Below are positions 1 to 64,000 of a stretch of 64,000 nt of DNA, one piece after another; the stretch's first letter is position 1; every line of letters starts with the position of its first letter. The position numbers were made by a program, and so were the translations under genes. Location of the stretch: positions 41,786-105,785 of the forward strand of contig JAPLTG010000007.1 in assembly GCA_026398255.1 (NCBI GenBank), given 5' to 3'. This DNA is from Verrucomicrobiota bacterium. Its GTDB lineage: Bacteria; Verrucomicrobiota; Verrucomicrobiia; Chthoniobacterales; Terrimicrobiaceae. Under the pieces are notes generated by a model. The model had not been told where the DNA came from and made no database searches. It saw only the letters and a program-made list of their open reading frames with translations.

Positions 1-628
1 AGACCGAGAGGGTCGTGTGGCTGCCGCGGTTCAAGAAGCCCAGCACATCGTCGTGCGCGACCTCCTGCATGAAGCGGATGCAGCGCGAGCACATGATGCA
101 GCGCTCGTCGTCGAGCACGATCCGCTCGCCGATGTCCACGCGCTTCGGCTTTTTCACCTTCTCCTCGCGGAAGCGCGACTCGCCCTTGCCGAACTCGACA
201 GAGAATTCCTGCAACCGGCACTCGCCCGCCTGGTCGCAAATCGGGCAATCGAGGGGGTGGTTGATGAGCAAAAATTCCATCACTCCCTTGCGGCACTCTT
301 CCACGAGGGGCGACGAGGTGCGAACGCCCATGCCCTCGGCGACCTCGGCGGCGCAGGAGATTTCGGGTTTTGGACCCCAAGCGATTTCGGGGCGGCCATC
401 GGCTCCCAGAACGGGCTGGCGATCGGGCGTCATCTTCGGGCGGCCGGTCTCGACGAGACACATGCGGCAATTTCCCGGCGTGCTGAGTTTTGGATGGTAG
501 CAGTAGTGCGGGATGAATTTTCCGCTCTTCATGCAAGCCTCGATCAAGCGCGTGCCTTTGGGGAATTGCTTCCATTCCCCGTCCACTTGCACATTGACCA
601 TCGCCACTGGAGTTGCCGTTTCGCTCAT
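1..628 (-). CDS. nuoG: NADH-quinone oxidoreductase subunit G, N-terminal ~209 aa (gene runs off the window start)
   Basis: Own translation of the minus strand from ATG (626-628): MSETATPVAMVNVQVDGEWKQFPKGTRLIEACMKSGKFIPHYCYHPKLSTPGNCRMCLVE...NHPLDCPICDQAGECRLQEF...DDERCIMCSRCIRF. These are the 2Fe-2S and 4Fe-4S Cys motifs of the 75-kDa/NuoG family. The + ORFs 15..500 and 17..643 are antisense shadows. Confidence 0.8.
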   Translation of the reverse strand, partial: MSETATPVAMVNVQVDGEWKQFPKGTRLIEACMKSGKFIPHYCYHPKLSTPGNCRMCLVETGRPKMTPDRQPVLGADGRPEIAWGPKPEISCAAEVAEGMGVRTSSPLVEECRKGVMEFLLINHPLDCPICDQAGECRLQEFSVEFGKGESRFREEKVKKPKRVDIGERIVLDDERCIMCSRCIRFMQEVAHDDVLGFLNRGSHTTLSV

Positions 629-718
629 GTTGGAATTCGTTAAAAAACCCGCCGAGGGGTTTGAGAAAACTCAATCTAGCGACAGCCCAACCCCCCGAAC
701 AAGCAAAAGAAGGGCCTA

Positions 719-3700
719 CTAGGGCAACTCGTATTTGAAAAGTCCGCTCGTTCCGTCGGTGAAGGTCAGCAGGAATTGGACATCCCCCAACGCATTGAAG
801 CTCCTCTGGGCACCAGCGGTGGCAGTGCTTGCGGAATATGCCGAAATTTTCGAAATCGTTTTAGTCGCCCCGCCCACCGCGAAGCTATCGCCTGTGCGAA
901 TAATCAACGAGGGCGAAGAACCGGGCTCACTGGCCGCCCAAAAACCGAGATTGTTTGAGCTTGTGACCCCTCCCGCACCGGTTGCCAAGGTGGCGCTGAA
1001 GGCAATTCCGGCCTCGTCCGGGTAGGCGATTTGACTAAACGAGGCGAAACGCGCTCCGCTGAGCCCGGGCACCGCATCCCCGACGCGGGCTATGGTAGTA
1101 AGTTCGCCCTCAGGAGATATCGTCCATACTCCGGTGGCATTGGCGCTAGCGACCCCTCCCACACCGGTTTTGAGTGCCCCGGTGAATGCCAGATTTCCAG
1201 CGCCGTTGAGTATCGGCGAAGAAATCGTCTCGAAAATCCTTCCGTCGGATTGCGCAACCCCGGTTCGAACCATCAGCTGTCCGGCCCCGTCCGCTCCATA
1301 CACAAAAATTCCCGTGTTGTTTCCGGAGGTCACTCCATTGCCTGTGAATGCGGCCTTGAAGGCCACCTCGTTCGATTCGCTCAAAATCGGATTCGAGATG
1401 GTGCTGAATACTCCGCCGGTGATTCCAGGAGCCGAAGATCCCACCGCCGCGACAGGCGTCGTGCCATTCCAGGTGAAGGCGAATGCGTTCACCTTGTAAA
1501 CCCCGAGTTGGCCCGTGCCAAATTTCGCAAACAGCAGCAAATCCCCGTCGCTCTTGAAGTGTCGCGAATGCCCTGTCTGTCCGGCTTCGGGATTGAAGGC
1601 CGTTAAACTCGTGAGCGTCGGTGTCGGGCTCGCTCCGAGTCTGGCAACGAGAACCAAATTCCCGGAAGCATTTTGCGCCCAGATTCCAGAATTGTTGGAG
1701 GTCGTGATACTCGCTGAACCCGACGCAAGCGTAGCGTTGAAGGCGACCCCACCATCCCCGACAACCAAATTGCTAAAGGAAGAGAATACCGTCCCCGTGG
1801 CTCCCGGTGCCGCGCTACCCGCCTTGGCGACTAGAGTAGTCGTTCCATTGGCCGCAACTTGCCAGATTCCGGCGGCGGTAGTTTTTGTAACATTTCCAAC
1901 TCCCACCTTGAGTGTGCCGATAAATGCCAGCCTGTTGTTGCTGTTAAGAACCGGCTCGCCCAGCGCTGAAAAAACTCCGCCGCCGGTGGCATTCCCGCCA
2001 ATCCTAGCAACCAGTCGATTAGTTCCGTTGATCGATGTCCAAATCCCCGCATTGTTGGAGGCATTTGCGCCCGTAAAGGCCGCCGTGGCATAGAAGGCCG
2101 TGTTGCCGTTGAGGTTTATCGCAGGGTTTCCAAATGACACAAAAGTTGCAGCGGGCAGGATGCCTGTCGCATTTCCGCCGGTTCGGAAAATCGATGCCAA
2201 CTCGGTCCGAACAGGCGTCAAGAAAGTGCCAGTGGTTCCATTGTCGGTGATTCCTCCATACTGGCTGGTAAGTCGGAAGTAGTAGAGCGTTGAGGCTTGC
2301 AATGCTCCCGTGGATGTCGAGACGGAGGCCGTGCCGTTACCTCCAACAAAAGACAGGGGCAGCGATGTGCCGAAGCTGGAGGTGGCGCCGATCTGGAAGG
2401 CGGCTGAGACCGATCGCGCATCGATTGTGCCGGAGAGCGTTGTGCCATTCAGGGTCACCACGCCGGCTGAATTCGCTACCGGAGCCGTGAGACGACTGAC
2501 CCCCAGAGAGTAGGTGCGGGAGGTCGTTTTGTCATCGGAGAGCACTCGCACCTGAACCGTGTTCGCACCCGGCGAGAGCCCCAACGCGCTGCTCGCCTTG
2601 CCGGCCGCGATCACCGTGAAATTTCCGCTGCCCACCCTGGCCGCTGCCGAGGAATTGGTTTCGGCCAAGGTCGGAAAAACCGTGATTGATGAAACGGAGT
2701 TCGCCACCGTGAGGTTATAGCTGGCATTGGCGGAAGAGAACCCTGGAGAGACAGTCAGGCTTGTGGTGTTCCAGTGCGGAACCAGATTCGAGAGCAGCGT
2801 GCCGGAGGCGGCCCTGTTGATGGTGAAAAAGTAGCTGGCCGTATCGACGCCGTTGTCGGCGGTGACCTTCACTTCCAGAATATTCGATCCAGATGACAGA
2901 GCTAGTGCCGAGCTGGCTATGCCAGATTTACAGGCAACAAACTTACCACTTCCTATCCGTGCTTCAATTTTACCTCCGGCAGTCGACTTCGTGGCATTCA
3001 CCGTTGTCGACGAGACCAAGTTCACGACACTTAGGGAGTAGTTCGATGTGGAGATATCGAATGATGGCGTGAAGGCTCCCGCGCCGAGGGAAAGCGTGGA
3101 TAGAGCCGTATCCGCTGAACGCTGTCGGACAACTTTTAGTGTATGATTTCCTGATGTGGCGCCGTCCTGTGCGGTTACCCGGATCGTGATGGTGTTGTTG
3201 CCTACCGCCAGAGAAAAATTCCCGGAGTTTGTTCCGCCGGGAGTCGAGCTGAAGTTGCCTGCATTGAAGCGAACTTGCGCGGTGGCAGATGGATGGAAGG
3301 GTGTCCAGTTCGCCGTCAGGGAGCTTGTTTCAAATGGAACAGTGGTGGTGTAATTTCGAGTAGCCGTGGAAAACGAAGGAGAAATCGTGCCCGTGGAAAT
3401 CCCCAGAGACTGCAAGGCCGTGATGTTGCTGATAGTCGTAAAACTTTGTGTCGAGCCGTAGCTGGTCCCTGCCGAATTTTGTGCGACAGCCCGGAAATAA
3501 TAAGTGGTGGAAGGCAGAAGCCCCGTGACTTGGGTTTGAACCGAAGCGTTGGAGGTTGCCGAACCCGCCGACAAGGTCGCTGAGTTCAAACTAAAGGTTT
3601 CAGAGGTTCCATACTGGAAAAAAACACTCGTCGATAGCCCTCGAGGATTCACCGTTGCTGCAAGCGTTGTCGCATTCAGCGTGGTGGAAGCAGCGTTCTC

Positions 3701-5320
3701 TGTAGAAATCGTCGGAGAGAAATTAGACCCGCCCGAACCAACCGAACCATAGATTTTATAAGCTCCCATGCTTCCGTAAGCCGCGAAGCCCGTAGGGGAG
3801 CTTGCCAATGGCGAACCGCTTCCAGTCCCCCTCACTCGAATGTAATAGGTGCCCGGTGCCACGGTGGTGGAAATGGAGGCTAGGGATTGCCCTTCGCTTG
3901 ACCCGGCGGCCACTAGATTGCCCACCGAGGACAATAATTCCAATTTCACGCCAAGGTTTGAACCATAGCTGAACGAACCAGGAACCTTAAAAGACTCCGC
4001 GTTGATCGTTACCGAGGATTGGTCAATCGCGATGCGATGCAAATCAATATCCGAATCGGCACCAATGATAAAATCCTCCGTTAAAAAATTGCCCGCCGAA
4101 ATCGAGACCGCATTCGCCGCGCCCAAGGTTGCAGAAACATCGTCGGTAGAAAATCCCGACTTGGCGGCAATAATGGCAATGTCGTCTTCTTTATTATTGG
4201 CGAGATAATATTCGCCCTTGGACCACTGGGTGAAATTTTTTCCATACGATGCCCCCATGATCGCTCCCCAAGAAATTTCCCCGGTTCCATGGCCTGAATA
4301 ATATTCTGCCGAGGAGGTGCCATCGTGGCTCAATCCCAAGTTGTGGCCCACCTCATGGGATACGACCTCGGCAATATTGCGAGCCGTGCTTCCGACATTG
4401 TTGAAATAGGCGAATGCTGGCGAATAACTCGTATGAAACGAGTTTAGGCCGAATACATTTTTATAAGCCACGCCGCCGGCCGTGGAGCTTGGGTTGCTCG
4501 CTCCCGTTACATCTTTATTTTTAGTAATCAAAGCCCGCGCTATTTTGGGGCCGAAAGACTCGGGTTCCACGGTTGTGACATTGATGTCAAAGGCCTTGAA
4601 ATCCTCCGCCACACGCTCCCAAACTTCGATGATTTGGGACTGCTCGTAATCGTTGAATGTCGTGGCATCCCCATCCAAATCAAAGGGCATACATTGGAAG
4701 GTGGTTCGTGACGAATTCCAAGAGGTTCCAGTGACATTGTGTCCATTGAAGTCCAAATAGATCACATTCGCTGAGCCGGGCTTGCTACTACGAGCTGGGG
4801 GTGAAGAAATAGGAACGGAAGCCTGATCAGGATCAAAAGCCATTGATGGAATAGCTTGTTGATCACCTTCATCCACTGCCGGGCAGGCATAAAACATCAT
4901 TCCATCCCTATCCAGATGGAGCGAACGCAGATCAAATATCGGGACGCGCTCTTCGCCGAGTCTCTTAAGAACTTGTTGTTGGATGGACTCCGGGAGCGAC
5001 AAAAGCTGTTTTCGGAAATGCCCTGGAGGAATTTGGCCCATCGTTACTGGCCCACTCTCTCCAAAAACTTTGGGGTTATCAGCCTCAGATTGAGATAGGT
5101 CTGCCGTTGCGGGTGCGTTTTGAGCTAGCGGATATGTAGAATGTTTCTCGTCAGATTTATTATTCGAAGGATTTTCGGGATTTGAAGTTATCGGAGAGGC
5201 TTTAGATGAAGCGGCGCTTATTTCTGGACCAATACTTCGAGCCACACCAACTAAGTGAGGGAGGAAGAAAACCACGGCAGTCGCAGCGAGTGCCGTCAAA
5301 AAGATTCGGAACAATTTCAT
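719..5320 (-). CDS. Large (1533 aa) secreted multidomain zinc metalloprotease, reprolysin/M12B-like
   Basis: N-terminal signal/TM segment and zincin motif HEVGHNLGLSHDG. An Fn3-like segment (TTYYFRAVAQNSAGTSYG) is followed by about 4 cadherin-like beta-sandwich repeats (L..L.ls.G.l.P.F....YxxxV). The C-terminal half consists of many N..G..AF-type tandem repeats (NGNTAFYA, NNRLAFIG, DGGVAFNA, SNEVAFKA, AGNLAFTG). Confidence 0.85.
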   Translation of the reverse strand: MKLFRIFLTALAATAVVFFLPHLVGVARSIGPEISAASSKASPITSNPENPSNNKSDEKHSTYPLAQNAPATADLSQSEADNPKVFGESGPVTMGQIPPGHFRKQLLSLPESIQQQVLKRLGEERVPIFDLRSLHLDRDGMMFYACPAVDEGDQQAIPSMAFDPDQASVPISSPPARSSKPGSANVIYLDFNGHNVTGTSWNSSRTTFQCMPFDLDGDATTFNDYEQSQIIEVWERVAEDFKAFDINVTTVEPESFGPKIARALITKNKDVTGASNPSSTAGGVAYKNVFGLNSFHTSYSPAFAYFNNVGSTARNIAEVVSHEVGHNLGLSHDGTSSAEYYSGHGTGEISWGAIMGASYGKNFTQWSKGEYYLANNKEDDIAIIAAKSGFSTDDVSATLGAANAVSISAGNFLTEDFIIGADSDIDLHRIAIDQSSVTINAESFKVPGSFSYGSNLGVKLELLSSVGNLVAAGSSEGQSLASISTTVAPGTYYIRVRGTGSGSPLASSPTGFAAYGSMGAYKIYGSVGSGGSNFSPTISTENAASTTLNATTLAATVNPRGLSTSVFFQYGTSETFSLNSATLSAGSATSNASVQTQVTGLLPSTTYYFRAVAQNSAGTSYGSTQSFTTISNITALQSLGISTGTISPSFSTATRNYTTTVPFETSSLTANWTPFHPSATAQVRFNAGNFSSTPGGTNSGNFSLAVGNNTITIRVTAQDGATSGNHTLKVVRQRSADTALSTLSLGAGAFTPSFDISTSNYSLSVVNLVSSTTVNATKSTAGGKIEARIGSGKFVACKSGIASSALALSSGSNILEVKVTADNGVDTASYFFTINRAASGTLLSNLVPHWNTTSLTVSPGFSSANASYNLTVANSVSSITVFPTLAETNSSAAARVGSGNFTVIAAGKASSALGLSPGANTVQVRVLSDDKTTSRTYSLGVSRLTAPVANSAGVVTLNGTTLSGTIDARSVSAAFQIGATSSFGTSLPLSFVGGNGTASVSTSTGALQASTLYYFRLTSQYGGITDNGTTGTFLTPVRTELASIFRTGGNATGILPAATFVSFGNPAINLNGNTAFYATAAFTGANASNNAGIWTSINGTNRLVARIGGNATGGGVFSALGEPVLNSNNRLAFIGTLKVGVGNVTKTTAAGIWQVAANGTTTLVAKAGSAAPGATGTVFSSFSNLVVGDGGVAFNATLASGSASITTSNNSGIWAQNASGNLVLVARLGASPTPTLTSLTAFNPEAGQTGHSRHFKSDGDLLLFAKFGTGQLGVYKVNAFAFTWNGTTPVAAVGSSAPGITGGVFSTISNPILSESNEVAFKAAFTGNGVTSGNNTGIFVYGADGAGQLMVRTGVAQSDGRIFETISSPILNGAGNLAFTGALKTGVGGVASANATGVWTISPEGELTTIARVGDAVPGLSGARFASFSQIAYPDEAGIAFSATLATGAGGVTSSNNLGFWAASEPGSSPSLIIRTGDSFAVGGATKTISKISAYSASTATAGAQRSFNALGDVQFLLTFTDGTSGLFKYELP

Positions 5321-5816
5321 AAGCGCGTGAAAGTAATATGATCGGAAAATTCAAAAGAAAACTTAAATCGCGCAACAATCGATGATCGCCATGCCGAGCA
5401 GTTCGTGCTTGGCGCCGAATCGATAACCAACCAGGGGCATATGCTCCGTCATCACCCAAGTTTCAAACGCGTAGCGCCGTTTCATAAAGGGATAAAAACA
5501 ACCCCGAATCCGAAGGAAATCCAAACCTAGGCAAGCCCCTTTTTAATTTGCGGGATTCTTTCCCCTTTTCAAGAACGAGCACTTGATCAGTCACATTTTT
5601 ACTGGGAACGCCGAGGTCCTCCTAAACAGGAATGAGTAAACCGAGCATTCGAATCAAAAAAGCGAGGAAATGCGGGGCTGACCCTTTTCATTATTCCTCA
5701 AGCAATAATAAAGATTCTGAGAAATATTTGAATGTGTGAGGCCGATCCTTTTGAACGGCTTTTTTCTCAAAAAGGTGATGAAACGCGGCTGACCCCTTTT
5801 CTTGTTAAGAATTCAT

Positions 5817-6008
5817 GCCCGACCCCTTTCGCTGAAATTGTAGCGGCTGTCTATGACTGCCGATCTTCGCGCCTTCCTTCAGGTTTTGGCTGCACAAACA
5901 ACTCCCACTCCGGCAAAGCCAACGAGGACGTTGGCGCTCCTGCCGAGCTTGGCTATCCCTCCTCGAATTGACCAAATGTCAAGAATTAATGCCCGACCCC
6001 TTTGACCT
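5817..6008 (+). repeat. Copy A of a ~190-bp dispersed repeat, bounded by ATGCCCGACCCCTTT-like ends
   Basis: About 90% identical by eye to 6509-6697. Contains the hairpin GCCAACG-AGGA-CGTTGGC and the TTGTAGCGGCTGTC motif. The motif GCCCGACCCCTTT occurs at both ends (5817 and 5991). Confidence 0.8.
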
Positions 6009-6035
6009 TTGATCAACACTTTTTAGAATTTCGGT

Positions 6036-6215
6036 TTATTCTTTTGTGAGATCTCTTAGTATTTTGCGAGCAAGCAACTCGTTTATCTCGTTATGGCGCG
6101 GAATTGGCTGTGTAGCTCCCGTTCGTGGGTTGTGATAAATGTCGTGTTTGCCTCCATGTCGCAAAAGCACCGCACCGGCAGATTCGATCTTGGAAATCAA
6201 ATCTCGTCTTTTCAC
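6036..6215 (-). CDS. hicA: Type II toxin HicA-family mRNA interferase (59 aa, not in the ORF track, GTG start)
   Basis: Own translation: VKRRDLISKIESAGAVLLRHGGKHDIYHNPRTGATQPIPRHNEINELLARKILRDLTKE*. This matches the classic HicA/YcfA pattern (KRRDL...GG.H..Y.NP......PRH.EI). The GTG overlaps the hicB stop as GTGA (6212-6215). Confidence 0.8.
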   Translation of the reverse strand: MKRRDLISKIESAGAVLLRHGGKHDIYHNPRTGATQPIPRHNEINELLARKILRDLTKE

Positions 6216-6403
6216 GCCAATTCCAATTCCTCTACTTTTTTGATTCCGAGAATCGCGCTTGTTGAGAAAGTGTCATAAAGATCGCGAAGGTGATCTTTAA
6301 GGTCTTGAAATGACTCCCCCTGTGTCCAATGGTCCGGATAATCATTCAAGTAGCCGAGAAACCTTCCATCTTCCACCCGCCAGTAGGTAAATTTTGTGGT
6401 CAT
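6212..6403 (-). CDS. hicB: HicB-like antitoxin (63 aa, UPF0150-type N-terminal domain only)
   Basis: Sequence MTTKFTYWRVEDGRFLGYLNDYPDHWTQGESFQDLKDHLRDLYD resembles HicB/UPF0150 partners. It is translationally coupled to the HicA ORF. Confidence 0.65.
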   Translation of the reverse strand: MTTKFTYWRVEDGRFLGYLNDYPDHWTQGESFQDLKDHLRDLYDTFSTSAILGIKKVEELELA

Positions 6404-6508
6404 AAATCTAATCTAACCACTCGAAGGGCTAATGTCATTTATTTTTTGCCAAACTATGTTCCTCACAAAGATTTTTTACCTCTCAAGGCTTGCAAAATAT
6501 GTTAAAGC

Positions 6509-6697
6509 GCGGGGCCCTTTCGCTGAAATTGTAGAGGCTGTCTATGACTGCCGATCTTCGCGCCTTTCTTCAGGTTTGGGCTGCACCAACAACTCCCACT
6601 CCGGCAAAGCCAACGAGGACGTAGGCGCTCCTGCCGAGCTTGGTTATCCCACCTCAAAATGCCCAAATGTCATTAATTATTGCCCGACCCCCTTGAC
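6509..6697 (+). repeat. Copy B of the ~190-bp dispersed repeat
   Basis: Aligns end to end with 5817-6008, same orientation. The two copies flank the hicB-hicA pair. Confidence 0.8.
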
Positions 6698-6788
6698 TCC
6701 TCTTTGACATTGGTAACTCATTTTCCCAGGGCATAACCCCCAGTCTATGTGTAACCCATGTCCTCGGTCAGCTTGTAACCGATCTCCT

Positions 6789-7001
6789 CGGTTCATACCC
6801 TCCACCGAGGTCCAATCCAAGGCCCGCGCCGACGCCATTCAGCGCGAATCCGAAGCTCTGCAGCAAAGCCCCCAAATCATCCGTCTCCGAGCCATCGAGA
6901 AATGGGACGGCACACTTCCCCGCATCACCGGCCAATCCGCCGTTCCCTTCCTGAACATCGAGGAGGTCGCCCGCGACACCCCGCCCCGCCCGACTCCCTA
7001 G
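6789..7001 (+). pseudogene. 3' relic of an SPFH/band-7 (prohibitin/HflC-like) gene
   Basis: The ORF 6747..7001 tail ARADAIQRESEALQQSPQIIRLRAIEKWDGTLPRITGQSAVPFLNIEE looks like the conserved C-terminus of SPFH proteins. No SPFH core lies upstream, only repeats and hicBA. Confidence 0.45.
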
Positions 7002-7012
7002 GGCAGTAGGGC

Positions 7013-8038
7013 AGGGGTCAGTCCCACATATTGACATATTTTCAGTTTCAGCGAGGATTTTTTCCATGGCTAGACAACTGAGAGTCGAATACGCGGGAGC
7101 GATTTACCATGTGATGAGCCGGGGGGACCGGCAGGAGTCGATCTTTTGGGATGAGGAGGATCGGCGGCGGTTTTTGGGGACGCTTGGGGAGGCTAGCGTG
7201 CGGGACGGTTGGCAGGTGCATGCGTATTGCCTGATGGGAAATCATTTTCATCTGGTGCTGGAAACTCCCCAACCCACGCTGGTGGCGGGAATGAAGTGGT
7301 TTTTGGGAACCTACACGCAGCGCTTCAATGCGCGGCACCGGTTGCGCGGGCATCTCTTTGCGGGGCGCTACAAGTCGCTGCTCGTGGATGGCTCGGACGA
7401 CATGTATTTGCGGGTGGTCTGCGACTATGTGCATTTGAATCCAGTGCGGGCGGGGTTGATTGCGGCGGATGGGAAATTGGCGGACTACGCTTGGAGCAGT
7501 TTCCCGGAATATTTGAAGGAGCCCGATCAACGGCCCGGGTGGTTGCGTGTGGATCGGCTGCTGGGGGAGATGGGTATCCAGCGGGACGATGCGACGGGAC
7601 GGCGGGAGTTTCAGGAAACGATGGAAGCGCGGTGTCGCGCGGAGGGGCATGCGGACGAGGAACTCTGGAGCGCAATCCGGCGGGGATGGAGATTTGGCGC
7701 GGAGGATTTTCTGGAGAGGTTGATGGAGACCGAGGCGGTGGCAGGCGCGAACCGGGAGATTCACGAAGGAGGGGCGGCGGCTGAAACGATGGAGGAAAAA
7801 GCGCGGCGTCTCATCGTGGAGTTTCTGGAAAAAAGGGGGACGAGGCTTGAGGAGTTGCGCGCACGAAGCAAGGGCGATGCGCTGAAAATCGAGCTGGCTG
7901 GGGAACTCAGAAAAAATACAGCGATGTCGATGGCTTGGATCGCGAATGAACTCCACGCCGGCGCTCCGAACAGCGTGTGGAATGCGCTGGCGAAGTGCAG
8001 GAGGAGCCAAGATGTGTGAATATGTGGGACTGACCCCT
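7013..8038 (+). mobile_element. IS200/RAYT-like unit: HUH-Y1 transposase gene bracketed by perfect 20-bp inverted repeats
   Basis: AGGGGTCAGTCCCACATATT (7013-7032) is the exact reverse complement of AATATGTGGGACTGACCCCT (8019-8038). The right arm overlaps the last base of the transposase stop codon. Confidence 0.75.
7066..8019 (+). CDS. IS200-like / REP-associated tyrosine transposase (Y1 HUH) with a C-terminal helix-turn-helix-like extension
   Basis: Contains AIYHVMSRG, the HUH motif GNHFHLVLE, and the catalytic-Tyr region CDYVHLNPVRAGL. At 317 aa it is longer than minimal RAYTs. Confidence 0.8.
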   Translation: MARQLRVEYAGAIYHVMSRGDRQESIFWDEEDRRRFLGTLGEASVRDGWQVHAYCLMGNHFHLVLETPQPTLVAGMKWFLGTYTQRFNARHRLRGHLFAGRYKSLLVDGSDDMYLRVVCDYVHLNPVRAGLIAADGKLADYAWSSFPEYLKEPDQRPGWLRVDRLLGEMGIQRDDATGRREFQETMEARCRAEGHADEELWSAIRRGWRFGAEDFLERLMETEAVAGANREIHEGGAAAETMEEKARRLIVEFLEKRGTRLEELRARSKGDALKIELAGELRKNTAMSMAWIANELHAGAPNSVWNALAKCRRSQDV

Positions 8039-8093
8039 AATCGGCCGGAGAATCGCGTGGATGCGCTGGCGGGGTTGTGAGATTCTGCCGCGC

Positions 8094-8726
8094 ATGGACC
8101 GCTCCGAACGCGCGAAGGAATTGCTGAAACGGCTGCCGAAAATTTATCCCGAGGCGCATTGCGAACTCGACCACTCGAATCCGCTCGAGCTTTTGGTCGC
8201 CACGATCCTCAGCGCGCAATGCACCGACAAGCGCGTGAATCTCGTGACGCGCGAGCTATTCCAGCGTTGTCGCACAGCGCAAGATTACGCCGCAATTTCG
8301 CAAGAAGAGCTCGAGGGCCTCGTCCGCTCCACAGGATTCTATCGGAACAAGGCGAAAAACATTCGCGCCATGGGGCAAGTGCTCGTCGAGCGGCATTCGG
8401 GGCAGGTTCCCGATAGCCTAGCCGAACTCGCCTCCATTCCCGGCGCGGGACGCAAAACGGCCAATGTCGTCCTCGGAAATGCCTTTTCTAAAAATGAAGG
8501 CGTCGTCGTGGATACCCATGTCGGCCGCCTCTCTCAACGGCTCGGCCTCACCAAATTCAGCGACCCGATCCGCATCGAGCAGGACTTGATGAAACTCTTC
8601 CCGCAGGCTTGTTGGACCGACCTGAGCCACTGGTTAATCTTCCACGGCCGCCGGCGTTGTGCCGCGCGCAAGCCGGATTGCGCGAATTGCGAGCTGAGCG
8701 ATTTCTGCCCCTCGGCTAAAGGCTGA
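8094..8726 (+). CDS. nth: Endonuclease III
   Basis: Contains LLVATILSAQCTDKRVN, HhH-GPD (IPGAGRKTANVVL), and a C-terminal 4Fe-4S Cys cluster (CAARKPDCANCELSDFC). Start moved to the internal ATG at 8094. Confidence 0.9.
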   Translation: MDRSERAKELLKRLPKIYPEAHCELDHSNPLELLVATILSAQCTDKRVNLVTRELFQRCRTAQDYAAISQEELEGLVRSTGFYRNKAKNIRAMGQVLVERHSGQVPDSLAELASIPGAGRKTANVVLGNAFSKNEGVVVDTHVGRLSQRLGLTKFSDPIRIEQDLMKLFPQACWTDLSHWLIFHGRRRCAARKPDCANCELSDFCPSAKG

Positions 8727-8757
8727 AAAAATAAAAAATTGCGTAAACCAAAATGGA

Positions 8758-8889
8758 GGGATGGTCTCCGTGCCATCCCATTCTCGCGGTGCAGCCGCGC
8801 ATATCCCGCCCCCGAGCATTTGGTAACCCACCTCAGCGACTGACTTTACCCGCCGGCGCCGGCGCCTTCGGACGACACGGAGGTCGTCC
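8758..8889. terminator. GC-rich hairpins/palindrome in the convergent spacer between nth and the oxidoreductase gene
   Basis: GGGATGG-N8-CCATCCC (8758-8779), palindrome CGCCGGCGCCGGCG (8851-8864), and GGACGAC-N6-GTCGTCC (8870-8889). There are no clear U-tracts. Confidence 0.3.
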
Positions 8890-8904
8890 CTCCACAACAG
8901 CGAA

Positions 8905-10131
8905 TCAACCGCCCAAAACGACGCGGGCTGCTTCGAAGCCAGACTGAATCGCGGCTTGAATGCTCGCGCCATTTTTCCAATCCCCACACGCAAGAACGCC
9001 GTTCGGCAAGTGAGGCTTGGGTTTTGAGGCGAAGCCGGGCGGTTGGTCAGGGACAGCGTTTGGAACAAAAATGGTCTCAAGGGGAATGAGCGATTCTCGC
9101 GCATGGGGAAAAATGGCGGCGATTTCCTCTGCGGCGCCGGAGACAAGTTCGGCGCGTTCCAATCCCTCAAAATTCAAAATGGAAGCCGAGACAAGATGCC
9201 AACCGGCCGGGGCAAATTCCGGCGCGATGTTGGTGATCTGGACGAAGTGCCGAACGAGGCGGCGGGCGCCAGCGGGAAGAATCAGGCACGGGCGGTCGTA
9301 GAGGGAGATTTTGGATTTGAAATAAACAACCGCCACGCCACGCGGCGCAGGGGGCGGTGGCTGGTGGAGGAGTTGGTGAAGCCAGGATTCATCGAGCGCC
9401 AGAACGAGCCGCGAGAAAGGGAGGATTTCGCCGGACTCGAGAATCACGCGGTCGCCATCGATCGCGATAACTTTGGTATTCAGCCGGATTTTTTGCGGGG
9501 GGAGTTGCGCGGCGATGGACTCGGGGAGCGCTTGGATGCCGCCGGCGGGAATCCAAGCGCGGCCGGTGGCAAATTTTTTGAGGTAGTATCGAAAGAGCGA
9601 GGAACTGGTGGAGAGCTCGTTGTCGAGCAGCACACCGCCGAAAAATGGCTGGGCGAAGCGGGAGAGGAATTCCTCAGAAAATCCACGCCAAAGCAAAAAC
9701 TCACGGGTGGAAAGATCGTTTGCCGAAGCGCAGGCATCGAGGAGCGCACGATCCAGGGAGAGCAAAACCTCCGCTCCCAATCGCGCGAGGCGGAGTTTGT
9801 CACCGAACGACAAGGCATCGCCCGCGATGGCGACGATGGGATTTTCCAGCGGGCTGGCGAGTCGGGAGAATTTGCCGGAATGGTGAATCAAAGCGCCGGA
9901 CTCGAACCAGCGGGGCTGCAGCGCCGCAACATCCACAACCTCCCCAACCGCGCGGTAGGAACTGAGGACGACCTGAAAGCCATGATCGAGCGTGAAGCCG
10001 TCGCGGTGCGTGGTGCGTTGGCGTCCGCCAACCTGCGGCGCGGCCTCGAGCAAAAGAAAATCCCGACCGGCGCGTTGTAGCTCCAGCGCGCAGGACAACC
10101 CGGCCAAGCCTGCACCGACGACGAGAATCAT
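8905..10131 (-). CDS. NAD(P)/FAD-dependent oxidoreductase (amine oxidase / desaturase-like)
   Basis: Dinucleotide-binding N-terminus MILVVGAGLAGLSCALELQRAGRDFLLLEAAPQVGGR. Start moved to the ATG at 10131, because the listed start would overlap leuA. Confidence 0.8.
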   Translation of the reverse strand: MILVVGAGLAGLSCALELQRAGRDFLLLEAAPQVGGRQRTTHRDGFTLDHGFQVVLSSYRAVGEVVDVAALQPRWFESGALIHHSGKFSRLASPLENPIVAIAGDALSFGDKLRLARLGAEVLLSLDRALLDACASANDLSTREFLLWRGFSEEFLSRFAQPFFGGVLLDNELSTSSSLFRYYLKKFATGRAWIPAGGIQALPESIAAQLPPQKIRLNTKVIAIDGDRVILESGEILPFSRLVLALDESWLHQLLHQPPPPAPRGVAVVYFKSKISLYDRPCLILPAGARRLVRHFVQITNIAPEFAPAGWHLVSASILNFEGLERAELVSGAAEEIAAIFPHARESLIPLETIFVPNAVPDQPPGFASKPKPHLPNGVLACGDWKNGASIQAAIQSGFEAARVVLGG

Positions 10132-10135
10132 TCGG

Positions 10136-11797
10136 TCAGGCAAGAGCGCGGTTGAGGGCGCTGATGATGGCGTGGATCGAGGCGAGTTCGATGTTCGTGT
10201 CGCTGCCGACGCCGTAGAGGACGCGGTTGCCTGGGACTTTGATTTCAATGTAGCTCACCGCGCGGGCGTCGGCTCCGGCGCCGAGGGAGTGCTCGGAGTA
10301 GTTGAGGATTTCGACGCGTGGGAGTTCGGTTTTCGCGAGGCAATCAACGAACGCGGCGATCGGGCCGTTGCCAGTGCCTCGGACGGTTTGGGTTTTTCCC
10401 AAGATCTCGAGGTCGGCTTCGACCGTGACCTGCTCGGCGCGCTCGATGGCGCGGAATTCCCCGAGGTGGACGGCGCCGGAGCGGACGACGAAGGTTTTTT
10501 GGAACAACTCGAAAATCTCCTCCGGCTCGAGCTCGGTGCCTTTTTCGTCGGAGACGGTGTTTACGAGGCGGCCGAGGTTCTTTTGAAGGCCTTTGGGGAG
10601 TTGGTAGCCGAATTCCTTCTCGAGCACATAGGCGACGCCGCCTTTGCCGGATTGGGAGTTGATGCGGACGATAGCTTTGTAGCTGCGGCCGACATCGGCG
10701 GGGTCGATCGGAATGTAGAGCACATCCCATGGCTGGCCGGGGCTTTGGCGGGCCCAGGATTTTTTGATGGCGTCCTGATGCGAGCCGCTGAAGGCCGTGA
10801 ACGCAAGGTCGCCGGCGTAGGGGTGGCGCGGGTGGACCTCCATGCGGGTGCAGCGCTCGTAGATTTCGCGGATGGCGTTGAGCTTTCCAAAATCCAGACC
10901 GGGGTGGATGCCGTGTGTGTAGAGGTTCAGCGCGACAGTGACGATGTCGAGATTGCCGGTGCGCTCGCCGACGCCGAAGAGGGTCCCTTCGACGCGGTCG
11001 GCTCCGGCGAGCAGGCCGAGCTCCGTGGCGGCGGTGCCGGTTCCGCGGTCATTGTGGGTGTGGAGCGAGAGGATCGTTAGGTCGCGGCGGGTGAGGTGGC
11101 GCGACATCCACTCGATCTGGTCAGCGTGGATGTTCGGCGTGGCGTATTCGACGGTGGCGGGGAGGTTGAGGATGATCTTGTTGTCGGGCGTCGGCTGCCA
11201 GACATCGGTGACGGCCTCGCAGATTTGCAGGGCGAAATCGAGTTCCGTGCTCGTGAAGCTCTCGGGCGAGTATTCGAGCTGGATGCGCGAGCCGGAGTCC
11301 ACGTGCGGCTGCATCGATTTTTTCAAAAACGAAACGGCGTGTGTGGCGATGCCGACAATTTGCTCGCGGGTGGAGGCGAAGACATAGTCGCGCTGTTTCG
11401 GCGAGGTGGAGTTGTAGAGGTGGAAGATGATGTTCCGCGCGCCGCTGAGGGCCTCAAGCGAGCGGGTGATGAGATCCTCGCGGCACTGGCAGAGGATTTG
11501 GATCGAAACATCGGCGGGAATGCGGTCCTCCTCGATCAGGCGGCGGCAAAAATCGAACTCGATCTGCGAGGCGGAGGGGAAGCCGATTTCGATCTGCTTG
11601 AAGCCGATGCCGACGAGCATTTCGAAATACTCGAGCTTCTCCTCGACGCTCATCGGCTGCGCGAGGGCCTGGTTGCCATCACGCAAATCCACGCTGCACC
11701 AGATCGGCGCGCGGCTCAGCACGCGGCTCGGCCATTGGCGGTCAGGCAGATCGACCTGCGGAAACGGCCGGTATTTCGTGACGGGCGGTGGTTGCAT
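10136..11797 (-). CDS. leuA: 2-isopropylmalate synthase (long/LeuA2 type, 553 aa)
   Basis: Starts MQPPPVTKYRPFPQVDLPDRQWPSRVLSRAPIWCSVDLRDGNQAL, has the HTHNDRGTG motif and a C-terminal regulatory domain. Start moved to 11797. The listed 720-aa ORF has a non-homologous 167-aa extension. Confidence 0.9.
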   Translation of the reverse strand: MQPPPVTKYRPFPQVDLPDRQWPSRVLSRAPIWCSVDLRDGNQALAQPMSVEEKLEYFEMLVGIGFKQIEIGFPSASQIEFDFCRRLIEEDRIPADVSIQILCQCREDLITRSLEALSGARNIIFHLYNSTSPKQRDYVFASTREQIVGIATHAVSFLKKSMQPHVDSGSRIQLEYSPESFTSTELDFALQICEAVTDVWQPTPDNKIILNLPATVEYATPNIHADQIEWMSRHLTRRDLTILSLHTHNDRGTGTAATELGLLAGADRVEGTLFGVGERTGNLDIVTVALNLYTHGIHPGLDFGKLNAIREIYERCTRMEVHPRHPYAGDLAFTAFSGSHQDAIKKSWARQSPGQPWDVLYIPIDPADVGRSYKAIVRINSQSGKGGVAYVLEKEFGYQLPKGLQKNLGRLVNTVSDEKGTELEPEEIFELFQKTFVVRSGAVHLGEFRAIERAEQVTVEADLEILGKTQTVRGTGNGPIAAFVDCLAKTELPRVEILNYSEHSLGAGADARAVSYIEIKVPGNRVLYGVGSDTNIELASIHAIISALNRALA

Positions 11798-11908
11798 GGG
11801 CTGAAAACCTAGCACCGCCCTGCGCGACGCGCCAAGAATGGAACTGATTGGATAGAAAACTCCCCTCCCCTTTTTCAAAAGAACCTCGCCGGGCCATGGG
11901 CGATTTGA

Positions 11909-12490
11909 TTGCTTGGGTCCGTGAAGAAAATCCTTCTCGTCGAGGACAACGAAATGAACCGCGACATGCTCTCGCGCCGCCTGGCGAAGCGGGGCTACGC
12001 GGTGGTCATGGCAGTCGACGGCGCGGAGGGGGTGACCATGGCGCGTTCGGAATCGCCCGACCTTGTGCTGATGGACATGGGCCTGCCGGTGATGGACGGC
12101 TGGACCGCAACGCGCCACATCAAGGCCGACCCCGCCACGGCGCGAATTCCTGTGGTTGCCCTGACCGCCGAGACAACGGAAGGCGACCGAGAAAAATGCC
12201 TCGCGGCGGGTTGCGATGATTACGACACCAAGCCGGTCGATCTCGAGCGGTTGATCGGAAAAATCGAGGCGCTTCTCGGGGGATTGCCGCCCGCGCATGA
12301 AAAGCCATCACCCGCGAGTTTGAGCCACGATCTCCTCACCCCGCTCAACGCCATTATTGGTTATACCGAAATCCTCTCCGAGCGTCCCCAAGCCCGACCC
12401 GAGGATTTGGCCGACCTTCAAAAAATCCTTTCCGCCGCGCGGGAGCTTCACGGCCGAATCCAGAAAATTTTGGCGACCCAAGCGCCATAG
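11909..12490 (+). CDS. Response-regulator receiver domain fused to an isolated HisKA (DHp) domain, with no ATPase domain
   Basis: The receiver domain (REC) reads ILLVEDNEMNRDML...LVLMDMGLPVMDG...DYDTKPV. The C-terminal H-box reads LSHDLLTPLNAIIGYTEIL. The ORF ends about 50 aa later with no HATPase_c. Confidence 0.8.
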   Translation: MLGSVKKILLVEDNEMNRDMLSRRLAKRGYAVVMAVDGAEGVTMARSESPDLVLMDMGLPVMDGWTATRHIKADPATARIPVVALTAETTEGDREKCLAAGCDDYDTKPVDLERLIGKIEALLGGLPPAHEKPSPASLSHDLLTPLNAIIGYTEILSERPQARPEDLADLQKILSAARELHGRIQKILATQAP

Positions 12491-12562
12491 TCGGATTTGG
12501 TTTCGCTGGCATTGAGGAAATTGGATTCCATGCCGTCTCGGACGCGGCATACTCCGCGCCGC

Positions 12563-13348
12563 ATGAATCCACTTCCGCTCGTGATCGCTGGAACCGCTCT
12601 CGCCATGGCGATGATGGTGGTTGTGTGGTTTTTTGCCAAGCGGATGGATAACGCGGGGATCGTTGATATTTGGTGGTCATTCGGCTTCACGCCGGTGGCG
12701 CTTTTTTATGGAATCTTCGGCAGCGGACACATGATTCGCAACGGCCTCATCGCGGCAATGGTCTGCGCGTGGAGCCTCCGTCTCGGCATGCATCTCTACA
12801 AACGCGTGATGTCCCACCACCCGGAGGAGGACCCACGCTACGCCGATCTCCGGAAGCAATATCCCAAACGCACCTGGTTGATGTTTTTTGGATTCTTTCA
12901 GCTCCAGGGATTGCTGATCGGGTTGTTGTCTCTGCCCATCGCCCTCGCTTGCGCGAACCCTTCGCCGGGCGTCGGTTTTTTTGAAGTTGCGGGCGTCCTG
13001 CTCTGGCTCGTTGCAATCGGAGGAGAATCGATCGCCGACATGCAACTCGCACTCTTCAAGGCTCAGCCTGCATCGAAAGGCCGCGTGTGCGATTTCGGCC
13101 TGTGGAAATACTCGCGCCACCCGAACTACTTTTTCGAGTGGCTCGTCTGGATTGCGTATTTCGTCTTTGCACTCGGCTCTCCGTGGGCATGGGTCGGACT
13201 GGCGAGCCCGCTTCTGATGCTATTTTTCCTCACCCGAATGACCGGCATCCCTCCCGCCGAAGCCCGCGCCCTCGCCTCCCGCGGCGACGCCTACCGCGAC
13301 TACCAACGCCGCACCAGCGCCTTCATCCCTTGGTTTCCAAAATCATGA
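12563..13348 (+). CDS. DUF1295 family membrane protein (steroid 5-alpha-reductase/ICMT-like fold)
   Basis: Multi-TM protein with the motif GLWKYSRHPNYFFEWLVW. This family is usually encoded next to CFA synthase. Start moved to the ATG at 12563. Confidence 0.8.
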   Translation: MNPLPLVIAGTALAMAMMVVVWFFAKRMDNAGIVDIWWSFGFTPVALFYGIFGSGHMIRNGLIAAMVCAWSLRLGMHLYKRVMSHHPEEDPRYADLRKQYPKRTWLMFFGFFQLQGLLIGLLSLPIALACANPSPGVGFFEVAGVLLWLVAIGGESIADMQLALFKAQPASKGRVCDFGLWKYSRHPNYFFEWLVWIAYFVFALGSPWAWVGLASPLLMLFFLTRMTGIPPAEARALASRGDAYRDYQRRTSAFIPWFPKS

Positions 13349-13353
13349 ACTCG

Positions 13354-13378
13354 CGCAGAGGCGCAGGGACGCAGAGAG
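13354..13378 (+). repeat. Left arm of an inverted-repeat bracket (CGCAGAG-triplet type)
   Basis: CGCAGAGGCGCAGGGACGCAGAGAG. It matches the reverse complement of 13768-13793 at 22 of the first 23 positions. Confidence 0.8.
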
Positions 13379-13385
13379 TTTTGAA

Positions 13386-13799
13386 ATGAGCGAAAACGAG
13401 ATTGGGACAATTGTGATTGAGGAAGCGATCCAACTTCACCGGGAGCTTGGCCCGGGTTTGTCCGAGTCCGTTTATGAAGTCGTCCTTGCGGATTCTCTCA
13501 AAAAACGCGGCTTGGATGTGCGCAGGCAAGTGCCCGTGCCAATCCATTATCAGGGCATCAAATTCGATGAGGGATTTCGCGCCGATCTCATCGCGGAAAA
13601 CAAAGTGCTTCTCGAACTCAAATCCGTGGAGGCCGTGAATCCAGCCCATAAGAAACAGGTGCAGACCTATCTGCGGCTGACTGGATTGAAGCTCGGCTAC
13701 TTGCTCAACTTCGGTGAGGCTATTCTGAAAACCGGCATTACCCGATGTGTCAACGACCTTGAAGAATCTCCTCTGCGTCCCAGCGCCTCTGCGGGATAA
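13386..13799 (+). CDS. GxxExxY family protein (PD-(D/E)XK nuclease-like fold)
   Basis: Contains GPGLSESVYEVVL (GxxExxY), then ...FRADLIAENKVLLELKSV...YLRLTGLKLGYLLNF. The last ~10 codons are read from the right repeat arm. Confidence 0.8.
   Translation: MSENEIGTIVIEEAIQLHRELGPGLSESVYEVVLADSLKKRGLDVRRQVPVPIHYQGIKFDEGFRADLIAENKVLLELKSVEAVNPAHKKQVQTYLRLTGLKLGYLLNFGEAILKTGITRCVNDLEESPLRPSASAG
13768..13793 (-). repeat. Right arm of the inverted-repeat bracket
   Basis: CTCCTCTGCGTCCCAGCGCCTCTGCG. A near-identical arm occurs at 52231-52257. Confidence 0.8.
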
Positions 13800-13812
13800 T
13801 CCTTTTCACCAC

Positions 13813-14853
13813 ATGATCCAACTCGACGACCTCCTCGCCCGAAATCTCCTGCCCGATGCTGCCATCCGGCTTGGCATCCGAAATCTCCTCTCCAAAAAAC
13901 TCCGCGAGGAAACGCGCGAGAACGCCATTACCCAATCCGAAGCGCTGGCTGCTTTTGTGGACGAACTCAAGCGCAGCCCGATCGCCATCAAGACCGCCGC
14001 CGCGAATGAGCAGCACTACGAAGTTCCTACCGATTTCTTCAAACTCGTCCTCGGCCCCCGCATGAAATACAGCTCGGGCTACTGGCCGCGCGAGGACACG
14101 ACTTTCGCCGAATCCGAAGAGGCGATGCTCGCGCTCACCTGCGAACGCGCGGAACTCACCGACGGCCTCGACATCCTCGAGCTCGGTTGCGGCTGGGGCA
14201 GTCTCACGCTTTGGATGGCGGAGAAATTCCCCGCCGCTCGCATCACTGGCGTCTCAAATTCTTCGACCCAAAAACTCCACATCGAAGCCGAAGCCGCACG
14301 GCGTGGTTTGGGCAATGTCCGCATCGTCACGGCGGACATGAACGACTTTGAGGCCGGCGACTCGGCATTCGACCGCGTTGTCTCCGTGGAAATGTTCGAG
14401 CACATGAAAAACTACCAGCGCCTCATGGCAAAGGTCGCCCGCTGGCTCCGCCCGGGCGGCAAGCTGTTCGTGCACATCTTCACCCACCGCGAATTCGCCT
14501 ACCACTTTGAGGGCAAGGATCCCTCGGACTGGATCACACGCTATTTTTTCGACGGCGGGACGATGCCTTCCGACGACCTCCTGCTCTACTTCCAGGACGA
14601 TCTCGCGATCGAAAAACACTGGCGCGTCTCCGGCACCCATTACCAACGAACCTCCGAGGCTTGGCTGGAAAAAATGGATGCGAACGAGACGACGATCACT
14701 CCAATCCTCGAAAAAACCTATGGCGGCGAGAACACCGCCAAGTGGCGTGCCTACTGGCGCGTCTTCTTTATGTCCTGCGCGGAACTCTGGGGCTTCCGTG
14801 GTGGCAACGAATGGCTCGTGAGCCATTACCGGTTTGTGAAGCTTCGCAGCTGA
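13813..14853 (+). CDS. cfa: Cyclopropane-fatty-acyl-phospholipid synthase family SAM methyltransferase
   Basis: Contains ANEQHYEVPTDFFKLVLGPRMKYSSGYW and the SAM motif ILELGCGWGSL. Start moved to the ATG at 13813, since the upstream part of the listed ORF is repeat-derived. Confidence 0.85.
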   Translation: MIQLDDLLARNLLPDAAIRLGIRNLLSKKLREETRENAITQSEALAAFVDELKRSPIAIKTAAANEQHYEVPTDFFKLVLGPRMKYSSGYWPREDTTFAESEEAMLALTCERAELTDGLDILELGCGWGSLTLWMAEKFPAARITGVSNSSTQKLHIEAEAARRGLGNVRIVTADMNDFEAGDSAFDRVVSVEMFEHMKNYQRLMAKVARWLRPGGKLFVHIFTHREFAYHFEGKDPSDWITRYFFDGGTMPSDDLLLYFQDDLAIEKHWRVSGTHYQRTSEAWLEKMDANETTITPILEKTYGGENTAKWRAYWRVFFMSCAELWGFRGGNEWLVSHYRFVKLRS

Positions 14854-14907
14854 CTTCCGCCTTTTCTGTGATGGAGTTTTGTCAGGCCCGACACTAGTTT
14901 TTCAATC

Positions 14908-15870
14908 ATGAGCCGCCGGGGCAGAATTCTAGACCAACCTTTGCCGCGCCATCGAGACGCTTGGGCGAGATGGATTCTCCCCGCCTTGATCGCCTCGATC
15001 CTCATCCACCTCCTTCTTTGGAATTGGAGCCGCCATGTGCCTATCGACCGGATGAGCGATGCGTTCTACGACAAAATCGTCCCCCGCACTTTCAACATCG
15101 AGCGCGCCGATATCGACCCGCGTTTGCTCGAGCCCGAGCCGGAGGAAAAAAAGCCCGACCCCGTGGACTTCAAAATTCCCGAGGAGAAAATCTCCCTCGA
15201 CCGCCAGACTGCCAAGGCGCCGGATCAAAAAACCACGCCTCCCCTCGACCAGGCGATCGTGAATGAGAAGCCCCAAATCCCCGATCTTCCGAAATCCGAC
15301 GCCACCTCGCCTTCGAGCCACCTCGTTCCCGTGGACGACTCGCTCGTCAAGGATCTCACGCGTGACATGCCGTTGGTTTCAGAAACCACGACCACAGATC
15401 CGATCCTGGCCCTGCGCGCCTCAGAGGCCACACCCGGCCTGCCAGGCGGCGGAGCCGGATTTTCCAATCTCGACGAACTCCTCGCTCAGACCGGCCCGCT
15501 CACCCAGGACACAGCCCCCATCTTGCTCCCCGGCGATTTGCTTTTTGAATACGACGACCACCGCCTCCAGCCCGGCGCTTTGGCGAGCTTGGAAAAACTC
15601 GGCCAACTCCTGAAGCGCAATCCCAAGGCCCGCTTTGTCATCGAAGGCCACTCCGATTCCTTCGGCACCGACGAATACAACCTCACACTCAGCCGACTCC
15701 GCGCGGACTCCGTTCGCATCTGGCTCATCGACATGGTGGGCATTCCCGCTGAGTCGATTTCTACAATCGGCCATGGAAAATCCCGACTGGCCGTTCCCTC
15801 CACAGGCACCATTGAAGAACAGAAAATCAACCGCCGCGTGGAAATCCTGATCAAAGACGGCCCGCCATGA
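14908..15870 (+). CDS. OmpA/MotB-domain membrane protein
   Basis: N-terminal TM segment, Pro/Glu-rich linker, and a C-terminal OmpA-like domain (FEYDDHRL...FVIEGHSDSFGTDEYNLTLSRLRADSV...NRRVEIL). Confidence 0.8.
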   Translation: MSRRGRILDQPLPRHRDAWARWILPALIASILIHLLLWNWSRHVPIDRMSDAFYDKIVPRTFNIERADIDPRLLEPEPEEKKPDPVDFKIPEEKISLDRQTAKAPDQKTTPPLDQAIVNEKPQIPDLPKSDATSPSSHLVPVDDSLVKDLTRDMPLVSETTTTDPILALRASEATPGLPGGGAGFSNLDELLAQTGPLTQDTAPILLPGDLLFEYDDHRLQPGALASLEKLGQLLKRNPKARFVIEGHSDSFGTDEYNLTLSRLRADSVRIWLIDMVGIPAESISTIGHGKSRLAVPSTGTIEEQKINRRVEILIKDGPP

Positions 15871-18608
15871 GTCTCCTCACAGAGCCAAAGGCCCTTGAGG
15901 CCTCCGCCATCGAACTTTCGAAAAAAGCGCGTGCGGAAAACGGCTCTCCGATTGCCCTGTTTAAAAATTTCCTGCAAGTCGAGGAGGAGCGGCTTCGCGT
16001 GTGGCATCGCGACGGAGGTGGAGGCCGAGAAATCGCCCGTCACCGCGCCGACACGGTGGACATTTTGCTCCGCGAGCTTTTCGATGGAATCGTGAGGGAG
16101 GTCGCCGCCGCGCCTCTCGCCGGACGCCTCTGCGTGATGGCCTTCGGCGGCTACGGCCGTCGCGAACTCACCCCGATGAGCGATATCGATGTGCTTTTTC
16201 TCCAAGATAAAAGCACCCGCGACAAGGAGGCCGAGGAGATCATTCGCCGCACGGTCGTCGCCCTCTGGGACATTGGCTTCAAGGTCGGGCAAGCCACCCG
16301 CAACATCTCTGAAGCGATCGAAAAATCGAACGAGGACATGGTGACAAAAACCTCCATGCTCGAGTCGCGATACCTCGCAGGAGACCGGGAGATTTTCAAC
16401 CGCTTCAAGGAGCGTTTCCAGCGCGAGTGCATCGTCGGGCGCGAGCAGGAATACATCGGCTGGCGCCTCGCCAACCAAGGCGAGATGAGGGCCAAATACG
16501 GCCTGAGCGTTTTCATGCAGGAGCCGAATATCAAGAATGGCACCGGCAGCCTGCGCGACTACCAGAGCCTTCTGTGGATTTCCCAATTCAAACTCGGGCT
16601 GAATTCCACCGCGAAACTGGTGGAGGGCAAAATCCTCCGCGATGCCGACCGCAAGCGTCTGGATAAAAGCTACGACTTCCTCCTGCGCACCCGCGCCGAG
16701 ATGCAATATCTCAACGGCCGCTCGGCCGATCAGCTCACACTCCAGCTCCAGGGCCGCGTCGCTCAAGCCTTCGACTACCCGCAGAAAAACATCCTCCGCA
16801 AAGTCGAAGCCTTCATGCGCGATTACTACGGCCATGCTCGCACCATCTTTCTCGTCACCGAAGCCGCCCTTGGAAAAATGGAGGCGCGCTCCGCGCCAGA
16901 GCCGTCCCGCTTGATGCGTCTCCTTGGCTCCCGCCCGAAGTCCGAGAAATTCGACAGCTTCATCGCCCGCGGCGGGCAATTGATTCCGGAGTCCCGCGAG
17001 ATTTTTAACGACGATCCCTACCGACTCCTGCGCGCCTTCCAATACGCCCAAGTGCGCCAACTCGAATTCCACCCCGAGCTGATGGATCTTGTGTCGCGTC
17101 GCCTGCACCTCATCGACCGCACCTTCCAATACGCGGCCTCCGCCCGGGAGACCTTCTTTGCGATTCTTTCGCGCAAGGGCGAGGTGGGCCGCATCCTCCG
17201 CCTCATGCACAACCTCGGCGTGCTCGGTCGATACATCCCCGAATTCGGCGCGCTCGATTGCCTCGTTCAACACGAATTTTATCACCGCTACACCGCCGAC
17301 GAACACACCCTCGTTTGCATTGAAAAACTCGACTCGGTTCTTTTATCCGACCAACGCCGGCTCCAAGGCTACCGGACGATTTTCCAAAAGCTCGAGGACC
17401 CCTCCATCCTCTATCTCTCCGTCCTGCTCCACGACACCGGCAAGGCTGCGAATTCGCGTCATCACGAAGAAGCTGGCGCCTTGATCGCCCACAAGGTCGC
17501 TCGTCGTCTGCAACTCCCACCCGAGCGCCGCCGGATGCTCATCACGCTCGTCGATTCGCACTACACGCTCTCGAAGATGTCGCAGACCCGCAACCTCGAG
17601 GACCACTCAACCACCGAGGAATTCGCCCGCATTGTCGGGAACAGGAAAAACCTCGACGCGCTCATGCTCCTCACGCTCGCCGATGGCATGGGAACCAGTG
17701 ATGAAAATTGGTCGGACTGGAAAGAGGGCCTTGTCTGGACGCTCTATCGCCGCTGCGCCCGCTACCTCGAAGGCGGCGTGGATGCGATGGAGGAAACTCG
17801 CCGCAACCGCCTTCTCCAGAAAAAACTCGTTCTTGAAAAACTCGACGACTCTTTTGGGGACGAGTGCGAGGCCCATTTTCAATTCATGCCGGACCGGTAT
17901 TTCCAAATGTTCGAGCCGGAGGAAATCGCCCAGCACCTGCGCCATTTCCGCGAATTTTTCCTGAGCCGCCTCTCCAGCGACTCGCTCGCCGCCGCGCCAG
18001 CCCTGCGCTGGATTCCGAAGCCCGACAAAGGCCACACCGAAGTCTGGGTCTCCAGCTGGGACCGTCCCCGGCTCCTGGAGCGCATCGCGGGCGCGTTCGT
18101 CTCCGCCCGACTCAACATCCTTGGCGCGGATATTTTCACCCGCACTGACAGCCTGGCCCTCGACATCTTCCGGGTCTGCGGCGGGAATTTCGAGCCCGTG
18201 CCATCGCCACGCGAGATAGCCTCCATCGAAAAACGCCTCGCTGAGGCCCTCTCTGTCGAGGAATTCGATTTCACTCCGCTCATGGATAAGGACAGCCGGC
18301 TCCGGAGCTACAAGCTTTCCCAGGAGTTCGACCTCCCCACGGGCATCACGATCGATAACGATTCACACCCCGTCTACACGCTCATCGAGATTCAAACCCC
18401 CGACCGCCTTGGCCTGCTCTACGACCTGCTCCGCGCCATGAGCGGCGAGGGCGTATTGATCGAGATCTCCCGCATCACCACCGAGATGGATGTGGCGATG
18501 GATTCCTTCTATGTCTACGGCCGCGACGGCGGCAAAATCACCTCGCGCACCGCAATCAGGAATCTTCAGAAAGTCCTGCACAACGCGGCGGTGAAAACCT
18601 CCGAATGA
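15867..18608 (+). CDS. glnD: [Protein-PII] uridylyltransferase/uridylyl-removing enzyme
   Basis: 913 aa with an NTase region (AFGGYGRRELTPMSDIDVLFL), an HD domain (LLHDTGK), and two C-terminal ACT-like domains. Its start forms an ATGA overlap with the upstream gene. Confidence 0.85.
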   Translation: MSLLTEPKALEASAIELSKKARAENGSPIALFKNFLQVEEERLRVWHRDGGGGREIARHRADTVDILLRELFDGIVREVAAAPLAGRLCVMAFGGYGRRELTPMSDIDVLFLQDKSTRDKEAEEIIRRTVVALWDIGFKVGQATRNISEAIEKSNEDMVTKTSMLESRYLAGDREIFNRFKERFQRECIVGREQEYIGWRLANQGEMRAKYGLSVFMQEPNIKNGTGSLRDYQSLLWISQFKLGLNSTAKLVEGKILRDADRKRLDKSYDFLLRTRAEMQYLNGRSADQLTLQLQGRVAQAFDYPQKNILRKVEAFMRDYYGHARTIFLVTEAALGKMEARSAPEPSRLMRLLGSRPKSEKFDSFIARGGQLIPESREIFNDDPYRLLRAFQYAQVRQLEFHPELMDLVSRRLHLIDRTFQYAASARETFFAILSRKGEVGRILRLMHNLGVLGRYIPEFGALDCLVQHEFYHRYTADEHTLVCIEKLDSVLLSDQRRLQGYRTIFQKLEDPSILYLSVLLHDTGKAANSRHHEEAGALIAHKVARRLQLPPERRRMLITLVDSHYTLSKMSQTRNLEDHSTTEEFARIVGNRKNLDALMLLTLADGMGTSDENWSDWKEGLVWTLYRRCARYLEGGVDAMEETRRNRLLQKKLVLEKLDDSFGDECEAHFQFMPDRYFQMFEPEEIAQHLRHFREFFLSRLSSDSLAAAPALRWIPKPDKGHTEVWVSSWDRPRLLERIAGAFVSARLNILGADIFTRTDSLALDIFRVCGGNFEPVPSPREIASIEKRLAEALSVEEFDFTPLMDKDSRLRSYKLSQEFDLPTGITIDNDSHPVYTLIEIQTPDRLGLLYDLLRAMSGEGVLIEISRITTEMDVAMDSFYVYGRDGGKITSRTAIRNLQKVLHNAAVKTSE

Positions 18609-21115
18609 CCCCTGGCTTTTTGCGCCTTTTCTGGCGCCAGATCATTCGCCCCGGCTTGGCCCACCCTCTTTTTCCGACGCTCAACATCCTCGGCATCGCG
18701 GCGGGCGTGACGGTTTTTCTCGCGATTCAGATGGCGAATCGAGGGGCACTCGCAAGCTTCCAAAACGCCGTCGGACTCGTCGCGGGCCACGCCCATCTTG
18801 AAATCAGAGGCGATCTGCCGGAGGGAATTTTTCCTGCGGTCCAAAACACCGAAGGCGTCGCCTCCGCCACACCGCTCGTGGAGGGTATCGCCACGCTGCC
18901 GGAGGAGCCCGGCGAGTATTTGCGGATTCTCGGCATCGATCCCTTCACCGGCTCAGACATGCGTGTTTTCGAACTCACCGCTCGCGGAGGGGGCGATCCA
19001 GATCTCGAGCAATGGCTCCGAGATCCTGATGTGCTCGCTGTCGCAGGGAAAAAAACGGAACCCTTCCGCGTCCTCGCAGGTGGCACTTCGAAAACTCTCC
19101 GCCCGGTCTTTGAATTGAAAACCGACGATGTCGGCGTGGCCTCCGATCCCCGCTTGGCAGCCATGGATATTGGCTGGGCCCAGCAACTCCTCGGCATGCC
19201 AGGACGCCTCACCTCGATTCAGTTGCTCGCGGAAAACCCGCTCGATCTCGACCCGCTCATCGAAAAACTTCGCCTCATTGCCCCGCCGGATGCCGTCATC
19301 GGACCTCCCTCCCGCCGAGGGGGCGAGACCGAGCGGATGCTCGCCGCGTTTCAGCTCAACCTCACCGCCCTGAGCCTCGTCTCGATGGTGGTCGGCGTTT
19401 ATCTGATCTACAACAGCCTCTCCGCCTCCGTGGTTCGGCGGCGCCACGAGATTGGAGTCCTTCGAGCCTGTGGGGCCACGAAGGTGGAGGTCACCGCCCT
19501 TTTTCTTGGCGAGAGTTTCGTCTGCGGATTCCTCGGCACCATTCTTGGAATCCTGCTGGCAGGTCCCCTCGCCGCCGTGCTGTCCGCTCCGGTGGGCCAG
19601 ACGGTTTCCTCTCTTTACGCGCTCGTGAGCATTGACCGTATCGAGATCACGCCGCTGCAAATCGCTCTCGCTTTCGCCTGCGGATTGGGCGCCTCGCTCC
19701 TCGCCGCATGGAGGCCCGCCCGCGAGGCGGCTTCGTGCGATCCAGCCGTGGTTTTGCGACAAGGTTCCATGGGAGACGGCGCGGATTCGGCACGCGGTTG
19801 GGCTCCGTGGGGAGTTGCGTGTCTTCTTCTGGCATTTGTCCTTTCTTGGCTGGCCCTCCGACAAGGCGGCCGGCTTCTTGGCTTCGCAGCGGTTGGATTT
19901 CTGATCGCGGGCTTTTCTCTCCTTGTTCCATTCGTCGTCCGACTTTTCGCACGAGTCGCCAACGGACCGGGCTGGATGGTGCGATTGGCTTCCCAACACC
20001 TCGTCCGTTCGCTGCATCGCAACGCCGTGACGATCGCCGCTCTTGCCGTGGCGGCGGCCATGACGGTGAGCGTCTCGGTGATGATCCATTCCTTCCGCGC
20101 GAGCGTGGAGCGTTGGCTTGGAAACACCCTCGCGGCGGATCTTTTCATCGCGCCCGCCGCTAATGAAACAGCCGGCCTTCAAAGTTTCCTCCCGGCTGCG
20201 GCTTTGGATTGGATTCGCCAGGATCGGCGAGTTGCCGAAGTCGGCACGTTCCGCGAGATGGTGGTTCCTTGGGGCGAGCGCACGGCCAATCTCGCCGTGG
20301 TCGATGGCCAGGCGCGCGGCGAGTTGGAGTTTCTGAGTGGTGGACCAAACTCGGCGGCCGATTTTTTTAAAAAGGGAAAGGTGGTGGTCTCAGAAAGTTT
20401 CTCGAATCGTCATGGGACCAAGCTCGGCGAGGTTTTGGAATTTGCGTCGCCCAAAGGCCCCGCCCGCTTCGAGGTGGTGGGCGTGATCCGCGATTTCACA
20501 CGCGACAGTGGACTTGTGATGATCGAACGCTCGAATTTTTCGCGTTATTGGAGCGACGACCGCCTGCACTCTCTCTCGATCACGCTGAGAAATCCTGCAG
20601 AGTCCACCCTGCTGGCGGAGGATTTCCGGCAAGCGCTCGGACGCGAGGGGGAGTTTGCGATTTATACAAATTCCGACCTTCGAGGCCGCGTGCTCGAGAT
20701 TTTCGACCAAACCTTTGCCGTGACTTCCGTGTTGCGAACCATCGCCGTGGTCGTGGCTGTGGCAGGTGTTTTGCTTTCCCTATCCACGCTCGTGCTCGAG
20801 CGGGAACGCGAAATCGGCGTCCTCCGCTCCCAAGGCGCTTCCAGCGCGCAAATCCGCAGCCTCGTCCTCACCGAGGCCTCGATGGTTGGCCTCCTCTCCT
20901 CCGCGGTGGGAATCGTCTGCGGCGCCGCCATGGCGATGATTCTTACTTGGGTCATCAACAAAGCGTTTTTCGGGTGGACCATCGACCTCCGTTACCCGTG
21001 GGGTGTCATTGCCGCAACGCCCTTGTGGATTCTCCCCGCCGCTCTCCTCGCCGCGTGGCTCCCCGCCTCCCGCGCCTCGCGCATTCCCCCCGCCCGCGCC
21101 ATCCGCTTCGAATAA
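18605..21115 (+). CDS. FtsX/MacB-like ABC transporter permease with duplicated FtsX domains
   Basis: 836 aa with two 4-TM FtsX-like modules (...GVLRACGATKVEV... and ...GVLRSQGASSAQI...). There is no adjacent ATPase gene. Its start forms an ATGA overlap with glnD. Confidence 0.8.
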   Translation: MTPGFLRLFWRQIIRPGLAHPLFPTLNILGIAAGVTVFLAIQMANRGALASFQNAVGLVAGHAHLEIRGDLPEGIFPAVQNTEGVASATPLVEGIATLPEEPGEYLRILGIDPFTGSDMRVFELTARGGGDPDLEQWLRDPDVLAVAGKKTEPFRVLAGGTSKTLRPVFELKTDDVGVASDPRLAAMDIGWAQQLLGMPGRLTSIQLLAENPLDLDPLIEKLRLIAPPDAVIGPPSRRGGETERMLAAFQLNLTALSLVSMVVGVYLIYNSLSASVVRRRHEIGVLRACGATKVEVTALFLGESFVCGFLGTILGILLAGPLAAVLSAPVGQTVSSLYALVSIDRIEITPLQIALAFACGLGASLLAAWRPAREAASCDPAVVLRQGSMGDGADSARGWAPWGVACLLLAFVLSWLALRQGGRLLGFAAVGFLIAGFSLLVPFVVRLFARVANGPGWMVRLASQHLVRSLHRNAVTIAALAVAAAMTVSVSVMIHSFRASVERWLGNTLAADLFIAPAANETAGLQSFLPAAALDWIRQDRRVAEVGTFREMVVPWGERTANLAVVDGQARGELEFLSGGPNSAADFFKKGKVVVSESFSNRHGTKLGEVLEFASPKGPARFEVVGVIRDFTRDSGLVMIERSNFSRYWSDDRLHSLSITLRNPAESTLLAEDFRQALGREGEFAIYTNSDLRGRVLEIFDQTFAVTSVLRTIAVVVAVAGVLLSLSTLVLEREREIGVLRSQGASSAQIRSLVLTEASMVGLLSSAVGIVCGAAMAMILTWVINKAFFGWTIDLRYPWGVIAATPLWILPAALLAAWLPASRASRIPPARAIRFE

Positions 21116-21394
21116 TCCCCAAATAGACACCACCAGCGAGGGGGCCGCGCTCCAAAGCATCGTTGGCGCCCTCGCCAAAGCTTACGGCGGCAACTCCGCT
21201 AAAGGCGGCCAAAAAAAATCCGAATCCAGCACATCCCCTGCCGAACCAGATTTTCGCATGCTCTGCAAAGAAGGAAGCACTCTAACGCTCCGCGGCGAAT
21301 TCCGACACATCGGAGCGGGTTGGATCAAATGCGATTTGCTCGAACTGCCCTAGGCGTCTTTCGTGCCTGATTTAGAATTGATGAACGGAACAGG

Positions 21395-21904
21395 CTACCA
21401 AGTTCCGATCCAGTTTGTAGTGGTTGGGTCTTTGACCCCTACGGCCACGGAGGCGTTCACAGTCTTTCCATCAGGAGCGGTGATCGATCCATCGTAGTTC
21501 GTATCAACGACGATTGTGAAATTTGATTGTCCCGTTTTGTAAAATTTTAGGGGCGTCACTAGATTACTGCTTCCATCCAAAAATTTTGTCGGGATTTCCA
21601 TAAAACGAATCCCCCGGCGGTTGTTAGTATTTGTCGATGTCGTCATCATCGAAACAAATGCATTATCGGAATTTGTGAGATTGGCCGGCAAAATCCCATA
21701 TTCCGTGTAGTAGGCCGTAATGGCACCTTGAATCTGGCTCGCCATAGAGCGCACCTCGGCCTTACGAGCAGAGGCGATCGCGCCGTTCACGGCGGGAAAA
21801 CCCAGAGACGCGAGGATGGCGATGATGCTGATGACGACCAGCAATTCGATCAAGGTGAATGCTTGCTTGTCGGTGCGGGCGCGGGTGGCGGGAGGGTTTG
21901 TCAT
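21395..21904 (-). CDS. Prepilin-type N-terminal cleavage/methylation domain protein (type IV pilin / T2SS pseudopilin-like)
   Basis: Starts MTNPPATRARTDKQAFTLIELLVVISIIAILASL. Start moved to the ATG at 21904. Confidence 0.85.
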   Translation of the reverse strand: MTNPPATRARTDKQAFTLIELLVVISIIAILASLGFPAVNGAIASARKAEVRSMASQIQGAITAYYTEYGILPANLTNSDNAFVSMMTTSTNTNNRRGIRFMEIPTKFLDGSSNLVTPLKFYKTGQSNFTIVVDTNYDGSITAPDGKTVNASVAVGVKDPTTTNWIGTW

Positions 21905-22001
21905 AAGAATGGATCGGAGGTTGGAGACAATTCGGTTGTCTTGAAAAGTATTTCTCCACCGATAGAAGAAAAGGGCGAATTTTTTTCTGTCGGTTGTTTT
22001 T

Positions 22002-22847
22002 TTGAAAATGAAAGAGGCATTGGTTCTGCTACTGAGCTCCGAGGCATCCGAATCGCAGCTCCTCCAGGAAACGCTGGATTCGTCCAGCGTTCGCATCACG
22101 ACGATGGATGATGTTTCTGCGGCGCTTGCGAAGATGGAGGCGCTTGGCCCTCATCTCGTCTTGATCGGATCGGGTATTTCGAGGCCGCACGCGCAGTGGC
22201 TTCTCGAGCGGATGATGTCGAGCGCCACGCTGCGAGGGATTCCCGTGGTGCTGATTTTCTACGAGCCCAACCGCTCGTGGGTGCTGGATATGATTAAGCT
22301 GGGGCTGCGGGCCTTTATTCAACTTCCACGAGAGAAAGAGGATTTTCGCCGGAGGCTTGCGCATCATTTGCCGAATGGAATTTTCCCAGCGCGATCGAAT
22401 ACTCGTTCTCCGCTCTCTCGCGAGAGTGTGGGCGAGAGGCTCCGACAGCGCATCGCCAAGAAGCAGGTGGAATCTGCCGTGGTCCAATCAGGCTCACAAT
22501 CCGACGCGGACCTCGCGAAGCCGATCGTTTTGCTCGAGCAGCAATTCGCTGAGGAAAGCGGGTTGACGGTAAGAACCTCATCCCGGGAAATCTCGTTGTT
22601 TGAAAAAATCGATGACTACCTCTTGCGCTTCGGCGGGAGCAATTCCCATGTCGTCGGCATTTTCATGGGCCTTCTCGTTGATGGCAAAATCCGGGTCGCG
22701 TTAAGGGATAAGACCGAGCGTCTTTCCTTGGCCTCTTTATCGGATAAAAAAACACCCGAGGCGGCGATTCGGCTCATCGACACCTATCTTCGCCAGGCTG
22801 AATCCTCGCAGTTGCTGGATACGAGAACGCAAAAAATCATTCTCTGA
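22002..22847 (+). CDS. Hypothetical protein with a degenerate receiver-like (pseudo-REC) N-terminal domain
   Basis: CheY-like alternation is present, but the phospho-acceptor position reads LVLIGSG (no Asp) and there is no acidic pair or conserved Lys. The C-terminal ~150 aa is unassigned. Confidence 0.55.
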   Translation: MKMKEALVLLLSSEASESQLLQETLDSSSVRITTMDDVSAALAKMEALGPHLVLIGSGISRPHAQWLLERMMSSATLRGIPVVLIFYEPNRSWVLDMIKLGLRAFIQLPREKEDFRRRLAHHLPNGIFPARSNTRSPLSRESVGERLRQRIAKKQVESAVVQSGSQSDADLAKPIVLLEQQFAEESGLTVRTSSREISLFEKIDDYLLRFGGSNSHVVGIFMGLLVDGKIRVALRDKTERLSLASLSDKKTPEAAIRLIDTYLRQAESSQLLDTRTQKIIL

Positions 22848-22968
22848 TTTTTCGCTTTCGTTTCACTGGCCGGGCGGGCGGGCCAGGGACTTCCTTACAA
22901 AAACAAATTGGGAGAAGCCCGAAGACTTCTCCCAACTTGTTTTTAAAACCTGTCTGGGACAGGAGTGA

Positions 22969-23181
22969 TTACTTTTTCTTAACCGCTTTTTTGGCGGCTG
23001 GCTTTTTAGCGGCGGCTTTTTTGGCCGGGGCCTTAGTCACCGCTTTTTTGGCGGCTGGCTTTTTGGCGGCGGCTTTTTTGGCCGGGGCCTTAGTCACCGC
23101 TTTTTTGGCGGCTGGCTTCTTGGCGGCGGCTTTCTTTGCTGGGGCCTTTTTGGCCGGAGCTTTCTTCTTGGCAGTAGGCAT
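22969..23181 (-). CDS. Histone H1-like Lys/Ala/Pro-rich nucleoid protein (70 aa)
   Basis: Starts MPTAKKKAPAKKAPAKKAAAKKPAAKKAVTKAPAKK... A good SD lies upstream (GGGGGAGATTAATG). Start moved to the ATG at 23181. Confidence 0.7.
   Translation of the reverse strand: MPTAKKKAPAKKAPAKKAAAKKPAAKKAVTKAPAKKAAAKKPAAKKAVTKAPAKKAAAKKPAAKKAVKKK
22982..23150. repeat. 57-nt tandem repeat (~3 copies) inside the histone-like gene
   Basis: Units 22982-23038 and 23039-23095 are nearly identical, each encoding TKAPAKKAAAKKPAAKKAV. The third copy is diverged. Confidence 0.8.
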
Positions 23182-23341
23182 TAATCTCCCCCCTTTCTTT
23201 CCGCAAATGCGGGAAAGTTGTTGTGAAAAAGTTGTGAATAACTCACAGGGCGTGTGAATAAGTTCCGCCTTGAAATGCGTCAACAACTATTTTCATTTTC
23301 GCGAATTTTTTTCGGAAAAAATTTCTGACCGGCGAAATTTC

Positions 23342-23887
23342 TTAGTCGGCAGGGAGAAGTTTTTTGGCTGCCTCGACGATGCCTGCGACCTCCCAAAGGC
23401 GTCCAGTTCCCTCGTAGCCGCAAGCGAGCAAACCCTCGGCGGGGCCGATAAAAAGGGCGCCGCGGGACTTCAGGCGCTCGACATTTTCCTGCGTGGCGGG
23501 GTGATGCCACATCTTGCCGTTCATCGCGGGAGCGATGACGAGTGGTGCGCGAGTGGCGAGGGCGATGGAGGTGAGAGCGTCGTCCGCAATTCCGCAGGCG
23601 AGCTTGGCGACGAGGTTCGCCGTGGCGGGAGCGATGAGAAGCAAATCGGCGTCGTCCGCGAGCGCGATGTGGCCGGGATGCCAGGATTCCTTTTCGTCGA
23701 AAATTCCAGTCGTCACCGGATTTCGCGAGAGGGTTTGGAAAGTGAGCGGGGCGACGAACTCCGTGGCCGAGCGGGTCATCACGACATGGACCTCGAAGCC
23801 GTCTTGCGCGAGGCGGCTTGTGAGGTCAGCGGCTTTGTAGCACGCGATCGAGCCGCCGACGCCGAGCACGATATTTTTTTTTCTCAT
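23342..23887 (-). CDS. coaC: Phosphopantothenoylcysteine decarboxylase flavoprotein (stand-alone CoaC domain)
   Basis: Contains KKNIVLGVGGSIACYKAADL...LLIAPATANLVAKLACGIADD...PAMNGKMW. At 181 aa it has no CoaB half. Its start forms an ATGA overlap with gmk. Confidence 0.8.
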   Translation of the reverse strand: MRKKNIVLGVGGSIACYKAADLTSRLAQDGFEVHVVMTRSATEFVAPLTFQTLSRNPVTTGIFDEKESWHPGHIALADDADLLLIAPATANLVAKLACGIADDALTSIALATRAPLVIAPAMNGKMWHHPATQENVERLKSRGALFIGPAEGLLACGYEGTGRLWEVAGIVEAAKKLLPAD

Positions 23888-24504
23888 CAAAAAGAAAGGT
23901 GGAGGCGGTGGCTCAGGTAACGCTCGGCGCGCATGATCGCGCGGAATTTTTCGATGTCCTCTTCCATCGATCCACTGATGAGCGTGTAGCGGTATTCGCG
24001 CCATTTTTCCATTTCGGAGGCGGCGTTGCGGAGGCGCGTGGCGATTTGATCTTCGCTCTCGGTGCCGCGCTTGCGGAGGCGGCGGCTGAGTTCATCCAGC
24101 CCGGGCGGCATGATGAAAACATCGGCGAGCGCGTCCTGGATGAATCCGTCAGGGCATTGGCGGATGCTGGCGGCGCCGAGTGTATCGACATCGAGTAAGA
24201 CATCGATGCCATGCTCGAGTTGAGAAACAACGGTGGACTTGAGCGTGCCGTAATGGTGGCCATGGACCTCGGCGTATTCCAGAAAATCTCCGGCCTCAAT
24301 GTGGGTCTTGAAATCTTCCTCGGAGAGAAAATGGTAATCCTCGCCATCGACCTCTCCGGGCCGCGGGGAGCGGGTCGTGCACGAGACGGAGTAAACAAAA
24401 TCCGGCTTCTGGCGGAGCGAGGAAATGAGTGTGGTTTTTCCCGCGCCGGAGGGGGCGGAGATGACGAAAAGAATGCCGGTGCGTTGGATGTCGAGGTTAC
24501 TCAA
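23887..24504 (-). CDS. gmk: Guanylate kinase
   Basis: Contains GILFVISAPSGAGKTTLISSL...SCTTRSPRPGEVDGEDYHF. I propose the TTG start at 24504, which overlaps the yicC stop. The listed 294-aa ORF has a low-complexity out-of-family extension. Confidence 0.85.
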   Translation of the reverse strand: MSNLDIQRTGILFVISAPSGAGKTTLISSLRQKPDFVYSVSCTTRSPRPGEVDGEDYHFLSEEDFKTHIEAGDFLEYAEVHGHHYGTLKSTVVSQLEHGIDVLLDVDTLGAASIRQCPDGFIQDALADVFIMPPGLDELSRRLRKRGTESEDQIATRLRNAASEMEKWREYRYTLISGSMEEDIEKFRAIMRAERYLSHRLHLSF

Positions 24505-25363
24505 TGTTGGCAAGTTGTTCGCGAATGCGGTCGAGTTCGGCCTTCGCTTCGATGACGAGGCGGGCGATGGCGGTGGTCGAGGATTTGGAGCCGATGGTGT
24601 TGAATTCGCGGCCGAGTTCCTGCGCGAGGAATTCCAGCGTGCGGCCGACGGGGCCCTTGGAATCGAGCTTGTCGCGGAATTGCGCGATGTGGCTGGCGGC
24701 GCGCTCGAGTTCCTCGGTGATGTCGCAGCGCTCGGCGAAAAACGCGACCTCCGAGGCGAGACGGGCGTCATCGGGCTGGAGGGAAATGCCCGCGCGCTCG
24801 ATGCGTTTGTGGAGCGCTTCGCGGTGGAGTTCGGCCACGCGGCCGGCGTGGGGGGCGATTTTTTTGGCGAGGGATTCGAGTTTTTCGGCGCTGCGGAGGA
24901 GGGCTTTCTTGAGAGCGGCGCCTTCGCGATTGCGGGTGGACTCCAACCCGCGGATCGCCTCTTCGAGGGCCTTCATCACGGGATCACGGGCATCGTCACC
25001 GCCTGGCTCCGCGGCCCGCATCACACCGGGAGCGCTTAACACATCGGCCAGTGTGACACCGCCCTCGAGGCCGAGTTTTTTTTGGAGCTTCCGGGCTTGT
25101 TCGACAAACACGGCGGCGCGTTTCTCATCGAAAAAATTCTTCGTTCCGGCGTCCGCCCTTTCGAGGTGGAGATTCACCTGCACGCGGCCGCGGGAAATTC
25201 TCTCGAGCACTTTCTCACGCACGGAGGGCTCGAGCCAAGTGGCATCGCGGTCGGCGTGGAAGACGACCTCAGCCGTCTTGCGGTTCACGGAATGGCATTC
25301 CACCACGGCGGACCAGACTTTCGTCCTCGCCTCGCCTCGTCCGTGACCGGTCATACTTGTCAT
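24497..25363 (-). CDS. YicC/YloC family stress-induced protein (endoribonuclease)
   Basis: N-terminus MTSMTGHGRGEA, 288 aa, with the conserved C-terminal EFNTIGSKS...EQLANIE. Confidence 0.85.
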   Translation of the reverse strand: MTSMTGHGRGEARTKVWSAVVECHSVNRKTAEVVFHADRDATWLEPSVREKVLERISRGRVQVNLHLERADAGTKNFFDEKRAAVFVEQARKLQKKLGLEGGVTLADVLSAPGVMRAAEPGGDDARDPVMKALEEAIRGLESTRNREGAALKKALLRSAEKLESLAKKIAPHAGRVAELHREALHKRIERAGISLQPDDARLASEVAFFAERCDITEELERAASHIAQFRDKLDSKGPVGRTLEFLAQELGREFNTIGSKSSTTAIARLVIEAKAELDRIREQLANIE

Positions 25364-25467
25364 GCGCGACTATGTATCTGGCGGCGGCTTGGAGTGTCGA
25401 GACGAACAACCGCCGACCTCCCGAACCATGCCGGCTACGAGTTTTCAGGGAATTCCATTGACGCGTC

Positions 25468-25498
25468 GGGGGCGCTGGATCAGCATCTGCCCCCTTTT
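25468..25498 (+). promoter_or_regulatory. Hairpin plus T4 immediately upstream of the ilvN start (possible attenuator)
   Basis: GGGGGC-N15-GCCCCC followed by TTTT, ending 6 nt before the ATG at 25505. Confidence 0.25.
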
Positions 25499-25504
25499 CA
25501 TCGC

Positions 25505-25981
25505 ATGCGCCACACCATCTCGATCCTCGTGGAAAACAAATTCGGCGTTCTGACCCGCGTGGCTGGAATGTTCAGCGGACGCGGCTTCAACATCGACTCG
25601 CTCAATGTCGGACCGACCCTCGACCCCTCCGCTTCCCGCATGACGATTGTCGTCCGGGGCGACGACAAAATCCTCGAGCAGGTCACCAAGCAGCTCGAAA
25701 AATTAATCGATGTGATCGATGTGGAGGATTTCCGCGACGAGGAATATGTGGACCGCGAGCTCGTCCTGCTCCGCGTGAATGCCAACTCCAAGAGCCGCGC
25801 CGAGGTGATGCAGATTTGTGACATCTTCCGCGCAAAGATCATTGATGTGCAGCCCGAGAAGCTGGCCATCGAAATCACCGGCACCGAGGCGAAGATCAGC
25901 AAATTCCTCAGCCTGATGGAGACCTTCGGTATCAGCGACCTCACCCGCACCGGCAAGGTCGCCCTCGCCCGCTCCAAGTAA
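25505..25981 (+). CDS. ilvN: Acetolactate synthase small (regulatory) subunit
   Basis: Starts [36 protein letters not shown] (ACT domain). Start moved to the ATG at 25505. Confidence 0.9.
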
Positions 25982-26016
25982 TCCCACCTTTTTTTACAAA
26001 CCCAACCAACACCACC

Positions 26017-27048
26017 ATGCCTGCCAAAATCCACACCGACAAAGACGCCGACCTGAAAGTTTTCAAGGGAAAGACCCTTGCTGTTCTTGGCTTCGGCTCC
26101 CAGGGCCACGCCCACGCGCTGAACCTCAAAGAGAGCGGTTGCAAAGTCATCATCGGCCTCTATCCGAAATCCAAGAGCCGCGAAGTCGCGAAGAAGGCCG
26201 GCTTTGAAGTGTTCGACACCGACGAGGCCGTGCGCCGCGCCGATGTGATCATGGTTGCCATCCCCGACACCAAGCAGGCCGCTGCCTACAAAAAAGACAT
26301 CGAGCCGAATCTCAAGGCCGGCAAGACACTCCTTTTCTCCCACGGCTTCAGCATTCTTTATAAGACGGTCGTTCCGCCGAAGAATGTGAATGTGATCATG
26401 GTCGCCCCGAAAGGTCCGGGCCACATCGTTCGCCGCCAATACACCGAAGGCAAAGGCGTTCCCACGCTCATCGCGATCCACCAAAACCCCGGCAAGGACG
26501 CGAAAAAAATCGCGCTCGCTTGGGCCAAAGGCATCGGCGGCACCCGCGGCGGCGTGCTGGAAACCACCTTTAAGGAAGAAACCGAAACCGATCTCTTCGG
26601 CGAACAGACCGTTCTCTGCGGTGGCGCCTCGGCGCTCGTCCAAGCAGGTTTCGAGACTCTCATCGAGGCTGGCTACTCGCCCGAGATGGCTTATTTTGAG
26701 TGCTTGCATGAGCTCAAACTCATCGTCGATCTCATGAATGAAGCCGGCATCGCAGGAATGCGTTTCTCGATCTCCGAGACCGCCAAGTGGGGCGACGTGC
26801 ATGTCGGCCCGAAGATTGTCGACGCCTCCGTGAAGAAACGGATGAAGGCCGCGCTCAAAGACATTCAGAGTGGCAAATTTGCCAAGGAGTGGATCAAGGA
26901 ATACGAAGGCGGCTACAAAAAATACAACGCCCTCCTGAAAGCCGGCGAGCAGCACCCGATCGAGAAGACCGGCGAGCGCCTGCGCGGCCTGATGCCTTGG
27001 ATCAAAAAGCGCAACCTCAAGGGCACCCAAGCTTCCTACTCGAACTAA
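26017..27048 (+). CDS. ilvC: Ketol-acid reductoisomerase
   Basis: Contains [21 protein letters not shown]...FSHGF...[17 protein letters not shown]. Confidence 0.95.
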
Positions 27049-27064
27049 ACCGGATATCCCCGCC

Positions 27065-28015
27065 ATGTCCTCGAACATCACAAAGCCCGTCAGTGTCGTC
27101 ACCGGCGGAGCCGGGTTTTTGGGATCCCATCTCACGGACCGATTGCTCAAAGAGGGCCACCGCGTCATCGCGGTTGACAACCTCATCACGGGCAATGTCG
27201 CGAACATCGAGCACCTCGCGGGGAATAAGGACTACAAGTTCATCAATCACGATGTCACCGACTTCATCTACATCCCGGGTCAGGTGGACTATGTGTGGCA
27301 TTTCGCCTCGCCCGCGAGCCCGATCGATTATTTGAGGATTCCGATCCCGACGCTGAAAGTCGGCTCGCTCGGCACGCACAACGCCCTTGGGTTGGCGAAG
27401 GACAAAGGCGCGGCCTTCTTCCTCGCTTCTACCTCCGAGTGCTACGGCGATCCCTTGATTCACCCGCAGACCGAGGATTATTGGGGCAATGTGAACCCCA
27501 TCGGACCGCGTGGTGTTTATGACGAGGCCAAGCGTTTCGCCGAGGCGATCACGATGGCCTACCATCGCTACCACGGGATGAACACCCACATCGTCCGAAT
27601 TTTTAACACCTACGGCCCCCGCATGCGGCTGGACGATGGTCGCGTGGTGCCGGCCTTCATCGGGCAGGCTCTGAGGGGCCAGCCGCTGACGATTTTTGGC
27701 GATGGCTCGCAGACGCGGAGTTTCTGCTATGTCTCGGACCTCATCGATGGAATTTTCCGCCTCATGATGTCGGACTTCCACGAGCCTGTGAACATCGGCA
27801 ACCCACGCGAGATGACGATCCGCCAATTCGCCGAGGAAATCCTTCGCATCACCGGCGCGGCTTGCCCAATCGAGCAGAAGCCGCTTCCTGTGGATGATCC
27901 CAAAGTTCGCCAACCCGACATCACCCGCGCCAAGAAAATCCTCGGCTGGGAGCCGAAGGTGGATTTCGACCAAGGCATCCGCGAGACGATCGAATTTTTC
28001 CGCGGACGGGTTTGA
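27065..28015 (+). CDS. UDP-glucuronate decarboxylase (UDP-xylose synthase-like SDR)
   Basis: Contains [12 protein letters not shown]...STSECYGDP...YDEAKR...FNTYGPRM. Confidence 0.85.
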
Positions 28016-28067
28016 TCCCTCTTAGCGGTTTACTTGGTCGATCCGTTTCGCTAGAGAACCTCTTCCT

Positions 28068-28718
28068 ATGACAAAACCCCTCGCCCCTGTGTTGCTCCTC
28101 GCCGCCGCGATTTTTCTAGCGTTGGCTTCCGGACCTGCCCGCGCGCAGTCCGATGTGAAGTGTGAAATCAAAAAAATCGAGTCGTCACTTCTGTCCTCTC
28201 CGGTGATTGGGTCGAGCTATTCGAAAAAAGGCTCCCAACCGCAAATGTGGCTCGAGATCGATGTGGATTTCGACATGGAGCAGCCCGACAAAAATGGCCC
28301 GAAACTCGGGGAGGATTTGACGGTGAATTACTACATTCTTCTCAACAACAAGAGCCTCACTGAGGATGGCAAGGCGACGCTGTTGACGGGCTCGGTGTCG
28401 CATGCCGAATATCTCTTTGGAAAAGGCCTGCATGTCGGCGCCTTCGTGGCTCCGCAGACTTTGTTGAAATTTTTTGATGGGGACGCTCCTCGCAACATCA
28501 ATCAAGCCATTATAGATATCGGCGTGACGATCAGCGACAGCACCGGCGTCATCGCCCGCAAAGCCTACAAAAGCCAAGTGCGCGACGACAAAGCCTGGTG
28601 GGACAGCACCGAAAAATACACCGAAGTCACCGGCCGCGTGCTGGCCAAGAGCGACACGCCTTTTGCCCATTTGGCTTGGGATTACTACCTGCCCGAGAAG
28701 CCCAAGTCGGGCCTTTGA
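28068..28718 (+). CDS. Secreted hypothetical protein, first gene of the pilus-like locus (positional equivalent of Akkermansia Amuc_1102)
   Basis: Signal peptide MTKPLAPVLLLAAAIFLALASGPARA. I recognise no motif; the assignment is by gene order only. Confidence 0.6.
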   Translation: MTKPLAPVLLLAAAIFLALASGPARAQSDVKCEIKKIESSLLSSPVIGSSYSKKGSQPQMWLEIDVDFDMEQPDKNGPKLGEDLTVNYYILLNNKSLTEDGKATLLTGSVSHAEYLFGKGLHVGAFVAPQTLLKFFDGDAPRNINQAIIDIGVTISDSTGVIARKAYKSQVRDDKAWWDSTEKYTEVTGRVLAKSDTPFAHLAWDYYLPEKPKSGL

Positions 28719-28737
28719 GTTTTTCGCCTAGCGATCC

Positions 28738-30480
28738 ATGGCCCGACCCGAACGCATCCTCAGCCTCAATCTCGGAATGCAAACCGTCAGTTTGGCGGAA
28801 TTCGAGGTTTTGCCGGGAGGTGGACTCCAATTGCTGGGATTCGCGAAGTCCGAGTTGATTCTGGATTCCGCTGCCGATGCGACCCGGCCACTGCAAATCG
28901 AGACGGTGGCAAAGGAACTCCGCGAGACGCTGAAAGCCAAGGCCGGCGCGCCCGTTTATGCCTGCCTGCCATCGCAGGCGGTGTTTTCACGTTTCCTGAA
29001 ATTGCCCGGCGCGACGCCCGAGGATGTCGAATCCATTGTGGGCTTCGAAGCCCAGCAGAATATTCCTTTTCCCATCGAGGAGGTCGTCTGGAACCACCAA
29101 ATCATGGGCGACCGCCGCGACGAGTCGTGGGATATCGCCCTCGTGGCGATCAAGACCGAGCAACTCACCGAGGTGCTGGATGCCACCACGCGCGGAGGAC
29201 TGTGGGCGCGGAATGTGGATGTGGCGCCGATGGCTCTCTACAACTCGTTTCGATACAATTACCCCGAGGTGGAAGAGAGTGCCCTTCTCATCGATCTCGG
29301 CGCTCGGACGACGAATCTGATTTTTTCGGAAAATGGTCGCGCGTTTAGTCGCAGCATTCCCATTGGCGGACATGCCATGAGTGCGGCGATCGCCAAGGAG
29401 TTCGAGCAAGACATCACGCTGGCCGAAAAATTGAAGATCGAAAAAGGCCTCGTCGGCCTCGGCGGGGCTTATGCCGATCCCGAGGATCCCATCGAGGCTC
29501 GCCTCTCGAAAGTCATTCGCAACACGATGACCCGCCTCCACGCAGAGATCGCGAGGTCGGTGAATTTCTACCGCTCCACGCACGGCGGCACGACACCGAA
29601 GCGGGTTTTCCTCTGCGGCGGCAGCACTCCGCTGCGCTACATCGCGGAATTTTTCGTCGAGAAACTCCAGGCGCGAGTGGAGTTTTTCAACCCGCTCAAA
29701 AATGTCGTCGTCGCCGAAGGAGCTCTCCCCGAAGAGACGCCTCCCAGTTCCTACGGGCTTGGGGAGCTTGTCGGATGCGCCCTGCGCGGCCTCAGAAATT
29801 GCCCGATGGAAATCGCCCTCACGCCCCCGGCGGTTGTCCAAGCACAAATCATGGCGCGGAGGATTCCAAACCTCGCCCTCGCCGCCGCCCTGCTCATCGC
29901 CATTCCCATCCTGTGGTGGTTCAACACCTCGCGCCGAGCCACTCTCCTCGAGGAAGCAACGGCCCCGTTTATTGCTCAAGCCCAAGCTCTCGAGTCTGCT
30001 TCCAAAGGCATTGATGCGAGTTTGAAGGAAAAAAAGGCCCTCGACACCGAGATTGCCCCCTTCCTTCTGGCCACCGCCGAGCGCTCCGCGTGGACCAACA
30101 TTCTCAACGAACTCTCCGCCAAACTCCCGACCCGCTTCATTTGGGTCACCAGCCTCGCCCCGGTCGAAACCGAAGAGGCTCCCGCTGCACCGAACCAACC
30201 CAACCAAAAAAATCCCGCCCCCACCGACAAGGCGGCTCTGAAAAAATCCATTACCCACCTCGAAGTGAAGGGCCTTTATTTGGACAACCCGCCGAACGAA
30301 AAAGGCACCGCCCTCGTCGATGAATTTTACGACCAACTGGCCGGCTCGCCGGTTTTTGGGATTAACGAAACCACCGACCGATCCTCCGTGATCACCGAGC
30401 GCACGACGCCTACCGGGGAAGCTTGGGCCTATGGCTTCACAATGCGCCTGCCGCTCAAAAACCCCATTATCCTGCCATGA
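28738..30480 (+). CDS. PilM-like actin-fold ATPase fused to a PilN-like membrane segment
   Basis: The N-terminal ~350 aa is PilM-like (LNLGMQTVSLAEF..., VDVAPMALYNSF, LIDLGARTTNLIF, GGHAMSAAIA). This is followed by a TM segment (LALAAALLIAIPILWWF), a coiled coil and a C-terminal alpha/beta domain. Confidence 0.8.
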   Translation: MARPERILSLNLGMQTVSLAEFEVLPGGGLQLLGFAKSELILDSAADATRPLQIETVAKELRETLKAKAGAPVYACLPSQAVFSRFLKLPGATPEDVESIVGFEAQQNIPFPIEEVVWNHQIMGDRRDESWDIALVAIKTEQLTEVLDATTRGGLWARNVDVAPMALYNSFRYNYPEVEESALLIDLGARTTNLIFSENGRAFSRSIPIGGHAMSAAIAKEFEQDITLAEKLKIEKGLVGLGGAYADPEDPIEARLSKVIRNTMTRLHAEIARSVNFYRSTHGGTTPKRVFLCGGSTPLRYIAEFFVEKLQARVEFFNPLKNVVVAEGALPEETPPSSYGLGELVGCALRGLRNCPMEIALTPPAVVQAQIMARRIPNLALAAALLIAIPILWWFNTSRRATLLEEATAPFIAQAQALESASKGIDASLKEKKALDTEIAPFLLATAERSAWTNILNELSAKLPTRFIWVTSLAPVETEEAPAAPNQPNQKNPAPTDKAALKKSITHLEVKGLYLDNPPNEKGTALVDEFYDQLAGSPVFGINETTDRSSVITERTTPTGEAWAYGFTMRLPLKNPIILP

Positions 30481-31403
30481 ATTGGTTCAAGGAAAACCCC
30501 GTGGTTCTTGCGATTGCAGCGGTTGCCCTCGTTGGCACGCTCGTGGCTGGTTTTTTCGCCATGGAAGCCGCCGTCAGGCAAGAGGAGGCCGTCGCGGGTT
30601 ACACTGCGGCGATCACAAACTTGCGGCGCTTGGAGGGGAAGCAGCCTTTCCCCGATGATGCCCACCTCAATGAAGTCCAAGCCAATGTCGAGGCCTACAA
30701 AAAATCCATCGCGGACTTTGTCACCTCGTTGAATAAAATGGAGGTTCCTGTTGCGGAAATCTCCCCGCAGAAATTCCAAGACGATCTCCGCGTCGCCGCC
30801 GACAACCTCCGAAAAGCCACCGCGAACAAAACCGCTCTCCCAGAGAATTTCTTTTTCGGCTTCGATGCTTTCCGCACCCAACTCCCGCCGAGGGGTGAAA
30901 CCCAGGAACTCAACAGAGAGTTCCTAGCCATCAAGAGCCTCATCGACGCCATTATCCCCCTCGGCATCACCAGCATTGATGCCTTGGTTCGACACGCCGG
31001 CGCCGCACCTGCCGCACCCGATCCCAAGGCCGCTCCGCCAAAACCCAATGAGGCCGTCGCGAAGCCCTTGCCTTTCGATTCCTTCACTCTCGGCATCACC
31101 GCTCCGCAAAACTCCTTTATTTCCGCATTCGACAAAATTCCCGCCAATCCGGGCTTCCTCGTGGTCCGCTCCATGACCATCGAGAACACCAGCACGACCG
31201 CCCCCCTCAAAGCCGACACCGGCAAGCCCAAGCCAGCCACAGCTCCGGCCCCGACGGCTCTTGGAACTTCGGAAAAATTGCCCATGATTTTCGGCTCTGA
31301 ACTCGTCAAGGCCACGGTGGTTTTTGAAATTCTCGACTTCCCTGAGCGGAATGTTGAGGAAAAGAAACCCCAAACACCAACCCAGCCGACTCCGGCACAA
31401 TAG
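30477..31403 (+). CDS. Amuc_1100-like pilus-associated outer-membrane protein
   Basis: N-terminus MNWFKENPVVLAIAAVALVG plus a coiled coil. The segments PQKFQDDLRVAADNLRKA...FFFGFDAF and ELNREFLAIKSLIDAI parallel what I recall of Amuc_1100. Its start forms an ATGA overlap with the pilM-like gene. Confidence 0.65.
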   Translation: MNWFKENPVVLAIAAVALVGTLVAGFFAMEAAVRQEEAVAGYTAAITNLRRLEGKQPFPDDAHLNEVQANVEAYKKSIADFVTSLNKMEVPVAEISPQKFQDDLRVAADNLRKATANKTALPENFFFGFDAFRTQLPPRGETQELNREFLAIKSLIDAIIPLGITSIDALVRHAGAAPAAPDPKAAPPKPNEAVAKPLPFDSFTLGITAPQNSFISAFDKIPANPGFLVVRSMTIENTSTTAPLKADTGKPKPATAPAPTALGTSEKLPMIFGSELVKATVVFEILDFPERNVEEKKPQTPTQPTPAQ

Positions 31404-31408
31404 CCACC

Positions 31409-32368
31409 ATGGATTGGTTCAAAAAACATTACGATCTGGCGATTCTGGCTCTGGCCACCTTGCTCTTGGCAGCGAATGCCGCTTGGATCGCGTTACTTCC
31501 AAAACTTGAGATTGAGGGTATTCAGCCGAAGCCTGCTAGGTCCGACGAGTTCGAAAAACCAAATCTCCAAGCCGTCCAAGATTCCAGCGCCGCCGCTTCC
31601 GCGCCAGCCAGATGGCAACCCGATACCACCGGAGCGAAGGGCTCGCTTTTCGTCTCACGCAAATATCTTTTGAAGGATGGCAAACTTTTAGATCCCATCG
31701 AGGGCGGTGAGAACCTCCACCCCCCCATTCCGAATGCTTGGTTTGTCGAAAACGATTTGGATTTATCCAATAACAACATTTTGAAACTCGACCCCGACTT
31801 GGATGGCTTCAGCAACCTCGAGGAGTTCAACGCCAAAACCAACCCGAAGGACAAAACCTCCACCCCCCCCTCTTTCACCAAAATGCAACTGGTGGCTTTC
31901 AAGCCCGAGCCATTCCGCATCATTTTCAAAGGCGATGGGGGAACGGATGGCCAAGAATTCCAGATCAATTTCAAGGATTTGAAAGGAACCGGCCGCACCC
32001 AATACAAGAAGTTGAACGAGCAGATCGCCGATGCTCCCTACAAGATTGTTGGCTACACAGCCAAGCCTGGGCCCTACGGCGTGAATGTGAAAGGCGACCT
32101 CTCTGAGTTGAAGATTGAAAACACCAACACCCGCGAGACTTTGGTTCTTAAATACAACGAGGAAATCAACGATCCGACCTCATTCGGAGAATTCCGCAAT
32201 CTTCTGACAGACGAGTTAAAGACTTATAAAAAAGGCGAGGAATTCACGATTCCGCCCGATCCGGCGAAGTTCAAGCTCATTGACATTCAAGCCGACTCCG
32301 CCCAAATACAGGACATCGCCACCGGAAAAACCCTAAGGATTTCCACTCCTGCCGCTTCATCTCCCTAG
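31409..32368 (+). CDS. Membrane-anchored hypothetical protein of the pilus-like locus (positional equivalent of Amuc_1099)
   Basis: N-terminus MDWFKKHYDLAILALATLLLAA is similar to the preceding gene. It has a DPDLDGFSNLEEF thrombospondin-type-3-like acidic motif. Confidence 0.65.
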   Translation: MDWFKKHYDLAILALATLLLAANAAWIALLPKLEIEGIQPKPARSDEFEKPNLQAVQDSSAAASAPARWQPDTTGAKGSLFVSRKYLLKDGKLLDPIEGGENLHPPIPNAWFVENDLDLSNNNILKLDPDLDGFSNLEEFNAKTNPKDKTSTPPSFTKMQLVAFKPEPFRIIFKGDGGTDGQEFQINFKDLKGTGRTQYKKLNEQIADAPYKIVGYTAKPGPYGVNVKGDLSELKIENTNTRETLVLKYNEEINDPTSFGEFRNLLTDELKTYKKGEEFTIPPDPAKFKLIDIQADSAQIQDIATGKTLRISTPAASSP

Positions 32369-32371
32369 CCC

Positions 32372-34855
32372 ATGTTGAATAGAAAGACCCTGACGCTCGC
32401 GATGGCTGCCACCTTTGGATTGGTGGCCATTTCCACCGCTCAATTCCCAGGAGTTCAAGGCTCCGTCGAGCGTCAAATCCAACTCCTCGAGCAAAAAAAA
32501 CAATACGCTGCCGGTCAGATTTCCAAGGCCGACGAGGCGATGGCAGATTTGGATTACGAGTCGGCCTACGCCTACTTCAAGAGTGCGGTGGATATCCTGC
32601 CGCAGGGTGGCGCCGCCATGGCCGATGTGAAGCAACAGGCACTGGATGGATTTTGCGATGCCGCCGTGAAACTCGCCCGCCAACGCGTCTCCGAGGGACG
32701 CTACGCCGATGCCCGAACGATCGTGGAAGTGCCTCTTGAGGCTTCCTATAATCCCAACTACGGCCCCGCCCTTGCCCTGCGTTCGCAGCTCATGAATCCC
32801 ACGGGCTTCGTCGATCGCGGCACGCTCACCCCGGGTCATGTGGCCAAGGTCGAAGAAGTCAAAAAACTCATCAAGGAAAGTGAGGGGTTTTTTGCAACTG
32901 GCCGCTACGACCTCGCCTTCAAGCGATGCGAGCAAGTTTTGAATGTTGATAAATACAACATCGCCGCTCGGAAGTTGATGGAACGCATCAACGGAGCCCG
33001 CCAAAAATATGCAGACGCCGCCTACAATGAAACCCGCGGCGATATGCTCATGCAGGTGCAAAAAGCCTGGGAGCTTCCGGTTCGGAAATTCAATGAGGGT
33101 GTAACCTCCATCATTGAGCAACCAGACATCGCTGTGAGCGGCACGGAAGCCATTGGTGACAAACTCGACACAATCATTATTCCGAAGCTCGATTTCACAG
33201 ATTCCTCCATTGTCGAAGCCATTGGCTTCCTTCGCAAACGCGCGGCGGAGTTGGATGACACCGAACCCGATCCGAAGAATAAGGGTGTTAATATCGTTCT
33301 CAAACTTCCTCCCGACTCTCCGGATGCCTCCTATCCGATTACCCTCTCGCTACAGGATGTGCCCCTTCGTTCGGCCCTCGATTATGTCTCTCGCGCGGCA
33401 AACCTAAAAATCAAGATCGAGCGCCATGCCGTGGTTGTGGTTCCGCAAACCGAAAATACCGATGTGCTGATCACCAAGGAATACAAAGTTCCTCCAGGAT
33501 TTGTTGAGACCGTGCCTGGAAGCGCGCCCGAAACCGGCGCAGACGGCCAACCCGTCGCGGCCACCTCGAAAGCTGTGAACTTTCTCGTTTCCCAAGGCGT
33601 AGAATTCCCCCCTGGAGCAAGCGCCAATTATATCCCCAGCTCCAGCCGATTGATTGTCAAAAATACCCAACCAATTTTGGATTTTATTGATGGCTTGGTA
33701 GAAATAGCCAACGCCGCCCGACCGACCCAAGTCGAGATCGAGGCGAAGTTTTTGGAGGTCACTCAAAACAACCTCAACGAACTCGGCTTTGATTGGCTGC
33801 TCGGCCAATTTGCTTTAGCCGGAGGGTCTGGAGTTTATGGCGGGGGTGGAACCATGGGCTTTGGGCGCGATATCAATAATTCGAGCTATCCCTTGATCAA
33901 TCCCGGCTCGGGAGTTCCTGTGGGAGCTTCTTCCTCGACTTCGGGCCCGATCACTGCCGGCAACCGAGGCGGCGCCGGTGGCTCAGGGTTTGATACCGCC
34001 ATTCAACTCAATGCCGTGGATGCGCTCCTTTTAGGATCTCCGGCCGGAGCCGCCCCTGGTATTTTGAGTGTGGCGGGTGTGTTTACAAACCCTCAGTTTC
34101 AAGTTGTTCTACGCGCTTTGAGCCAAAAGAAAGGCATCGACCTCGTCAGCGCTCCACGCGTCACTTCCAAGAGCGGCCAGCGGGCCTTGATCGAAATCAT
34201 TCGTGACTTCCGCTACCCTACCGAGTTCGAGCCGCCCCAAGTTTCCGCAACCAATGGATCCCAATACACCCCCGTAGTTCCAAATACTCCTGCTGGCTGG
34301 GAAACCAAGCACACGGGCATTACTCTGGAAGTCGAGCCCACCGTTGGCCCGGATAATTACACCATCGAGTTGGTCTTGGCTCCACGGGTCATTGAATTTG
34401 AAGGTTTTATTAATTATGGAAACCCGATTAATGCAACGGTTCAGTTTGTCGACCCTTTAGCCATTCTTGCACGCCCCTCTGGAACATTCGAAGCCACTCC
34501 AAATACTATGAATCAACCTGTTTTCTCCACACGCGAGGTGACCACCCAGGTTTCCATTTATGACGGACAAACCGTGGTCTTGGGCGGCCTCATGCGAGAG
34601 GATGTGCAAAAGGTTCAAGATAAAGTCCCTATTCTTGGGGATATACCTCTGGCAGGAAGATTGTTTCGTAGCAATGTCGATCAACACATCAAGCGAAACT
34701 TGGTAATGTTTGTCACGGCAGGTTTAATGGATCCCGCAGGCCAGCCGATCATTAAAGCCGAGGAAGAAGATGCCATTGTGGGAGAGCCAAGCGTGGCCGA
34801 AATGATTGAGGAGTCTATTCCGGGCGATGTTTTGTCCGCTCCGCTGCCTCAATAA
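32372..34855 (+). CDS. Secretin (PilQ/GspD family) with an N-terminal TPR-like region, paralog 1
   Basis: Contains TQVEIEAKFLEVTQNNLNELGFDWLL and the secretin C-domain SAPRVTSKSGQRALIE...DKVPILGDIPLAGRLFRS. Confidence 0.85.
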   Translation: MLNRKTLTLAMAATFGLVAISTAQFPGVQGSVERQIQLLEQKKQYAAGQISKADEAMADLDYESAYAYFKSAVDILPQGGAAMADVKQQALDGFCDAAVKLARQRVSEGRYADARTIVEVPLEASYNPNYGPALALRSQLMNPTGFVDRGTLTPGHVAKVEEVKKLIKESEGFFATGRYDLAFKRCEQVLNVDKYNIAARKLMERINGARQKYADAAYNETRGDMLMQVQKAWELPVRKFNEGVTSIIEQPDIAVSGTEAIGDKLDTIIIPKLDFTDSSIVEAIGFLRKRAAELDDTEPDPKNKGVNIVLKLPPDSPDASYPITLSLQDVPLRSALDYVSRAANLKIKIERHAVVVVPQTENTDVLITKEYKVPPGFVETVPGSAPETGADGQPVAATSKAVNFLVSQGVEFPPGASANYIPSSSRLIVKNTQPILDFIDGLVEIANAARPTQVEIEAKFLEVTQNNLNELGFDWLLGQFALAGGSGVYGGGGTMGFGRDINNSSYPLINPGSGVPVGASSSTSGPITAGNRGGAGGSGFDTAIQLNAVDALLLGSPAGAAPGILSVAGVFTNPQFQVVLRALSQKKGIDLVSAPRVTSKSGQRALIEIIRDFRYPTEFEPPQVSATNGSQYTPVVPNTPAGWETKHTGITLEVEPTVGPDNYTIELVLAPRVIEFEGFINYGNPINATVQFVDPLAILARPSGTFEATPNTMNQPVFSTREVTTQVSIYDGQTVVLGGLMREDVQKVQDKVPILGDIPLAGRLFRSNVDQHIKRNLVMFVTAGLMDPAGQPIIKAEEEDAIVGEPSVAEMIEESIPGDVLSAPLPQ

Positions 34856-34863
34856 ATCGCATC

Positions 34864-37422
34864 ATGAAAAAGTTTTCCTCAATTCTTCTTCTCTCGACCT
34901 TCTTGATTCCGATGGCGGTTCAAGCGACCGACCTCGTCCGCTTGGCGGAACGCGAAGAAATCCGTCGCCAAGAAAAAGTCAAACAAGGAGAACATCTTGT
35001 GGTCCGAGCGGAGCGGGCTTTGAAGGACAAAAATCTCAAACAAGCCTACGACGATTATCTCAAAGCCTTGGAACTTATTCCGGCCGGCACCGAGACCGCG
35101 ACCAACCGGCAAGTTGTTCTTAACGAATTCAGTAAAACCGCTGTGGACTACGCTCGCAGCCTCATCGCCCGCGGCAACTATGCCGAGGCGGAAAATGTCG
35201 CCAAGACCGTTCTCGATCCCCAAATCAACCCCACCTACAAGCCGGCCGCTCAGATTCTTTCGCAGCTCGAGAAGCAAAATTACAACACTACCATCGATCC
35301 CAAGTTTTCCGCCAAACGGGATGAGGTTGATAAATTGCTCAACGAAGCAGCCGGTTACTTTGCCACTGGACGGAACGATCTTGCCATCAAGCGATACGAG
35401 CAGGTTTTAAATCTTGATCCCTACAATACCTCTGCCCGCCAAGGCATGGAGCAAGTCAATCAACAACGCACAGGGTATTACAACGAGGCCTACAATGAAA
35501 CCCGAAGCCAGATGCTCTGGCTGGCCGATCGCGCTTGGGAAAAGCCGGTTCGCAGGATCAGTAAAGATCGCTCGACGGAGGGCGCCTCGATTGGAGGTTC
35601 CGCATCCACGAAGGATGAAATGATGCGAAAGCTCAATGGCATCGTCATAGACAGCCTTAGCCTCAACGATGTCACCATTCGTGAAGCCGTGGAAATTTTG
35701 AAACAAAAAAGCCGCCAACTTGATTCCTTTAGCGCGGATTCCAAAACAAAAGGGGTAAATATCGTGCTAAAAATCCCCCCGCCCGCCGCGCCCGTCAATG
35801 AAGGCGAGACTCCGGAACCCGGATCAGAGGAGCCGGCCCCCCCTGTTGTCACAGAAAATTCTCGCGTCAACTTAGATCTCAAGAATGTCCCGCTTATCGA
35901 AGCCATCCGCTACCTCACAGAACTCACTGGTTTAAAACAAAAAATTGAGCCTTTCGCTGTTTCTCTCATTCCAGCAACAGAAAGCACCGAAGAATTGCTG
36001 GTCAAAGAGTATCGTGTCTCCCCAAACTTCATCCCCTCCACATCTCCCTCGGAATCCGAAGGGGAGCCCATAGCAGGCCAATCCTCCGCCGACAGCAACA
36101 AAAAGCTCAAGGGCGTCAAAAACGCCACAGATTACCTCAAGCAACAGGGCATCCCCTTTCCAACCGGGGCTTTTGCAAATTATGTCTCATCAGGCAGCAA
36201 GCTGATTGTTCGCAACACCCAAGGCGCTTTGGATCTTGTGGACACACTGGTGGAGAGCGATGTCGGCGTCAAACCCACCCAAGTCGAGATCGAGTCCAAG
36301 TTCATTGAAATTTCACAAAACAATATCAATGAACTGGGTTTTGATTGGCTGCTCGGTCCCTTTTCCATCGGAGGAGGAGTCTATGGTGATGGCGGAACGC
36401 CTGGTGGAGACTCAACGGCCAACTACAATAACTTTCCTTTCGGTCAGGTTGGTGGAAATCCTGTTACTGCCGGAAACCGATCCGGGATTGGAACGAGTGT
36501 GAATTCTGCCATCACGGCCAATAGCTTGGATGCTTTGGTGGCTGGAATTCCTCAAGGAGCCAATGTGGCCTCGCCTGGCATCTTTGGCCTTGCCGGCGTT
36601 TTCACAAACCCCCAATTCCAATTAGTCATCCGCGCCCTCAGTCAACAAAAGGGCGTAGACCTCATGTCTGCACCAAAGGTCACCACCAAAAGCGGGAATT
36701 CAGCCACCATCAAAATTATTCGGGAGTTTCCTTTCCCTACCGAGTTTGAACCACCAGAGGTTCCAGAAGGCGGGGGGGGTGGTGGTGCCGGTGGCGGGAA
36801 TAATGATAATGGAGGAGGGGGGGGCGTTCAAGTTACGGGCGGTATTGTTACCCCCGCCACTCCATCTGGATTCGAAAAGCGGGACCTTGGCGTCCTGCTC
36901 GAGGTATCGCCTCAAGTTGGTGCTGATAATTATACAATCGATCTTTCTTTGCGACCAGAGGTTGTTGAATTCGATGGGTTTATAAATTTTGGTTCCCCTA
37001 TCGTGGGGCCTAGATTTGACCCTTTAGCTAATCCATTAGTTAATCCCTCAGGCATAACACCTTACACAATCACAGAAAATGTGATGAACCAGCCCGTTTT
37101 CTCTGTCCGAAGAGTCGAATCCAGCGTGAGCATTTGGGATGGCCAAACCGTGGCCATGGGCGGCCTGATCCGCGAGGATGTGCAAAAGGTTGATGATAAG
37201 GTGCCATTCCTTGGCGACATCCCTCTGGCGGGTCGCTTGTTCCGCTCGAGTGTGGATCAAAAAATCAAAAAGAACCTCATCATCTTTGTGACGGCCCGCC
37301 TTTTGGATGCATCCGGCCAGCCCCTCATCCAAGATGATGAAGCCGAGGAAATCGTTGAGCCCCTTGGCGTGCCGGAAAACCTCCCCGCCCCTCGCCTCGA
37401 AGCCCGCTCCGCCGGAAAGTAG
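34864..37422 (+). CDS. Secretin (PilQ/GspD family), paralog 2, with a Gly-rich insertion
   Basis: Contains TQVEIESKFIEISQNNINELGFDWLL and SAPKVTTKSGNSATIK...DKVPFLGDIPLAGRLFRS. It is colinear with paralog 1 but has the extra loop PEGGGGGGAGGGNNDNGGGGGVQ. Confidence 0.85.
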   Translation: MKKFSSILLLSTFLIPMAVQATDLVRLAEREEIRRQEKVKQGEHLVVRAERALKDKNLKQAYDDYLKALELIPAGTETATNRQVVLNEFSKTAVDYARSLIARGNYAEAENVAKTVLDPQINPTYKPAAQILSQLEKQNYNTTIDPKFSAKRDEVDKLLNEAAGYFATGRNDLAIKRYEQVLNLDPYNTSARQGMEQVNQQRTGYYNEAYNETRSQMLWLADRAWEKPVRRISKDRSTEGASIGGSASTKDEMMRKLNGIVIDSLSLNDVTIREAVEILKQKSRQLDSFSADSKTKGVNIVLKIPPPAAPVNEGETPEPGSEEPAPPVVTENSRVNLDLKNVPLIEAIRYLTELTGLKQKIEPFAVSLIPATESTEELLVKEYRVSPNFIPSTSPSESEGEPIAGQSSADSNKKLKGVKNATDYLKQQGIPFPTGAFANYVSSGSKLIVRNTQGALDLVDTLVESDVGVKPTQVEIESKFIEISQNNINELGFDWLLGPFSIGGGVYGDGGTPGGDSTANYNNFPFGQVGGNPVTAGNRSGIGTSVNSAITANSLDALVAGIPQGANVASPGIFGLAGVFTNPQFQLVIRALSQQKGVDLMSAPKVTTKSGNSATIKIIREFPFPTEFEPPEVPEGGGGGGAGGGNNDNGGGGGVQVTGGIVTPATPSGFEKRDLGVLLEVSPQVGADNYTIDLSLRPEVVEFDGFINFGSPIVGPRFDPLANPLVNPSGITPYTITENVMNQPVFSVRRVESSVSIWDGQTVAMGGLIREDVQKVDDKVPFLGDIPLAGRLFRSSVDQKIKKNLIIFVTARLLDASGQPLIQDDEAEEIVEPLGVPENLPAPRLEARSAGK

Positions 37423-37435
37423 AATCCCGCACCTT

Positions 37436-38296
37436 TCAGCGGCTCCGCCCGTCGAACCACTCTTCGATGTCGCTAATCACCAACTCGCGATCCCAATCGT
37501 GCCAGAGAAGGTGGTAGGCATCGGAATACAGTCGGTGGGTTTTGTCAGCCGAGGGAATGCGCTCGAACCACGATGAAATTTGCTCCGGTTTCACGAAGCA
37601 ATCCTTCCCCGCAGATAGCACCAACGCCGGCCGCCGAAGTCGCTCGGCCAAGCGGTGGCTGCCATCGATCAACTCTCCCAGCTCGGCTAGAAACCCCAGG
37701 CTGAAACCCCGCAAGTGGTGAGGTTTTTTGCGCAGCGATTCTTGATACTCCGTGTCTCGCGTGAGCGGTGGGGCGATTTTTTTGCCATTCACAAATCGAC
37801 TCGGTGACAATCGGGCCTTCGGAAAATGACGGGCTAAAAAGGCGAGAGCCGTTTTGAGAAATCGCGGCACCTCCCTTTGCAATCCCACCACAGGAACTGA
37901 GAGGACCACGCCATCGATTTCGGCCTCGGGCGGTAGGGTGTCGCGTGCGGCATAGGCCGTGGACAGCAAGGCCCCCATGCTCTCACCCATTAGAAAAACA
38001 GGCCGCCCCTCGTGCGCTCGGCGCAGGGCAGCAACAAATCGCCCGATGTCGAGGAGTTGGGTTTCCAGGTCCAGAGTCATCCCCCGCCGCGCCACCACGG
38101 GATCGCTCCCCTGCCCCCTCAGATCCAGTGCGTAAAAGGAATACCGGCCCAGCCTTGCCGGAAGTGGATGGAATTGCTCACCAGACCCACTCAGGCCATG
38201 AATGCAGGCCACGACAGCACGCGGGTTCTCGGCCCGCCACGCATGGGCCTCTCGATTTTCTCCATCATGTGTCCGCCATGGAAATCTCATTGTCAT
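37436..38296 (-). CDS. Alpha/beta hydrolase (lysophospholipase/monoglyceride lipase-like)
   Basis: Contains HGLSGSG and the nucleophile elbow GESMG. Start tentatively moved to the ATG at 38296. Confidence 0.7.
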   Translation of the reverse strand: MTMRFPWRTHDGENREAHAWRAENPRAVVACIHGLSGSGEQFHPLPARLGRYSFYALDLRGQGSDPVVARRGMTLDLETQLLDIGRFVAALRRAHEGRPVFLMGESMGALLSTAYAARDTLPPEAEIDGVVLSVPVVGLQREVPRFLKTALAFLARHFPKARLSPSRFVNGKKIAPPLTRDTEYQESLRKKPHHLRGFSLGFLAELGELIDGSHRLAERLRRPALVLSAGKDCFVKPEQISSWFERIPSADKTHRLYSDAYHLLWHDWDRELVISDIEEWFDGRSR

Positions 38297-38324
38297 TTTC
38301 CACCGACGCGATAGACCCGCGCCC

Positions 38325-38831
38325 ATGAAGCTCTTCGCCGCCGTTTTCTTGTTTCACGCCATTGCCGCATTCGCGACCGAAATTGATCTCGCCCTGATCC
38401 AATTTCCAGAACCAAAAACCGCCGAAGCCCTCAACGAGGCCTTGGCCAAAGTAAATCTCGCCGAGATCACAAACTCCAACCGCACGATGACCAAAGAGCG
38501 CGCTTTGCAAAACGGTTCCGTCCTCTTTGCCCAAAGCACCGCCGCATCGAATCTTGTCTCGTCCACTCGCTTGGAAAACCTCCGCGCCGATGTCTCGGGT
38601 TCTTACAAAAATGGTCGCCTCGAAGTTCAAATCACCCTTTCCGAAGGCGTGGACTCAGGCTTACGAAACTTCACGAAGCGCACCTACCAAGGAGCCGCCG
38701 AACTCCCGCCCGGCACCACCCGCGTGATCTCCCTCCGCCTTATCACGACTAAAAAAACCGCCGCCGAGAAAGGCCGTATCGAGGTCCGCGAATTGGAAAC
38801 CACCACCGCGATCATCGCCCGCGCCCGTTGA
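38325..38831 (+). CDS. Secreted hypothetical protein (168 aa)
   Basis: Signal-like N-terminus MKLFAAVFLFHAIAAFA. No recognisable motif. Start moved to the ATG at 38325. Confidence 0.5.
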   Translation: MKLFAAVFLFHAIAAFATEIDLALIQFPEPKTAEALNEALAKVNLAEITNSNRTMTKERALQNGSVLFAQSTAASNLVSSTRLENLRADVSGSYKNGRLEVQITLSEGVDSGLRNFTKRTYQGAAELPPGTTRVISLRLITTKKTAAEKGRIEVRELETTTAIIARAR

Positions 38832-39140
38832 TTCGACCCTCCTCACAACTTGTGAGCAACTTGTCGATTGCTTGCGGTTCTTGCCAAAAACTCGGTTGCC
38901 GCGGCGGTTTCTCCACATCGTTTCTCGCCGCCTCATCTTTTCTTCACAGGTTGTCACAGGCGTGGAACGCCGACTGGTTCTGCGAGGAACAGGTTTTCGC
39001 CGGCTTGTTCACATCCTTAAGAAGAAGATTCTGGGTTCCCTAAAAATTATTTTCTTAATACAGCGTGTGAACAACCGCTCCGCGCGTTCGGTAAACGAAA
39101 GACTTTTTCTCCCGCAAGATCACTCCTAGCATTCCTCGTC

Positions 39141-40118
39141 ATGCAACCCGGTCCCGTTTCGCAATTCATCGATCTCCACTACCGCCACTTCAATGCCGCC
39201 GCACTCAAAGACGCCGCGGAAGCCTACTCGCGCCACCTCGATAAGGGAGGCATCATGCTCATGACCCTCGCTGGCGCCATGAGCACGGCCGAGCTGGGCA
39301 TTTCCCTCGCTGAAATGATCCGCCAAGGAAAAGTCCACGGCATCGTCTGCACCGGCGCCAACCTCGAAGAAGACATCTTCAATCTCGTCGCCCACGATTT
39401 CTACGAACGCATCCCGCACTACCGCGACCTCACCCCTGCCGATGAGCAAGCCCTCCTCGAGCGCCACATGAACCGCGTCACCGATACCTGCATTCCCGAA
39501 ATGGAAGCCATGCGCCGCATCGAAAATGTCATCCTCAAAGAGTGGATGGACGCCGACGCCAAGGGGGAGCGCCTTTTCCCGCACGAATTTTTCTGGCGCA
39601 TCCTTGACTCGCCCGAACTCCAAAAAAGTTTCCAGATCGATCCGAAAAACAGCTGGATGATCGCCGCGAAGGAAAAAAATCTCCCCATGTTCGTCCCCGG
39701 CTGGGAGGACTCCACGCTCGGCAACATGTATGCTGGCCACTGCATCGAAGGAGATGTGAAAAATGTCCACACCGTCCGCTCCGGCATCGAATACATGATC
39801 GCCCTCGCCGACTGGTATGCCCCCACCAGTTTCAAAACCCCCATCGGGTTCTTCCAAATCGGCGGCGGCATCGCCGGCGACTTCCCCATCTGCGTCGTCC
39901 CCATGCTCCACCAGGACCTCCGCAAGACCGATGTCCCCCTCTGGGCCTACTTCTGCCAAATCAGCGACTCGACCACGAGCTACGGCAGCTACTCCGGCGC
40001 CGTCCCCAATGAAAAAATCACCTGGGGCAAACTCGGCGAACAAACTCCGAAATTCATCATCGAATCCGACGCCACCATCGTCGCGCCTTTGATTTTCGCA
40101 AAGATTCTGGGTTGGTAA
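39141..40118 (+). CDS. Deoxyhypusine synthase-like (homospermidine synthase-like) protein
   Basis: Contains MTLAGAMSTAELGISLAEMIRQGKVHGIVCTGANLEEDIFNLV, typical of the DS family. Confidence 0.8.
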   Translation: MQPGPVSQFIDLHYRHFNAAALKDAAEAYSRHLDKGGIMLMTLAGAMSTAELGISLAEMIRQGKVHGIVCTGANLEEDIFNLVAHDFYERIPHYRDLTPADEQALLERHMNRVTDTCIPEMEAMRRIENVILKEWMDADAKGERLFPHEFFWRILDSPELQKSFQIDPKNSWMIAAKEKNLPMFVPGWEDSTLGNMYAGHCIEGDVKNVHTVRSGIEYMIALADWYAPTSFKTPIGFFQIGGGIAGDFPICVVPMLHQDLRKTDVPLWAYFCQISDSTTSYGSYSGAVPNEKITWGKLGEQTPKFIIESDATIVAPLIFAKILGW

Positions 40119-40125
40119 AAAATGA

Positions 40126-40219
40126 TTAACCACAGAGGACACAGAGAGCACAGAGGGCTAAAAAACATGAACTCCCAACTCCTCTTCTTCTCCGTGTCCT
40201 CCGAGCTCTCCGTGGTTAA
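40126..40219. repeat. CACAGAG-triplet inverted-repeat hairpin (degenerate copy)
   Basis: Left arm TTAACCACAGAGGACACAGAGAGCACAGAGG (40126-40156). Right arm CTTCTCCGTGTCCTCCGAGCTCTCCGTGGTTAA (40187-40219). The outer TTAACCAC/GTGGTTAA pair is perfect and the inner part is about 70% complementary. Confidence 0.7.
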
Positions 40220-40240
40220 GAAATCCTCACAGAGATAACC

Positions 40241-41134
40241 ATGCACATCCGCGACATTCTCCAGCCCGGCAAGCCGACCGTATCCTTCGAGTTCTTCCCA
40301 CCGAAGACGGCGGAGTCTCAGGACCAGCTCTACACAACGATTCGGGACTTGGAAAAAATCCACCCGAACTTTGTCAGCGTCACCTACGGCGCCGGCGGCT
40401 CGACGCGCGAACTCACCCACGAACTCGTCCTGCGGCTCAAGACCTCCTCGACGCTCGATCCGATTCCCCACCTCACTTGCGTCGGCCACACGGAGGCGGA
40501 GATCGCCGCGATTCTTGAACGCTACGCCGCCGCCGGAGTGAGCAATATCCTAGCCCTCCGCGGGGACCCGCCGCGCGACCAACCCGACTACGACCACTCC
40601 CGCGATATGTTTCCTCAAGCGGCGGATCTGGTTCGCTTCATCAAAAAATTCAGTGCTCACCCCGACAAGCGAGGATTTGGCATCGGCGTCGCGGGATTTC
40701 CCGAAGGCCATCCGGCCACGCCAAACCGCTTGCTCGAAATGGACTACCTCAAAGCCAAGGTGGGAGCGGGAGCGGACTACATCTGCACCCAGCTTTTCTT
40801 CGACAACCACGACTTCTATGACTTCCGGGACCGCTGCGCCCTCGCGGGTATCGAAGCACCGATCATCGCCGGAATCATGCCGGTCACCAGCCTCTCTTCG
40901 ATGAAGCGCATGGCTGAACTCGCCGGCGGCTCGCGCTTTCCCGCCAAACTCCTCAAAGCCCTCCAGCGCGCCAACGGCACCCCCGAAGCCGTTCGCGAAA
41001 TCGGCCTCCACTACGCGACCGAACAGTGCGCCGATCTCCTCGACAACGGCGTTGCCGGCATCCACCTCTACACGCTGAATCAATCCACGGCGACCCGCGA
41101 AATTTGCCAACGGCTTGGGCTCGTTCAAGGGTAG
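40241..41134 (+). CDS. metF: Methylenetetrahydrofolate reductase
   Basis: Contains VSFEFFPPKT...VSVTYGAGGSTR...AGFPEGH. Confidence 0.9.
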   Translation: MHIRDILQPGKPTVSFEFFPPKTAESQDQLYTTIRDLEKIHPNFVSVTYGAGGSTRELTHELVLRLKTSSTLDPIPHLTCVGHTEAEIAAILERYAAAGVSNILALRGDPPRDQPDYDHSRDMFPQAADLVRFIKKFSAHPDKRGFGIGVAGFPEGHPATPNRLLEMDYLKAKVGAGADYICTQLFFDNHDFYDFRDRCALAGIEAPIIAGIMPVTSLSSMKRMAELAGGSRFPAKLLKALQRANGTPEAVREIGLHYATEQCADLLDNGVAGIHLYTLNQSTATREICQRLGLVQG

Positions 41135-41137
41135 ATT

Positions 41138-41160
41138 TTGTGCCACGCGGCACAATTTTT
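41138..41160 (+). terminator. Rho-independent terminator of metF
   Basis: TTGTGCC-ACGC-GGCACAA followed by TTTTT, starting 4 nt after the metF stop. Confidence 0.6.
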
Positions 41161-41170
41161 GCGCCAAAAT

Positions 41171-41185
41171 GTGACATTGTGTCAC
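41171..41185. promoter_or_regulatory. 15-nt palindrome GTGACATTGTGTCAC upstream of dnaK (candidate operator)
   Basis: Perfect 6+3+6 palindrome located 120 nt upstream of the dnaK ATG. Confidence 0.2.
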
Positions 41186-41248
41186 GAATCTGTGAGTTTC
41201 GTGATTCCACACTGGCAACACAACCCGCTTTCATACAAAATATAGTAA

Positions 41249-43237
<1,989 letters not shown>

Positions 43238-43327
43238 TCCGCTCACCACTTTAACAAAATGCTCCGGTCCGCACAGGGCTGGAGCCTGTTAAAAACAGAA
43301 ACAAAGAAAACAAAACACACACCAACA

Positions 43328-43624
43328 ATGGCAAATCCCAACATCAAACCTCTCTCCGATCGCGTGCTCGTGAAGCCGCTCGAAGCCGAGGAGAAAAGCA
43401 AGGGCGGAATCATCATTCCCGACTCCGCTAAAGAAAAACCACAAGAAGCCCAAGTCGTAGCTCTCGGCACAGGCAAACGCGACGAAAACGGCAAACTCAT
43501 CGAGTTCTCCGTCAAGGCCGGCGACAAAGTCCTCATCTCCAAATACGGCGGAACCGAGGTCAAGGTCGAAGGCGAAAGCTACCTCATCATGCGCGAGGAC
43601 GACATCCTCGGCGTCATCGGCTAA
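43328..43624 (+). CDS. groES: Co-chaperonin GroES
   Basis: Starts [38 protein letters not shown]. Start moved to the ATG at 43328. Confidence 0.95.
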
Positions 43625-43649
43625 TCGAAACTCAAAACTTAATTCTTAA

Positions 43650-45308
<1,659 letters not shown>

Positions 45309-45345
45309 GTCCAGCCACTCAGGCGCCAAGCCAAACTCAACAACT

Positions 45346-45382
45346 CAGCCGGGTTCGCAAGAACCCGGCTGTTTTGTTTCTT
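45346..45382 (+). terminator. Rho-independent terminator of groESL
   Basis: Perfect 11-bp stem CAGCCGGGTTC-GCAA-GAACCCGGCTG followed by TTTTGTTTCTT. Confidence 0.75.
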
Positions 45383-45619
45383 CCCTCGTAGCGGAATTCG
45401 AAACGACTTTCGAAGGCGGTCCGAAGTCTGCCGGAATGTTGTAGCCGCCCCACTCCGGTGGGGCGTATCGAGCGGCTGCGCCGCGATGCGTGGCATGGAA
45501 TGTGAAAGAACAGTCGTTGAGACATTCCAGCGATTAGCGCAGGCGCTCTTTCGCTAGAACGGCACGCCTTGCCGCTTGCCTTCGCGGCGGCTCGGGGTTT
45601 TTCTAGCACTCTTACGCCT

Positions 45620-47602
45620 ATGAATCTCGATACCACCTCTCTCGAACTCGCCGCGCGCGATGCCCGCGGTCTCGCCATGGATGCCGTCGCCAAATGCAAA
45701 TCCGGTCACCTCGGTCTCCCACTCGGAGCTGCCGACATCGGAGCCGCGCTCTTCGGAGCGTCCATGTCCTTCCACCCCGCCGAGCCGCGCTGGCTGAACC
45801 GCGACCGCTTTATCCTCTCCGCAGGCCACGGCAGCATGTTCCTTTACGGCTGGCTGCATCTCGCAGGTTACGGCGTGTCGTTGGACGATCTGAAAAATTT
45901 CCGCCAACTCCATAGCATCACGCCGGGTCATCCGGAGTTTCACGAAACGCCAGGCGTCGAGGCGACCACCGGCCCGCTCGGACAGGGCGTGTCGAACGCG
46001 GTGGGTTTTGCGATTTCCGGCAAAATGAGCGAGGCGCGTTTCAACACGCCGACGCACCGGATTTTCGACCACCATGTGATCGCGCTAGCGGGTGATGGTT
46101 GCTTGCAAGAAGGCGTGGCGCAGGAAGCCAGCGCGCTCGCCGGCCACCTCGGCCTCGACAACCTCATCCTTATTTATGATTCCAACAATGTGACGCTCGA
46201 TGCGATGGCGCCGGTGTCGCAGAGCGAGGACACGGCCGCTCGCTATGTGGCCCTGGGATGGGATGTCCAGCAGATCGACGGCCACAACCTTTCGGAAATC
46301 GCCAACGCCGTCGCGAAGGCCAAGGCGGCCAACAGCGGAAAGCCGCAACTCATCGTCGCCAAGACGATCATCGGGAAAGGCATCGCTGAAGTGTGCGGCA
46401 CGAACAAGGCCCACGGTGAAGCGGGCGTGAAATTCGTTGCCGAATCTCGCAAGGCACTCGGCCTGCCCGAGGAGACCTTTTTTGTCGCGCCGGAGACGAA
46501 AGTCTATTTCGAAAAACACCGCGCGACCCTAACCGCCGCCCATGCCGCTTGGGAAAAAACCTACTCCGCCTGGCGCTCCGCCAACGCGGAACTCGCCAAG
46601 GAACTCGACGACGCCATCGCTGGCAAAGCCCCTGACCTGCTCGCTGCCATCCCTCCATTCGATCCGGCGGTGAACATCGCCACCCGGAAAGCCGGCTCCG
46701 ATGTGCTCCAACCCATCTGCGCCGCCATGCCGCTTGTAACCAGCGGCAGCGCCGATCTCCACGGTTCGACGCTGAACTACATTAAGGACGGCGGCGACTT
46801 CAACCGCGAGAACCGCAGCGGCCGCAACCTGCATTTCGGCATCCGCGAGCACGCCATGTGCGGCATCATGAATGGCATCGCTTACGACGGCATCTTCCGA
46901 GCGAGCGGCGCGACATTCCTCGTCTTCAGCGATTACGGCCGCCCATCGATCCGCGTCGCCGCGTTGTCGAAGCTCCCGACCGTTTACATTTTCACGCACG
47001 ACTCAGTAGGCGTTGGCGAGGACGGCCCGACCCACGAACCGGTGGAAACTGTCGCCGCCCTCCGCGCCATCCCAGGTCTCGATGTGATTCGTCCCGCCGA
47101 TCCCGAGGAAACCGCCGGTGCCTTTGCTGCCGCATTCCAGAAAAATGACGGCCCGACGATGCTTGTTCTCTGTCGCCAAAATCTCCCCACGCTCAATGGA
47201 ATCCCTCTCCAGGAGCGGCGCGAGGGCGTTCTTCGCGGCGGCTACATCGCTAAAAAGGAATCCGCCAAACTCGAGACCATCCTTCTCGCCACAGGCAGCG
47301 AACTCCAACACGCCCTCAAAGCCGCCGACGAACTCGGCGCGGGAACGCGCGTTGTTTCGATGCCTTGCTTCGAGCGCTTCGAGCGCCAGTGTGCCGACTA
47401 CAAAGAAAGCGTCCTGCCGAAATCCTGCCGCAAACGCGTCTCGATCGAAGCTGGCATTTCCGATCCGTGGTTCCGATATGTCGGCCTCGATGGAAAAGCC
47501 GTCGCCATCGACCGCTTCGGCCTCAGCGCGCCAGGCAATGTCGTGATGGAACAACTCGGCATGACCGCCGCCAAAGTGGTCGAGGCCGCGAAGTCGCTTT
47601 GA
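45620..47602 (+). CDS. tkt: Transketolase
   Basis: Contains [14 protein letters not shown]...[12 protein letters not shown]...GDGCLQEG...[15 protein letters not shown]. Start moved to the ATG at 45620. Confidence 0.93.
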
Positions 47603-47730
47603 GAATAGTCCACCCGATGATTAGCGAGGAGGGCTCTGCTTGTCAGAGCCGCAACAGCGAGGTTGCGAAAGCCGCCGCGGGCCTGACAAACAGGCCCCTC
47701 CTTCGTTTCCGCAGGTTTTTTTCATAACTG

Positions 47731-48459
47731 ATGCCTTCGTTGAACGACCGCGACATGGTTCGGCTCCAAGCTGAGGAATTCGAGTCCGCCAGCTTGCGGG
47801 AAATCCTTGGGTGGGCCTGGGAAACCTTCGGCGAGCGCGCGGCCTTTGGAACAAGCTTCCAAGGGGCTGGCCTCGTTGCCATGCACACGGCCTACACGAA
47901 CGGATTCCGCTTTCCCGTTTTCACCATCGACACGGGCCTGCTTTTTCCCGAGACGCTCGAATTGAAAACGCAGATCGAATCGCGCTTGGGTTTCACGATT
48001 GAATCCCTGCACCCCGAACAAACCGTCACCGAACAGGCCGCCGAACTCGGTCCCGAGCTTTGGAAATCCAAGCCCGATCTCTGCTGCTCGCTTCGCAAAG
48101 TCATTCCACTCCAAAAAAAACTCGCCTCGCTTGATGTCTGGATCACCGGCCTCCGCCGCCAGCAAAACGACACGCGGGAGAACATCCGGATCGTCGAGCT
48201 CTACCACTTCGATGTCCTGCGCGATCGCTACATCATCAAATTGAATCCCATGGCCTCATGGTCCCGCGATCAAGTGCAGGCCTACATCCGCGAGCACGAC
48301 TTCCCCGTCAACGCCCTCGCCGCGCGCGGCTATCGTTCGATCGGTTGCCAACCCTGCACACGCCCCGTCGCCGACGGCGAAAGCGAGCGCGCCGGCCGCT
48401 GGACCGGCTTCGACAAAAGCGAATGCGGCATCCACACCTTCCTCGGGAGCAATATTTGA
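47731..48459 (+). CDS. cysH: Adenylyl-/phosphoadenylyl-sulfate reductase (thioredoxin-dependent, Fe-S type)
   Basis: Contains VFTIDTGLLFPET, the CC...CxxC cluster Cys residues (DLCCSLRKV, GCQPCT) and a terminal ECGIH. Confidence 0.88.
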   Translation: MPSLNDRDMVRLQAEEFESASLREILGWAWETFGERAAFGTSFQGAGLVAMHTAYTNGFRFPVFTIDTGLLFPETLELKTQIESRLGFTIESLHPEQTVTEQAAELGPELWKSKPDLCCSLRKVIPLQKKLASLDVWITGLRRQQNDTRENIRIVELYHFDVLRDRYIIKLNPMASWSRDQVQAYIREHDFPVNALAARGYRSIGCQPCTRPVADGESERAGRWTGFDKSECGIHTFLGSNI

Positions 48460-48473
48460 CGCCGACCGAGGGA

Positions 48474-48586
48474 TTGACCACAGAGGACACAGAGAGCACA
48501 GAGTTTTTCTAACGGAATTGTTTTATGCGAAATTCCTCCCTCAAAGCTCTTCTCCCCTCCGTGTGCTCTGTGTCCTCTGTGGTCAA
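48474..48586. repeat. CACAGAG-triplet inverted-repeat hairpin (best-preserved copy)
   Basis: TTGACCACAGAGGACACAGAG (48474-48494) is the exact reverse complement of CTCTGTGTCCTCTGTGGTCAA (48566-48586). The arms continue imperfectly inward to 48503 and 48557. Confidence 0.85.
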
Positions 48587-48595
48587 TTCTTCTAA

Positions 48596-49285
48596 ATGAT
48601 CCTCGAGCTTTTGGAGTGGGCAGTGACACCCTGTCCGTGGTTCGCGCGAAGGAATGGATTGCTCGCCGCTCAGATTGGCATTCGCCATCGCGTGAAACGC
48701 TGCCGAGCGACTTGGAATGGACATCTGGAGGCATGCAGAAAATTTGTCGCCGACGCAGTCGGATCCAGAACTGCTGACGAAAACCTCGTGATTCTCGGGA
48801 GTGGACACCTGAACGATTTCGACCTCGCATTTCTTCAACGCCGTTTTCAAAAAATCACGCTCGTCGATGCGCTCCATCCGATCGAAATTCAAATCCAAGC
48901 GAGTCTTTCCCGAGGCCGCCTTCGCCTGATCACGACCGATCTCTCCAGCCCCACCGCCGAGATCGAGGATTTGGTTTCGCGTTCGAGTTGGACCATTTCA
49001 AGCTGCCTGCTTTCCCAGCTCCCGCTCTTTTCCAATGAGGACTCCCCCGCCCTCTTCGATCGACACCTTGCGCTTTTGCAAAAATCTCCCCGCGCCGTGC
49101 TCATCAGCGATGTCGCGAAACGCCTCGGCTCCGCCCCTTGGGAATCATTGATCGAAAACCATCCCCTCCCCCACCCCGCCGCCGAGTGGTCATGGCTCAT
49201 CTCCCCGCCCGGCGAGTCCGTCCCCGATCCCGAAGAACGCCTCGTCCAAGCCTGCTTGATGCACTCGGACCCTTCAGACAGTTGA
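48596..49285 (+). CDS. Hypothetical protein (229 aa)
   Basis: Long ORF with host-like GC and no family recognised. Its last ~30 codons have a diverged duplicate at 52455-52544. Confidence 0.55.
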   Translation: MILELLEWAVTPCPWFARRNGLLAAQIGIRHRVKRCRATWNGHLEACRKFVADAVGSRTADENLVILGSGHLNDFDLAFLQRRFQKITLVDALHPIEIQIQASLSRGRLRLITTDLSSPTAEIEDLVSRSSWTISSCLLSQLPLFSNEDSPALFDRHLALLQKSPRAVLISDVAKRLGSAPWESLIENHPLPHPAAEWSWLISPPGESVPDPEERLVQACLMHSDPSDS

Positions 49286-49290
49286 TCTCC

Positions 49291-49316
49291 CGCAGAGGCG
49301 CATCGATGCAGAGGGG
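49291..49316 (+). repeat. Left arm, CGCAGAG-triplet type, bounding the low-GC island
   Basis: CGCAGAGGCGCATCGATGCAGAGGGG. It shares CGCAGAGGCGCA...GCAGAG with the arm at 13354 and starts 5 nt after the stop of the 48596 ORF. Confidence 0.7.
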
Positions 49317-49811
49317 AGATTTTGGGTTGGGAGTTTTTCGATGGCCGGAATTCAATTTAATATCTGGTCCACCTGTAAATGTCCTATCGGCATTTTTAGG
49401 ATGTCGGCCGAAATGATCTCTCGATTCCTCCAAAAACTCGGTCGCGCGATCCGCCAATTTCTCCCCCCAAGCCGCTCTGCAAGGGACTCCCCTCACCAAT
49501 CTGAATTTCGCTTTTGAACCATTAACACAACTTCCACCCAGTCGGCGATCGCAGGAAAATCTCCCGCTTAGGCGCAGGAATCTTGAGTGATGGGCCCCCT
49601 ATCTCAATAGTCCCCGCCGAGCGGACCCAAGTTTCAAGCGCGAACACTCCATTTCTTTTCAATCTCCCGCTGAGCACGCGAGGTGCAGAGGAAGGGATTT
49701 TCGAATTGTCCAAGATTTTGCGTGGCTGCACCGGTGCCCTTAATCAAAAAAAATCTTGTGATTCCAGAAATCCCACACATAAACTGCTGTTATTAAGCTT
49801 AACCGGAATAC

Positions 49812-50276
49812 ATGTTCACCTACCGCGATAAACAATCAACTCGTCACAGCCGCATACGATCTTTTTTGAAAACCGATCCGTTTGTGGCAGTGATTCTATC
49901 GGCTATCGATTTTGAATGGACAGTCCGGAGGGCGATCCTAGGTCTCTCAGGATTGCCCACAAAACCAATTCATGAAATTTTCAAAAGTGAGCGTTCAGGC
50001 GGTCTCTCTGGACTCCAAAATCACTGGAAAAAGCTTGTCAAGTCGCGGCTCGGCTCCGATCTCGCATCGATCGTCCCCAACTGGGAATTTTTTTCTAATC
50101 GTGCCTTTGGGTTAAGAAATAAGTTAGTCCATGGAGCTGAGGGCAGAGTTACCCCAGAGCATGCAGGGAAAATCGTTGATTCGATTCTCGCCGGTTCAGT
50201 TGCTGTTGCGAATTATGCCGAAGCTAACAATGCGACCATCTTTGGAAAGAAAATCAGGCGCTTGAAGACCAGATAA
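49812..50276 (+). CDS. Hypothetical protein, putative HEPN-fold (Rx4H) domain
   Basis: 154 aa and predicted helical by composition. It contains AFGLRNKLVHG, with R102-x4-H107 (nt 50115-50132), the spacing of the HEPN RNase motif. The assignment rests on this motif only. Confidence 0.5.
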   Translation: MFTYRDKQSTRHSRIRSFLKTDPFVAVILSAIDFEWTVRRAILGLSGLPTKPIHEIFKSERSGGLSGLQNHWKKLVKSRLGSDLASIVPNWEFFSNRAFGLRNKLVHGAEGRVTPEHAGKIVDSILAGSVAVANYAEANNATIFGKKIRRLKTR

Positions 50277-50303
50277 TCATAAAATCTGAAATTCGATTTC
50301 TCT

Positions 50304-51812
50304 ATGAATAACATCCTATCCATTTGCATTTTACTAGTATTACAAGCTTCGCTTCTATTTTCCCAGACGCCTTGGCAGGACTTCGTTAATGAGCAGAAAA
50401 CCAAAGCAGATGCTGGGGATCCAGATGCTCAAGGGATTTTGTCTACTTTAATTCAGCTCGGAGCCGCTTCTGTATCAAATGATCAAGCTTACTACCTTGC
50501 AATAAATTCTACAAATGCCTCAAGTTCTTTTGGTAAATATGCCCTTGGGCGTTGTTATGAATTAGGCATCGGAGTAGACAAGAATGACTTAAAGGCCCAC
50601 GATTTGTTTACCCAGTCAATTCCAAATCTTAAAAATATGGCAGTCCAAGGAAATTCATATGCTGCCTTTCTGATTGGAGGAGCTTATCTTAAAGGTCGCG
50701 GAGTTGACAAAGATGAGACTGAATCAGACAAATGGTTTTTAAAGTCTGCTGAAGATGGTAATGCGTTCTCCCAATATAACATTGGAAAGACCTACCAAGA
50801 AGGCCAAGGAGTAGAAAAAGACCCTGCTGCATCGGCTAAATGGATGCAATTATCAGCTGAAAATGGATATAAGCTTGCTCAAGTAGCATTAGGTGTTTAC
50901 TTTAATATTGGATATGGCGTCGCTAAAGATGATACCGAAGCTGCAAAGTGGTTTCACAAAGCAGCCGAGCAAGGGGATGCAAATGCACAAAGTAGCTTGG
51001 GCTTTTGCTACCAATACGGCAAAGGGGTATCAAAAGACGATGCCAAGGCTCTTAAATGGTATCTCAAAGCCGCTGAGCAGGGAGATGCGCTACATCAATC
51101 AGCTTTGGGCCTATATTATTCTAATGGAGGTGGATTAAAAGAAACTGACAATATGGAATTTGCTACTAAATACCTTGCCCAAGCTAGAGAAGAGGCTGTA
51201 AAGTGGTTTCGCAAAGCTGCAGAGCAAGGAAATTCGGGAGCTCAAAATAACTTAGGTGCATGCTATAAAGATGGCAAAGGAGTTCAAAAAGACATTACGG
51301 AAGCTATCAAATGGTTCCAAAAATCAGCTGAACAGAATGACCCTCATGCTCTAACTAATTTGGGAGATTGTTATTTTGAAGGCGTAGGTTTCCCAAAAGA
51401 TTTAGAAGCAGCAGAAAAATACTATCGTAAGGCAATTAGCCAAGGTTTTAGTGAAGCTGAAAAAAAACTTAATAAGATACCTTCAATACGGAGCCAGAAA
51501 ATTAAGGAAAATATTATTGATGCTAAGAAGAGGTATATGGAAATGGCAATTGACGATGCGCCTGTCCTCTCATCTGGACCATCAAAAGAAGTTATTATTG
51601 ATGGAATGTTGCCTTTATGCAGTGTTTTAGAAAATCAATATAAAGACACTTCATTTAAAATCCAGCGTGGCAACACTCAAATATCTAACGGCTACAAAGG
51701 TATTCCAATTGGTGTGGAAATGTTTCCAATCAGATTAAGTGGCTCCCAAATACAATTTACATATTATTTCTATCAAGATGAATTCGATGATTGGAAAATT
51801 GTAGAAAAGTAA
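50304..51812 (+). CDS. Secreted Sel1-like repeat (SLR/TPR-family) protein with an unassigned ~110-aa C-terminal domain
   Basis: Signal peptide MNNILSICILLVLQASLLFSQ, followed by about 9-10 Sel1 repeats (e.g. AKWFHKAAEQGDANAQSSLGFCYQYGKGVSKDDAKALKWYLKAAEQGD). Confidence 0.85.
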   Translation: MNNILSICILLVLQASLLFSQTPWQDFVNEQKTKADAGDPDAQGILSTLIQLGAASVSNDQAYYLAINSTNASSSFGKYALGRCYELGIGVDKNDLKAHDLFTQSIPNLKNMAVQGNSYAAFLIGGAYLKGRGVDKDETESDKWFLKSAEDGNAFSQYNIGKTYQEGQGVEKDPAASAKWMQLSAENGYKLAQVALGVYFNIGYGVAKDDTEAAKWFHKAAEQGDANAQSSLGFCYQYGKGVSKDDAKALKWYLKAAEQGDALHQSALGLYYSNGGGLKETDNMEFATKYLAQAREEAVKWFRKAAEQGNSGAQNNLGACYKDGKGVQKDITEAIKWFQKSAEQNDPHALTNLGDCYFEGVGFPKDLEAAEKYYRKAISQGFSEAEKKLNKIPSIRSQKIKENIIDAKKRYMEMAIDDAPVLSSGPSKEVIIDGMLPLCSVLENQYKDTSFKIQRGNTQISNGYKGIPIGVEMFPIRLSGSQIQFTYYFYQDEFDDWKIVEK

Positions 51813-52230
51813 ATAACCGGAACCAGCTGTTGGGGACTTTTCGAGTAAAGGCTTATGTCCTTCACATTGTCATATTTTGTAGATGCTCTGAAAGCAGGAT
51901 AGCCAAAAAACATTCGCAGAAATTACGGTGTGGGAGTTTCTTTCTGCCATAAACTCCCAATTTCTCGCCCGTCCGACAATTCAACCCTCCAGTAAATCAC
52001 CCAGAGGGACGATGCCGATGCGGGACGAGGTTTGGCCGTGGATGATTGTGCCGCAGCGGTCGTCGACATTTGTGCACACAGCCTCCCGCTTGTCGGGTGC
52101 GGAGCGGAGGTGGGGTCCGCGTGCGGCTGATTATGCGTGAGCGTGGTCAGCTACATGTCATTTTTTCAGGAGACCTTTATGAGTGGATGCCGTCCAGCGT
52201 GGGAAAATCGTAATGTGTTACCATAATTCC

Positions 52231-52257
52231 CCTCCGCGTCCCAGCGCCTGCGGGAGG
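52231..52257 (-). repeat. Right arm, CGCAGAG-triplet type, bounding the low-GC island
   Basis: CCTCCGCGTCCCAGCGCCTGCGGGAGG. The stretch GCGTCCCAGCGCCT is identical to the arm at 13768, and its reverse complement pairs imperfectly with 49288-49316. Confidence 0.7.
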
Positions 52258-52454
52258 AGTTGGTTTGTTTGAGACGGCGCTTTTTCCCCCTTAGCCTTGG
52301 GTCCGCTCGGCGAGCCTCCCCTACCCAAGGCTTTTCGATTCGTGCTGATCGCTGTTAAAAATGCACCGGATTCCAACTCACTCCGGCGCTTATTTACAGC
52401 GCTGAGGCCATTTCAATCATTGTGTATAAACTTCGTATTTTGCTTCGTGTGAGG

Positions 52455-52544
52455 GTCCCCTCCCCCATCCCTGCCGCCGAGTGGATGTGGACGATCACTC
52501 CAATTAGTGAGTCTGGCCTGCTGGCCAAAGAGCGCATTGTCTAG
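52455..52544 (+). pseudogene. Relic of the 3' end of a paralog/ancestor of the 48596..49285 gene
   Basis: Own translation VPSPIPAAEWMWTITPISESGLLAKERIV* against HPLPHPAAEWSWLISPPGESVPDPEERLV in the intact gene gives about 15/29 identical. Shared DNA stretches are TCCCCTCCCCCA and GCCGCCGAGTGG. In-frame stops lie upstream. Confidence 0.55.
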
Positions 52545-52646
52545 GCTTTCGTGATAAGGGCCTGAAAAGAATTTCGCTGGTTTTTCCCGAAAAGTCAGTA
52601 TGAGTTTGTAATGACCCCCTGTTCAACAAACACAATCTATCACAAA

Positions 52647-52976
52647 ATGAGTTATATTTATTTATCGATTGCCGTTCTAGCGGAGGTGGCGGGGACATCG
52701 TTTCTCAAGGCCACGGAGGGATTCACGAGACCGGGTCCAACGGCGTTTGTTCTTGTCGCTTACGGTCTGGCTTTTTGGATGTTGTCTTTGTCCTTGAAAA
52801 CCATGGCGGTGGCGATTGTCTATGCGCTCTGGTGCGGCGCGGGGATCGTGCTCATAGCCGTCATTGGCTGGTTTGTTCTCAAGCAACCACTGGATGTTCC
52901 CGCGCTGATCGGGATTGGTTTGATTCTGGCCGGGGTGGTCGTGATCAATCTCTTTTCCTCTTCGGTCCGTCATTAA
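52647..52976 (+). CDS. SMR-family small multidrug/quaternary-cation efflux protein (EmrE/SugE-like)
   Basis: 109 aa with 4 TM segments. Starts MSYIYLSIAVLAEVAGTSFLK with the conserved membrane Glu. Start moved to the ATG at 52647. Confidence 0.85.
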   Translation: MSYIYLSIAVLAEVAGTSFLKATEGFTRPGPTAFVLVAYGLAFWMLSLSLKTMAVAIVYALWCGAGIVLIAVIGWFVLKQPLDVPALIGIGLILAGVVVINLFSSSVRH

Positions 52977-52991
52977 CAATTCCCCCCACCC

Positions 52992-53768
52992 TTGCCAATG
53001 AGCGCGGATTTTTTTTCGGCCGGATCCTCGGACTACGCGAGATACCGCCCGCGCTATCCTGAGGATTGGTTCGATTGGCTTGCCGCTCAGTGTTCCGTGC
53101 GGAGTTTGGCGTGGGATTGCGCCTGCGGGAGCGGTCAAGCCACCGAGGAATTGGCGCGCCGGTTCGAAAAAATCATCGCGACCGACGTCAGCTCCGCCCA
53201 ACTCCGGAATGCTCCCCTCCTCCCGAATGTCGAATGGAGATTGGCTTCCGGCGAAGCGAGTGGATTGGATGCCAGGAGTATCGATTTGGTAACGGTCGCC
53301 CAAGCTCTCCACTGGCTGGACCTGCCGAGGTTTTGGCATGAGTGCCGTCGCGTTTTGAAGCCCGAGGGGATTATCGCGGTCTGGGGCTATGGCATCGCGA
53401 GCTTGAGTCACCCATCGGTCAATCAGGTTTTCCAGGATTTCTATCACGGAGTGGTTGGCGAATATTGGCCGAAGGAACGCCGGATCGTCGAAGAGGGCTA
53501 TGTGGGCGTCGATTTTCCATTTCAAGAAATCCCTGGGTCGGCCTTTGAGATGGTGCAATCTTGGGATGTCGAGCATCTCGCGGGATACTGCTCGAGTTGG
53601 TCCGCCACAGACCGCTACCGCAAGGCAACGGGCCATGATCCGATCCCTGAGTTGAGGGCGAAACTGACGCGAGAACTTGGTTCTGCAACCACTCAAATCC
53701 TCTGGCCGTTCTTCGCTAGAGCCGGCCGAATGTTCCATGTGGAACAAAACGCAGAAGAAGAAAATTAA
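52992..53768 (+). CDS. Class I SAM-dependent methyltransferase
   Basis: Motif I is AWDCACGSGQATEEL and the post-II region is VAQALHWLD...LKPEGIIAVWGY. The C-terminal tail and the stop codon lie in repeat elements. Confidence 0.8.
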   Translation: MPMSADFFSAGSSDYARYRPRYPEDWFDWLAAQCSVRSLAWDCACGSGQATEELARRFEKIIATDVSSAQLRNAPLLPNVEWRLASGEASGLDARSIDLVTVAQALHWLDLPRFWHECRRVLKPEGIIAVWGYGIASLSHPSVNQVFQDFYHGVVGEYWPKERRIVEEGYVGVDFPFQEIPGSAFEMVQSWDVEHLAGYCSSWSATDRYRKATGHDPIPELRAKLTRELGSATTQILWPFFARAGRMFHVEQNAEEEN

Positions 53769-53860
53769 CCACGGAGGGCACGGAGGGCATGGAGAATGAA
53801 GGAAGAATTGCCTTCGCTGTCTTGATTTTCCTCTGTGCTCTCGGTGTCCTCTGTGGTCAA
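53765..53860. repeat. CACGGAG/CACAGAG-triplet inverted-repeat hairpin
   Basis: Left arm TTAACCACGGAGGGCACGGAGGGCATGGAG (53765-53794). Right arm CCTCTGTGCTCTCGGTGTCCTCTGTGGTCAA (53830-53860). The TAA stop of the methyltransferase (53766-53768) lies inside TTAACC. Confidence 0.75.
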
Positions 53861-53875
53861 ATCCTCGTTTAACCC

Positions 53876-54337
53876 ATGAATCCCACGCTCCATGTCGTTC
53901 TCGTCGAACCCGAAATCCCACCGAATACGGGCAATGTGGCGAGGCTTTGCTTGGCGGTCGGGGCGCGTCTGCATCTCGTGGGGCCGTTGGGATTTTCCTT
54001 GGATGAAAAGGCGCTCCACCGCGCGGGAATGGATTACTGGAAGGAATGCGATGTGAGGCTTTGGGATTCCTTTGAAACTCTCCGTGCCGAAGCAGGCGAG
54101 GGGTCGAGGTTTTGGTTTTTTACAACGAAGGCCAAGCGGGGCTTATGGGAGGGGGAATTTCAGAAAGGTGATTGGTTGGTTTTCGGAAGGGAATCGAAGG
54201 GTTTGCCCGAATCGCTGCTTCATGCGAACGCGGAGTCGTGCCTGAGAATTCCAATGCGAAGTGAGGCCCGCAGTTTAAATCTGGCGACCTCGGTTGGGAT
54301 CGGTGTTTTCGAGGCATTGCGGCAGGGGGCTTATTGA
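53876..54337 (+). CDS. trmL: tRNA (cytidine/uridine-2'-O)-methyltransferase TrmL (SpoU family)
   Basis: Contains LHVVLVEPEIPPNTGNVARLC...LVGPLGF...FGRESKGLP...SLNLATSVGI. Confidence 0.88.
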   Translation: MNPTLHVVLVEPEIPPNTGNVARLCLAVGARLHLVGPLGFSLDEKALHRAGMDYWKECDVRLWDSFETLRAEAGEGSRFWFFTTKAKRGLWEGEFQKGDWLVFGRESKGLPESLLHANAESCLRIPMRSEARSLNLATSVGIGVFEALRQGAY

Positions 54338-54364
54338 CCACAGAGAACACAGAGTTCACAGAGG
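54334..54364 (+). repeat. Solo CACAGAG-triplet arm
   Basis: TTGACCACAGAGAACACAGAGTTCACAGAGG. The trmL TGA stop (54335-54337) lies inside TTGACC. I found no partner arm before secA. Confidence 0.7.
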
Positions 54365-54693
54365 AGGGGAAGGGAGGGTTTTTGCGGATTCGGGTGTTCC
54401 ATTTGAAACAAGTCGGGAATTTTATGGAGATCGAGAAAAAACCGAGGCCCTAAAATGGCAGGGAAGGGCTGTTTCTCGGAAATGGAAGGGGGTATGTGCG
54501 GAAGCGGGGGTCGCACAGTTTTAGGGCGATTTACGGCGAATTAGAAAGGGGTCGGTTTTTCGGGTGTATTTTGTAGCCACCCCACTCTGCTGGGATGCAA
54601 ACGGGTGGCATTGTTGGGAGCGGCTCGTGGAACGGCAGAGGACTGCCGTTTCTACAACAGAGTGGTTTGTTCCATGTGGAACAAATTCCGAGA

Positions 54694-57666
<2,973 letters not shown>

Positions 57667-57882
57667 GATGAAAATTTGAACCGGCTATCTAAGTGGGAAG
57701 GCGGGTTTTTTGGAATGAGGAAATTCTCAGGAGAAAGCCCTAGAAAAGTTAAAGCCCGCCGCAGCGAATGCTACAGCGGGCTTTTGTTCCCCCCAGAACG
57801 CAGATGACAATATCGGGATTTGTTTTACCGGCAATAGATTTTTTTATTTTTTTTCAGGGGCGGGGCGAGGAGTGTTTGGACG

Positions 57883-58305
57883 ATGAAAAATCCGGATGTG
57901 CGGTGGATTCAGCGATTCGACAATTACAAGAAGGCGTTGATGCAATTGCAGGACGCCGTGGCGTTGGCGGGGCAGCGCAAGTTGAGCGGTCTCGAGCGGC
58001 AGGGGCTCGTTCAAGCCTTCGAGTTCACGCACGAGCTCGCATGGAACACGCTGAAGGATTTTTTGGAAGAACGCGGCCAAGCCCGCCTCTACGGATCGCG
58101 CGATGCGACGAGAGCGGCTTTCGCGGCTGGGCTCCTCGCCGATGGAGAGCTCTGGATGAGGATGATCGCGAGCCGGAACCAGACAACACACACCTACAAC
58201 GAGGAAACGGTGGAGGACATTTGTGGAGCGATTATTGGCGATTATGAGCCGGCCTTTCACGGGCTTCACGAAAGCCTGTCGAAGTTGGAGAAGGAGGCGG
58301 AATGA
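57883..58305 (+). CDS. HI0074-family nucleotidyltransferase substrate-binding protein (HEPN toxin-like)
   Basis: Contains RWIQRFDNYKKAL...FEFTHELAWNTLKDFL and the Rx4H motif SRNQTTHTY. Confidence 0.8.
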   Translation: MKNPDVRWIQRFDNYKKALMQLQDAVALAGQRKLSGLERQGLVQAFEFTHELAWNTLKDFLEERGQARLYGSRDATRAAFAAGLLADGELWMRMIASRNQTTHTYNEETVEDICGAIIGDYEPAFHGLHESLSKLEKEAE

Positions 58306-58613
58306 CGGAGGGCGTGGCTGTGCCGGAGAGCGTGGCCAAAAGCATCTGCGAGATTTTGGGCAGGCACCCGAATGTCCGCCGCGCCGTTCTATTCGGCTCG
58401 CGGGCGAAGGGAAATTTCCGTGAGGGATCGGATATCGATCTGGCGCTGGAGGGCGAGGGGCTGGACGAGCGGGAACTATCGCTCTTGATCGGCGAATTCG
58501 ATGACGCGCCGATCGCGCATCGTGTGGACATTTTGCTGAAAGAAAAAATCGACCATCCCGCGCTGCTGGAGCACATCGAGCGGGTTGGACGGGTTTTCTA
58601 CGAGCGGGGCTGA
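58302..58613 (+). CDS. Minimal nucleotidyltransferase (MNT antitoxin-like)
   Basis: Contains the NTase motif LFGSRAKGNFREGSDIDLAL. Its start forms an ATGA overlap with the upstream HEPN gene. Confidence 0.8.
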   Translation: MTEGVAVPESVAKSICEILGRHPNVRRAVLFGSRAKGNFREGSDIDLALEGEGLDERELSLLIGEFDDAPIAHRVDILLKEKIDHPALLEHIERVGRVFYERG

Positions 58614-59065
58614 GGGGTGAGTCGGCGGTGCCGGCGGATTTCGAATTCGGCGGTGGCAAGGAGGACTTCGCCGGAGTCGAATTGGTCCTCGAAGGCAGGA
58701 AAGAAGGCGTCGCCAGGTGTTTCGAGGTTCACGCGGGTGAGGAGGATTTCGGTGCAGCGTGGAAGGAGCGCGGCGTAGAGTTCGGCGCCGCCGATGAGGT
58801 AGAGATTTTTCCCTTCGGGCGGGGCGGGGATTTCCTCGAGGGAGCGAAAAACTCGCACGCTGGGGATTTCGGCTCGGCGGGAGAGGATCCAATTCTCGCG
58901 GCCCTGGAGGGGTTTTCCGATCGAGTCGTAGGTCTTGCGGCCCATGAGGACGACATGGCCAAGCGTGGTGCGTTTGAAAAATTTCAAATCCTCGGAGAGG
59001 TGCCACGGGATGCGGCCCTCGAGGCCAATCGCGCGGTTGCGGGACATCGCGACGATGGCGATCAT
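58598..59065 (-). CDS. folA: Dihydrofolate reductase
   Basis: Starts [50 protein letters not shown]. Its start forms an ATGA overlap with thyA. Confidence 0.9.
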
Positions 59066-59856
59066 ATCGAGATTGGGGCTTTGATGGCGGGGTGGGGGTC
59101 GTAGCCCTCGAGCGTGAAATCCTCGAGCGTGAAATCCTCGAGGCGGCGGCGCTCGGGATTCAGGATCATGCGGGGGAGGGGTCGGAACTCACGGGTGAGT
59201 TGCTCGCGGGCTTGGTCGAGGTGGTTGTTGTAAAGGTGGAGGTCGCCGAAGGAGTGGACGAAGTCGCCGGGGCGGAGGTTGCAGACTTGCGCGACCATCA
59301 TGGTGAGGAGTGCGTAGGAAGCGATGTTGAACGGAACGCCGAGGAAGAGGTCCGCGCTGCGCTGATAGAGTTGGCAACTCAACTCGCCGTCCTGCACAAA
59401 AAATTGGAACAGCGCGTGGCAGGGCGCGAGCGCCATGAGGTCAAGTTCCGCAGGATTCCAAGCCGAGACGATGAGTCGGCGGCTGTCGGGATTTTTTTGG
59501 ATATCGGCGACGACGCAGGCGATTTGATCGACGATGGTGCCATCGAATCCGCGCCAGGAGCGCCACTGCGCACCATAGACACGGCCGAGGTCACCATTTT
59601 CATCGGCCCACTCGTCCCAGATCGTGACTTTATTTTCGCGGAGGTAGGCTATGTTGGTCTCGCCTTTAAGGAACCACAGCAACTCGTGGATGATCGAGCG
59701 GAGGTGGAGTTTTTTAGTGGTGAGAAGAGGGAATCCTTCGCGCAGATCGAAGCGTTCCTGAGCGCCAAAGATCGAAATCGTGCCGGTGCCGGTGCGGTCG
59801 AATTTTGGCCGACCATTTTCTAGGACGAGCCGGAGGAGGCGATGGTATTGCTGCAT
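59062..59856 (-). CDS. thyA: Thymidylate synthase (ThyA)
   Basis: Contains [12 protein letters not shown]...[10 protein letters not shown]...[10 protein letters not shown]...DLHLYNNH. Confidence 0.95.
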
Positions 59857-59875
59857 GGACGCCCGCCGGGAGGTC

Positions 59876-61180
59876 TCAGCTCCGACCGATGCTGGTGTAT
59901 TGGAACCCGGCAGCGCGGACGGTGTCGGGGTTGAGGAGATTGCGACCGTCGAAAATCAATGCGGTGTGCATGACCTTTTTGAGTTCGCTGAGATCGACGG
60001 TGGTGAATTCCTTCCATTCGGTGGCGATGATGAGGGCTTCCGCTCCGGTGGCGGCTTCGAGCGGAGTTTTGGCGACCTTGGCTCCCTTGATGAGATCGAA
60101 CTCGAGGGCCTTTTCCGTGCCTTTCGGATCATAGACGGTGACTTCGGCGCCTTCTTTGAGGAGGTCGTTGACGAGATCAATCGCCACGGAGCACCGGACA
60201 TCGTCGGTGTCGGGTTTGAAAGCGAGGCCCCAGACAGCGATTTTTTTGTCCTTCAGCACCCAAAGCGATTCACGAATTTTGGAAAGGAAACGCTCGCGCT
60301 GGGAGTGGTTGATTTTTTCGACTTCCTTAAGAAGCGTGAAGGGAACGCCGAGATCCTCGCTGATGGCGATGAAGGCGGCGATGTCTTTCGGGAAGCAGGA
60401 TCCTCCGTAGCCGATGCCGGCGTTGAGGAAATTGCGGCCGATGCGCTTGTCCGAGCCAATGCCGTCGGCGACTTTTTCGACATCCGCACCGCTGGCTTCG
60501 CAGATGCGGGCGACGGCGTTGATGTAGGAAATCTTGAGGGCCAAAAAGGAATTCGCCGCGTGCTTGATGAGTTCGGCCGAGTTGATATCCGTCACGAGGA
60601 CGGGTGCCATGAACGGCTCGTAGATTTTTTGCATCATCGCAACGGCGCGCTCGCTGTTTCCGCCGATGACGATGCGGTCGGGCTTCATGAGGTCCGGCAC
60701 CGCGCAACCTTCGCGGAGAAATTCCGGATTACTCACGACATCAAATTCCGCGCCGCCTTTGTTATAGCGGCGGATCGTGTCGGCGACTTTCTCGCCGGTT
60801 TTCACGGGCACGGTGCTCTTGTCGACGATCACGCGGTATTGGCCGGGCTTGAGGACTGCGGAAATCTCGCGGGCGACTTTCTCGATGTAGGAAAGATCGA
60901 CGCTACCATCGGGCTGTGGCGGCGTGGGGACGGCGATGAAAACAACATCGGAACCATCCACACCTTCTTCGGTGCTGGTGGTGAAGTGCAGGCGCTTGGC
61001 AGCGACATTGCGGTGGAGAAGGTCCTCGAGGCCAGGTTCATAAATGGGAACTTTTCCGGCACGGAGTTGTTCGACTTTTTTCGCATTGTTATCGACGCAA
61101 ATCACGTTGTGGCCGACTTCGGCGAAGCAAGCGCCAGAGACGAGACCGACATATCCGGATCCAATAATGCAGAGTTTCAT
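59876..61180 (-). CDS. ugd: UDP-glucose 6-dehydrogenase
   Basis: Contains [26 protein letters not shown]...GGSCFPKD. Confidence 0.9.
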
Positions 61181-61207
61181 GGGTGTTGTTTTATGAAGTG
61201 AAAATTC

Positions 61208-62629
61208 TCAATCGACGGCACCGGCGGGTTGCCCGTCGTCCGGTCCTTGGCTGAATGCCACCGGCAGGGAGAATTGCGGCGCGTCCTTGAGAGTCATCAT
61301 CAGAAGAAATCCATATTCCTGGTCGCCACCCAAGTTGTCGCGCACCTCGGCTCCGATTGAGGCCACCCAGCTGGTGAGGTCGCGATTGACGAAATAGCGC
61401 TGGTATTGGAGCACCTGACTTTCGAACTCGTATTGCTCGTAAAGGCTCACGCTCCAGTTGTCATTGAGGCGCCAGTAGGCGAAGAAATTTACCTGGCTGT
61501 TGTCAGTGAAGTAATCATTGCCATCGATGTAGCGATGTCCGAGCGAAAACCGCGTGTCGCGTGTGGGCATCACACTCAAGGTCGTATTCACCTCAGTGAA
61601 TCCCTCCGTGACGACTGGGAGTTGCGATTCAATACCCAGCGAGGCCCAGGGGAGGGGATAAAAGCGGACCACATTGAAAAGATTCGAGACCGGCGCTTCG
61701 GTGTAGGGATTTTCAAAATTGGCATCCATGAAGGTATTCCATGTCAGCCACTGGTAGGTGTCTCCGTCTCGGCGGGTCTGGAAGCGTTGGTTGAAACCCA
61801 TGCGCGTGATGCTCCAGGTGCCGATCGAGTCGATCGCGTAGAACTGAGGAAAATCCAGAGGCAGGAGCTGGGTGGACGGCACGACGCGGTCGAATTGATA
61901 GATGTCCTCCGGAGCGGGGCCCATGTTGTTAACACCCGAGTAGTTGATGTAGGGCTCGACCACATGGCGCAGACCATCGAGGCCCAAGGCGCGGCTTTGG
62001 ACTTGCTCAAAGGCGCGGGAGAATTTGGTGGAAACGGAAAGGCCGTAATTCGCAATCGGGCGAAACACCGCACCCTTTTGCTTCAGATTCGATGAGGGGT
62101 CGTTGAGGGGATTTTCAGAAGTTTGGTTGTCGTTTGGATTAACCACGATCAGCTCGCCGCTCACGGGATCGTAGACCTGCTGGCCTGAGGCGGGTTGAAT
62201 GAACGAGCCGCTGGCGCTGTAGTAGGTGCCTCGAATGCCGGCGCGGGGGTTGACATTCAACCAACCGAACAACTGCGAGGGCAGGGACCACTGGTGGAAA
62301 GTATCGAAGCGCGTGGATTGGTAATCAGGGAACTCCGTTTCACCGAACTCGGGCGTGTTTGAAAACGCACGGCGAAGTTGAGCCACGCCCGTCTCGCCGT
62401 CGTATTGGAGCGGTAGACCGAAGAACGATTGGTTTTTAAAGTCAAAAACCAGCTCGGGTTTGCGCTCGGTGGTATCTTGAAAATCATTGACCTGCCAGCG
62501 GCCGAGGAGTGTGAGCGTGTAGTCCTCATCCCATTTGGTGAGGGAGAGCGAAGTGTCGGGCTGAGGGTCGTTGCGGTAATCTTGCGGGTAGAAATCCTCA
62601 AGAAAATCGACATCGCTGATCCAGTTCAC
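61208..62629 (-). CDS. lptD: LPS-assembly protein LptD, C-terminal beta-barrel portion (apparently separated from the N-terminal part by a frameshift)
   Basis: The listed GTG start is probably artefactual, because the same frame stays protein-like upstream (RVSFQQRLFLTDDIYGTADVNWISDVDFLEDFY). It is a beta-strand-rich 473-aa barrel-like sequence. Confidence 0.65.
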   Translation of the reverse strand: MNWISDVDFLEDFYPQDYRNDPQPDTSLSLTKWDEDYTLTLLGRWQVNDFQDTTERKPELVFDFKNQSFFGLPLQYDGETGVAQLRRAFSNTPEFGETEFPDYQSTRFDTFHQWSLPSQLFGWLNVNPRAGIRGTYYSASGSFIQPASGQQVYDPVSGELIVVNPNDNQTSENPLNDPSSNLKQKGAVFRPIANYGLSVSTKFSRAFEQVQSRALGLDGLRHVVEPYINYSGVNNMGPAPEDIYQFDRVVPSTQLLPLDFPQFYAIDSIGTWSITRMGFNQRFQTRRDGDTYQWLTWNTFMDANFENPYTEAPVSNLFNVVRFYPLPWASLGIESQLPVVTEGFTEVNTTLSVMPTRDTRFSLGHRYIDGNDYFTDNSQVNFFAYWRLNDNWSVSLYEQYEFESQVLQYQRYFVNRDLTSWVASIGAEVRDNLGGDQEYGFLLMMTLKDAPQFSLPVAFSQGPDDGQPAGAVD

Positions 62630-63507
62630 ATCGGCCGTTCCGTAGATGTCATCGGTGAGGAAAAGTCGTTGCTGGAAGGAAACCCGCGCGTCTCGGCTGG
62701 TTCGCCGGGGGCTTCGACGGTCGTCACATCTTTCGTTTCAAACACATAGTCGGCGACCAGATTCCCAAAATTTCGACCACCCGGGCCGTATTTCATATTG
62801 AGATCGAGGCCGATGGAGGGACCGAATTCCGTGCGTTCCTCGAGGCGGACGGCGGCATCGATTCCCTCGGTGACGGGAAACGAATACGAGAGGAGCAAAT
62901 AAGCCCCCCAGCGGGAATCATAACCGGGGAGGAATTGGAAACCGGAGCGATTCAGATCGGCATAGAGGAGAGGGAACCAAAGGATCGGCGTCTGCCCGAC
63001 ATAGAGCGTTGTGTTCGTCATCACGACACGGTCGCCGGGATAAAAACGAATCGAGCGGGGCTTCACATGATAATCTGGCTGGGAAGAATCGTGCGTGGTC
63101 AGCGTGCCATCGCGGACACGAAATTCCTTGGGAGAAACGGAGCGAAAATTAAAGGCGCGAAAGTAGAAAGGATATTGAGAACCGGAAAATTCCAGCGCAC
63201 GCATTTGTTTGCTCTCGAGATTAAAAAGGGCGCGCTGGCCCGTCAGGACTTGGTCCGGCGTGTAAACTCGAATGTTGCCAACGAGCAGGACGTCGCGGGT
63301 GTCGGGGTTATATTCCGCGTAGTCGCTGAAGATGCTGTATTCGCCGTAGTGGATTTGGACATTGTCCTCGGCGATCGCAATGCCTTCGTCGAACCGCGTG
63401 CCTCCATCGGCTGTGATTTCCACAGGAAAATCCCCGAAACTCCCGAACTGCGCACGGGCTGTCGATAGCGCCGCAAACAGGCACAGACTGAGCAGGAACT
63501 TCCTCAT
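62626..63507 (-). CDS. lptD: LptD N-terminal portion (signal peptide plus OstA/LptA-like domain and start of the barrel)
   Basis: Starts MRKFLLSLCLFAALSTARAQ, then the OstA-like AEDNVQIHYGEYSIFSDYAEYNPDTRDVLLVGNIRV. Start moved to the ATG at 63507. Confidence 0.65.
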   Translation of the reverse strand: MRKFLLSLCLFAALSTARAQFGSFGDFPVEITADGGTRFDEGIAIAEDNVQIHYGEYSIFSDYAEYNPDTRDVLLVGNIRVYTPDQVLTGQRALFNLESKQMRALEFSGSQYPFYFRAFNFRSVSPKEFRVRDGTLTTHDSSQPDYHVKPRSIRFYPGDRVVMTNTTLYVGQTPILWFPLLYADLNRSGFQFLPGYDSRWGAYLLLSYSFPVTEGIDAAVRLEERTEFGPSIGLDLNMKYGPGGRNFGNLVADYVFETKDVTTVEAPGEPAETRGFPSSNDFSSPMTSTERPM

Positions 63508-63573
63508 TGGAGGGCGAAGGCTAAATATCGACCGGATCGAGATCAAGATGGGAATTGGCGATTCACGCGGTGC

Positions 63574-64000
63574 TCAAGCCTTCGCGGGCGGCGCTTTGGG
63601 TTTGAGCGAGGCGAGTGGTTTTTCCATGAGATACCAACTCAAAAACGCCGCGAGATAGGAGAGCGCGAAGACCGCCAGGATCACGCCGAGTTTGTCTGGG
63701 GTGTTCGGCAGGCCCCCTTTTCCGAATGCCCACATGACGAAGCTGTGGAGGATCGGGTGGAAAATATACAACGCGTAGCTGATCATGCCGGTGTAAACGA
63801 GGATCGGGGAGGTGAGAACTTTTCCCCAAGGTCCGGAAAACCCGACCGCTGTGCGGAGAATCAGCCAACCGAAGAACAGGGCCTCCAGAGTTTCTGACAA
63901 ATGCGTGAGAGGCGTCTCCGAGAATCTCATCCGGATCAGCGTGCCGAGAATCAGGAAAATCCATGCGAACAGGGCGACCCAGGGCTTGAGGGCCAGCTTG
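63574..64000 (-). CDS. Acyltransferase family 3 (OafA-like) membrane protein, C-terminal part (5' end beyond the window)
   Basis: Contains ...GMISYALYIFHPILHSF...LSYLAAFLSWYLMEKP. The frame stays open to the window edge. Confidence 0.65.
   Translation of the reverse strand, partial: KLALKPWVALFAWIFLILGTLIRMRFSETPLTHLSETLEALFFGWLILRTAVGFSGPWGKVLTSPILVYTGMISYALYIFHPILHSFVMWAFGKGGLPNTPDKLGVILAVFALSYLAAFLSWYLMEKPLASLKPKAPPAKA

Follow-up and report, generated by a model that had tools for sequence, protein, structure and literature searches.

The DNA analysed here (the window, 64,000 nucleotides in length) carries a small GxxExxY gene between a DUF1295-family gene and a cyclopropane-fatty-acyl-phospholipid synthase-like gene (cfa). 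The small gene is bracketed by two inverted repeat arms, and arms plus gene form a cassette of approximately 440–470 bp. The features of the window are as follows:

12527..13348, + strand: upstream host gene, DUF1295 family (PF06966, E = 1.2e-67), with the stop TGA at 13346-13348
13345..13389, + strand: uORF of 14 codons across the left arm, translation MNSRRGAGTQRVLK*
13349..13376, + strand: left arm X, outer ACTC followed by the octamers GCGCAGAG GCGCAGGG ACGCAGAG (13353-13376)
13386..13799, + strand: GxxExxY / PDDEXK_3 ORF, 137 aa, core residues 1-124
13771..13799, + strand: right arm X′, CTCTGCGTCCCAGCGCCTCTGCGG + GATAA, reverse complement of the three octamers
13800..13812, + strand: decayed right-hand copy of a duplicated target, just 5′ of the cfa start
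13813..14853, + strand: downstream host gene, cyclopropane-fatty-acyl-phospholipid synthase family, cfa-like (PF02353, E = 1.8e-44)
49285..49323, + strand: solo X arm, degenerate, CCGCAGAGGCGCATCGATGCAGAG, not a local hairpin
52222..52260, − strand: solo arm from the arm scan, whose + strand reads CTCCGCGTCCCAGCGCCTGCGGGAGGAG

The DUF1295 gene keeps the C-terminus FPKS* found in its orthologues, and the cfa-like neighbour is a CMAS/cfa-family methyltransferase (profile E = 2e-44). The uORF starts with an ATG that overlaps the DUF1295 stop (ATGA), crosses the left arm, and ends in a TGA that overlaps the GxxExxY ATG (again ATGA). The GxxExxY ORF then runs through the right arm, its stop TAA lies within the outer end of that arm (GGGATAA), and cfa follows after 13 nt. 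This chain of overlapping stops and starts illustrates how an insertion can occupy a translationally coupled junction without breaking it.

The inverted repeat occupies 13351-13376 and 13771-13796 (26 nt, 92% complementary, 394 nt apart). The arm 23-mer was found at 13354 on the + strand without mismatch and at 13771-13793 on the − strand with one mismatch, where chance alone would give 0.01 matches in the window. The preliminary description had placed the left arm 5 nt past the DUF1295 stop, made the right arm its reverse complement at 22 of 23 positions, and ended it 19 nt before the cfa ATG; all three agree with the TGA at 13346-13348, the single mismatch, and the positions 13793 and 13813. 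It had also read the last ~10 codons of the ORF as the translated right arm, and residues 125-137 are such read-through (tail SPLRPSASAG, the last 10–13 residues). That description did not mention the tandem-repeat make-up of the arms. Each arm consists of three tandem octamers, RCGCNGAG, and the pattern (RCGCNGAG)x3 had 302 matches in 1.1 Mb of loci and 0 in shuffled sequences.

The insertion history was visible in related genomes. An empty site was found in four of them (L086, L087, L088, and L090), where the stop of DUF1295 and the ATG of cfa share a 4-nt ATGA, and the site was filled, with arms, at the same position in five species representatives (L005–L009). L089 shows a possible one-arm footprint. 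The spacer comparison that had been proposed earlier yielded four empty sites, in which DUF1295 and cfa are direct, overlapping neighbours, and it supports the insertion of a discrete unit of about 450 bp between them; relatives with the gene at this site have the arms as well. What distinguishes filled from empty sites is the cassette, arms plus gene, and it is delimited by terminal inverted repeats (TIRs). A second empty/filled pair was found at fabD-fabG in Sphingomonas. Since five species share an armed cassette at one site and four relatives are empty there, the DUF1295-cfa cassette is an old insertion, passed on by vertical descent and kept under purifying selection. In L007, a still intact 19-bp duplication of the target lies on both sides of the cassette. 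At other gene-bearing cassettes, no target-site duplication of at least 8 bp was found beyond control. Long direct repeats around gene-less hairpins were considered as target duplications and rejected, as they are due to tandem arrays.

The GxxExxY ORF matched PF13366 PDDEXK_3 (E = 5e-39, 133.7 bits, cut-off 22) and TIGR04256 GxxExxY (E = 3e-39, 134 bits, cut-off 35), in line with the signature first noticed in the translation (G24-L-S-E27-S-V-Y30). In 42 sequences, E27, D67, E77, K79, and Q91 were invariant and Y95 nearly so. Residues 125-137 were disordered in the AlphaFold model (pLDDT below 50). The best structural matches were Cas4 SSO0001 (PDB 4ic1) and lambda exonuclease, with a TM-score of only ~0.5. 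The protein is predicted to have a Cas4/RecB-like PD-(D/E)XK fold with intact catalytic residues. It has the alpha-beta core and the motif order E ... D ... ExK ... QxxxY in common with Cas4/RecB nucleases. However, it is ~75 residues shorter than Cas4 (PDB 4ic1, SSO0001), and the four-cysteine Fe-S cluster of Cas4 is missing, with only one conserved cysteine, C121. Cas4 genes lie in a cas/CRISPR context, whereas none is nearby here and the neighbours are DUF1295 and cfa. A PDB sequence search returned nothing. PADLOC and PHROGs gave only weak Cas4-like matches (Cas4 profile E-values 0.005–0.04), and there was no defence-system match above noise. GxxExxY is the only ORF of the cassette, and no transposase profile matched. 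Its dN/dS ratio was 0.05–0.25, and its dS was >1 against L007 and L009, comparable to that of the host neighbours (cfa 1.15 against L009, DUF1295 0.81 against L007). These substitution estimates indicate strong purifying selection on the protein.

Of 80 close homologues, which came from more than 10 phyla, the majority had the same arm bracket, and both strict-threshold arms were the nearest flanking pair in 46 of the 80 loci. In 2417 of 2464 locus pairs, nucleotide similarity was confined to the stretch from about -50..0 of the ATG through +0..+40 past codon 127. The nucleotide identity of cassettes reached 89.6% between a deltaproteobacterium and a member of Nitrospirota, and 89% between Kiritimatiellia and Lentisphaerales. 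The cassette is a unit common to unrelated genomes, and the similarity stops at the arms. The apparent cross-phylum spread could be inflated by MAG contamination. Other GxxExxY copies are associated with arms, which supports the view that an arm pair belongs to GxxExxY genes in general and is not a local accident. Neither of the two observations that the preliminary description had named as refuting it was made. Arm-less members occur in Bacillota (L071 and L082) and in ~30% of the second subfamily sample. The whole PF13366/TIGR04256 family, very large and functionally unassigned, comprised 17,017 clusters at 50% identity (E up to 0.001; 1.84 billion representatives). "Flipped" arrangements (X′ gene X) were considered as inverted cassettes and rejected, because they are explained by neighbouring local hairpins.

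The cassettes are singly scattered in housekeeping operons, with one extra copy in 1.1 Mb of flanks, and in the sampled loci they have ordinary housekeeping genes as neighbours rather than defence islands. Within the same loci, no genome showed near-identical copies at more than one site, and no further GxxExxY copy occurs in the 64-kb window. No phage carrier was found in the IMG/VR pattern scan or in GenBank phages, and the 8 matches in plasmid records were all on large non-mobilizable plasmid or chromid replicons, so that no vehicle for the cross-phylum spread was identified.

The arm type follows the protein subfamily. Distant subfamilies have their own arm type, of period 9 or 10, with the core CRCNGA. 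In protein cluster 0, the period was 8 in 49 of 57 arms and the core was GAG in 133 of 133; in protein cluster 1, the period was 10 in 29 of 38 arms and the core was GAT, GAC, or GAA in 74 of 75. One genome (L058) carries two arm types 2 kb apart, each around its own gene.

Gene-less derivatives with cassette arms also exist. The 1.1 Mb of flanks contained 60 local gene-less hairpins, some of them in arrays. The hairpin loops of L037, L064, and L078 keep truncated GxxExxY remnants, which indicates decay from gene to hairpin. Arms were more similar within than between loci (3.39 against 4.08 mismatches, p = 0.02, 9 hairpins), a weak sign that hairpins may have proliferated locally.

Both neighbours are co-directional with the cassette in 32 loci and both are opposite in 4. 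On its coding strand, the cassette showed neither a promoter-like nor a terminator-like site. Of 42 independent gene-bearing cassettes, 14 had ATGA directly before (T)CTC and the arm; no gene-less hairpin did. In many copies, GAGG units of the left arm are spaced from the ATG as a Shine-Dalgarno sequence would be, and the right arm has the complementary CCUC.

With moderate confidence, we regard the locus as a resident copy of a widespread TIR-bounded mini-cassette that follows a REPIN/RAYT-like logic with a PD-(D/E)XK enzyme and is expressed by translational coupling. Such a cassette would consist of a gene for a Cas4/RecB-like nuclease of ~125 aa between cognate TIRs, each of three tandem 8–10-nt units with the core CRCNGA. 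The copy described here entered the translationally coupled DUF1295-cfa junction and was then passed on vertically. The arms would be recognised by their sequence, and the likeliest reader is the nuclease of the cassette itself; this enzyme would then mobilise or copy both the cassette and the derivatives that lack the gene. Pairing of the arms in the mRNA may also mask the ribosome-binding GAGG units in the left arm, and this would restrict nuclease synthesis to ribosomes arriving by coupling. We infer the action of the nuclease on the arms from their association in sequence. One site has been kept over dS >1, and its arms and protein have been conserved in the way that host features are; a domesticated or host-useful gene fits these data at least as well as an active transposon.

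The comparison with REPIN-RAYT systems draws on three reports (PMC3116915, PMC3337134, bioRxiv 10.1101/2021.07.10.451892). Like the GxxExxY cassettes, REPIN-RAYT systems have a small enzyme gene between cognate short inverted repeats, a repeat type that co-varies with the enzyme lineage, and long vertical persistence of a given copy under purifying selection. The gene-less palindromic doublets dispersed in REPIN-RAYT genomes may have counterparts in the 60 local hairpins of the flanks and in the solo arms of the window. The enzymes differ: the REPIN-RAYT enzyme is an HUH/Y1 (IS200-like) transposase, whereas the fold and profiles of GxxExxY are PD-(D/E)XK. The repeat in REPIN-RAYT is a single REP palindrome, and the GxxExxY arm comprises three tandem 8–10-nt units. 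REPIN-RAYT systems are described in these reports as mostly vertically inherited, whereas near-identical GxxExxY cassettes are found across phyla (horizontal spread). The GxxExxY gene also differs in being co-directional and translationally coupled within host operons.

The cassette also resembles insertion sequences and their MITE derivatives. It has TIRs of ~26–30 bp, gene-less derivatives, insertion in operon spacers, and predicted hairpins in the transcript. Derivatives of the IS/MITE type (e.g., Correia/NEMIS of Neisseria) likewise have TIRs of ~26–30 bp, internal-deletion derivatives, operon-spacer insertion, and read-through hairpins. However, the cassette carries no recognised transposase, its TIRs are tandem repeats, and no general target-site duplication of at least 8 bp was seen. 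To our knowledge, ~450 bp is far below the size of any autonomous IS. In IS10 and IS50, transposase mRNAs are subject to fold-back inhibition: in read-through transcripts, an end of the element can pair with the ribosome-binding region of the gene that it carries, which limits expression driven from outside. An end of the GxxExxY cassette can, by prediction, pair with the ribosome-binding region of its gene in a similar way; the difference is that this predicted partner belongs to the opposite end of the cassette, ~400 nt further downstream.

A fairly unlikely alternative is that the arms are an RNA-level device, forming a long-range stem that loops out the ORF for RNase III cleavage or sequestration of the ribosome-binding site, unlinked to spread. 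MFE and centroid folds of 13335-13815 do pair both arms (-176.5 kcal/mol, z -4.0), and the co-orientation with host operons, the lack of a promoter-like site of its own, and the GAGG and CCUC units agree with such a device. So does the conservation of the arms at a vertically inherited, apparently immobile site. However, variable arm positions across cassettes pair hardly above the expectation for independent draws, with a slight excess in gene-bearing cassettes (z 2.8–3.0), which favours the device, and values below expectation in gene-less hairpins, which does not. G.U was not favoured over A.C on the sense strand (49 vs 39), and orthologous arms in L007 and L008 carry changes without compensation. 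Among six sequences of the orthologous site, the CGC.G.G motif positions were invariant, and the x positions and the arm-ATG spacer varied. One arm position differs systematically between left and right arms. Given the near-chance pairing, the missing G.U bias, the left/right difference, and the location in translated or translationally coupled regions, the arms look like conserved sequence motifs rather than a helix held by compensatory change.

A fixed number of tandem units is not needed by a stem, gene-less hairpins proliferate without an ORF to regulate, and the co-variation of arm type with protein subfamily also argues against an RNA device. No Rfam family reached its gathering score in 13200-13950 (the sole match was mir-357, 17.7 bits against a threshold of 49.4), and a hairpin array gave only sub-threshold, miRNA-like hairpin matches. 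The early proposal of a stem like that of an rRNA intervening sequence thus keeps its predicted fold, but the near-chance pairing at variable positions speaks against a simple stem of that kind, and the essential absence of covariation and G.U bias lowers the weight of a pure RNA-stem reading. Intervening sequences of 23S rRNA (Leptospira or Coxiella type) carry a small ORF of the S23p four-helix-bundle family inside a long inverted-repeat stem. The cassette is alike in holding a small ORF inside a predicted inverted-repeat stem within a longer transcript. It differs in its place between two protein-coding genes of an mRNA operon instead of an rRNA helix, in its PD-(D/E)XK protein, and in a pairing that is hardly maintained by compensatory change.

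Another possibility, which we consider unlikely, is that REP-like hairpins came first and the gene second. GxxExxY would then be a homing-type nuclease that copies itself into its cognate loop, or a host-useful defence or repair nuclease that uses hairpins as landing pads, and the cassette would be a composite. In the sampled loci, hairpins without a gene are more numerous than cassettes (60 local hairpins against 46 strict bracketing pairs), and a sequence-specific homing enzyme would also give subfamily-specific arms. A gene kept for so long by vertical descent under purifying selection is probably useful to its host, and the weak Cas4-like similarity also favours the gene-second reading. 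On the other hand, relatives at DUF1295-cfa and fabD-fabG were empty or filled, and a hairpin-only intermediate was seen at neither site. The remnants in three hairpin loops record the opposite direction, from gene to hairpin, and both the housekeeping neighbours and the lack of a defence-system match above noise weigh against a defence nuclease.

An integron-type gene cassette, mobilised by an integrase via a folded attC-like site, is very improbable. A promoter-less small ORF that is co-oriented with upstream transcription and has imperfect palindromes at its borders resembles one, as do the arrays of hairpin units in some genomes. However, the ORF has repeats at either end instead of one 3′ attC, the arm sequence is conserved beyond structure alone, and a GTTRRRY-type core was not visible in the arms on reading the sequence. 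The copies are single and scattered in housekeeping operons, with only one extra in the flanks, and the single 3′ attC, R/L core sites, and integrase-adjacent array of integron cassettes were not found here. GC-rich intergenic palindromes are common in bacteria, but an ordinary feature (a chance match, or intrinsic terminators or REP-like elements flanking an unrelated small gene) is refuted by the chance and shuffling counts, by the recurrence of the bracket around homologues from more than 10 phyla and in distant subfamilies, and by the lack of a terminator-like site at the arms.

Beyond the reading of this locus as a resident TIR-bounded mini-cassette, a wider proposal can be made tentatively, and we hold it to be possible but on balance doubtful. 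GxxExxY cassettes may be an unrecognised class of autonomous mobile element (~450 bp, which would be the smallest known in bacteria), in which the nuclease mobilises subfamily-specific repeats and drives gene-less hairpins across most phyla, a second independent REPIN/RAYT-like lifestyle. No description of this architecture was found in the literature on GxxExxY/PDDEXK_3 proteins, the arm sequences, IVS proteins, or PDDEXK with TIRs. Cassettes with cognate arms, an arm type that tracks the subfamily, and derived hairpins make what was an anonymous "hypothetical nuclease" open to testing, with a definite candidate for its substrate. Were the nuclease to act on the arms, it would represent a new class of enzyme behind the proliferation of repeats or MITEs and possibly a compact sequence-programmed nuclease. 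Its action would explain why GC-rich hairpin repeats abound in Verrucomicrobiota, Desulfobacterota, Bacteroidota, and other phyla, and the system would be a source of spurious peptide tails in gene calls (..PLRLCASAG, ISRRDAEAQR..).

Gene-less copies and other arm types in the same window had also gone unmentioned in the preliminary description. Arm copies in the window were sought by a Hamming scan. The solo arm at 52222..52260 (52232) shares the clade-specific variant GCGTCCCAGCGCC with the right arm of the cassette at 13771-13793.

The GxxExxY gene is carried by a discrete, horizontally shared cassette bounded by terminal inverted repeats (TIRs), with gene-less derivatives and subfamily-specific arms. 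The arms, the GxxExxY ORF and the DUF1295 and cfa flanks were laid out in the preliminary description, and coordinates and profile matches confirmed this layout:

12527-13348: DUF1295 gene (PF06966, E 1e-67), stop TGA at 13346-13348
13351-13376 and 13771-13796: inverted repeat arms, 26 nt, 92% complementary, 394 nt between them
13386-13799: GxxExxY ORF (PF13366 PDDEXK_3/TIGR04256 GxxExxY, E about 1e-39)
13813: start of the cfa-like gene (PF02353, E 2e-44)

The 23-mer arm matched both cassette ends, against 0.01 chance occurrences expected in the window. The translated right arm forms the last 10-13 residues of the ORF, which are disordered in the AlphaFold model.

Orthologues of cfa with 83-86% identity were selected and their contigs inspected at the DUF1295-cfa junction. 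In four related genomes (loci L086, L087, L088 and L090), the cfa ATG and the DUF1295 stop share 4 nt (ATGA) with zero spacer. These are empty sites, and they bear out the proposed insertion into this junction. A fifth locus, L089 (2444-2490), has a 40-nt spacer (TGAACTCGCCGCCGGGGCTTGCATGGCGTTTTCTCGCATCCGC), which starts with TGAACTCGC CGCCGGGG, can be aligned with the cassette's left arm plus right flank, and may be a one-arm footprint after cassette loss. Empty sites with zero or one hairpin had been suggested as what to look for in relatives; the empty state occurred four times, and the one-arm state is only possible, at L089.

The cassette and its arms occupied the identical junction in five species representatives of the genome collection (L005-L009; Terrimicrobiaceae/Chthoniobacter-like), with identities of 83-98% for DUF1295, 88-99% for cfa and 82-97% for GxxExxY. 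L007 showed a perfect 19-bp direct target duplication (TTTCCAAAATCATGATCTC) on both sides of the cassette, with the DUF1295 stop in the left copy and the cfa start in the right copy; in the window, the right-hand copy has decayed. The dS of the GxxExxY gene was saturated (1.1-2.2, window vs L007 or L009; dN/dS 0.06), and that of its neighbours was comparable (cfa, 1.15 vs L009; DUF1295, 0.81 vs L007). The shared junction and the saturated dS, like that of the neighbours, therefore indicate a single entry before L005-L009 and the window species split. The window copy is one old insertion in a coupled operon junction, under purifying selection since. Insertion was verified at a second housekeeping operon, at the fabD-fabG site, which is filled in Sphingomonas parapaucimobilis (L091, 1471-1899) and empty in Sphingomonas paeninsulae (L176) and other Alphaproteobacteria.

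The genome-collection scan returned 80 loci with 66-97% identity, from Verrucomicrobiota, Kiritimatiellia, Lentisphaerae, Desulfobacterota, Nitrospirota, Bipolaricaulota, Thermotogae, Acidobacteriota, Planctomycetota, Spirochaetota, Bacteroidota, Bacillota and Gammaproteobacteria. Strict-threshold arms were the nearest flanking pair on both sides in 46 of the 80; there, the left arm began 25-35 nt upstream of the ATG, and the right arm covered the final 25 nt of the ORF or came after its stop. Most other loci had a degenerate arm on one side or a local hairpin in between. No arm was found at the Bacillota copies, the only two such loci among the 80 (L071, 1797-2174; L082, 10001-10378). Their GxxExxY sequences are 73-74% identical to the query and 96% to each other, and they show that the gene is able to persist without the bracket. 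Among the 120 closest proteins in a 5.8-billion-sequence database, PLRPSASAG, PQRLCVSAG and PLCASAPLRE were frequent C-termini, and ISRRDAEAQR was the N-terminal start of over-extended gene calls; these tails and starts are translated arms. Nucleotide similarity ended at the arms in 2417/2464 locus pairs from unrelated contexts, and some cross-phylum pairs had about 90% DNA identity restricted to the cassette. It is the ~450-bp cassette that passes from genome to genome.

Distant homologues (29-56% identity) were also bracketed, with other arm sequences:

Sphingomonas GxxExxY, between fabD and fabG: arm units CGCGAAGG
Bernardetia and Bacteroides finegoldii GxxExxY: arm units CACAGAG(G)A
Treponema GxxExxY and the second paralogue in the verrucomicrobial locus L058: arm units CACGGAT, period 10

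Annotated GxxExxY genes were co-directional inside the housekeeping pairs fabD-fabG (L091), radA-FAD protein (L094) and ade-mannose-1-P guanylyltransferase (L093, Bernardetia). With the L058 paralogue as seed, a metagenome scan turned up 80 further loci. In its largest protein cluster, flanking inverted repeats, mostly tandem 10-mers (e.g., AACCGCAGATGAACGCAGATGAACGCAGAT), were present in 38 of 55 testable loci. Clustering of all GxxExxY proteins at 62% identity produced two main groups: the query cluster with period 8 in 49/57 arms and core GAG in 133/133, and a second with period 10 in 29/38 arms and core GAT/GAC/GAA in 74/75. L058 contains one gene of each of two subfamilies (10001-10390 and 12508-12870; 29% identical, 2 kb apart), each within its own arm type, octamer GAG arms vs 10-mer CACGGATGA arms.

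The arm consists of three tandem octamers RCGCNGAG after (T)CTC, which in the window are GCGCAGAG GCGCAGGG ACGCAGAG; the right arm is the complement of the octamers followed by GAGAA or GATAA. A search for three such octamers in a row, with 18 or more of the 21 fixed positions matching, hit 302 sites in 1.1 Mb of related loci; shuffled sequence gave no hit. In six orthologous sequences, the CGC.G.G motif positions were unchanged while the x positions and the 9-nt arm-ATG spacer differed; the arms are therefore under selection in situ.

This selection does not appear to be for pairing. Reading the arms as an RNA stem is possible, and a permutation test showed a small pairing excess in gene-bearing cassettes (256 vs 239 of 405 cells); however, Watson-Crick pairing at variable positions was near the independent-draw expectation (e.g., position 12, 0.35 observed vs 0.33 expected). 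Gene-less hairpins had a pairing deficit. The arms showed no sense-strand bias of G.U over A.C (49 vs 39), position 0 differed systematically between left and right arms, and an Rfam search matched no family to the cassette or the hairpins.

Neither a promoter-like site in the cassette nor a terminator-like site on its coding strand was found. Both neighbours were co-directional at 32 loci and both opposite at 4. In the window, an ATG at 13345 overlaps the DUF1295 stop and opens a 14-codon uORF through the left arm, whose TGA overlaps the GxxExxY ATG; the GxxExxY ORF runs through the right arm and ends 13 nt upstream of the cfa ATG. In L009, the GxxExxY TGA overlaps the cfa ATG. ATGA stood immediately 5′ of (T)CTC and the arm in 14/42 independent gene-bearing cassettes and in no gene-less hairpin. 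Many copies have 1 nt between the third octamer and the ATG, so that GAGG in units two and three sits at Shine-Dalgarno distance. The left arm is paired with the right arm in the predicted RNA fold, and such pairing would hide the GAGG units. We infer that the cassette is promoter-less and translated by coupling, possibly limited by this fold-back.

The AlphaFold model of the GxxExxY protein (pLDDT 87) has an alpha-alpha-beta-beta-beta-alpha-beta core. The top PDB structural matches were Cas4 SSO0001 (TM about 0.5), lambda and LHK exonucleases, and tRNA-splicing endonucleases. Residues E27, D67, E77, K79 and Q91 do not vary and Y95 is nearly invariant, a pattern that matches the RecB/Cas4 motif order; the Fe-S cysteine set is absent. 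The dN/dS was 0.05-0.25 across all comparisons, and the family comprises 17,017 clusters at 50% identity (E up to 0.001). Some proteins of 263-295 aa (P0241, P0243, P0244, P0248 and others) contain two GxxExxY domains and are probably tandem cassettes with the intervening arms translated in frame.

The arms are probably recognised through their sequence, with the cassette's own nuclease as the most likely reader, and a nuclease acting on them would constitute a REPIN/RAYT-like system. The likeness lies in the repeat-plus-enzyme logic, whereas the cassette differs by its PD-(D/E)XK enzyme (for REPIN/RAYT, see PMC3116915, PMC3337134 and bioRxiv 10.1101/2021.07.10.451892). A literature search found no paper describing the GxxExxY cassette architecture. 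Several points speak against active mobility of the cassette: no TSD was found at cassettes in general, recent intragenomic copies were not observed, some members have no arms, and the window copy has long stayed in place.

The 80 loci contained 60 local hairpins (X, a 12-139 nt loop, X′, where X is the arm), whose loops group into families within a single genome. Tandem arrays of gene-less units occurred in L070 (6393-12772), L027 (7206-9893), L043 (10458-10945) and L046 (9784-10760), with conserved loops and spacers (e.g., a 177-nt period in L027). A homing reading in which the hairpin came first is possible. Three loops encode GxxExxY pieces (residues 1-41 in L037, 113-125 in L064 and 81-116 in L078), so at least some hairpins are deletion derivatives. 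The window also has solo arms:

49285-49323, + strand: solo degenerate arm copy
52222-52260, - strand: solo degenerate arm copy that has the clade-specific variant GCGTCCCAGCGCC, as does the right arm of the cassette

They face each other over a 2.9-kb low-GC island (34-47% vs 56% for the window) with an unassigned 154-aa ORF (49812-50276) and a Sel1-repeat gene (50304-51812). Two strong intergenic hairpins, 48475-48590 (RNA MFE -62.4, z -10.4) and 53766-53860 (-53.1, z -7.9), have arms of a second type, three tandem 9-mers (TTGACCACAGAGGACACAGAGAGCACAGAG ... CTCTGTGTCCTCTGTGGTCAA), with no cognate gene within the 64-kb window. Such 9-mer arms also bracket the Bacteroides finegoldii GxxExxY gene (L094). 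The start of the hairpin at 53766-53860 falls within the stop codon context of the methyltransferase gene that precedes it.

Follow-up and report, generated by a model that had tools for sequence, protein, structure and literature searches.

The stretch of Verrucomicrobiota DNA analysed here (64,000 nucleotides; hereafter the window) carries a family of short arms in its intergenic spacers, seven of which consist of a cap followed by three CACRGAG units at 9-nt spacing. These arms were located by scanning the 64-kb window with the pattern CACRGAGNNCACRGAGNNCACRGAG, allowing up to 3 mismatches, which gave 7 matches compared to 0.00 expected from 100 shuffles, so that chance is rejected as their origin. 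They form three hairpins (40126-40219, 48474-48586 and 53765-53860) and one solo arm (54334-54363). The focal hairpin occupies the spacer between cysH and the open reading frame at 48596-49285: its left arm (48474-48503; TTGACCACAGAGGACACAGAGAGCACAGAG), with the cap TTGACC and three CACAGAG units at 9-nt spacing, begins 14 nt 3' of the cysH stop codon, and its right arm (48557-48586; CTCCGTGTGCTCTGTGTCCTCTGTGGTCAA) ends 9 nt 5' of the ATG of the downstream ORF. As the initial annotation of this DNA had reported, its outer 21 bp pair perfectly (48474-48494 with 48566-48586) around a spacer of ~70 nt, which we measure as 71 nt; the full inverted repeat (I1) has 36-nt arms with 86% complementarity. 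On the + strand the window hairpins fold with energies of -31.6 to -65.8 kcal/mol (z-scores of -3.6 to -9.5), and the focal hairpin has the lowest values (-65.8 kcal/mol; z = -9.5).

Direct reading of the sequence bears out the two further pairs and the solo arm at 54334 that had been listed with the focal copy. The gene-less hairpin at 40126-40219 (arms 40126-40155 and 40190-40219) lies between a deoxyhypusine-synthase-like (DHS-like) gene, with its stop at 40118, and MTHFR, with its ATG at 40241, while the gene-less hairpin at 53765-53860 (arms 53765-53794 and 53831-53860) lies in the methyltransferase-trmL spacer. We assign no strand to these hairpins or to the focal one. The solo arm, on the + strand, sits in the spacer of the convergent genes trmL (+) and secA (-). 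We looked for a downstream partner arm and a stable fold at this site and found neither; with 53829-53860 the solo arm makes an inverted pair that encloses trmL (I2).

According to the initial annotation, every left arm lies 0-15 nt from the stop of a plus-strand gene. This is correct for the DHS-like gene (7 nt) and cysH, as well as for a DUF1295 gene and ORF 48596-49285 (both described below), but the methyltransferase and trmL stops lie within the TTRACC cap itself, as TAA (53766-53768) in the 53765 arm and TGA (54335-54337) in the solo arm. All six reading frames of the arms are free of stop codons, which accounts for spurious ORFs such as 48258-48512 (+) and 53765-54019 (-), an effect that had also been proposed. 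Three short-read contigs terminate within arm sequence, indicating that the arm family is multi-copy. The hairpin loops in the window share no internal sequence with one another; as an exception elsewhere, two hairpin copies in one locus (L056) have ~250 nt in common. No direct repeats that might mark a target-site duplication are visible at the hairpin ends, and a clean empty orthologous site for defining the boundaries was not recovered. A search of the whole window against Rfam gave no match at gathering thresholds, and the focal hairpin gave sub-threshold matches to plant miRNA precursors alone, which are not meaningful.

A second type of arm, with CGCAGAG units, surrounds a small gene at 13386-13799. 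Such arms had been taken for transition variants of the dispersed arms, and related arms do occur at 13351/13771 and 49286/52232; they form a sister type, however, in which the units are spaced by 8 nt instead of 9 nt and the cap is TCGCG/TCTCC in place of TTRACCAC. The left arm of the cassette (13351-13376, +) lies 2 nt 3' of the DUF1295 stop and the right arm (13771-13796, +) ends 16 nt 5' of the ATG (13813) of a CMAS-like methyltransferase gene; these 26-nt arms (I6) are 92% complementary. The enclosed gene (+ strand, 137 aa), the 3' end of which reads through the right arm, matches PF13366 (E = 5e-39; 133.7 bits, with a cut-off of 22) and TIGR04256 (E = 3e-39; 134 bits, with a cut-off of 35). 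Residues conserved in 42 aligned sequences are G24-L-S-E27-S-V-Y30, D67, E77-L-K79 and Q91xxxY95, and among these the E, D, ExK and QxxxY of the catalytic site are invariant or almost so. The AlphaFold2 model (pLDDT 88) places it near Cas4 and lambda exonuclease, the nearest solved fold being Cas4 SSO0001. A sequence search of the PDB found no relative, and searches with PADLOC and PHROGs yielded only weak Cas4-like matches. Thus, by profile match, residues and model, the product is a minimal RecB/Cas4-like PD-(D/E)XK nuclease of the GxxExxY family (PF13366/TIGR04256).

This gene has been inherited vertically. The order DUF1295-GxxExxY-CMAS is common to the window and two relatives with 96% and 85% identity (L203 and L204), and the dS relative to the L204 ortholog is equal for the nuclease gene (0.79) and the flanking DUF1295 gene (0.81). 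With a dN/dS of 0.12 against the same ortholog, conserved catalytic residues and a stable context, the nuclease looks both active and maintained. Its arms have changed in the meantime: the L204 ortholog differs by one double-sided change (left CAGGG with right CCCAG versus left CAGAG with right CTCAG), and the left arm of the L203 cassette has lost one unit. The resident nuclease and the dispersed hairpins differ in arm type (CGCAGAG with 8-nt spacing versus CACRGAG with 9-nt spacing), and we saw no cognate nuclease for the latter within the 64 kb.

The other pair of CGCAGAG-type arms is associated with a low-GC island. A degenerate left arm (49286-49313, +) follows the stop of ORF 48596-49285 by 0 nt (2 nt if the arm is begun at 49288, as in the initial annotation) and marks the left end of the island. 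The right arm (52232-52255, +), which closely matches the 13771 arm save for a 2-nt gap, lies within the island, ~310 nt before its right boundary. The DNA between these arms (49314-52231, +) has a GC content of 43.7%, compared to 56.5% for the window, and encodes an orphan ORF of 154 aa as well as a Sel1-repeat protein of 502 aa. Relative to L332, a syntenic relative, the insertion begins at 49286 and extends to ~52565, past the 52232 arm; thus, the 2.9-kb island previously described as lying between arms does have an arm at its left end but is not bounded by one on the right. In a second relative, L333, both the 49286 arm and the left end of the island are present; both are absent in L332. 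A six-frame hmmsearch of the island and of the gene-less hairpin loops found no GxxExxY remnants.

Syntenic relatives show long vertical inheritance of the hairpins together with turnover, in the form of site gain and loss, loop replacement, unit slippage, paired-arm change, and synteny breaks or islands that start from an arm. In L332, the 40126 hairpin is identical in stem and loop, with differences in the flanks only; the 53765 hairpin is orthologous, loop included, and shows a single-nucleotide indel in a spacer; and the solo arm is conserved. At the 40126 site of L333, the left arm is retained, with 5.6 kb of different DNA behind it. At cysH, the window, L332 and L333 carry orthologous hairpins whose loops are unrelated, and the cap and all three arm units have changed on both sides together; the right arm in L332 has 4 units. 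The initial annotation had proposed a comparison across relatives for presence/absence polymorphism, and such polymorphism is found at the cysH site: the hairpin 3' of cysH is absent in L206, degenerate in L207 and L208, and relocated in L209 from the 3' side of cysH to the tkt-cysH spacer. With presence and absence at orthologous sites and multiple copies, the REP/MITE-like behavior suggested earlier is borne out. Its further suggestion that the element captures cargo is supported only indirectly: islands begin at an arm twice (in the window at 49286 and in L333 after the DS gene), but neither island is cleanly enclosed, and genes such as trmL merely lie between neighboring elements.

The family extends far beyond this genome. 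Exact copies of the 21-mer TTRACCACRGAGRRCACRGAG are found in genomes labelled as ~15 phyla, and in more than 120 stretches of viral contigs, nearly always between genes; arms are present in Nostoc and Microcoleus. Each arm, a module of ~30 nt, consists of an outer cap holding TAA or TGA and three purine-rich heptamers (consensus across arms CRCNRAG) at 8- or 9-nt spacing, and two inverted arms give a stem of 25-36 bp. The elements occupy short intergenic spacers and often provide the stop codon of the gene upstream. Of the paired hairpins, 28 are between tandem genes, 5 between convergent genes and 5 between divergent genes. The arms in viral contigs are mostly solo (143, with 7 paired). Among gene-less hairpins, the two arms of a pair are hardly more alike (25.9/30 identity) than arms of different pairs (25.0/30). 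Thus, nearly all of the complementarity is explained by the common consensus, and it is the sequence itself, rather than pairing alone, that is conserved; covariation at the variable positions of these hairpins shows a small excess (4.14 vs 3.26 of 7, P = 0.002).

Cassettes like that at 13386-13799 are widespread. Inverted repeats scoring at least 26 flank GxxExxY genes in 65 of 78 metagenomic loci, and CRCNRAG heptamers occur in the flanks of 82 of 83 typed cassettes. CAC-type arms were found in 13 of these 83, and for 10 of the 13 the nearest protein neighbor is likewise CAC-type, which indicates that arm subtype follows nuclease clade. The cassettes sit between host genes, as in the cultured bacteria Sphingomonas parapaucimobilis, where arm-GxxExxY-arm separates fabD from fabG, and Bacteroides finegoldii, where radA is followed by a TTCACCACAGAG arm, GxxExxY, a second arm and the gene for an FAD protein; arms of the TTAACCAC type enclose GxxExxY in L040 (twice), L050, L005 and L071. 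The small ORF between the 13351 and 13771 arms had been read as captured cargo of 0.4 kb, but it is instead the partner gene of the arms, since the GxxExxY nuclease is arm-flanked almost everywhere it occurs. A search for other cargo families between arms returned only host genes flanked by neighboring elements (trmL, a response regulator, VapBC, QueD and ACP), and GxxExxY is the sole gene that consistently adjoins the arms among the loci examined. The family is large, with 25,367 clusters at 50% identity and at least 8,000 close homologs of our query. Among 72,556 plasmid records it is found in 8, for the most part on megaplasmids or chromids, and none of 50,697 phage records contains it; one relative was detected in a scan of the whole viral-contig collection, and none is present in 120 arm-bearing viral stretches.

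We consider that the hairpins may represent the terminal inverted repeats, along with gene-less and single-arm derivatives, of a selfish or domesticated cassette associated with the GxxExxY nuclease and comparable to REPIN-RAYT, a reading to which we give an even chance. In this reading, the nuclease would recognize and cut the arms, as hairpin, cruciform or duplex. Host repair and recombination, using the arms as portable homology, would then copy or relocate cassettes and arm pairs, and might occasionally admit other DNA. The stem formed in the transcript could seal the insertion, so that the stop and start codons on either side stay next to each other, and would hide the ribosome-binding site of the nuclease gene, which might make insertion inside operons tolerable. 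Several observations count against this reading: many arms occur in viral contigs, yet GxxExxY is nearly absent there; the arms of the resident nuclease differ in type from the dispersed hairpins; no target-site duplication is visible and the loops are not shared among copies, unlike typical MITEs; and the arm sequence is conserved in itself, beyond pairing. Moreover, to our knowledge, PD-(D/E)XK hydrolases are incapable of strand transfer alone, and for almost the same 21-mer to be found across phyla, there would have to be either horizontal transfer on an extensive scale or a host partner that is universal.

The main rival is a role at the RNA level between cistrons, which we regard as improbable but as a serious contender. 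The arms would be cis-acting modules at cistron junctions of both hosts and phages, in which the cap gives a stop codon, GGAG/GAGG-like units give or mimic a ribosome-binding site, and the pyrimidine-rich arm masks this site or forms a stabilizing or processing stem (for instance an RNase III site), and GxxExxY genes would merely borrow the stem to restrain their own translation. Arms are plentiful in phage contigs that lack the nuclease, and their placement there fits such a role: the TAA or TGA of the cap is the end of the upstream ORF in 25 of 132 cases, 51 upstream ORFs end within 8 nt of the arm, and a start codon lies 0-15 nt past the arm in 42 of 80 cases, compared to ~18 if starts were uniform (for example, CACGGAGgggaagaaATG). 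Likewise, 28 of 74 cassettes have a left arm that ends no more than 12 nt ahead of the start codon of the nuclease gene and a right arm that abuts its stop codon or overlaps with it. The stems are highly stable as RNA, and conservation of arm sequence beyond pairing is also as this reading would have it. Against it, G:U and A:C mismatches in the stems (41 vs 32) show no clear strand preference, the 40126 hairpin folds better as the antisense strand, and solo arms have no clear orientation bias relative to neighboring genes, as judged from crude ORF calls. In the window hairpins it is the pyrimidine arm, not the purine arm, that precedes the downstream start codon, and the family also occurs in Bacteroidota, in which Shine-Dalgarno sites are little used. 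Finally, hairpin gain and loss among close relatives and replacement of loops would be unusual for a regulator needed by housekeeping genes.

Alternatively, the arms might serve as DNA arrays of three iterated sites to which a conserved host protein binds, or as recombination hotspots created by fragile palindromes, with the nuclease association being secondary. Three evenly spaced heptamers with free spacers do resemble an iterated set of protein-binding sites, conservation of the arm sequence does not depend on the partner arm, and synteny breaks and islands begin at arms. We nonetheless think this quite unlikely, because no candidate host protein is tied to the arms, GxxExxY is the only consistent neighbor gene, and arm type co-varies with nuclease clade.

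Integron-type attC sites and ordinary intrinsic terminators are still harder to reconcile with the data, and we hold either to be very unlikely. The hairpins are imperfect palindromes of 94-113 nt at the 3' ends of genes, with conserved ends and variable loops, as are attC/VCR sites, and they place stable stems behind stop codons. Their neighbors, however, are syntenic housekeeping genes rather than cassette arrays, the nuclease ORF is within a repeat pair rather than between two complete sites, and, of the attC core sites R'' RYYYAAC and R' GTTRRRY, the latter is not matched by the 3' hairpin ends (GTTAAGA, GTCAATT and GTCAAAT), the 5' ends reading GATTAAC and AATTAAC; we therefore rejected attC. 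The intrinsic terminator, a stem with a T/U tract, was rejected as well. The hairpin tails (TTCTTCTAAATG, GAAATCC and ATCCTCG) have no T-tract, true T-tract terminators occur elsewhere in the window (41138 and 45346), and a terminator scan of the window found no terminator-like site spanning any full hairpin, its single match in an arm being a minor 5-pair stem on the minus strand (53783-53769). Terminator activity of the hairpins is thus unlikely. A CRISPR-like array was rejected outright. Lastly, that the arms are translated into genuine small proteins or repeat peptides (TTEDTE or HRGHRE), as their openness in six frames and a few viral arms in frame within long ORFs (such as NHGGHGEHG in L262) might suggest, is scarcely credible, since an ORF open for at least 120 codons on both sides surrounds just 1 of 105 genomic arms and 10 of 139 viral arms (leaving 99% and 93% outside), orthologous copies show a 1-nt indel and full loop replacement, and the arms are arranged as inverted pairs. 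The initial annotation had itself named conserved small-protein coding as what would undo its proposal of a dispersed hairpin family at gene 3' ends; the family is indeed dispersed, usually paired, non-coding and placed directly behind stop codons.

If the nuclease and arms are indeed linked, they would form a new class of domesticated or selfish element, as well as a pair of sequence-specific nuclease and hairpin of possible practical use. GxxExxY is one of the larger uncharacterized nuclease families, and a stereotyped three-unit inverted repeat around its genes, with the same arms between genes in many phyla and phages, provides a concrete and testable substrate. More broadly, it is possible, although we hold this extension only tentatively, that there exists a second pan-bacterial system of resident enzyme plus hairpin population beside REPIN-RAYT, built on a minimal RecB/Cas4-like GxxExxY nuclease. 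In such a system, the 30-nt arms would be junction modules (a cap with a stop codon, three RBS-like units and stop-free frames) between or at the ends of host and phage genes, spreading across phyla and supplying portable homology for the entry of cassettes and islands. The arms also account for some practical nuisances, namely spurious ORFs of the TTEDTE and HRGHRE types, gene calls that overrun into arms and breaks in short-read assemblies, and they flag spots where synteny breaks and islands arise. The initial annotation knew of no formal description of the family, and in the literature on the arm sequences, GxxExxY and PDDEXK_3 (PF13366, TIGR04256) we likewise found no paper describing these repeats.

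Comparison with known systems places these elements near several of them. Like the MITEs, such as Neisseria Correia elements, ERIC and RUP, they are intergenic elements of ~100 nt with terminal inverted repeats, hairpins in the transcript and presence or absence between relatives. They differ in lacking a visible target-site duplication and in having loops that are unrelated among the copies of this genome, and the complete, presumably autonomous, form carries the small nuclease GxxExxY rather than a DDE transposase. The intervening sequences of 23S rRNA, in which a small ORF (four-helix-bundle/S23p, PF05635) lies between inverted repeats cut by RNase III, similarly enclose a small ORF by a stem within an essential transcription unit and close off the insertion as RNA. 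Here, by contrast, the sites are mRNA spacers rather than rRNA and the ORF is PF13366 rather than PF05635; a motif search for PF05635 genes in the loci examined found none. Free-standing homing endonuclease genes, which include the PD-(D/E)XK enzyme I-Ssp6803I, offer another parallel, a small nuclease gene between conserved host genes (fabD|fabG); layout and fold are compatible, and spread by cleavage and homology-directed repair is plausible by analogy. The cassettes here differ in having their own repeated arms, gene-less derivatives and long vertical residence.

The cyanobacterial STRR heptamer repeats, reportedly described by Mazel et al. in 1990, also iterate heptamer units in intergenic DNA, and the arms described here occur in Nostoc and Microcoleus as well; STRRs, however, consist of other sequences, in 7-nt tandem arrays without gaps, and lack a cap, a fixed number of three units and a linked nuclease. 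The relationship to the REP/REPIN-RAYT system (Bertels and Rainey) involves both structure and population behavior. The repeats in both cases are short, palindromic and intergenic, and occur as singlets or as inverted, hairpin-forming doublets. The enzymes differ, in that the IS200-like HUH Y1 transposase of REPIN-RAYT is replaced here by a PD-(D/E)XK hydrolase (PF13366), the gene for which is often multi-copy. A Y1_Tnp gene is present separately in the window (7066-8019), and the inverted repeat on its flanks is unrelated to the arms. The repeats differ as well, as caps with three spaced heptamers rather than a GTAG-headed palindrome, with an arm sequence common to phyla and phage contigs where REPs are lineage-specific. 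Nevertheless, in both systems an enzyme gene is flanked by its own repeats in inverted orientation, and a resident, vertically inherited gene is accompanied by a population of repeats that turns over.

The repeats in the window are built from a stereotyped arm, a module of about 30 nt with an outer cap and three heptamers, and two inverted arms pair as a hairpin. In the copy after cysH, the left arm (48474-48503; TTGACCACAGAGGACACAGAGAGCACAGAG) and the right arm (48557-48586) are perfectly complementary over the outer 21 bp and are separated by 71 nt; further pairs lie at 40126-40155/40190-40219 and 53765-53794/53831-53860, and a solo arm at 54334-54363. Our direct reading agrees with the description of these copies in the initial annotation, including the perfect 21-bp outer stem. 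The CGCAGAG repeats, which had been lumped with them as variants, are real arms (13351-13376/13771-13796 and 49286-49313/52232-52255), but they form a sister type (CGC-type) with 8-nt spacing and a different cap. The three-unit pattern, allowing at most three mismatches, occurs 7 times in the window, compared to 0.00 expected (100 shuffles). On the + strand the hairpins fold with energies of -31.6 to -65.8 kcal/mol (z-scores -3.6 to -9.5); folding of the solo arm gives no stable structure. Right after this solo arm the gene strand flips, consistent with a GC-skew change near 54 kb; the long minus-strand ORF at 54694-57666 is secA, and the overlapping plus-strand ORF at 54595-56520 is spurious.

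The placement of arms is strictly intergenic. Every left arm in the window starts 0-14 nt past a stop codon (0-15 nt had been proposed), with the stop codons of the methyltransferase gene and trmL falling within the TTRACC cap, and the right arms end 9-21 nt ahead of the next start codon. Spurious ORFs arise at the arms because every frame runs through them without a stop codon; this bears out the earlier explanation of several small ORFs. The possibility that the arms are conserved coding sequence is contradicted by their position: an ORF that stays open for 120 codons or more in both directions encloses just 1 of 105 genomic arms and 10 of 139 viral ones. A few viral arms do lie in frame within long ORFs (L262 5739, L272 5872 and L235 3804, all viral contigs); they read NHGGHGEHG or LTTEDTE, one of them inside a 1570-aa phage ORF, and recall the palindromic elements inserted in frame into Rickettsia genes.

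The 0.4-kb ORF between CGC-type arms (13386-13799) had been regarded as captured cargo. We found instead that it encodes a GxxExxY protein (PF13366, E 5e-39; TIGR04256, E 3e-39). Scanning metagenomes with an alignment of three sequences as query gave at least 584 relatives, and in 65 of the 78 loci with enough flank the gene for this protein is bracketed by inverted repeats with a score of 26 or more. Across 42 aligned homologs, E27, D67, E77-x-K79 and Q91xxxY95 show little or no variation; judged by this alignment, the residue pattern is that of RecB/Cas4-type PD-(D/E)XK nucleases. A sequence search of solved structures detected no relative, and the folds nearest to the AlphaFold2 model (pLDDT 88) are Cas4 SSO0001, LHK-Exo and lambda exonuclease, all weak matches (TM about 0.5). 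The family is large, with at least 8,000 close homologs and 25,367 clusters at 50% identity (E 0.001 or better). Many homologs have N- or C-terminal extensions encoded by arms, and several proteins of 263-295 aa (P0241, P0243, P0244 and others) contain two GxxExxY stretches each, probably tandem cassettes joined by gene callers across the stop-free arms.

The arm module is tied almost constantly to these genes. At the metagenomic loci the arms consist of heptamers (CGCAAAG, CGCAGAG, CGCGAAG, CGCCAAG, CACAGAG, CACAAAG and others) behind a short cap. Heptamers of this kind are found in the flanks of 82 of 83 typed cassettes, and arm-to-arm complementarity is higher within an element than between elements (median score 35 compared to 19). 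Cultured bacteria have the same layout as the metagenomic loci: fabD-TCACGCGAAGGCGCGAGGACGCGAAG-GxxExxY-...CGCGTCTTCGCGGCTTCGCGTGA-fabG in Sphingomonas parapaucimobilis and radA-TTCACCACAGAGGACGCAGAGGACACGGAG-GxxExxY-CTCTGTGACCTCTGTGTCCTCTGTGGTGAA-FAD protein in Bacteroides finegoldii. Moreover, arm type and nuclease clade are inherited together: the nearest protein neighbour was also CAC-type for 10 of 13 CAC-type cassettes, with CAC-type cassettes making up 13 of 83 overall, and on sequence comparison arm type tracks the protein tree of the nuclease.

Arms occur across phyla and in phage contigs. Among the matches listed from a one-genome-per-species collection, the exact 21-mer TTRACCACRGAGRRCACRGAG, of the TTRACCAC type, was present in more than 118 stretches, where chance alone would give an estimated 9 or so across the entire collection. 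Labels on these records are Acidobacteriota, Planctomycetota, Verrucomicrobiota, Bacteroidota, Cyanobacteria, Chloroflexota, Nitrospirota, Gamma- and Betaproteobacteria, Myxococcota, Bdellovibrionota, Spirochaetota, Chlamydiota, Firmicutes, Omnitrophota and Armatimonadota, and the isolates include Labilibaculum, Microcoleus and Alcanivorax. About half of these listed matches have a partner arm 35-340 nt away, and at five loci the arms enclose or abut a GxxExxY gene; the neighbouring genes are housekeeping genes unrelated to one another, and no GxxExxY remnant was found in any hairpin loop examined. Behind many seemingly solo arms come arms from other heptamer families, which shows that compound arrangements exist. 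Other triple-heptamer families (for example TTGACAGGATTACAGGATTGACAGGAT, CCACTGACCACTAACCACTGACCAC, and CGCAGAT or GATGAAG units) adjoin CACAGAG arms in genomic stretch L056 (1440-1580, 3114-3330 and 6488-6700, two of these copies having about 250 nt in common) as well as in L043, L052 and L105; thus, the three-unit design has many sequence versions. IMG/VR viral contigs, too, are rich in the 21-mer (more than 120 stretches among the matches listed), one of which encodes a portal protein. These viral arms are nearly all solo (143, compared to 7 paired); no GxxExxY gene was found in the arm-bearing viral stretches, and a separate scan of the viral collection yielded one relative.

The principal alternative to a nuclease-linked element, in our view a less likely one, is a role of the arms as cis-acting RNA modules at junctions between cistrons. 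The phage data speak for it: among 132 upstream ORFs in viral contigs, 25 end on the stop codon of the cap and 51 within 8 nt of the arm; start codons downstream are concentrated 0-15 nt past it, with the last GGAG unit positioned like a ribosome-binding site. So does conservation of the arm sequence itself. In 21 well-formed gene-less pairs, left arms matched the reverse complement of their own right arm at 25.9 of 30 positions and those of other elements at 25.0; at the seven variable positions the values were 4.14 and 3.26 (permutation P = 0.002). Most pairing potential in these hairpins therefore stems from each arm fitting a common consensus, which implies that the arms have a sequence-specific partner. 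Mismatch types indicated no transcribed strand (41 G:T + T:G compared to 32 A:C + C:A), and no Rfam family matches. In cassettes, the left arm ends at most 12 nt ahead of the nuclease start codon in 28 of 74. An intrinsic terminator was rejected: no full hairpin was terminator-like in a scan that placed canonical terminators at 41138 and 45346, and no T-tract follows any of them.

Arm elements combine long vertical residence with turnover. The window matches a Verrucomicrobia MAG (protein P0391 is an identical MTHFR), and its relatives are labelled Terrimicrobiaceae or Chthoniobacterales. The order DUF1295-GxxExxY-CMAS is kept in relatives at 96% and 85% nuclease identity; relative to L204, the nuclease gene has a dN/dS of 0.12 and a dS (0.79) equal to that of the flanking DUF1295 gene (0.81). 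Thus, the cassette has long been resident, was passed on vertically and is under purifying selection. Its arms underwent one double-sided change among relatives and lost one 8-nt unit in L203. The close relative L332 (97% MTHFR identity) is syntenic over the entire 39-55 kb region; it has the hairpins between the deoxyhypusine-synthase-like (DS) gene and MTHFR and between the methyltransferase gene and trmL, as well as the solo arm behind trmL, with loops the same or nearly so. The cysH hairpin is orthologous in the window, L332 and a second close relative, L333 (94% identity), with unrelated loops (53, 17 and 34 nt). The window and L332 have units CACAGAG/CTCTGTG and cap TTGACC...GGTCAA; L333 has three CACGGAG units on the left, three CTCCGTG on the right, and cap TAACC...GGTTAA. 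Replacement or conversion accounts for such joint two-sided changes better than compensation one point at a time does. Comparison across more distant relatives, as the initial annotation had suggested, revealed that the hairpin is absent after cysH in L206, is a degenerate two-unit version in L207 and L208, and lies in the tkt-cysH spacer in L209. In the window, GGGCTCTGCTTGTCAGAGCC and GGGCCTGACAAACAGGCCCC form two small GC-rich hairpins within this spacer (47603-47730), and L207 keeps them in part; L209 has an TTAACCACAGAG hairpin in their place. All three short-read contigs (Logan) encoding the exact window CysH protein end at 48499, within the left arm; the arm repeat breaks short-read assemblies. 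GxxExxY-bearing contigs in the protein database are mostly shorter than 2 kb.

Capture of cargo, also proposed earlier, is supported indirectly at most. Islands do start at an arm in the window and in L333, but their right boundaries do not follow suit. The low-GC island (49286 to about 52565; 43.7% GC compared to 56.5% for the window) carries an orphan 154-aa ORF (49812-50276) and a 502-aa Sel1-repeat protein (50304-51812). The island and both its CGC-type arms are absent from L332, and the left arm and left end are common to L333. Since the insertion relative to L332 runs about 310 nt past the right arm, the island is not cleanly arm-bounded cargo. In L333 (4420-9940), 5.6 kb of other DNA (a 211-aa ORF, ParA-like, CHAD, MazE/PIN) begins right after the left arm of the DS-MTHFR hairpin, and no clear right arm was found for this insert. 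A further insertion in L333, a VapBC-like pair, separates groEL from tkt (15443-16132).

We give about even credence to the arms being part of a nuclease-linked element, a reading compatible with a role as RNA modules. The GxxExxY nuclease would act on the arms; repair or recombination via the arms would spread cassettes and arm pairs and let in other DNA; and the RNA stem might make operon insertions tolerable and restrain nuclease translation. Full-text literature searches on the arm sequences and the family yielded only incidental mentions (a remark on gene neighbourhood and a survey table in which the function is given as unknown); earlier informal notice of the repeats, for example in the curators' notes for TIGR04256, is possible.

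A separate 317-aa ORF of the window (7066-8019, +) matches the IS200-like Y1 transposase domain (PF01797, E 2.4e-9). The 30-nt inverted repeat on either side of it, AGGGGTCAGTCCCACATATTGACATATTTT (7013-7042/8009-8038, 90% complementary), has a core with only these two copies within the window. This gene with its repeats resembles a RAYT or an IS200/IS605 element and has no relation to the CRCRGAG arms. The closest analogue of the arm/GxxExxY system in behaviour is REPIN-RAYT, although membership fails on enzyme class and lineage specificity. The system would belong with repeat populations serviced by a resident enzyme.

Follow-up and report, generated by a model that had tools for sequence, protein, structure and literature searches.

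The window, by which we mean the whole 64-kb stretch of DNA analysed, carries an island between ORF229, a conserved hypothetical gene of mosaic sequence (48596-49285, + strand), and an SMR efflux gene (52647-52976, + strand; Pfam Multi_Drug_Res, 1e-26). The island holds two cargo genes on the + strand, ORF154 (49812-50276) and a gene for a Sel1-repeat protein (50304-51812), and an inverted pair of ARM repeats lies near its two ends.

The low-GC core of the island, at 49701-51900 (no strand), has a GC content of 0.408, compared with 0.571 ± 0.041 elsewhere in 500-nt windows, and its lowest 500-nt window reaches only 0.346 (z -5.5). The tetranucleotide correlation of the core is 0.04, against a median of 0.89 elsewhere. 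Third codon positions are A/T-rich, with GC3 values of 0.30 in the Sel1 gene and 0.47 in ORF154 and of 0.62-0.75 in the neighbouring genes. The first-pass annotation had described a sharp drop to about 40% GC across 49.75-51.85 kb between the arms together with A/T-rich third positions, and had called for sliding GC and tetranucleotide profiles, for a comparison of the cysH-to-SMR interval in relatives and for family searches on the two cargo proteins. The profiles bear out both descriptions. Low GC is nevertheless confined to about 2.2 kb of the 2.9 kb between the arms, and the segments 49288-49700 and 51900-52257, which lie inside the arms, have a GC content of about 0.54-0.56.

An abrupt compositional jump could in principle be an artefact of assembly or binning, in which low-GC DNA of another organism was fused to the contig. 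We regard this as scarcely credible: the island sequence is identical in two independent assemblies of different runs (SRR20698652 and SRR20698644), locus L001 covers both island junctions and L002 the left one, and L023, an independent lineage, has this module at this site as well. The last observation also means that low GC is no sign of a recent arrival, because the module of L023 is just as low in GC.

The earlier annotation had seen no integrase, transposase or tRNA. For the island this stands, as Pfam, NCBIfam and PADLOC searches returned no integrase or transposase among its ORFs, and the 64-kb window contains no tRNA. The other window ORFs scanned also lack a recombinase or integrase, but a gene for a RAYT-like Y1 transposase does lie in the window at 7066-8019 (PF01797, 37.8 bits; NF047646, 50.3 bits, under the cutoff of 80). 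Six related islands contain no integrase, and neither a recombinase nor a transposase is among the precomputed Pfam families that are listed for gene calls in related islands. No viral relatives of the island were found, and it has no phage genes.

The two cargo genes

ORF154 belongs to an unannotated family of proteins of about 155 aa that probably have a HEPN-type fold. An exhaustive profile search collected 394 representative clusters of the family. The pair R102-x4-H107 is near-invariant, both residues being at least 90% conserved in 70 members, and the AF2 model of ORF154 is all-helical (pLDDT 80.5); motif and model together agree with the HEPN hallmark, R-x4-6-H within an all-alpha four-helix core. 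The PDB matches with the best TM scores in Foldseek are HEPN proteins, namely 2hsb (prob 0.85, TM 0.54/0.65) and Csm6, at E-values of about 2. PF18735 (HEPN_RiboL-PSP) matches 3 of 70 family members weakly, with E-values of at least 0.013, and a PDB sequence search with ORF154 gave no match. Three weak lines of evidence, the Foldseek matches (E about 2), the Pfam matches (E 0.013) and the conserved motif, thus indicate that ORF154 is probably HEPN-like.

The second gene encodes a 502-aa protein with seven Sel1 repeats (Pfam Sel1, 1.7e-68). Its signal-peptide-like N-terminus predicts secretion, and the protein diverges rapidly between lineages: in the ORF154-Sel1 module of L023, ORF154 is 88% identical to that of the window and the Sel1 protein only 43% (aa). 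The family searches on the two proteins yielded Sel1 repeats and a putative HEPN-like family. The same module also occurs in L025, a contig of uniformly about 39% GC, where it adjoins McrBC and where no ARM, H or TED repeats are present. For the pair, a role in toxicity or defence is the most likely one, an assignment that we make with low confidence.

The deviant composition, the absence of the island from 11 related loci and the occurrence of the same module in a contig of about 39% GC without these repeats all argue that the low-GC DNA is foreign to the lineage of the window, as the first-pass annotation had proposed. We infer that the module came originally from a low-GC organism.

Tail classes of ORF229 and exchange of the island block

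ORF229, the target gene of the hotspot, has no Pfam match. A homolog search gave 118 homologs, and the close orthologs fall into two classes according to their C-terminal tails. The comparison of the cysH-to-SMR interval revealed an empty site in 11 distinct related loci, where an ORF229 ortholog of 224 aa with a class I tail is followed by the SMR gene after 57-87 nt. Occupied sites with a class II tail were found in the window, L007/8, L016, L018, L022, L023, L024 and the P0022 contig. Across 17 distinct loci, a class II tail always goes with an occupied site, and a class I tail always with an empty one.

Compared with the empty sites, the insert extends from a conserved core of ORF229 to position 52455. 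This core is a 35-nt, att-like sequence, GAAAACCATCCCCTCCCCCACCCCGCCGCCGAGTGG (49158-49192, + strand), that is near-invariant in both allele classes. It is followed by a surrogate class II tail (49193-49285, + strand; ...SWLISPPGESVPDPEERLVQACLMHSDPSDS) that forms the working C-terminal end of ORF229. Beyond the island, at 52456-52565 (+ strand), lies a displaced and decayed class I tail with an in-frame stop, here termed copy B, which sets the right island junction at 52455|52456; this junction is also found in L007. A direct duplication of about 105 nt of the ORF229 3' end thereby flanks the extra DNA at about 49265-52455. The L003 gene aligns with its 3' end at two places, 49160-49264 and 52456-52560, and tblastn recovers aa 190-224 of ORF229 again at 52458-52562 (46% identity, E 7e-4). 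The two copies of the core differ by one substitution and a 1-nt insertion over about 28 nt.

The identity profiles change abruptly on both sides of the island. Within ORF229, sliding identity is class-I-like at 48596-48805 and 49046-49192, and class-II-like at 48806-49045 and from 49193 onwards. Before the core, identity is 0.90-0.95 to class I and 0.70-0.79 to class II, whereas after it the values flip, at 49192|49193, to 0.64-0.76 and 0.90 respectively. The segment 49152-49260 is 92.7% identical to L023 at the nucleotide level, compared with about 78-83% for the gene body. On the other side, the SMR gene up to about 52780 has an identity of 0.85-0.88 to L023 and 0.78 to L003, and beyond this point 0.94 to L003/L013 and 0.79 to L023. 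The stretch from about 49193 to about 52760 is class-II-type DNA in a class-I-type flank and was therefore exchanged as a block. The exchange, by homologous recombination, covered about 3.6 kb, and its crossovers lie in the ORF229 core at 49158-49192 and inside the SMR gene at about 52740-52800. Included in the block are the surrogate tail, the island, the remnant of the old tail, a spacer and the first 110-130 nt or so of the SMR gene. Because class I and class II relatives are about equally distant in the left flank (TKT, cysH), the polarity could also be the reverse: the class-I-like flanks may have been brought in around a class II block that was already there.

The direct duplication, the crossover inside the conserved core and a copy B that begins exactly at the core would equally be produced by an e14-like site-specific integration in situ, in which the genome displaced its own class I tail and imported nothing later by homologous recombination. 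We judge this very improbable. Copy B and the spacer after it have a 7-nt deletion and several substitutions in common with the remnant in the class II lineage L023, and not with functional class I tails. Copy B is about 70% identical to class I tails, compared with 90% for the adjoining flank, and class-II-like sequence runs past it into the first 110-130 nt or so of the SMR gene; an integrase is likewise missing. These alignments show that copy B travelled together with the island.

Alternatively, the occupied state could be ancestral, the empty class I alleles having arisen by deletion between the tail copies, so that nothing was acquired here. Recombination between direct repeats is reversible, as in the excision of e14 between its tail copies, which yields a chimeric icd-icdC gene (PMC13626634), and the island architecture is common to the window, L023 and L007. 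The class I tail is, however, intact, conserved and scar-free at all 11 empty sites, and the right flank of the window is very close to the empty-site loci L003 and L013 (SecA, 98.8% aa). Moreover, the sharp breakpoints on both sides denote recombination between diverged alleles, whichever its polarity. Ancestral occupancy is accordingly quite improbable in our assessment. The mechanism, which the first-pass annotation had been unable to name, can now be named in part as a probable old Campbell-type integration followed by block exchange.

Repeats at the cassette junctions

The left outer ARM (49288-49317, + strand) contains TCCCGCAGAGGCGCATCGATGCAGAGGGG at 49288-49316, two bases downstream of the TGA stop of the ORF at 48596-49285, and the right arm, at 52231-52257, reads CCTCCCGCAGGCGCTGGGACGCGGAGG as its reverse complement. 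The 14-mer GCGTCCCAGCGCCT is found exactly at 52236-52249 and at 13775-13788, and with up to two mismatches it has four matches in the window compared with 0.83 expected. ARMs are built of direct CGCAGAGG sub-repeats. Pairing of the outer arms yields -49.0 kcal/mol, against -21.7 ± 3.6 for shuffled sequences (z -7.6), and the arm pair around the GxxExxY gene yields -54.1 kcal/mol (z -8.6). The inverted arms that the first-pass annotation had described are thus real, and they belong to the same family as those around the GxxExxY gene.

As limits of the island, the arms did not hold up: judged by the empty sites, the insert overshoots the left arm by about 95 nt and the right arm by 198 nt. In a transposon, IS or MITE, the terminal inverted repeats coincide exactly with the ends of the DNA that varies in presence, and this class was rejected for the island on these grounds.

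Between the arms, the framework segment (49318-49614, no strand) is conserved and not low in GC. A degenerate ARM (49562-49588) and the opening 34 nt of ORF163 lie within it, and its identity over 49364-49616 is 85-88% to L022, L023 and L018 and 81% to L007. Positions 49583-49617 match the start of ORF163 in L023 and L007, and the alignment then skips to the 17-mer H, CGCCGAGCGGACCCAAG. ORF163 is a cassette gene that has been deleted in the window, and the deletion junction is the 5' edge of H. H occurs exactly at 49615-49631 (+) and 52296-52312 (-), coupled to a further, degenerate arm at 49662-49690 and to the right arm, respectively. The left H-ARM boundary unit (49615-49700, + strand) accordingly consists of H, a small hairpin with a T-run and the degenerate ARM. 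The right unit (52231-52372, - strand) consists of the right ARM, a spacer, H and conserved upstream hairpins, and it is 80-84% identical to two units of L007 (10904-11043 and 11929-12229). Of the 12 copies of H over six distinct lineages, 11 are exact and the twelfth (L023, 15373-15389) has one mismatch. All 12 copies lie within the ORF229 hotspot, and elsewhere in the 277 kb compared the sole match, at L022 40-56, has two mismatches. The RNA fold of the right H-ARM unit is as stable as that of shuffled sequence (z -0.26), and no attC-like fold beyond shuffled sequence was found in H-ARM units (z -0.06 to +1.17). At conserved positions between genes, TED, an A-rich cousin of ARM, forms hairpins of very high stability (z -10). 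The spacer between the Sel1 gene and the right unit (51813-52230, no strand) is conserved with L023 and L007 over its last 90 nt or so; in L023 and L025 its position holds a gene for a 60-aa membrane protein.

The cargo of the hotspot differs among L007, L022, L023, L024 and the P0022 contig. In other lineages the cassettes are mostly toxin-antitoxin (TA) pairs of ParE, PIN and PhdYeFM types, next to small ORFs, and in L007 they lie on both strands. The left outer ARM is orthologous to the ARM at 8693 of L007, where two direct ARM copies enclose a ParE-type TA cassette; the window has one ARM there, which marks a recombination junction relative to the ARM-TA-ARM arrangement of L007. In these alignments, the junctions of the cassettes coincide with ARM repeats and with the composite H-ARM unit, and the ARMs form a REP-like repeat family that marks cassette or recombination junctions.

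The GxxExxY mini-cassette (13349-13812, + strand; TIGR04256, 2.9e-39) is a discrete insertion of 464 nt that is bracketed by ARMs at 13351-13377 (+) and 13770-13796 (-), only 3 and 16 nt from its junctions. It is lacking in L026-L028, in which an ATGA overlap joins the DUF1295 and CFA-synthase genes at the position of the cassette. CATGA is present at both junctions, a pattern that could also stem from selection for intact stop and start codons.

This mini-cassette invites the reading that the island is itself, or was until recently, a discrete mobile element, ending at its two ARMs and moved in the same way by an ARM-recognising enzyme. Such an element would be in keeping with the strong complementarity of the ARM pair, with the orthologous outer ARM pair of L007, inside which all variable cassettes lie, with the TA cassette between direct ARM copies and with the RAYT-like transposase encoded in the window. 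We nevertheless hold it to be unlikely. The extra DNA passes both ARMs when set against the 11 empty sites, and the aligned position of the left ARM is occupied in L022 and L023 by a TED repeat. A convincing target duplication is also lacking: the sequences beside the ARMs have only AGTTG in common, and its right copy is part of the conserved H-ARM unit. Finally, the island has no transposase, and the RAYT-like gene is flanked by repeats of the AGGGGTCAGYCC type, neither ARM nor TED. The latter finding also led us to reject ARM and TED as the REPs of this RAYT.

History of the hotspot and known systems

In our view the island probably represents the occupied allele at a hypervariable hotspot for cassettes, which lies at the ORF229 3' end in freshwater Chthoniobacterales-type Verrucomicrobia and was shaped by Campbell-type entry, cassette turnover and block exchange. 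An integrative element would first have entered through a single Campbell-type crossover in the core of about 35 nt. It would have brought a homologous class II surrogate tail and so kept ORF229 intact, while the native class I tail was pushed to the far side of the element and decayed there. No integrase was found at the ORF229 site in any lineage, so the case for this origin is drawn from the architecture; the recombinase may since have been lost or may act in trans. As the comparison between lineages shows, small cassettes then gather and turn over between the outer inverted ARM pair. ARM-dependent movement of these cassettes is still conceivable, since the outer ARMs pair as those of the GxxExxY cassette do and all variable DNA lies between them. 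Lastly, the class II block from about 49193 to about 52760 was exchanged by homologous recombination in the genome of the window.

A more speculative proposal, which we put forward as a doubtful possibility, is that ARM, TED and H-ARM are the recombination sites of an undescribed cassette-mobilisation system of Verrucomicrobia with a trans-acting enzyme, and that the hotspot is its natural array. Cassettes would be inserted, stacked, deleted and possibly inverted at these sites, with GxxExxY PD-(D/E)XK genes, toxin-antitoxin pairs and the HEPN-like/Sel1 module as cargo. The ARM stems might also enable processing or insulation of transcripts by the host, which would make insertion harmless even between translationally coupled genes. 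The outcome would be integron-like with neither attC nor IntI and, if the proposal is true, would represent a new way to build gene-cassette arrays.

The locus offers a dissected example, from uncultivated freshwater Verrucomicrobia, of a foreign module that seems to have been fixed at a hotspot and then spread among related genomes. The proposed sequence of events is an old integration that rebuilt the end of a host gene, followed by block transfer, and both crossovers are mapped to within tens of bases. It also provides three leads: a conserved, unannotated and putatively HEPN-like family of about 400 clusters that travels with a fast-evolving, apparently secreted Sel1 protein in defence-type neighbourhoods; the ARM/TED/H-ARM repeat family at cassette junctions; and a 464-nt GxxExxY cassette placed precisely at an overlapping stop/start codon.

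Several known systems resemble parts of this locus. Integrons carry IntI, attI and Pc beside an array of co-oriented, promoterless cassettes, and their attC sites, 57-141 nt long, are imperfect palindromes with a hairpin fold. Like integron, CALIN and pdif (Xer) arrays, the hotspot contains short cassettes, often toxin-antitoxin pairs, with recurring boundaries and no adjacent recombinase. The hotspot differs from integrons by lacking IntI, by boundary units without an attC-like fold and by cassettes in both orientations, and from pdif modules in that ARMs are made of direct CGCAGAGG sub-repeats, whereas a dif-like core has inverted half-sites. In REP/REPIN-RAYT systems, the RAYT gene is flanked by the same REPs that are dispersed in the genome. 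The stable TED hairpins at conserved intergenic positions and the RAYT-like gene of the window are reminiscent of these systems, and the ARM pair around the small GxxExxY ORF recalls the stem around an ORF in 23S rRNA IVS. However, the repeat of the RAYT-like gene is AGGGGTCAGYCC, and the ARM pair of the island spans 2.9 kb.

The closest parallel in gene architecture that we can draw is with e14 and phage 21 in E. coli icd, where the element supplies a replacement 3' end and leaves an icdC fragment (PMC13626634; Hill et al. 1989 cited therein). Both cases combine an insertion in the 3' end of a protein-coding gene, a homologous but non-identical surrogate and a displaced original at the far end; the island has direct repeats of the 3' end with an intact gene and a site that is empty in relatives. 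The tyrosine or serine recombinase near the att site is absent from the island. The cryptic prophage e14 is 15 kb long, encodes its own integrase and is excised upon SOS induction, whereas the island measures 3.2 kb and holds exchangeable small cassettes. CIMEs are defined as keeping functional attL and attR sites and lacking integration and transfer genes (PMC5704250). Tandem CIME/ICE/IME accretion at att sites is similar to the island in its att-like repeats with a target-gene end, its want of integration and transfer genes and its lineage-dependent accreted content. It differs in that a related ICE or IME carrying a matching integrase was not found and that the core of copy B has already diverged.

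Chromosomal HGT hotspots and flexible genomic islands are reportedly exchanged by homologous recombination in flanking core genes, as is said to have been described by Oliveira et al. in 2017 and by Rodriguez-Valera and colleagues. The ORF229 site resembles them in its single core-gene interval, in its lineage-specific accessory cargo, much of which is toxin-antitoxin or defence-type, and in breakpoints that lie in the flanking core genes. Unlike these hotspots, it also has a gene-tail duplication and internal boundary repeats, ARM and H-ARM.

Low-GC island and its arms

The region carries cysH (47731-48459), the conserved gene ORF229 (48596-49285, plus strand), ORF154 (49812-50276), a gene for a 502-aa Sel1-repeat protein (50304-51812) and an SMR efflux gene (52647-52976), together with genes for a methyltransferase, a SpoU methylase and SecA. 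Neither ORF229 nor ORF154 belongs to a named family. The first-pass annotation had described a sharp drop in GC between two inverted arms. Our sliding-window check confirmed a strong dip (GC of 0.408 in 49701-51900 against 0.571±0.041 elsewhere; minimum z of -5.5), but low GC covers just ~2.2 of the 2.9 kb. The tetranucleotide correlation of this low-GC core measured only 0.04 against a median of 0.89. The reported A/T-rich third codon positions were also recovered, with GC3 at 0.30 in the Sel1 gene and 0.47 in ORF154, compared with 0.62-0.75 in their neighbours. Deviant composition and absence from most relatives support the proposed foreign origin.

The arms themselves lie where they had been placed. 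The left arm, TCCCGCAGAGGCGCATCGATGCAGAGGGG, begins at 49288, 2 bases past the TGA stop of ORF229, and the right arm occupies 52231-52257, with the reverse complement CCTCCCGCAGGCGCTGGGACGCGGAGG. They are of the same type as those around the GxxExxY cassette: the window holds four copies of one family, which form two convergent pairs (13351/13770 and 49288/52231), and a 14-mer common to both right arms, GCGTCCCAGCGCCT, is exact at 52236-52249 and 13775-13788. The pairing potential of the island arms is -49 kcal/mol (z -7.6 versus shuffles), near that of the GxxExxY pair (-54 kcal/mol, z -8.6).

As had been noticed, we detected no integrase or transposase in the island and no tRNA in the window. 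A recombinase search extended to the ORFs of related islands likewise gave no integrase or transposase. ARAGORN found neither tRNA nor tmRNA in the window, and thus there is no tRNA-type att site. Rfam yielded nothing at gathering threshold across the whole window and nothing at E<=1 for 49150-52700, and a scan for consensus promoters and terminators gave no more matches than shuffled sequence.

Occupancy, boundaries and exchange of the inserted DNA

ORF229 has 118 homologs, and a freshwater Verrucomicrobia MAG encodes an identical protein. The island sequence is identical in two independent run assemblies, one covering both junctions (L001) and the other the left junction (L002), and is therefore not an assembly artefact. 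At 11 distinct related loci (L003, L004, L005, L006, L009/L021, L010, L011, L012, L013/L020, L014 and L017) the site is empty, with the ORF229 ortholog followed by SMR after 57-87 nt; the island is thus missing from most relatives. Elsewhere, ORF229 is followed by an Unstab_antitox/ParE pair, ORF163, a 70-aa gene and a PIN_3 pair (L007/L008), by 98-aa and 75-aa ORFs (L022), by a 98-aa ORF, ORF163, ORF154, a 569-aa Sel1 protein and a 60-aa membrane protein (L023), by a PhdYeFM-type pair (L024) or by a DUF6364/PIN pair (the P0022 contig). The site downstream of ORF229 is a cassette hotspot.

The ORF154-Sel1 module of L023 is equally low in GC (0.34-0.47). Its ORF154 is 88% identical to that of the window at the amino acid level, the Sel1 protein only 43%; the module is therefore an old resident with a fast-diverging Sel1 gene. 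Two genes present in L023 have been lost from the window: ORF163, of which the first 34 nt persist at 49583-49617, and the 60-aa gene.

A second variable spot in relatives (L005, L007, L009, L022-L024) is the groEL-transketolase interval, which is short in the window (~45310-45568) and contains, depending on lineage, PIN toxin-antitoxin pairs, an EF-hand protein, an AAA_14/DUF4143 gene or other genes. In L007/L008 (12229-12500), a class II lineage (tail classes are defined below), the SMR and methyltransferase genes are missing, and a TED hairpin and SpoU (75% identical in amino acids to that of the window) stand almost directly past the right junction of the island. This points to a deletion or replacement beside the hotspot.

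The arms had been taken to bound the inserted DNA; instead, they sit inside the insertion, 95 nt (left) and 198 nt (right) from its boundaries. The last ~105 nt of the empty-site gene align twice in the window, at 49160-49264 and at 52456-52560. Similarly, a tblastn search with ORF229 found residues 190-224 again at 52458-52562 (46% identity, E 7e-4), with an in-frame stop. Orthologs carry one of two C-terminal tails: class I proteins have 224 aa and end in ...EWLWTIAPAGESGPLAEERLVHAFVMNG, and class II proteins have 229-230 aa and end in ...EWTWLIAPPGESGPEPEERLVQACLMQSDQTES. The site behind a class I tail is always empty and that behind a class II tail always occupied. ORF229 of the window joins a class I body to a class II tail, and a class I tail persists in decayed form at 52456-52565. 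It follows that the extra DNA spans from the near-invariant core of ORF229 to 52455.

When ORF229 is compared in sliding windows with six genes of class I and five of class II, identity switches at 49192|49193, the end of this 35-nt core, GAAAACCATCCCCTCCCCCACCCCGCCGCCGAGTGG (49158-49192). Upstream, identity is 0.90-0.95 to class I and 0.70-0.79 to class II; downstream, it is 0.64-0.76 and 0.90, respectively. A second class-II-like patch at 48806-49045 means that recombination in ORF229 has been recurrent. On the right, the sequence is L023-like up to ~52740-52780 inside SMR (0.85-0.88 versus 0.78 for L003), past which it becomes L003/L013-like (0.94 versus 0.79). With breakpoints on both sides, class-II-type DNA thus fills the block from ~49193 to ~52760 within class-I-type flanks, which is the double-crossover signature of homologous recombination. 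A 7-nt deletion and several substitutions in the displaced tail and spacer recur in the remnant of L023, a class II lineage, but not in functional class I tails. The tail remnant moved along with the block, which explains why its identity to class I tails is only ~70%, compared with 90% for the flank. Which way the exchange went is not fully certain, since the left flank is about as far from class I as from class II.

Repeats at cassette junctions

The arm repeat, ARM (TCCCGCAGAGGCGCWGGGACGCAGAGG), is a GC-rich variant of TED (CCACAGAGGACACAGAGAGCACAGAG), an A-rich element that folds into very stable hairpins between genes, at sites conserved in relatives. In the window, inverted TED copies ~30-55 nt apart occur at 40124-40225, 48468-48592 (z -10), 53763-53867 and 54332-54365, and the SpoU gene has TED elements on both sides. 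Just past the ORF229 stop, some lineages carry ARM and others TED in the same alignment column. A 17-mer, H (CGCCGAGCGGACCCAAG), lies ~40 nt from the right arm and again ~40 nt from a degenerate inner left arm (49662-49690), forming composite H-ARM units. Of 12 copies of H from six distinct lineages, 11 are exact and the twelfth (L023 15373-15389) has one mismatch. All 12 fall within the hotspot, and the sole other match in the 277 kb examined has two mismatches (L022 40-56). H-ARM units form small terminator-like hairpins only, with no significant global fold. An attC-like structure was ruled out (z about 0), as was coding by the H unit (a 51-aa ORF, 52297-52452), whose copies differ by 1-nt indels. 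A tRNA-like reading of H (GCCGAGCGG, resembling a D-loop) was considered and dropped. In a viral collection, the 35-nt core and ARM had no matches and H had one chance match inside an unrelated CDS.

Cassette junctions coincide with ARM or H-ARM repeats. In L007, two direct ARM copies enclose a 780-bp toxin-antitoxin cassette at a position occupied by one ARM in the window, and the ORF163 deletion in the window stops exactly at the 5' edge of H. The window and L007 have orthologous outer ARM pairs, which enclose all of the variable DNA.

The second ARM pair encloses the GxxExxY gene (TIGR04256, PD-(D/E)XK-like). In L026-L028, which lack this insertion, the DUF1295 and CFA-synthase genes overlap at ATGA; exactly at that overlapping stop/start, the window has a 464-nt insertion (13349-13812) with CATGA at both junctions and ARMs 3 and 16 nt from its ends. 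The insertion resembles a small mobile cassette that an operon has tolerated. No second copy of the protein was found within the ~290 kb examined, and a literature search on GxxExxY brought up nothing on its flanking repeats. ARMs at cassette junctions and around this insertion thus link the repeat to cassette mobility.

The sole transposase-like gene in the window encodes a RAYT-like Y1 protein (7066-8019, 317 aa) with an IS200-like Y1 domain (PF01797, 37.8 bits); against the REP-associated tyrosine transposase model NF047646 it scores 50.3 bits, below the cutoff of 80. The gene is flanked by a 30-nt inverted repeat, AGGGGTCAGTCCCACATATTGACATATTTT (7013-8038). A link to ARM/TED was ruled out: the repeats are not shared, and the flanking family is different. 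Motifs related to the RAYT-flanking repeat, G[GC]C[TC]GACCCCTTT, recur at 5675-6690. Two 183-nt direct repeats (5824-6006 and 6515-6697, 92% identical) enclose a gene for a HicA toxin (6036-6215, minus strand; PF07927, E 2.6e-10) and its 63-aa partner upstream (6212-6403), in a patch of mildly low GC (5824-6697, z about -2.6). The pair is a further toxin-antitoxin cassette with flanking direct repeats. At 22982-23167, three full tandem 57-nt repeats and a fourth, overlapping partial copy (ACCGCTTTTTTGGCGGCTGGCTTTTTAGCGGCGGC...) would encode, read on the minus strand, an alanine/lysine-rich, histone-H1-like tail.

Cargo and comparison with known systems

PADLOC matched neither ORF154 nor ORF229; NCBIfam gave no match for ORF229 and only a weak, sub-threshold one for ORF154 (E 0.02), and PDB sequence searches with ORF154 returned nothing meaningful. 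ORF154 belongs to an unannotated family of ~155-aa proteins (394 representative clusters) in which R102-x4-H107 is near-invariant and which has no relatives in the viral collection. Its AlphaFold2 model is all-helical (pLDDT 80.5). The best PDB matches by TM score are HEPN proteins, namely 2hsb (prob 0.85, TM 0.54/0.65) and Csm6, with E-values that are not significant, and HEPN_RiboL-PSP matches 3 of 70 family members weakly. In L025, an ORF156-Sel1(563 aa)-60 aa module adjoins McrBC on a contig of uniformly ~39% GC that contains no ARM, H or TED repeats, a setting consistent with a donor background of low GC and with a defence-island context for the module. A toxin or defence role for ORF154-Sel1 is proposed with low confidence. 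From lineage to lineage, the Sel1 gene varies sharply both in sequence and in its number of repeats (502, 563 and 569 aa); its internal 144-nt direct repeat (50937-51335, 70% identical, 255-nt spacing) represents the Sel1 repeat units themselves.

Taken together, an old e14-like integration probably rebuilt the end of ORF229; cassettes then turned over at ARM and H-ARM repeats, and the block was later exchanged via homologous recombination. Apart from the repeat system at the cassette junctions, the region fits two known kinds, being both a genomic-island hotspot and a decayed integrative element. The TED elements resemble REPINs. The island shares its architecture with prophage e14 in icd: there, the incoming element brings a replacement 3' end, and the icdC fragment is what remains of the old one (PMC13626634). 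Unlike for e14, an integrase or transposase was found neither here nor in any related island, and the nearest named category is a CIME-like remnant (PMC5704250).
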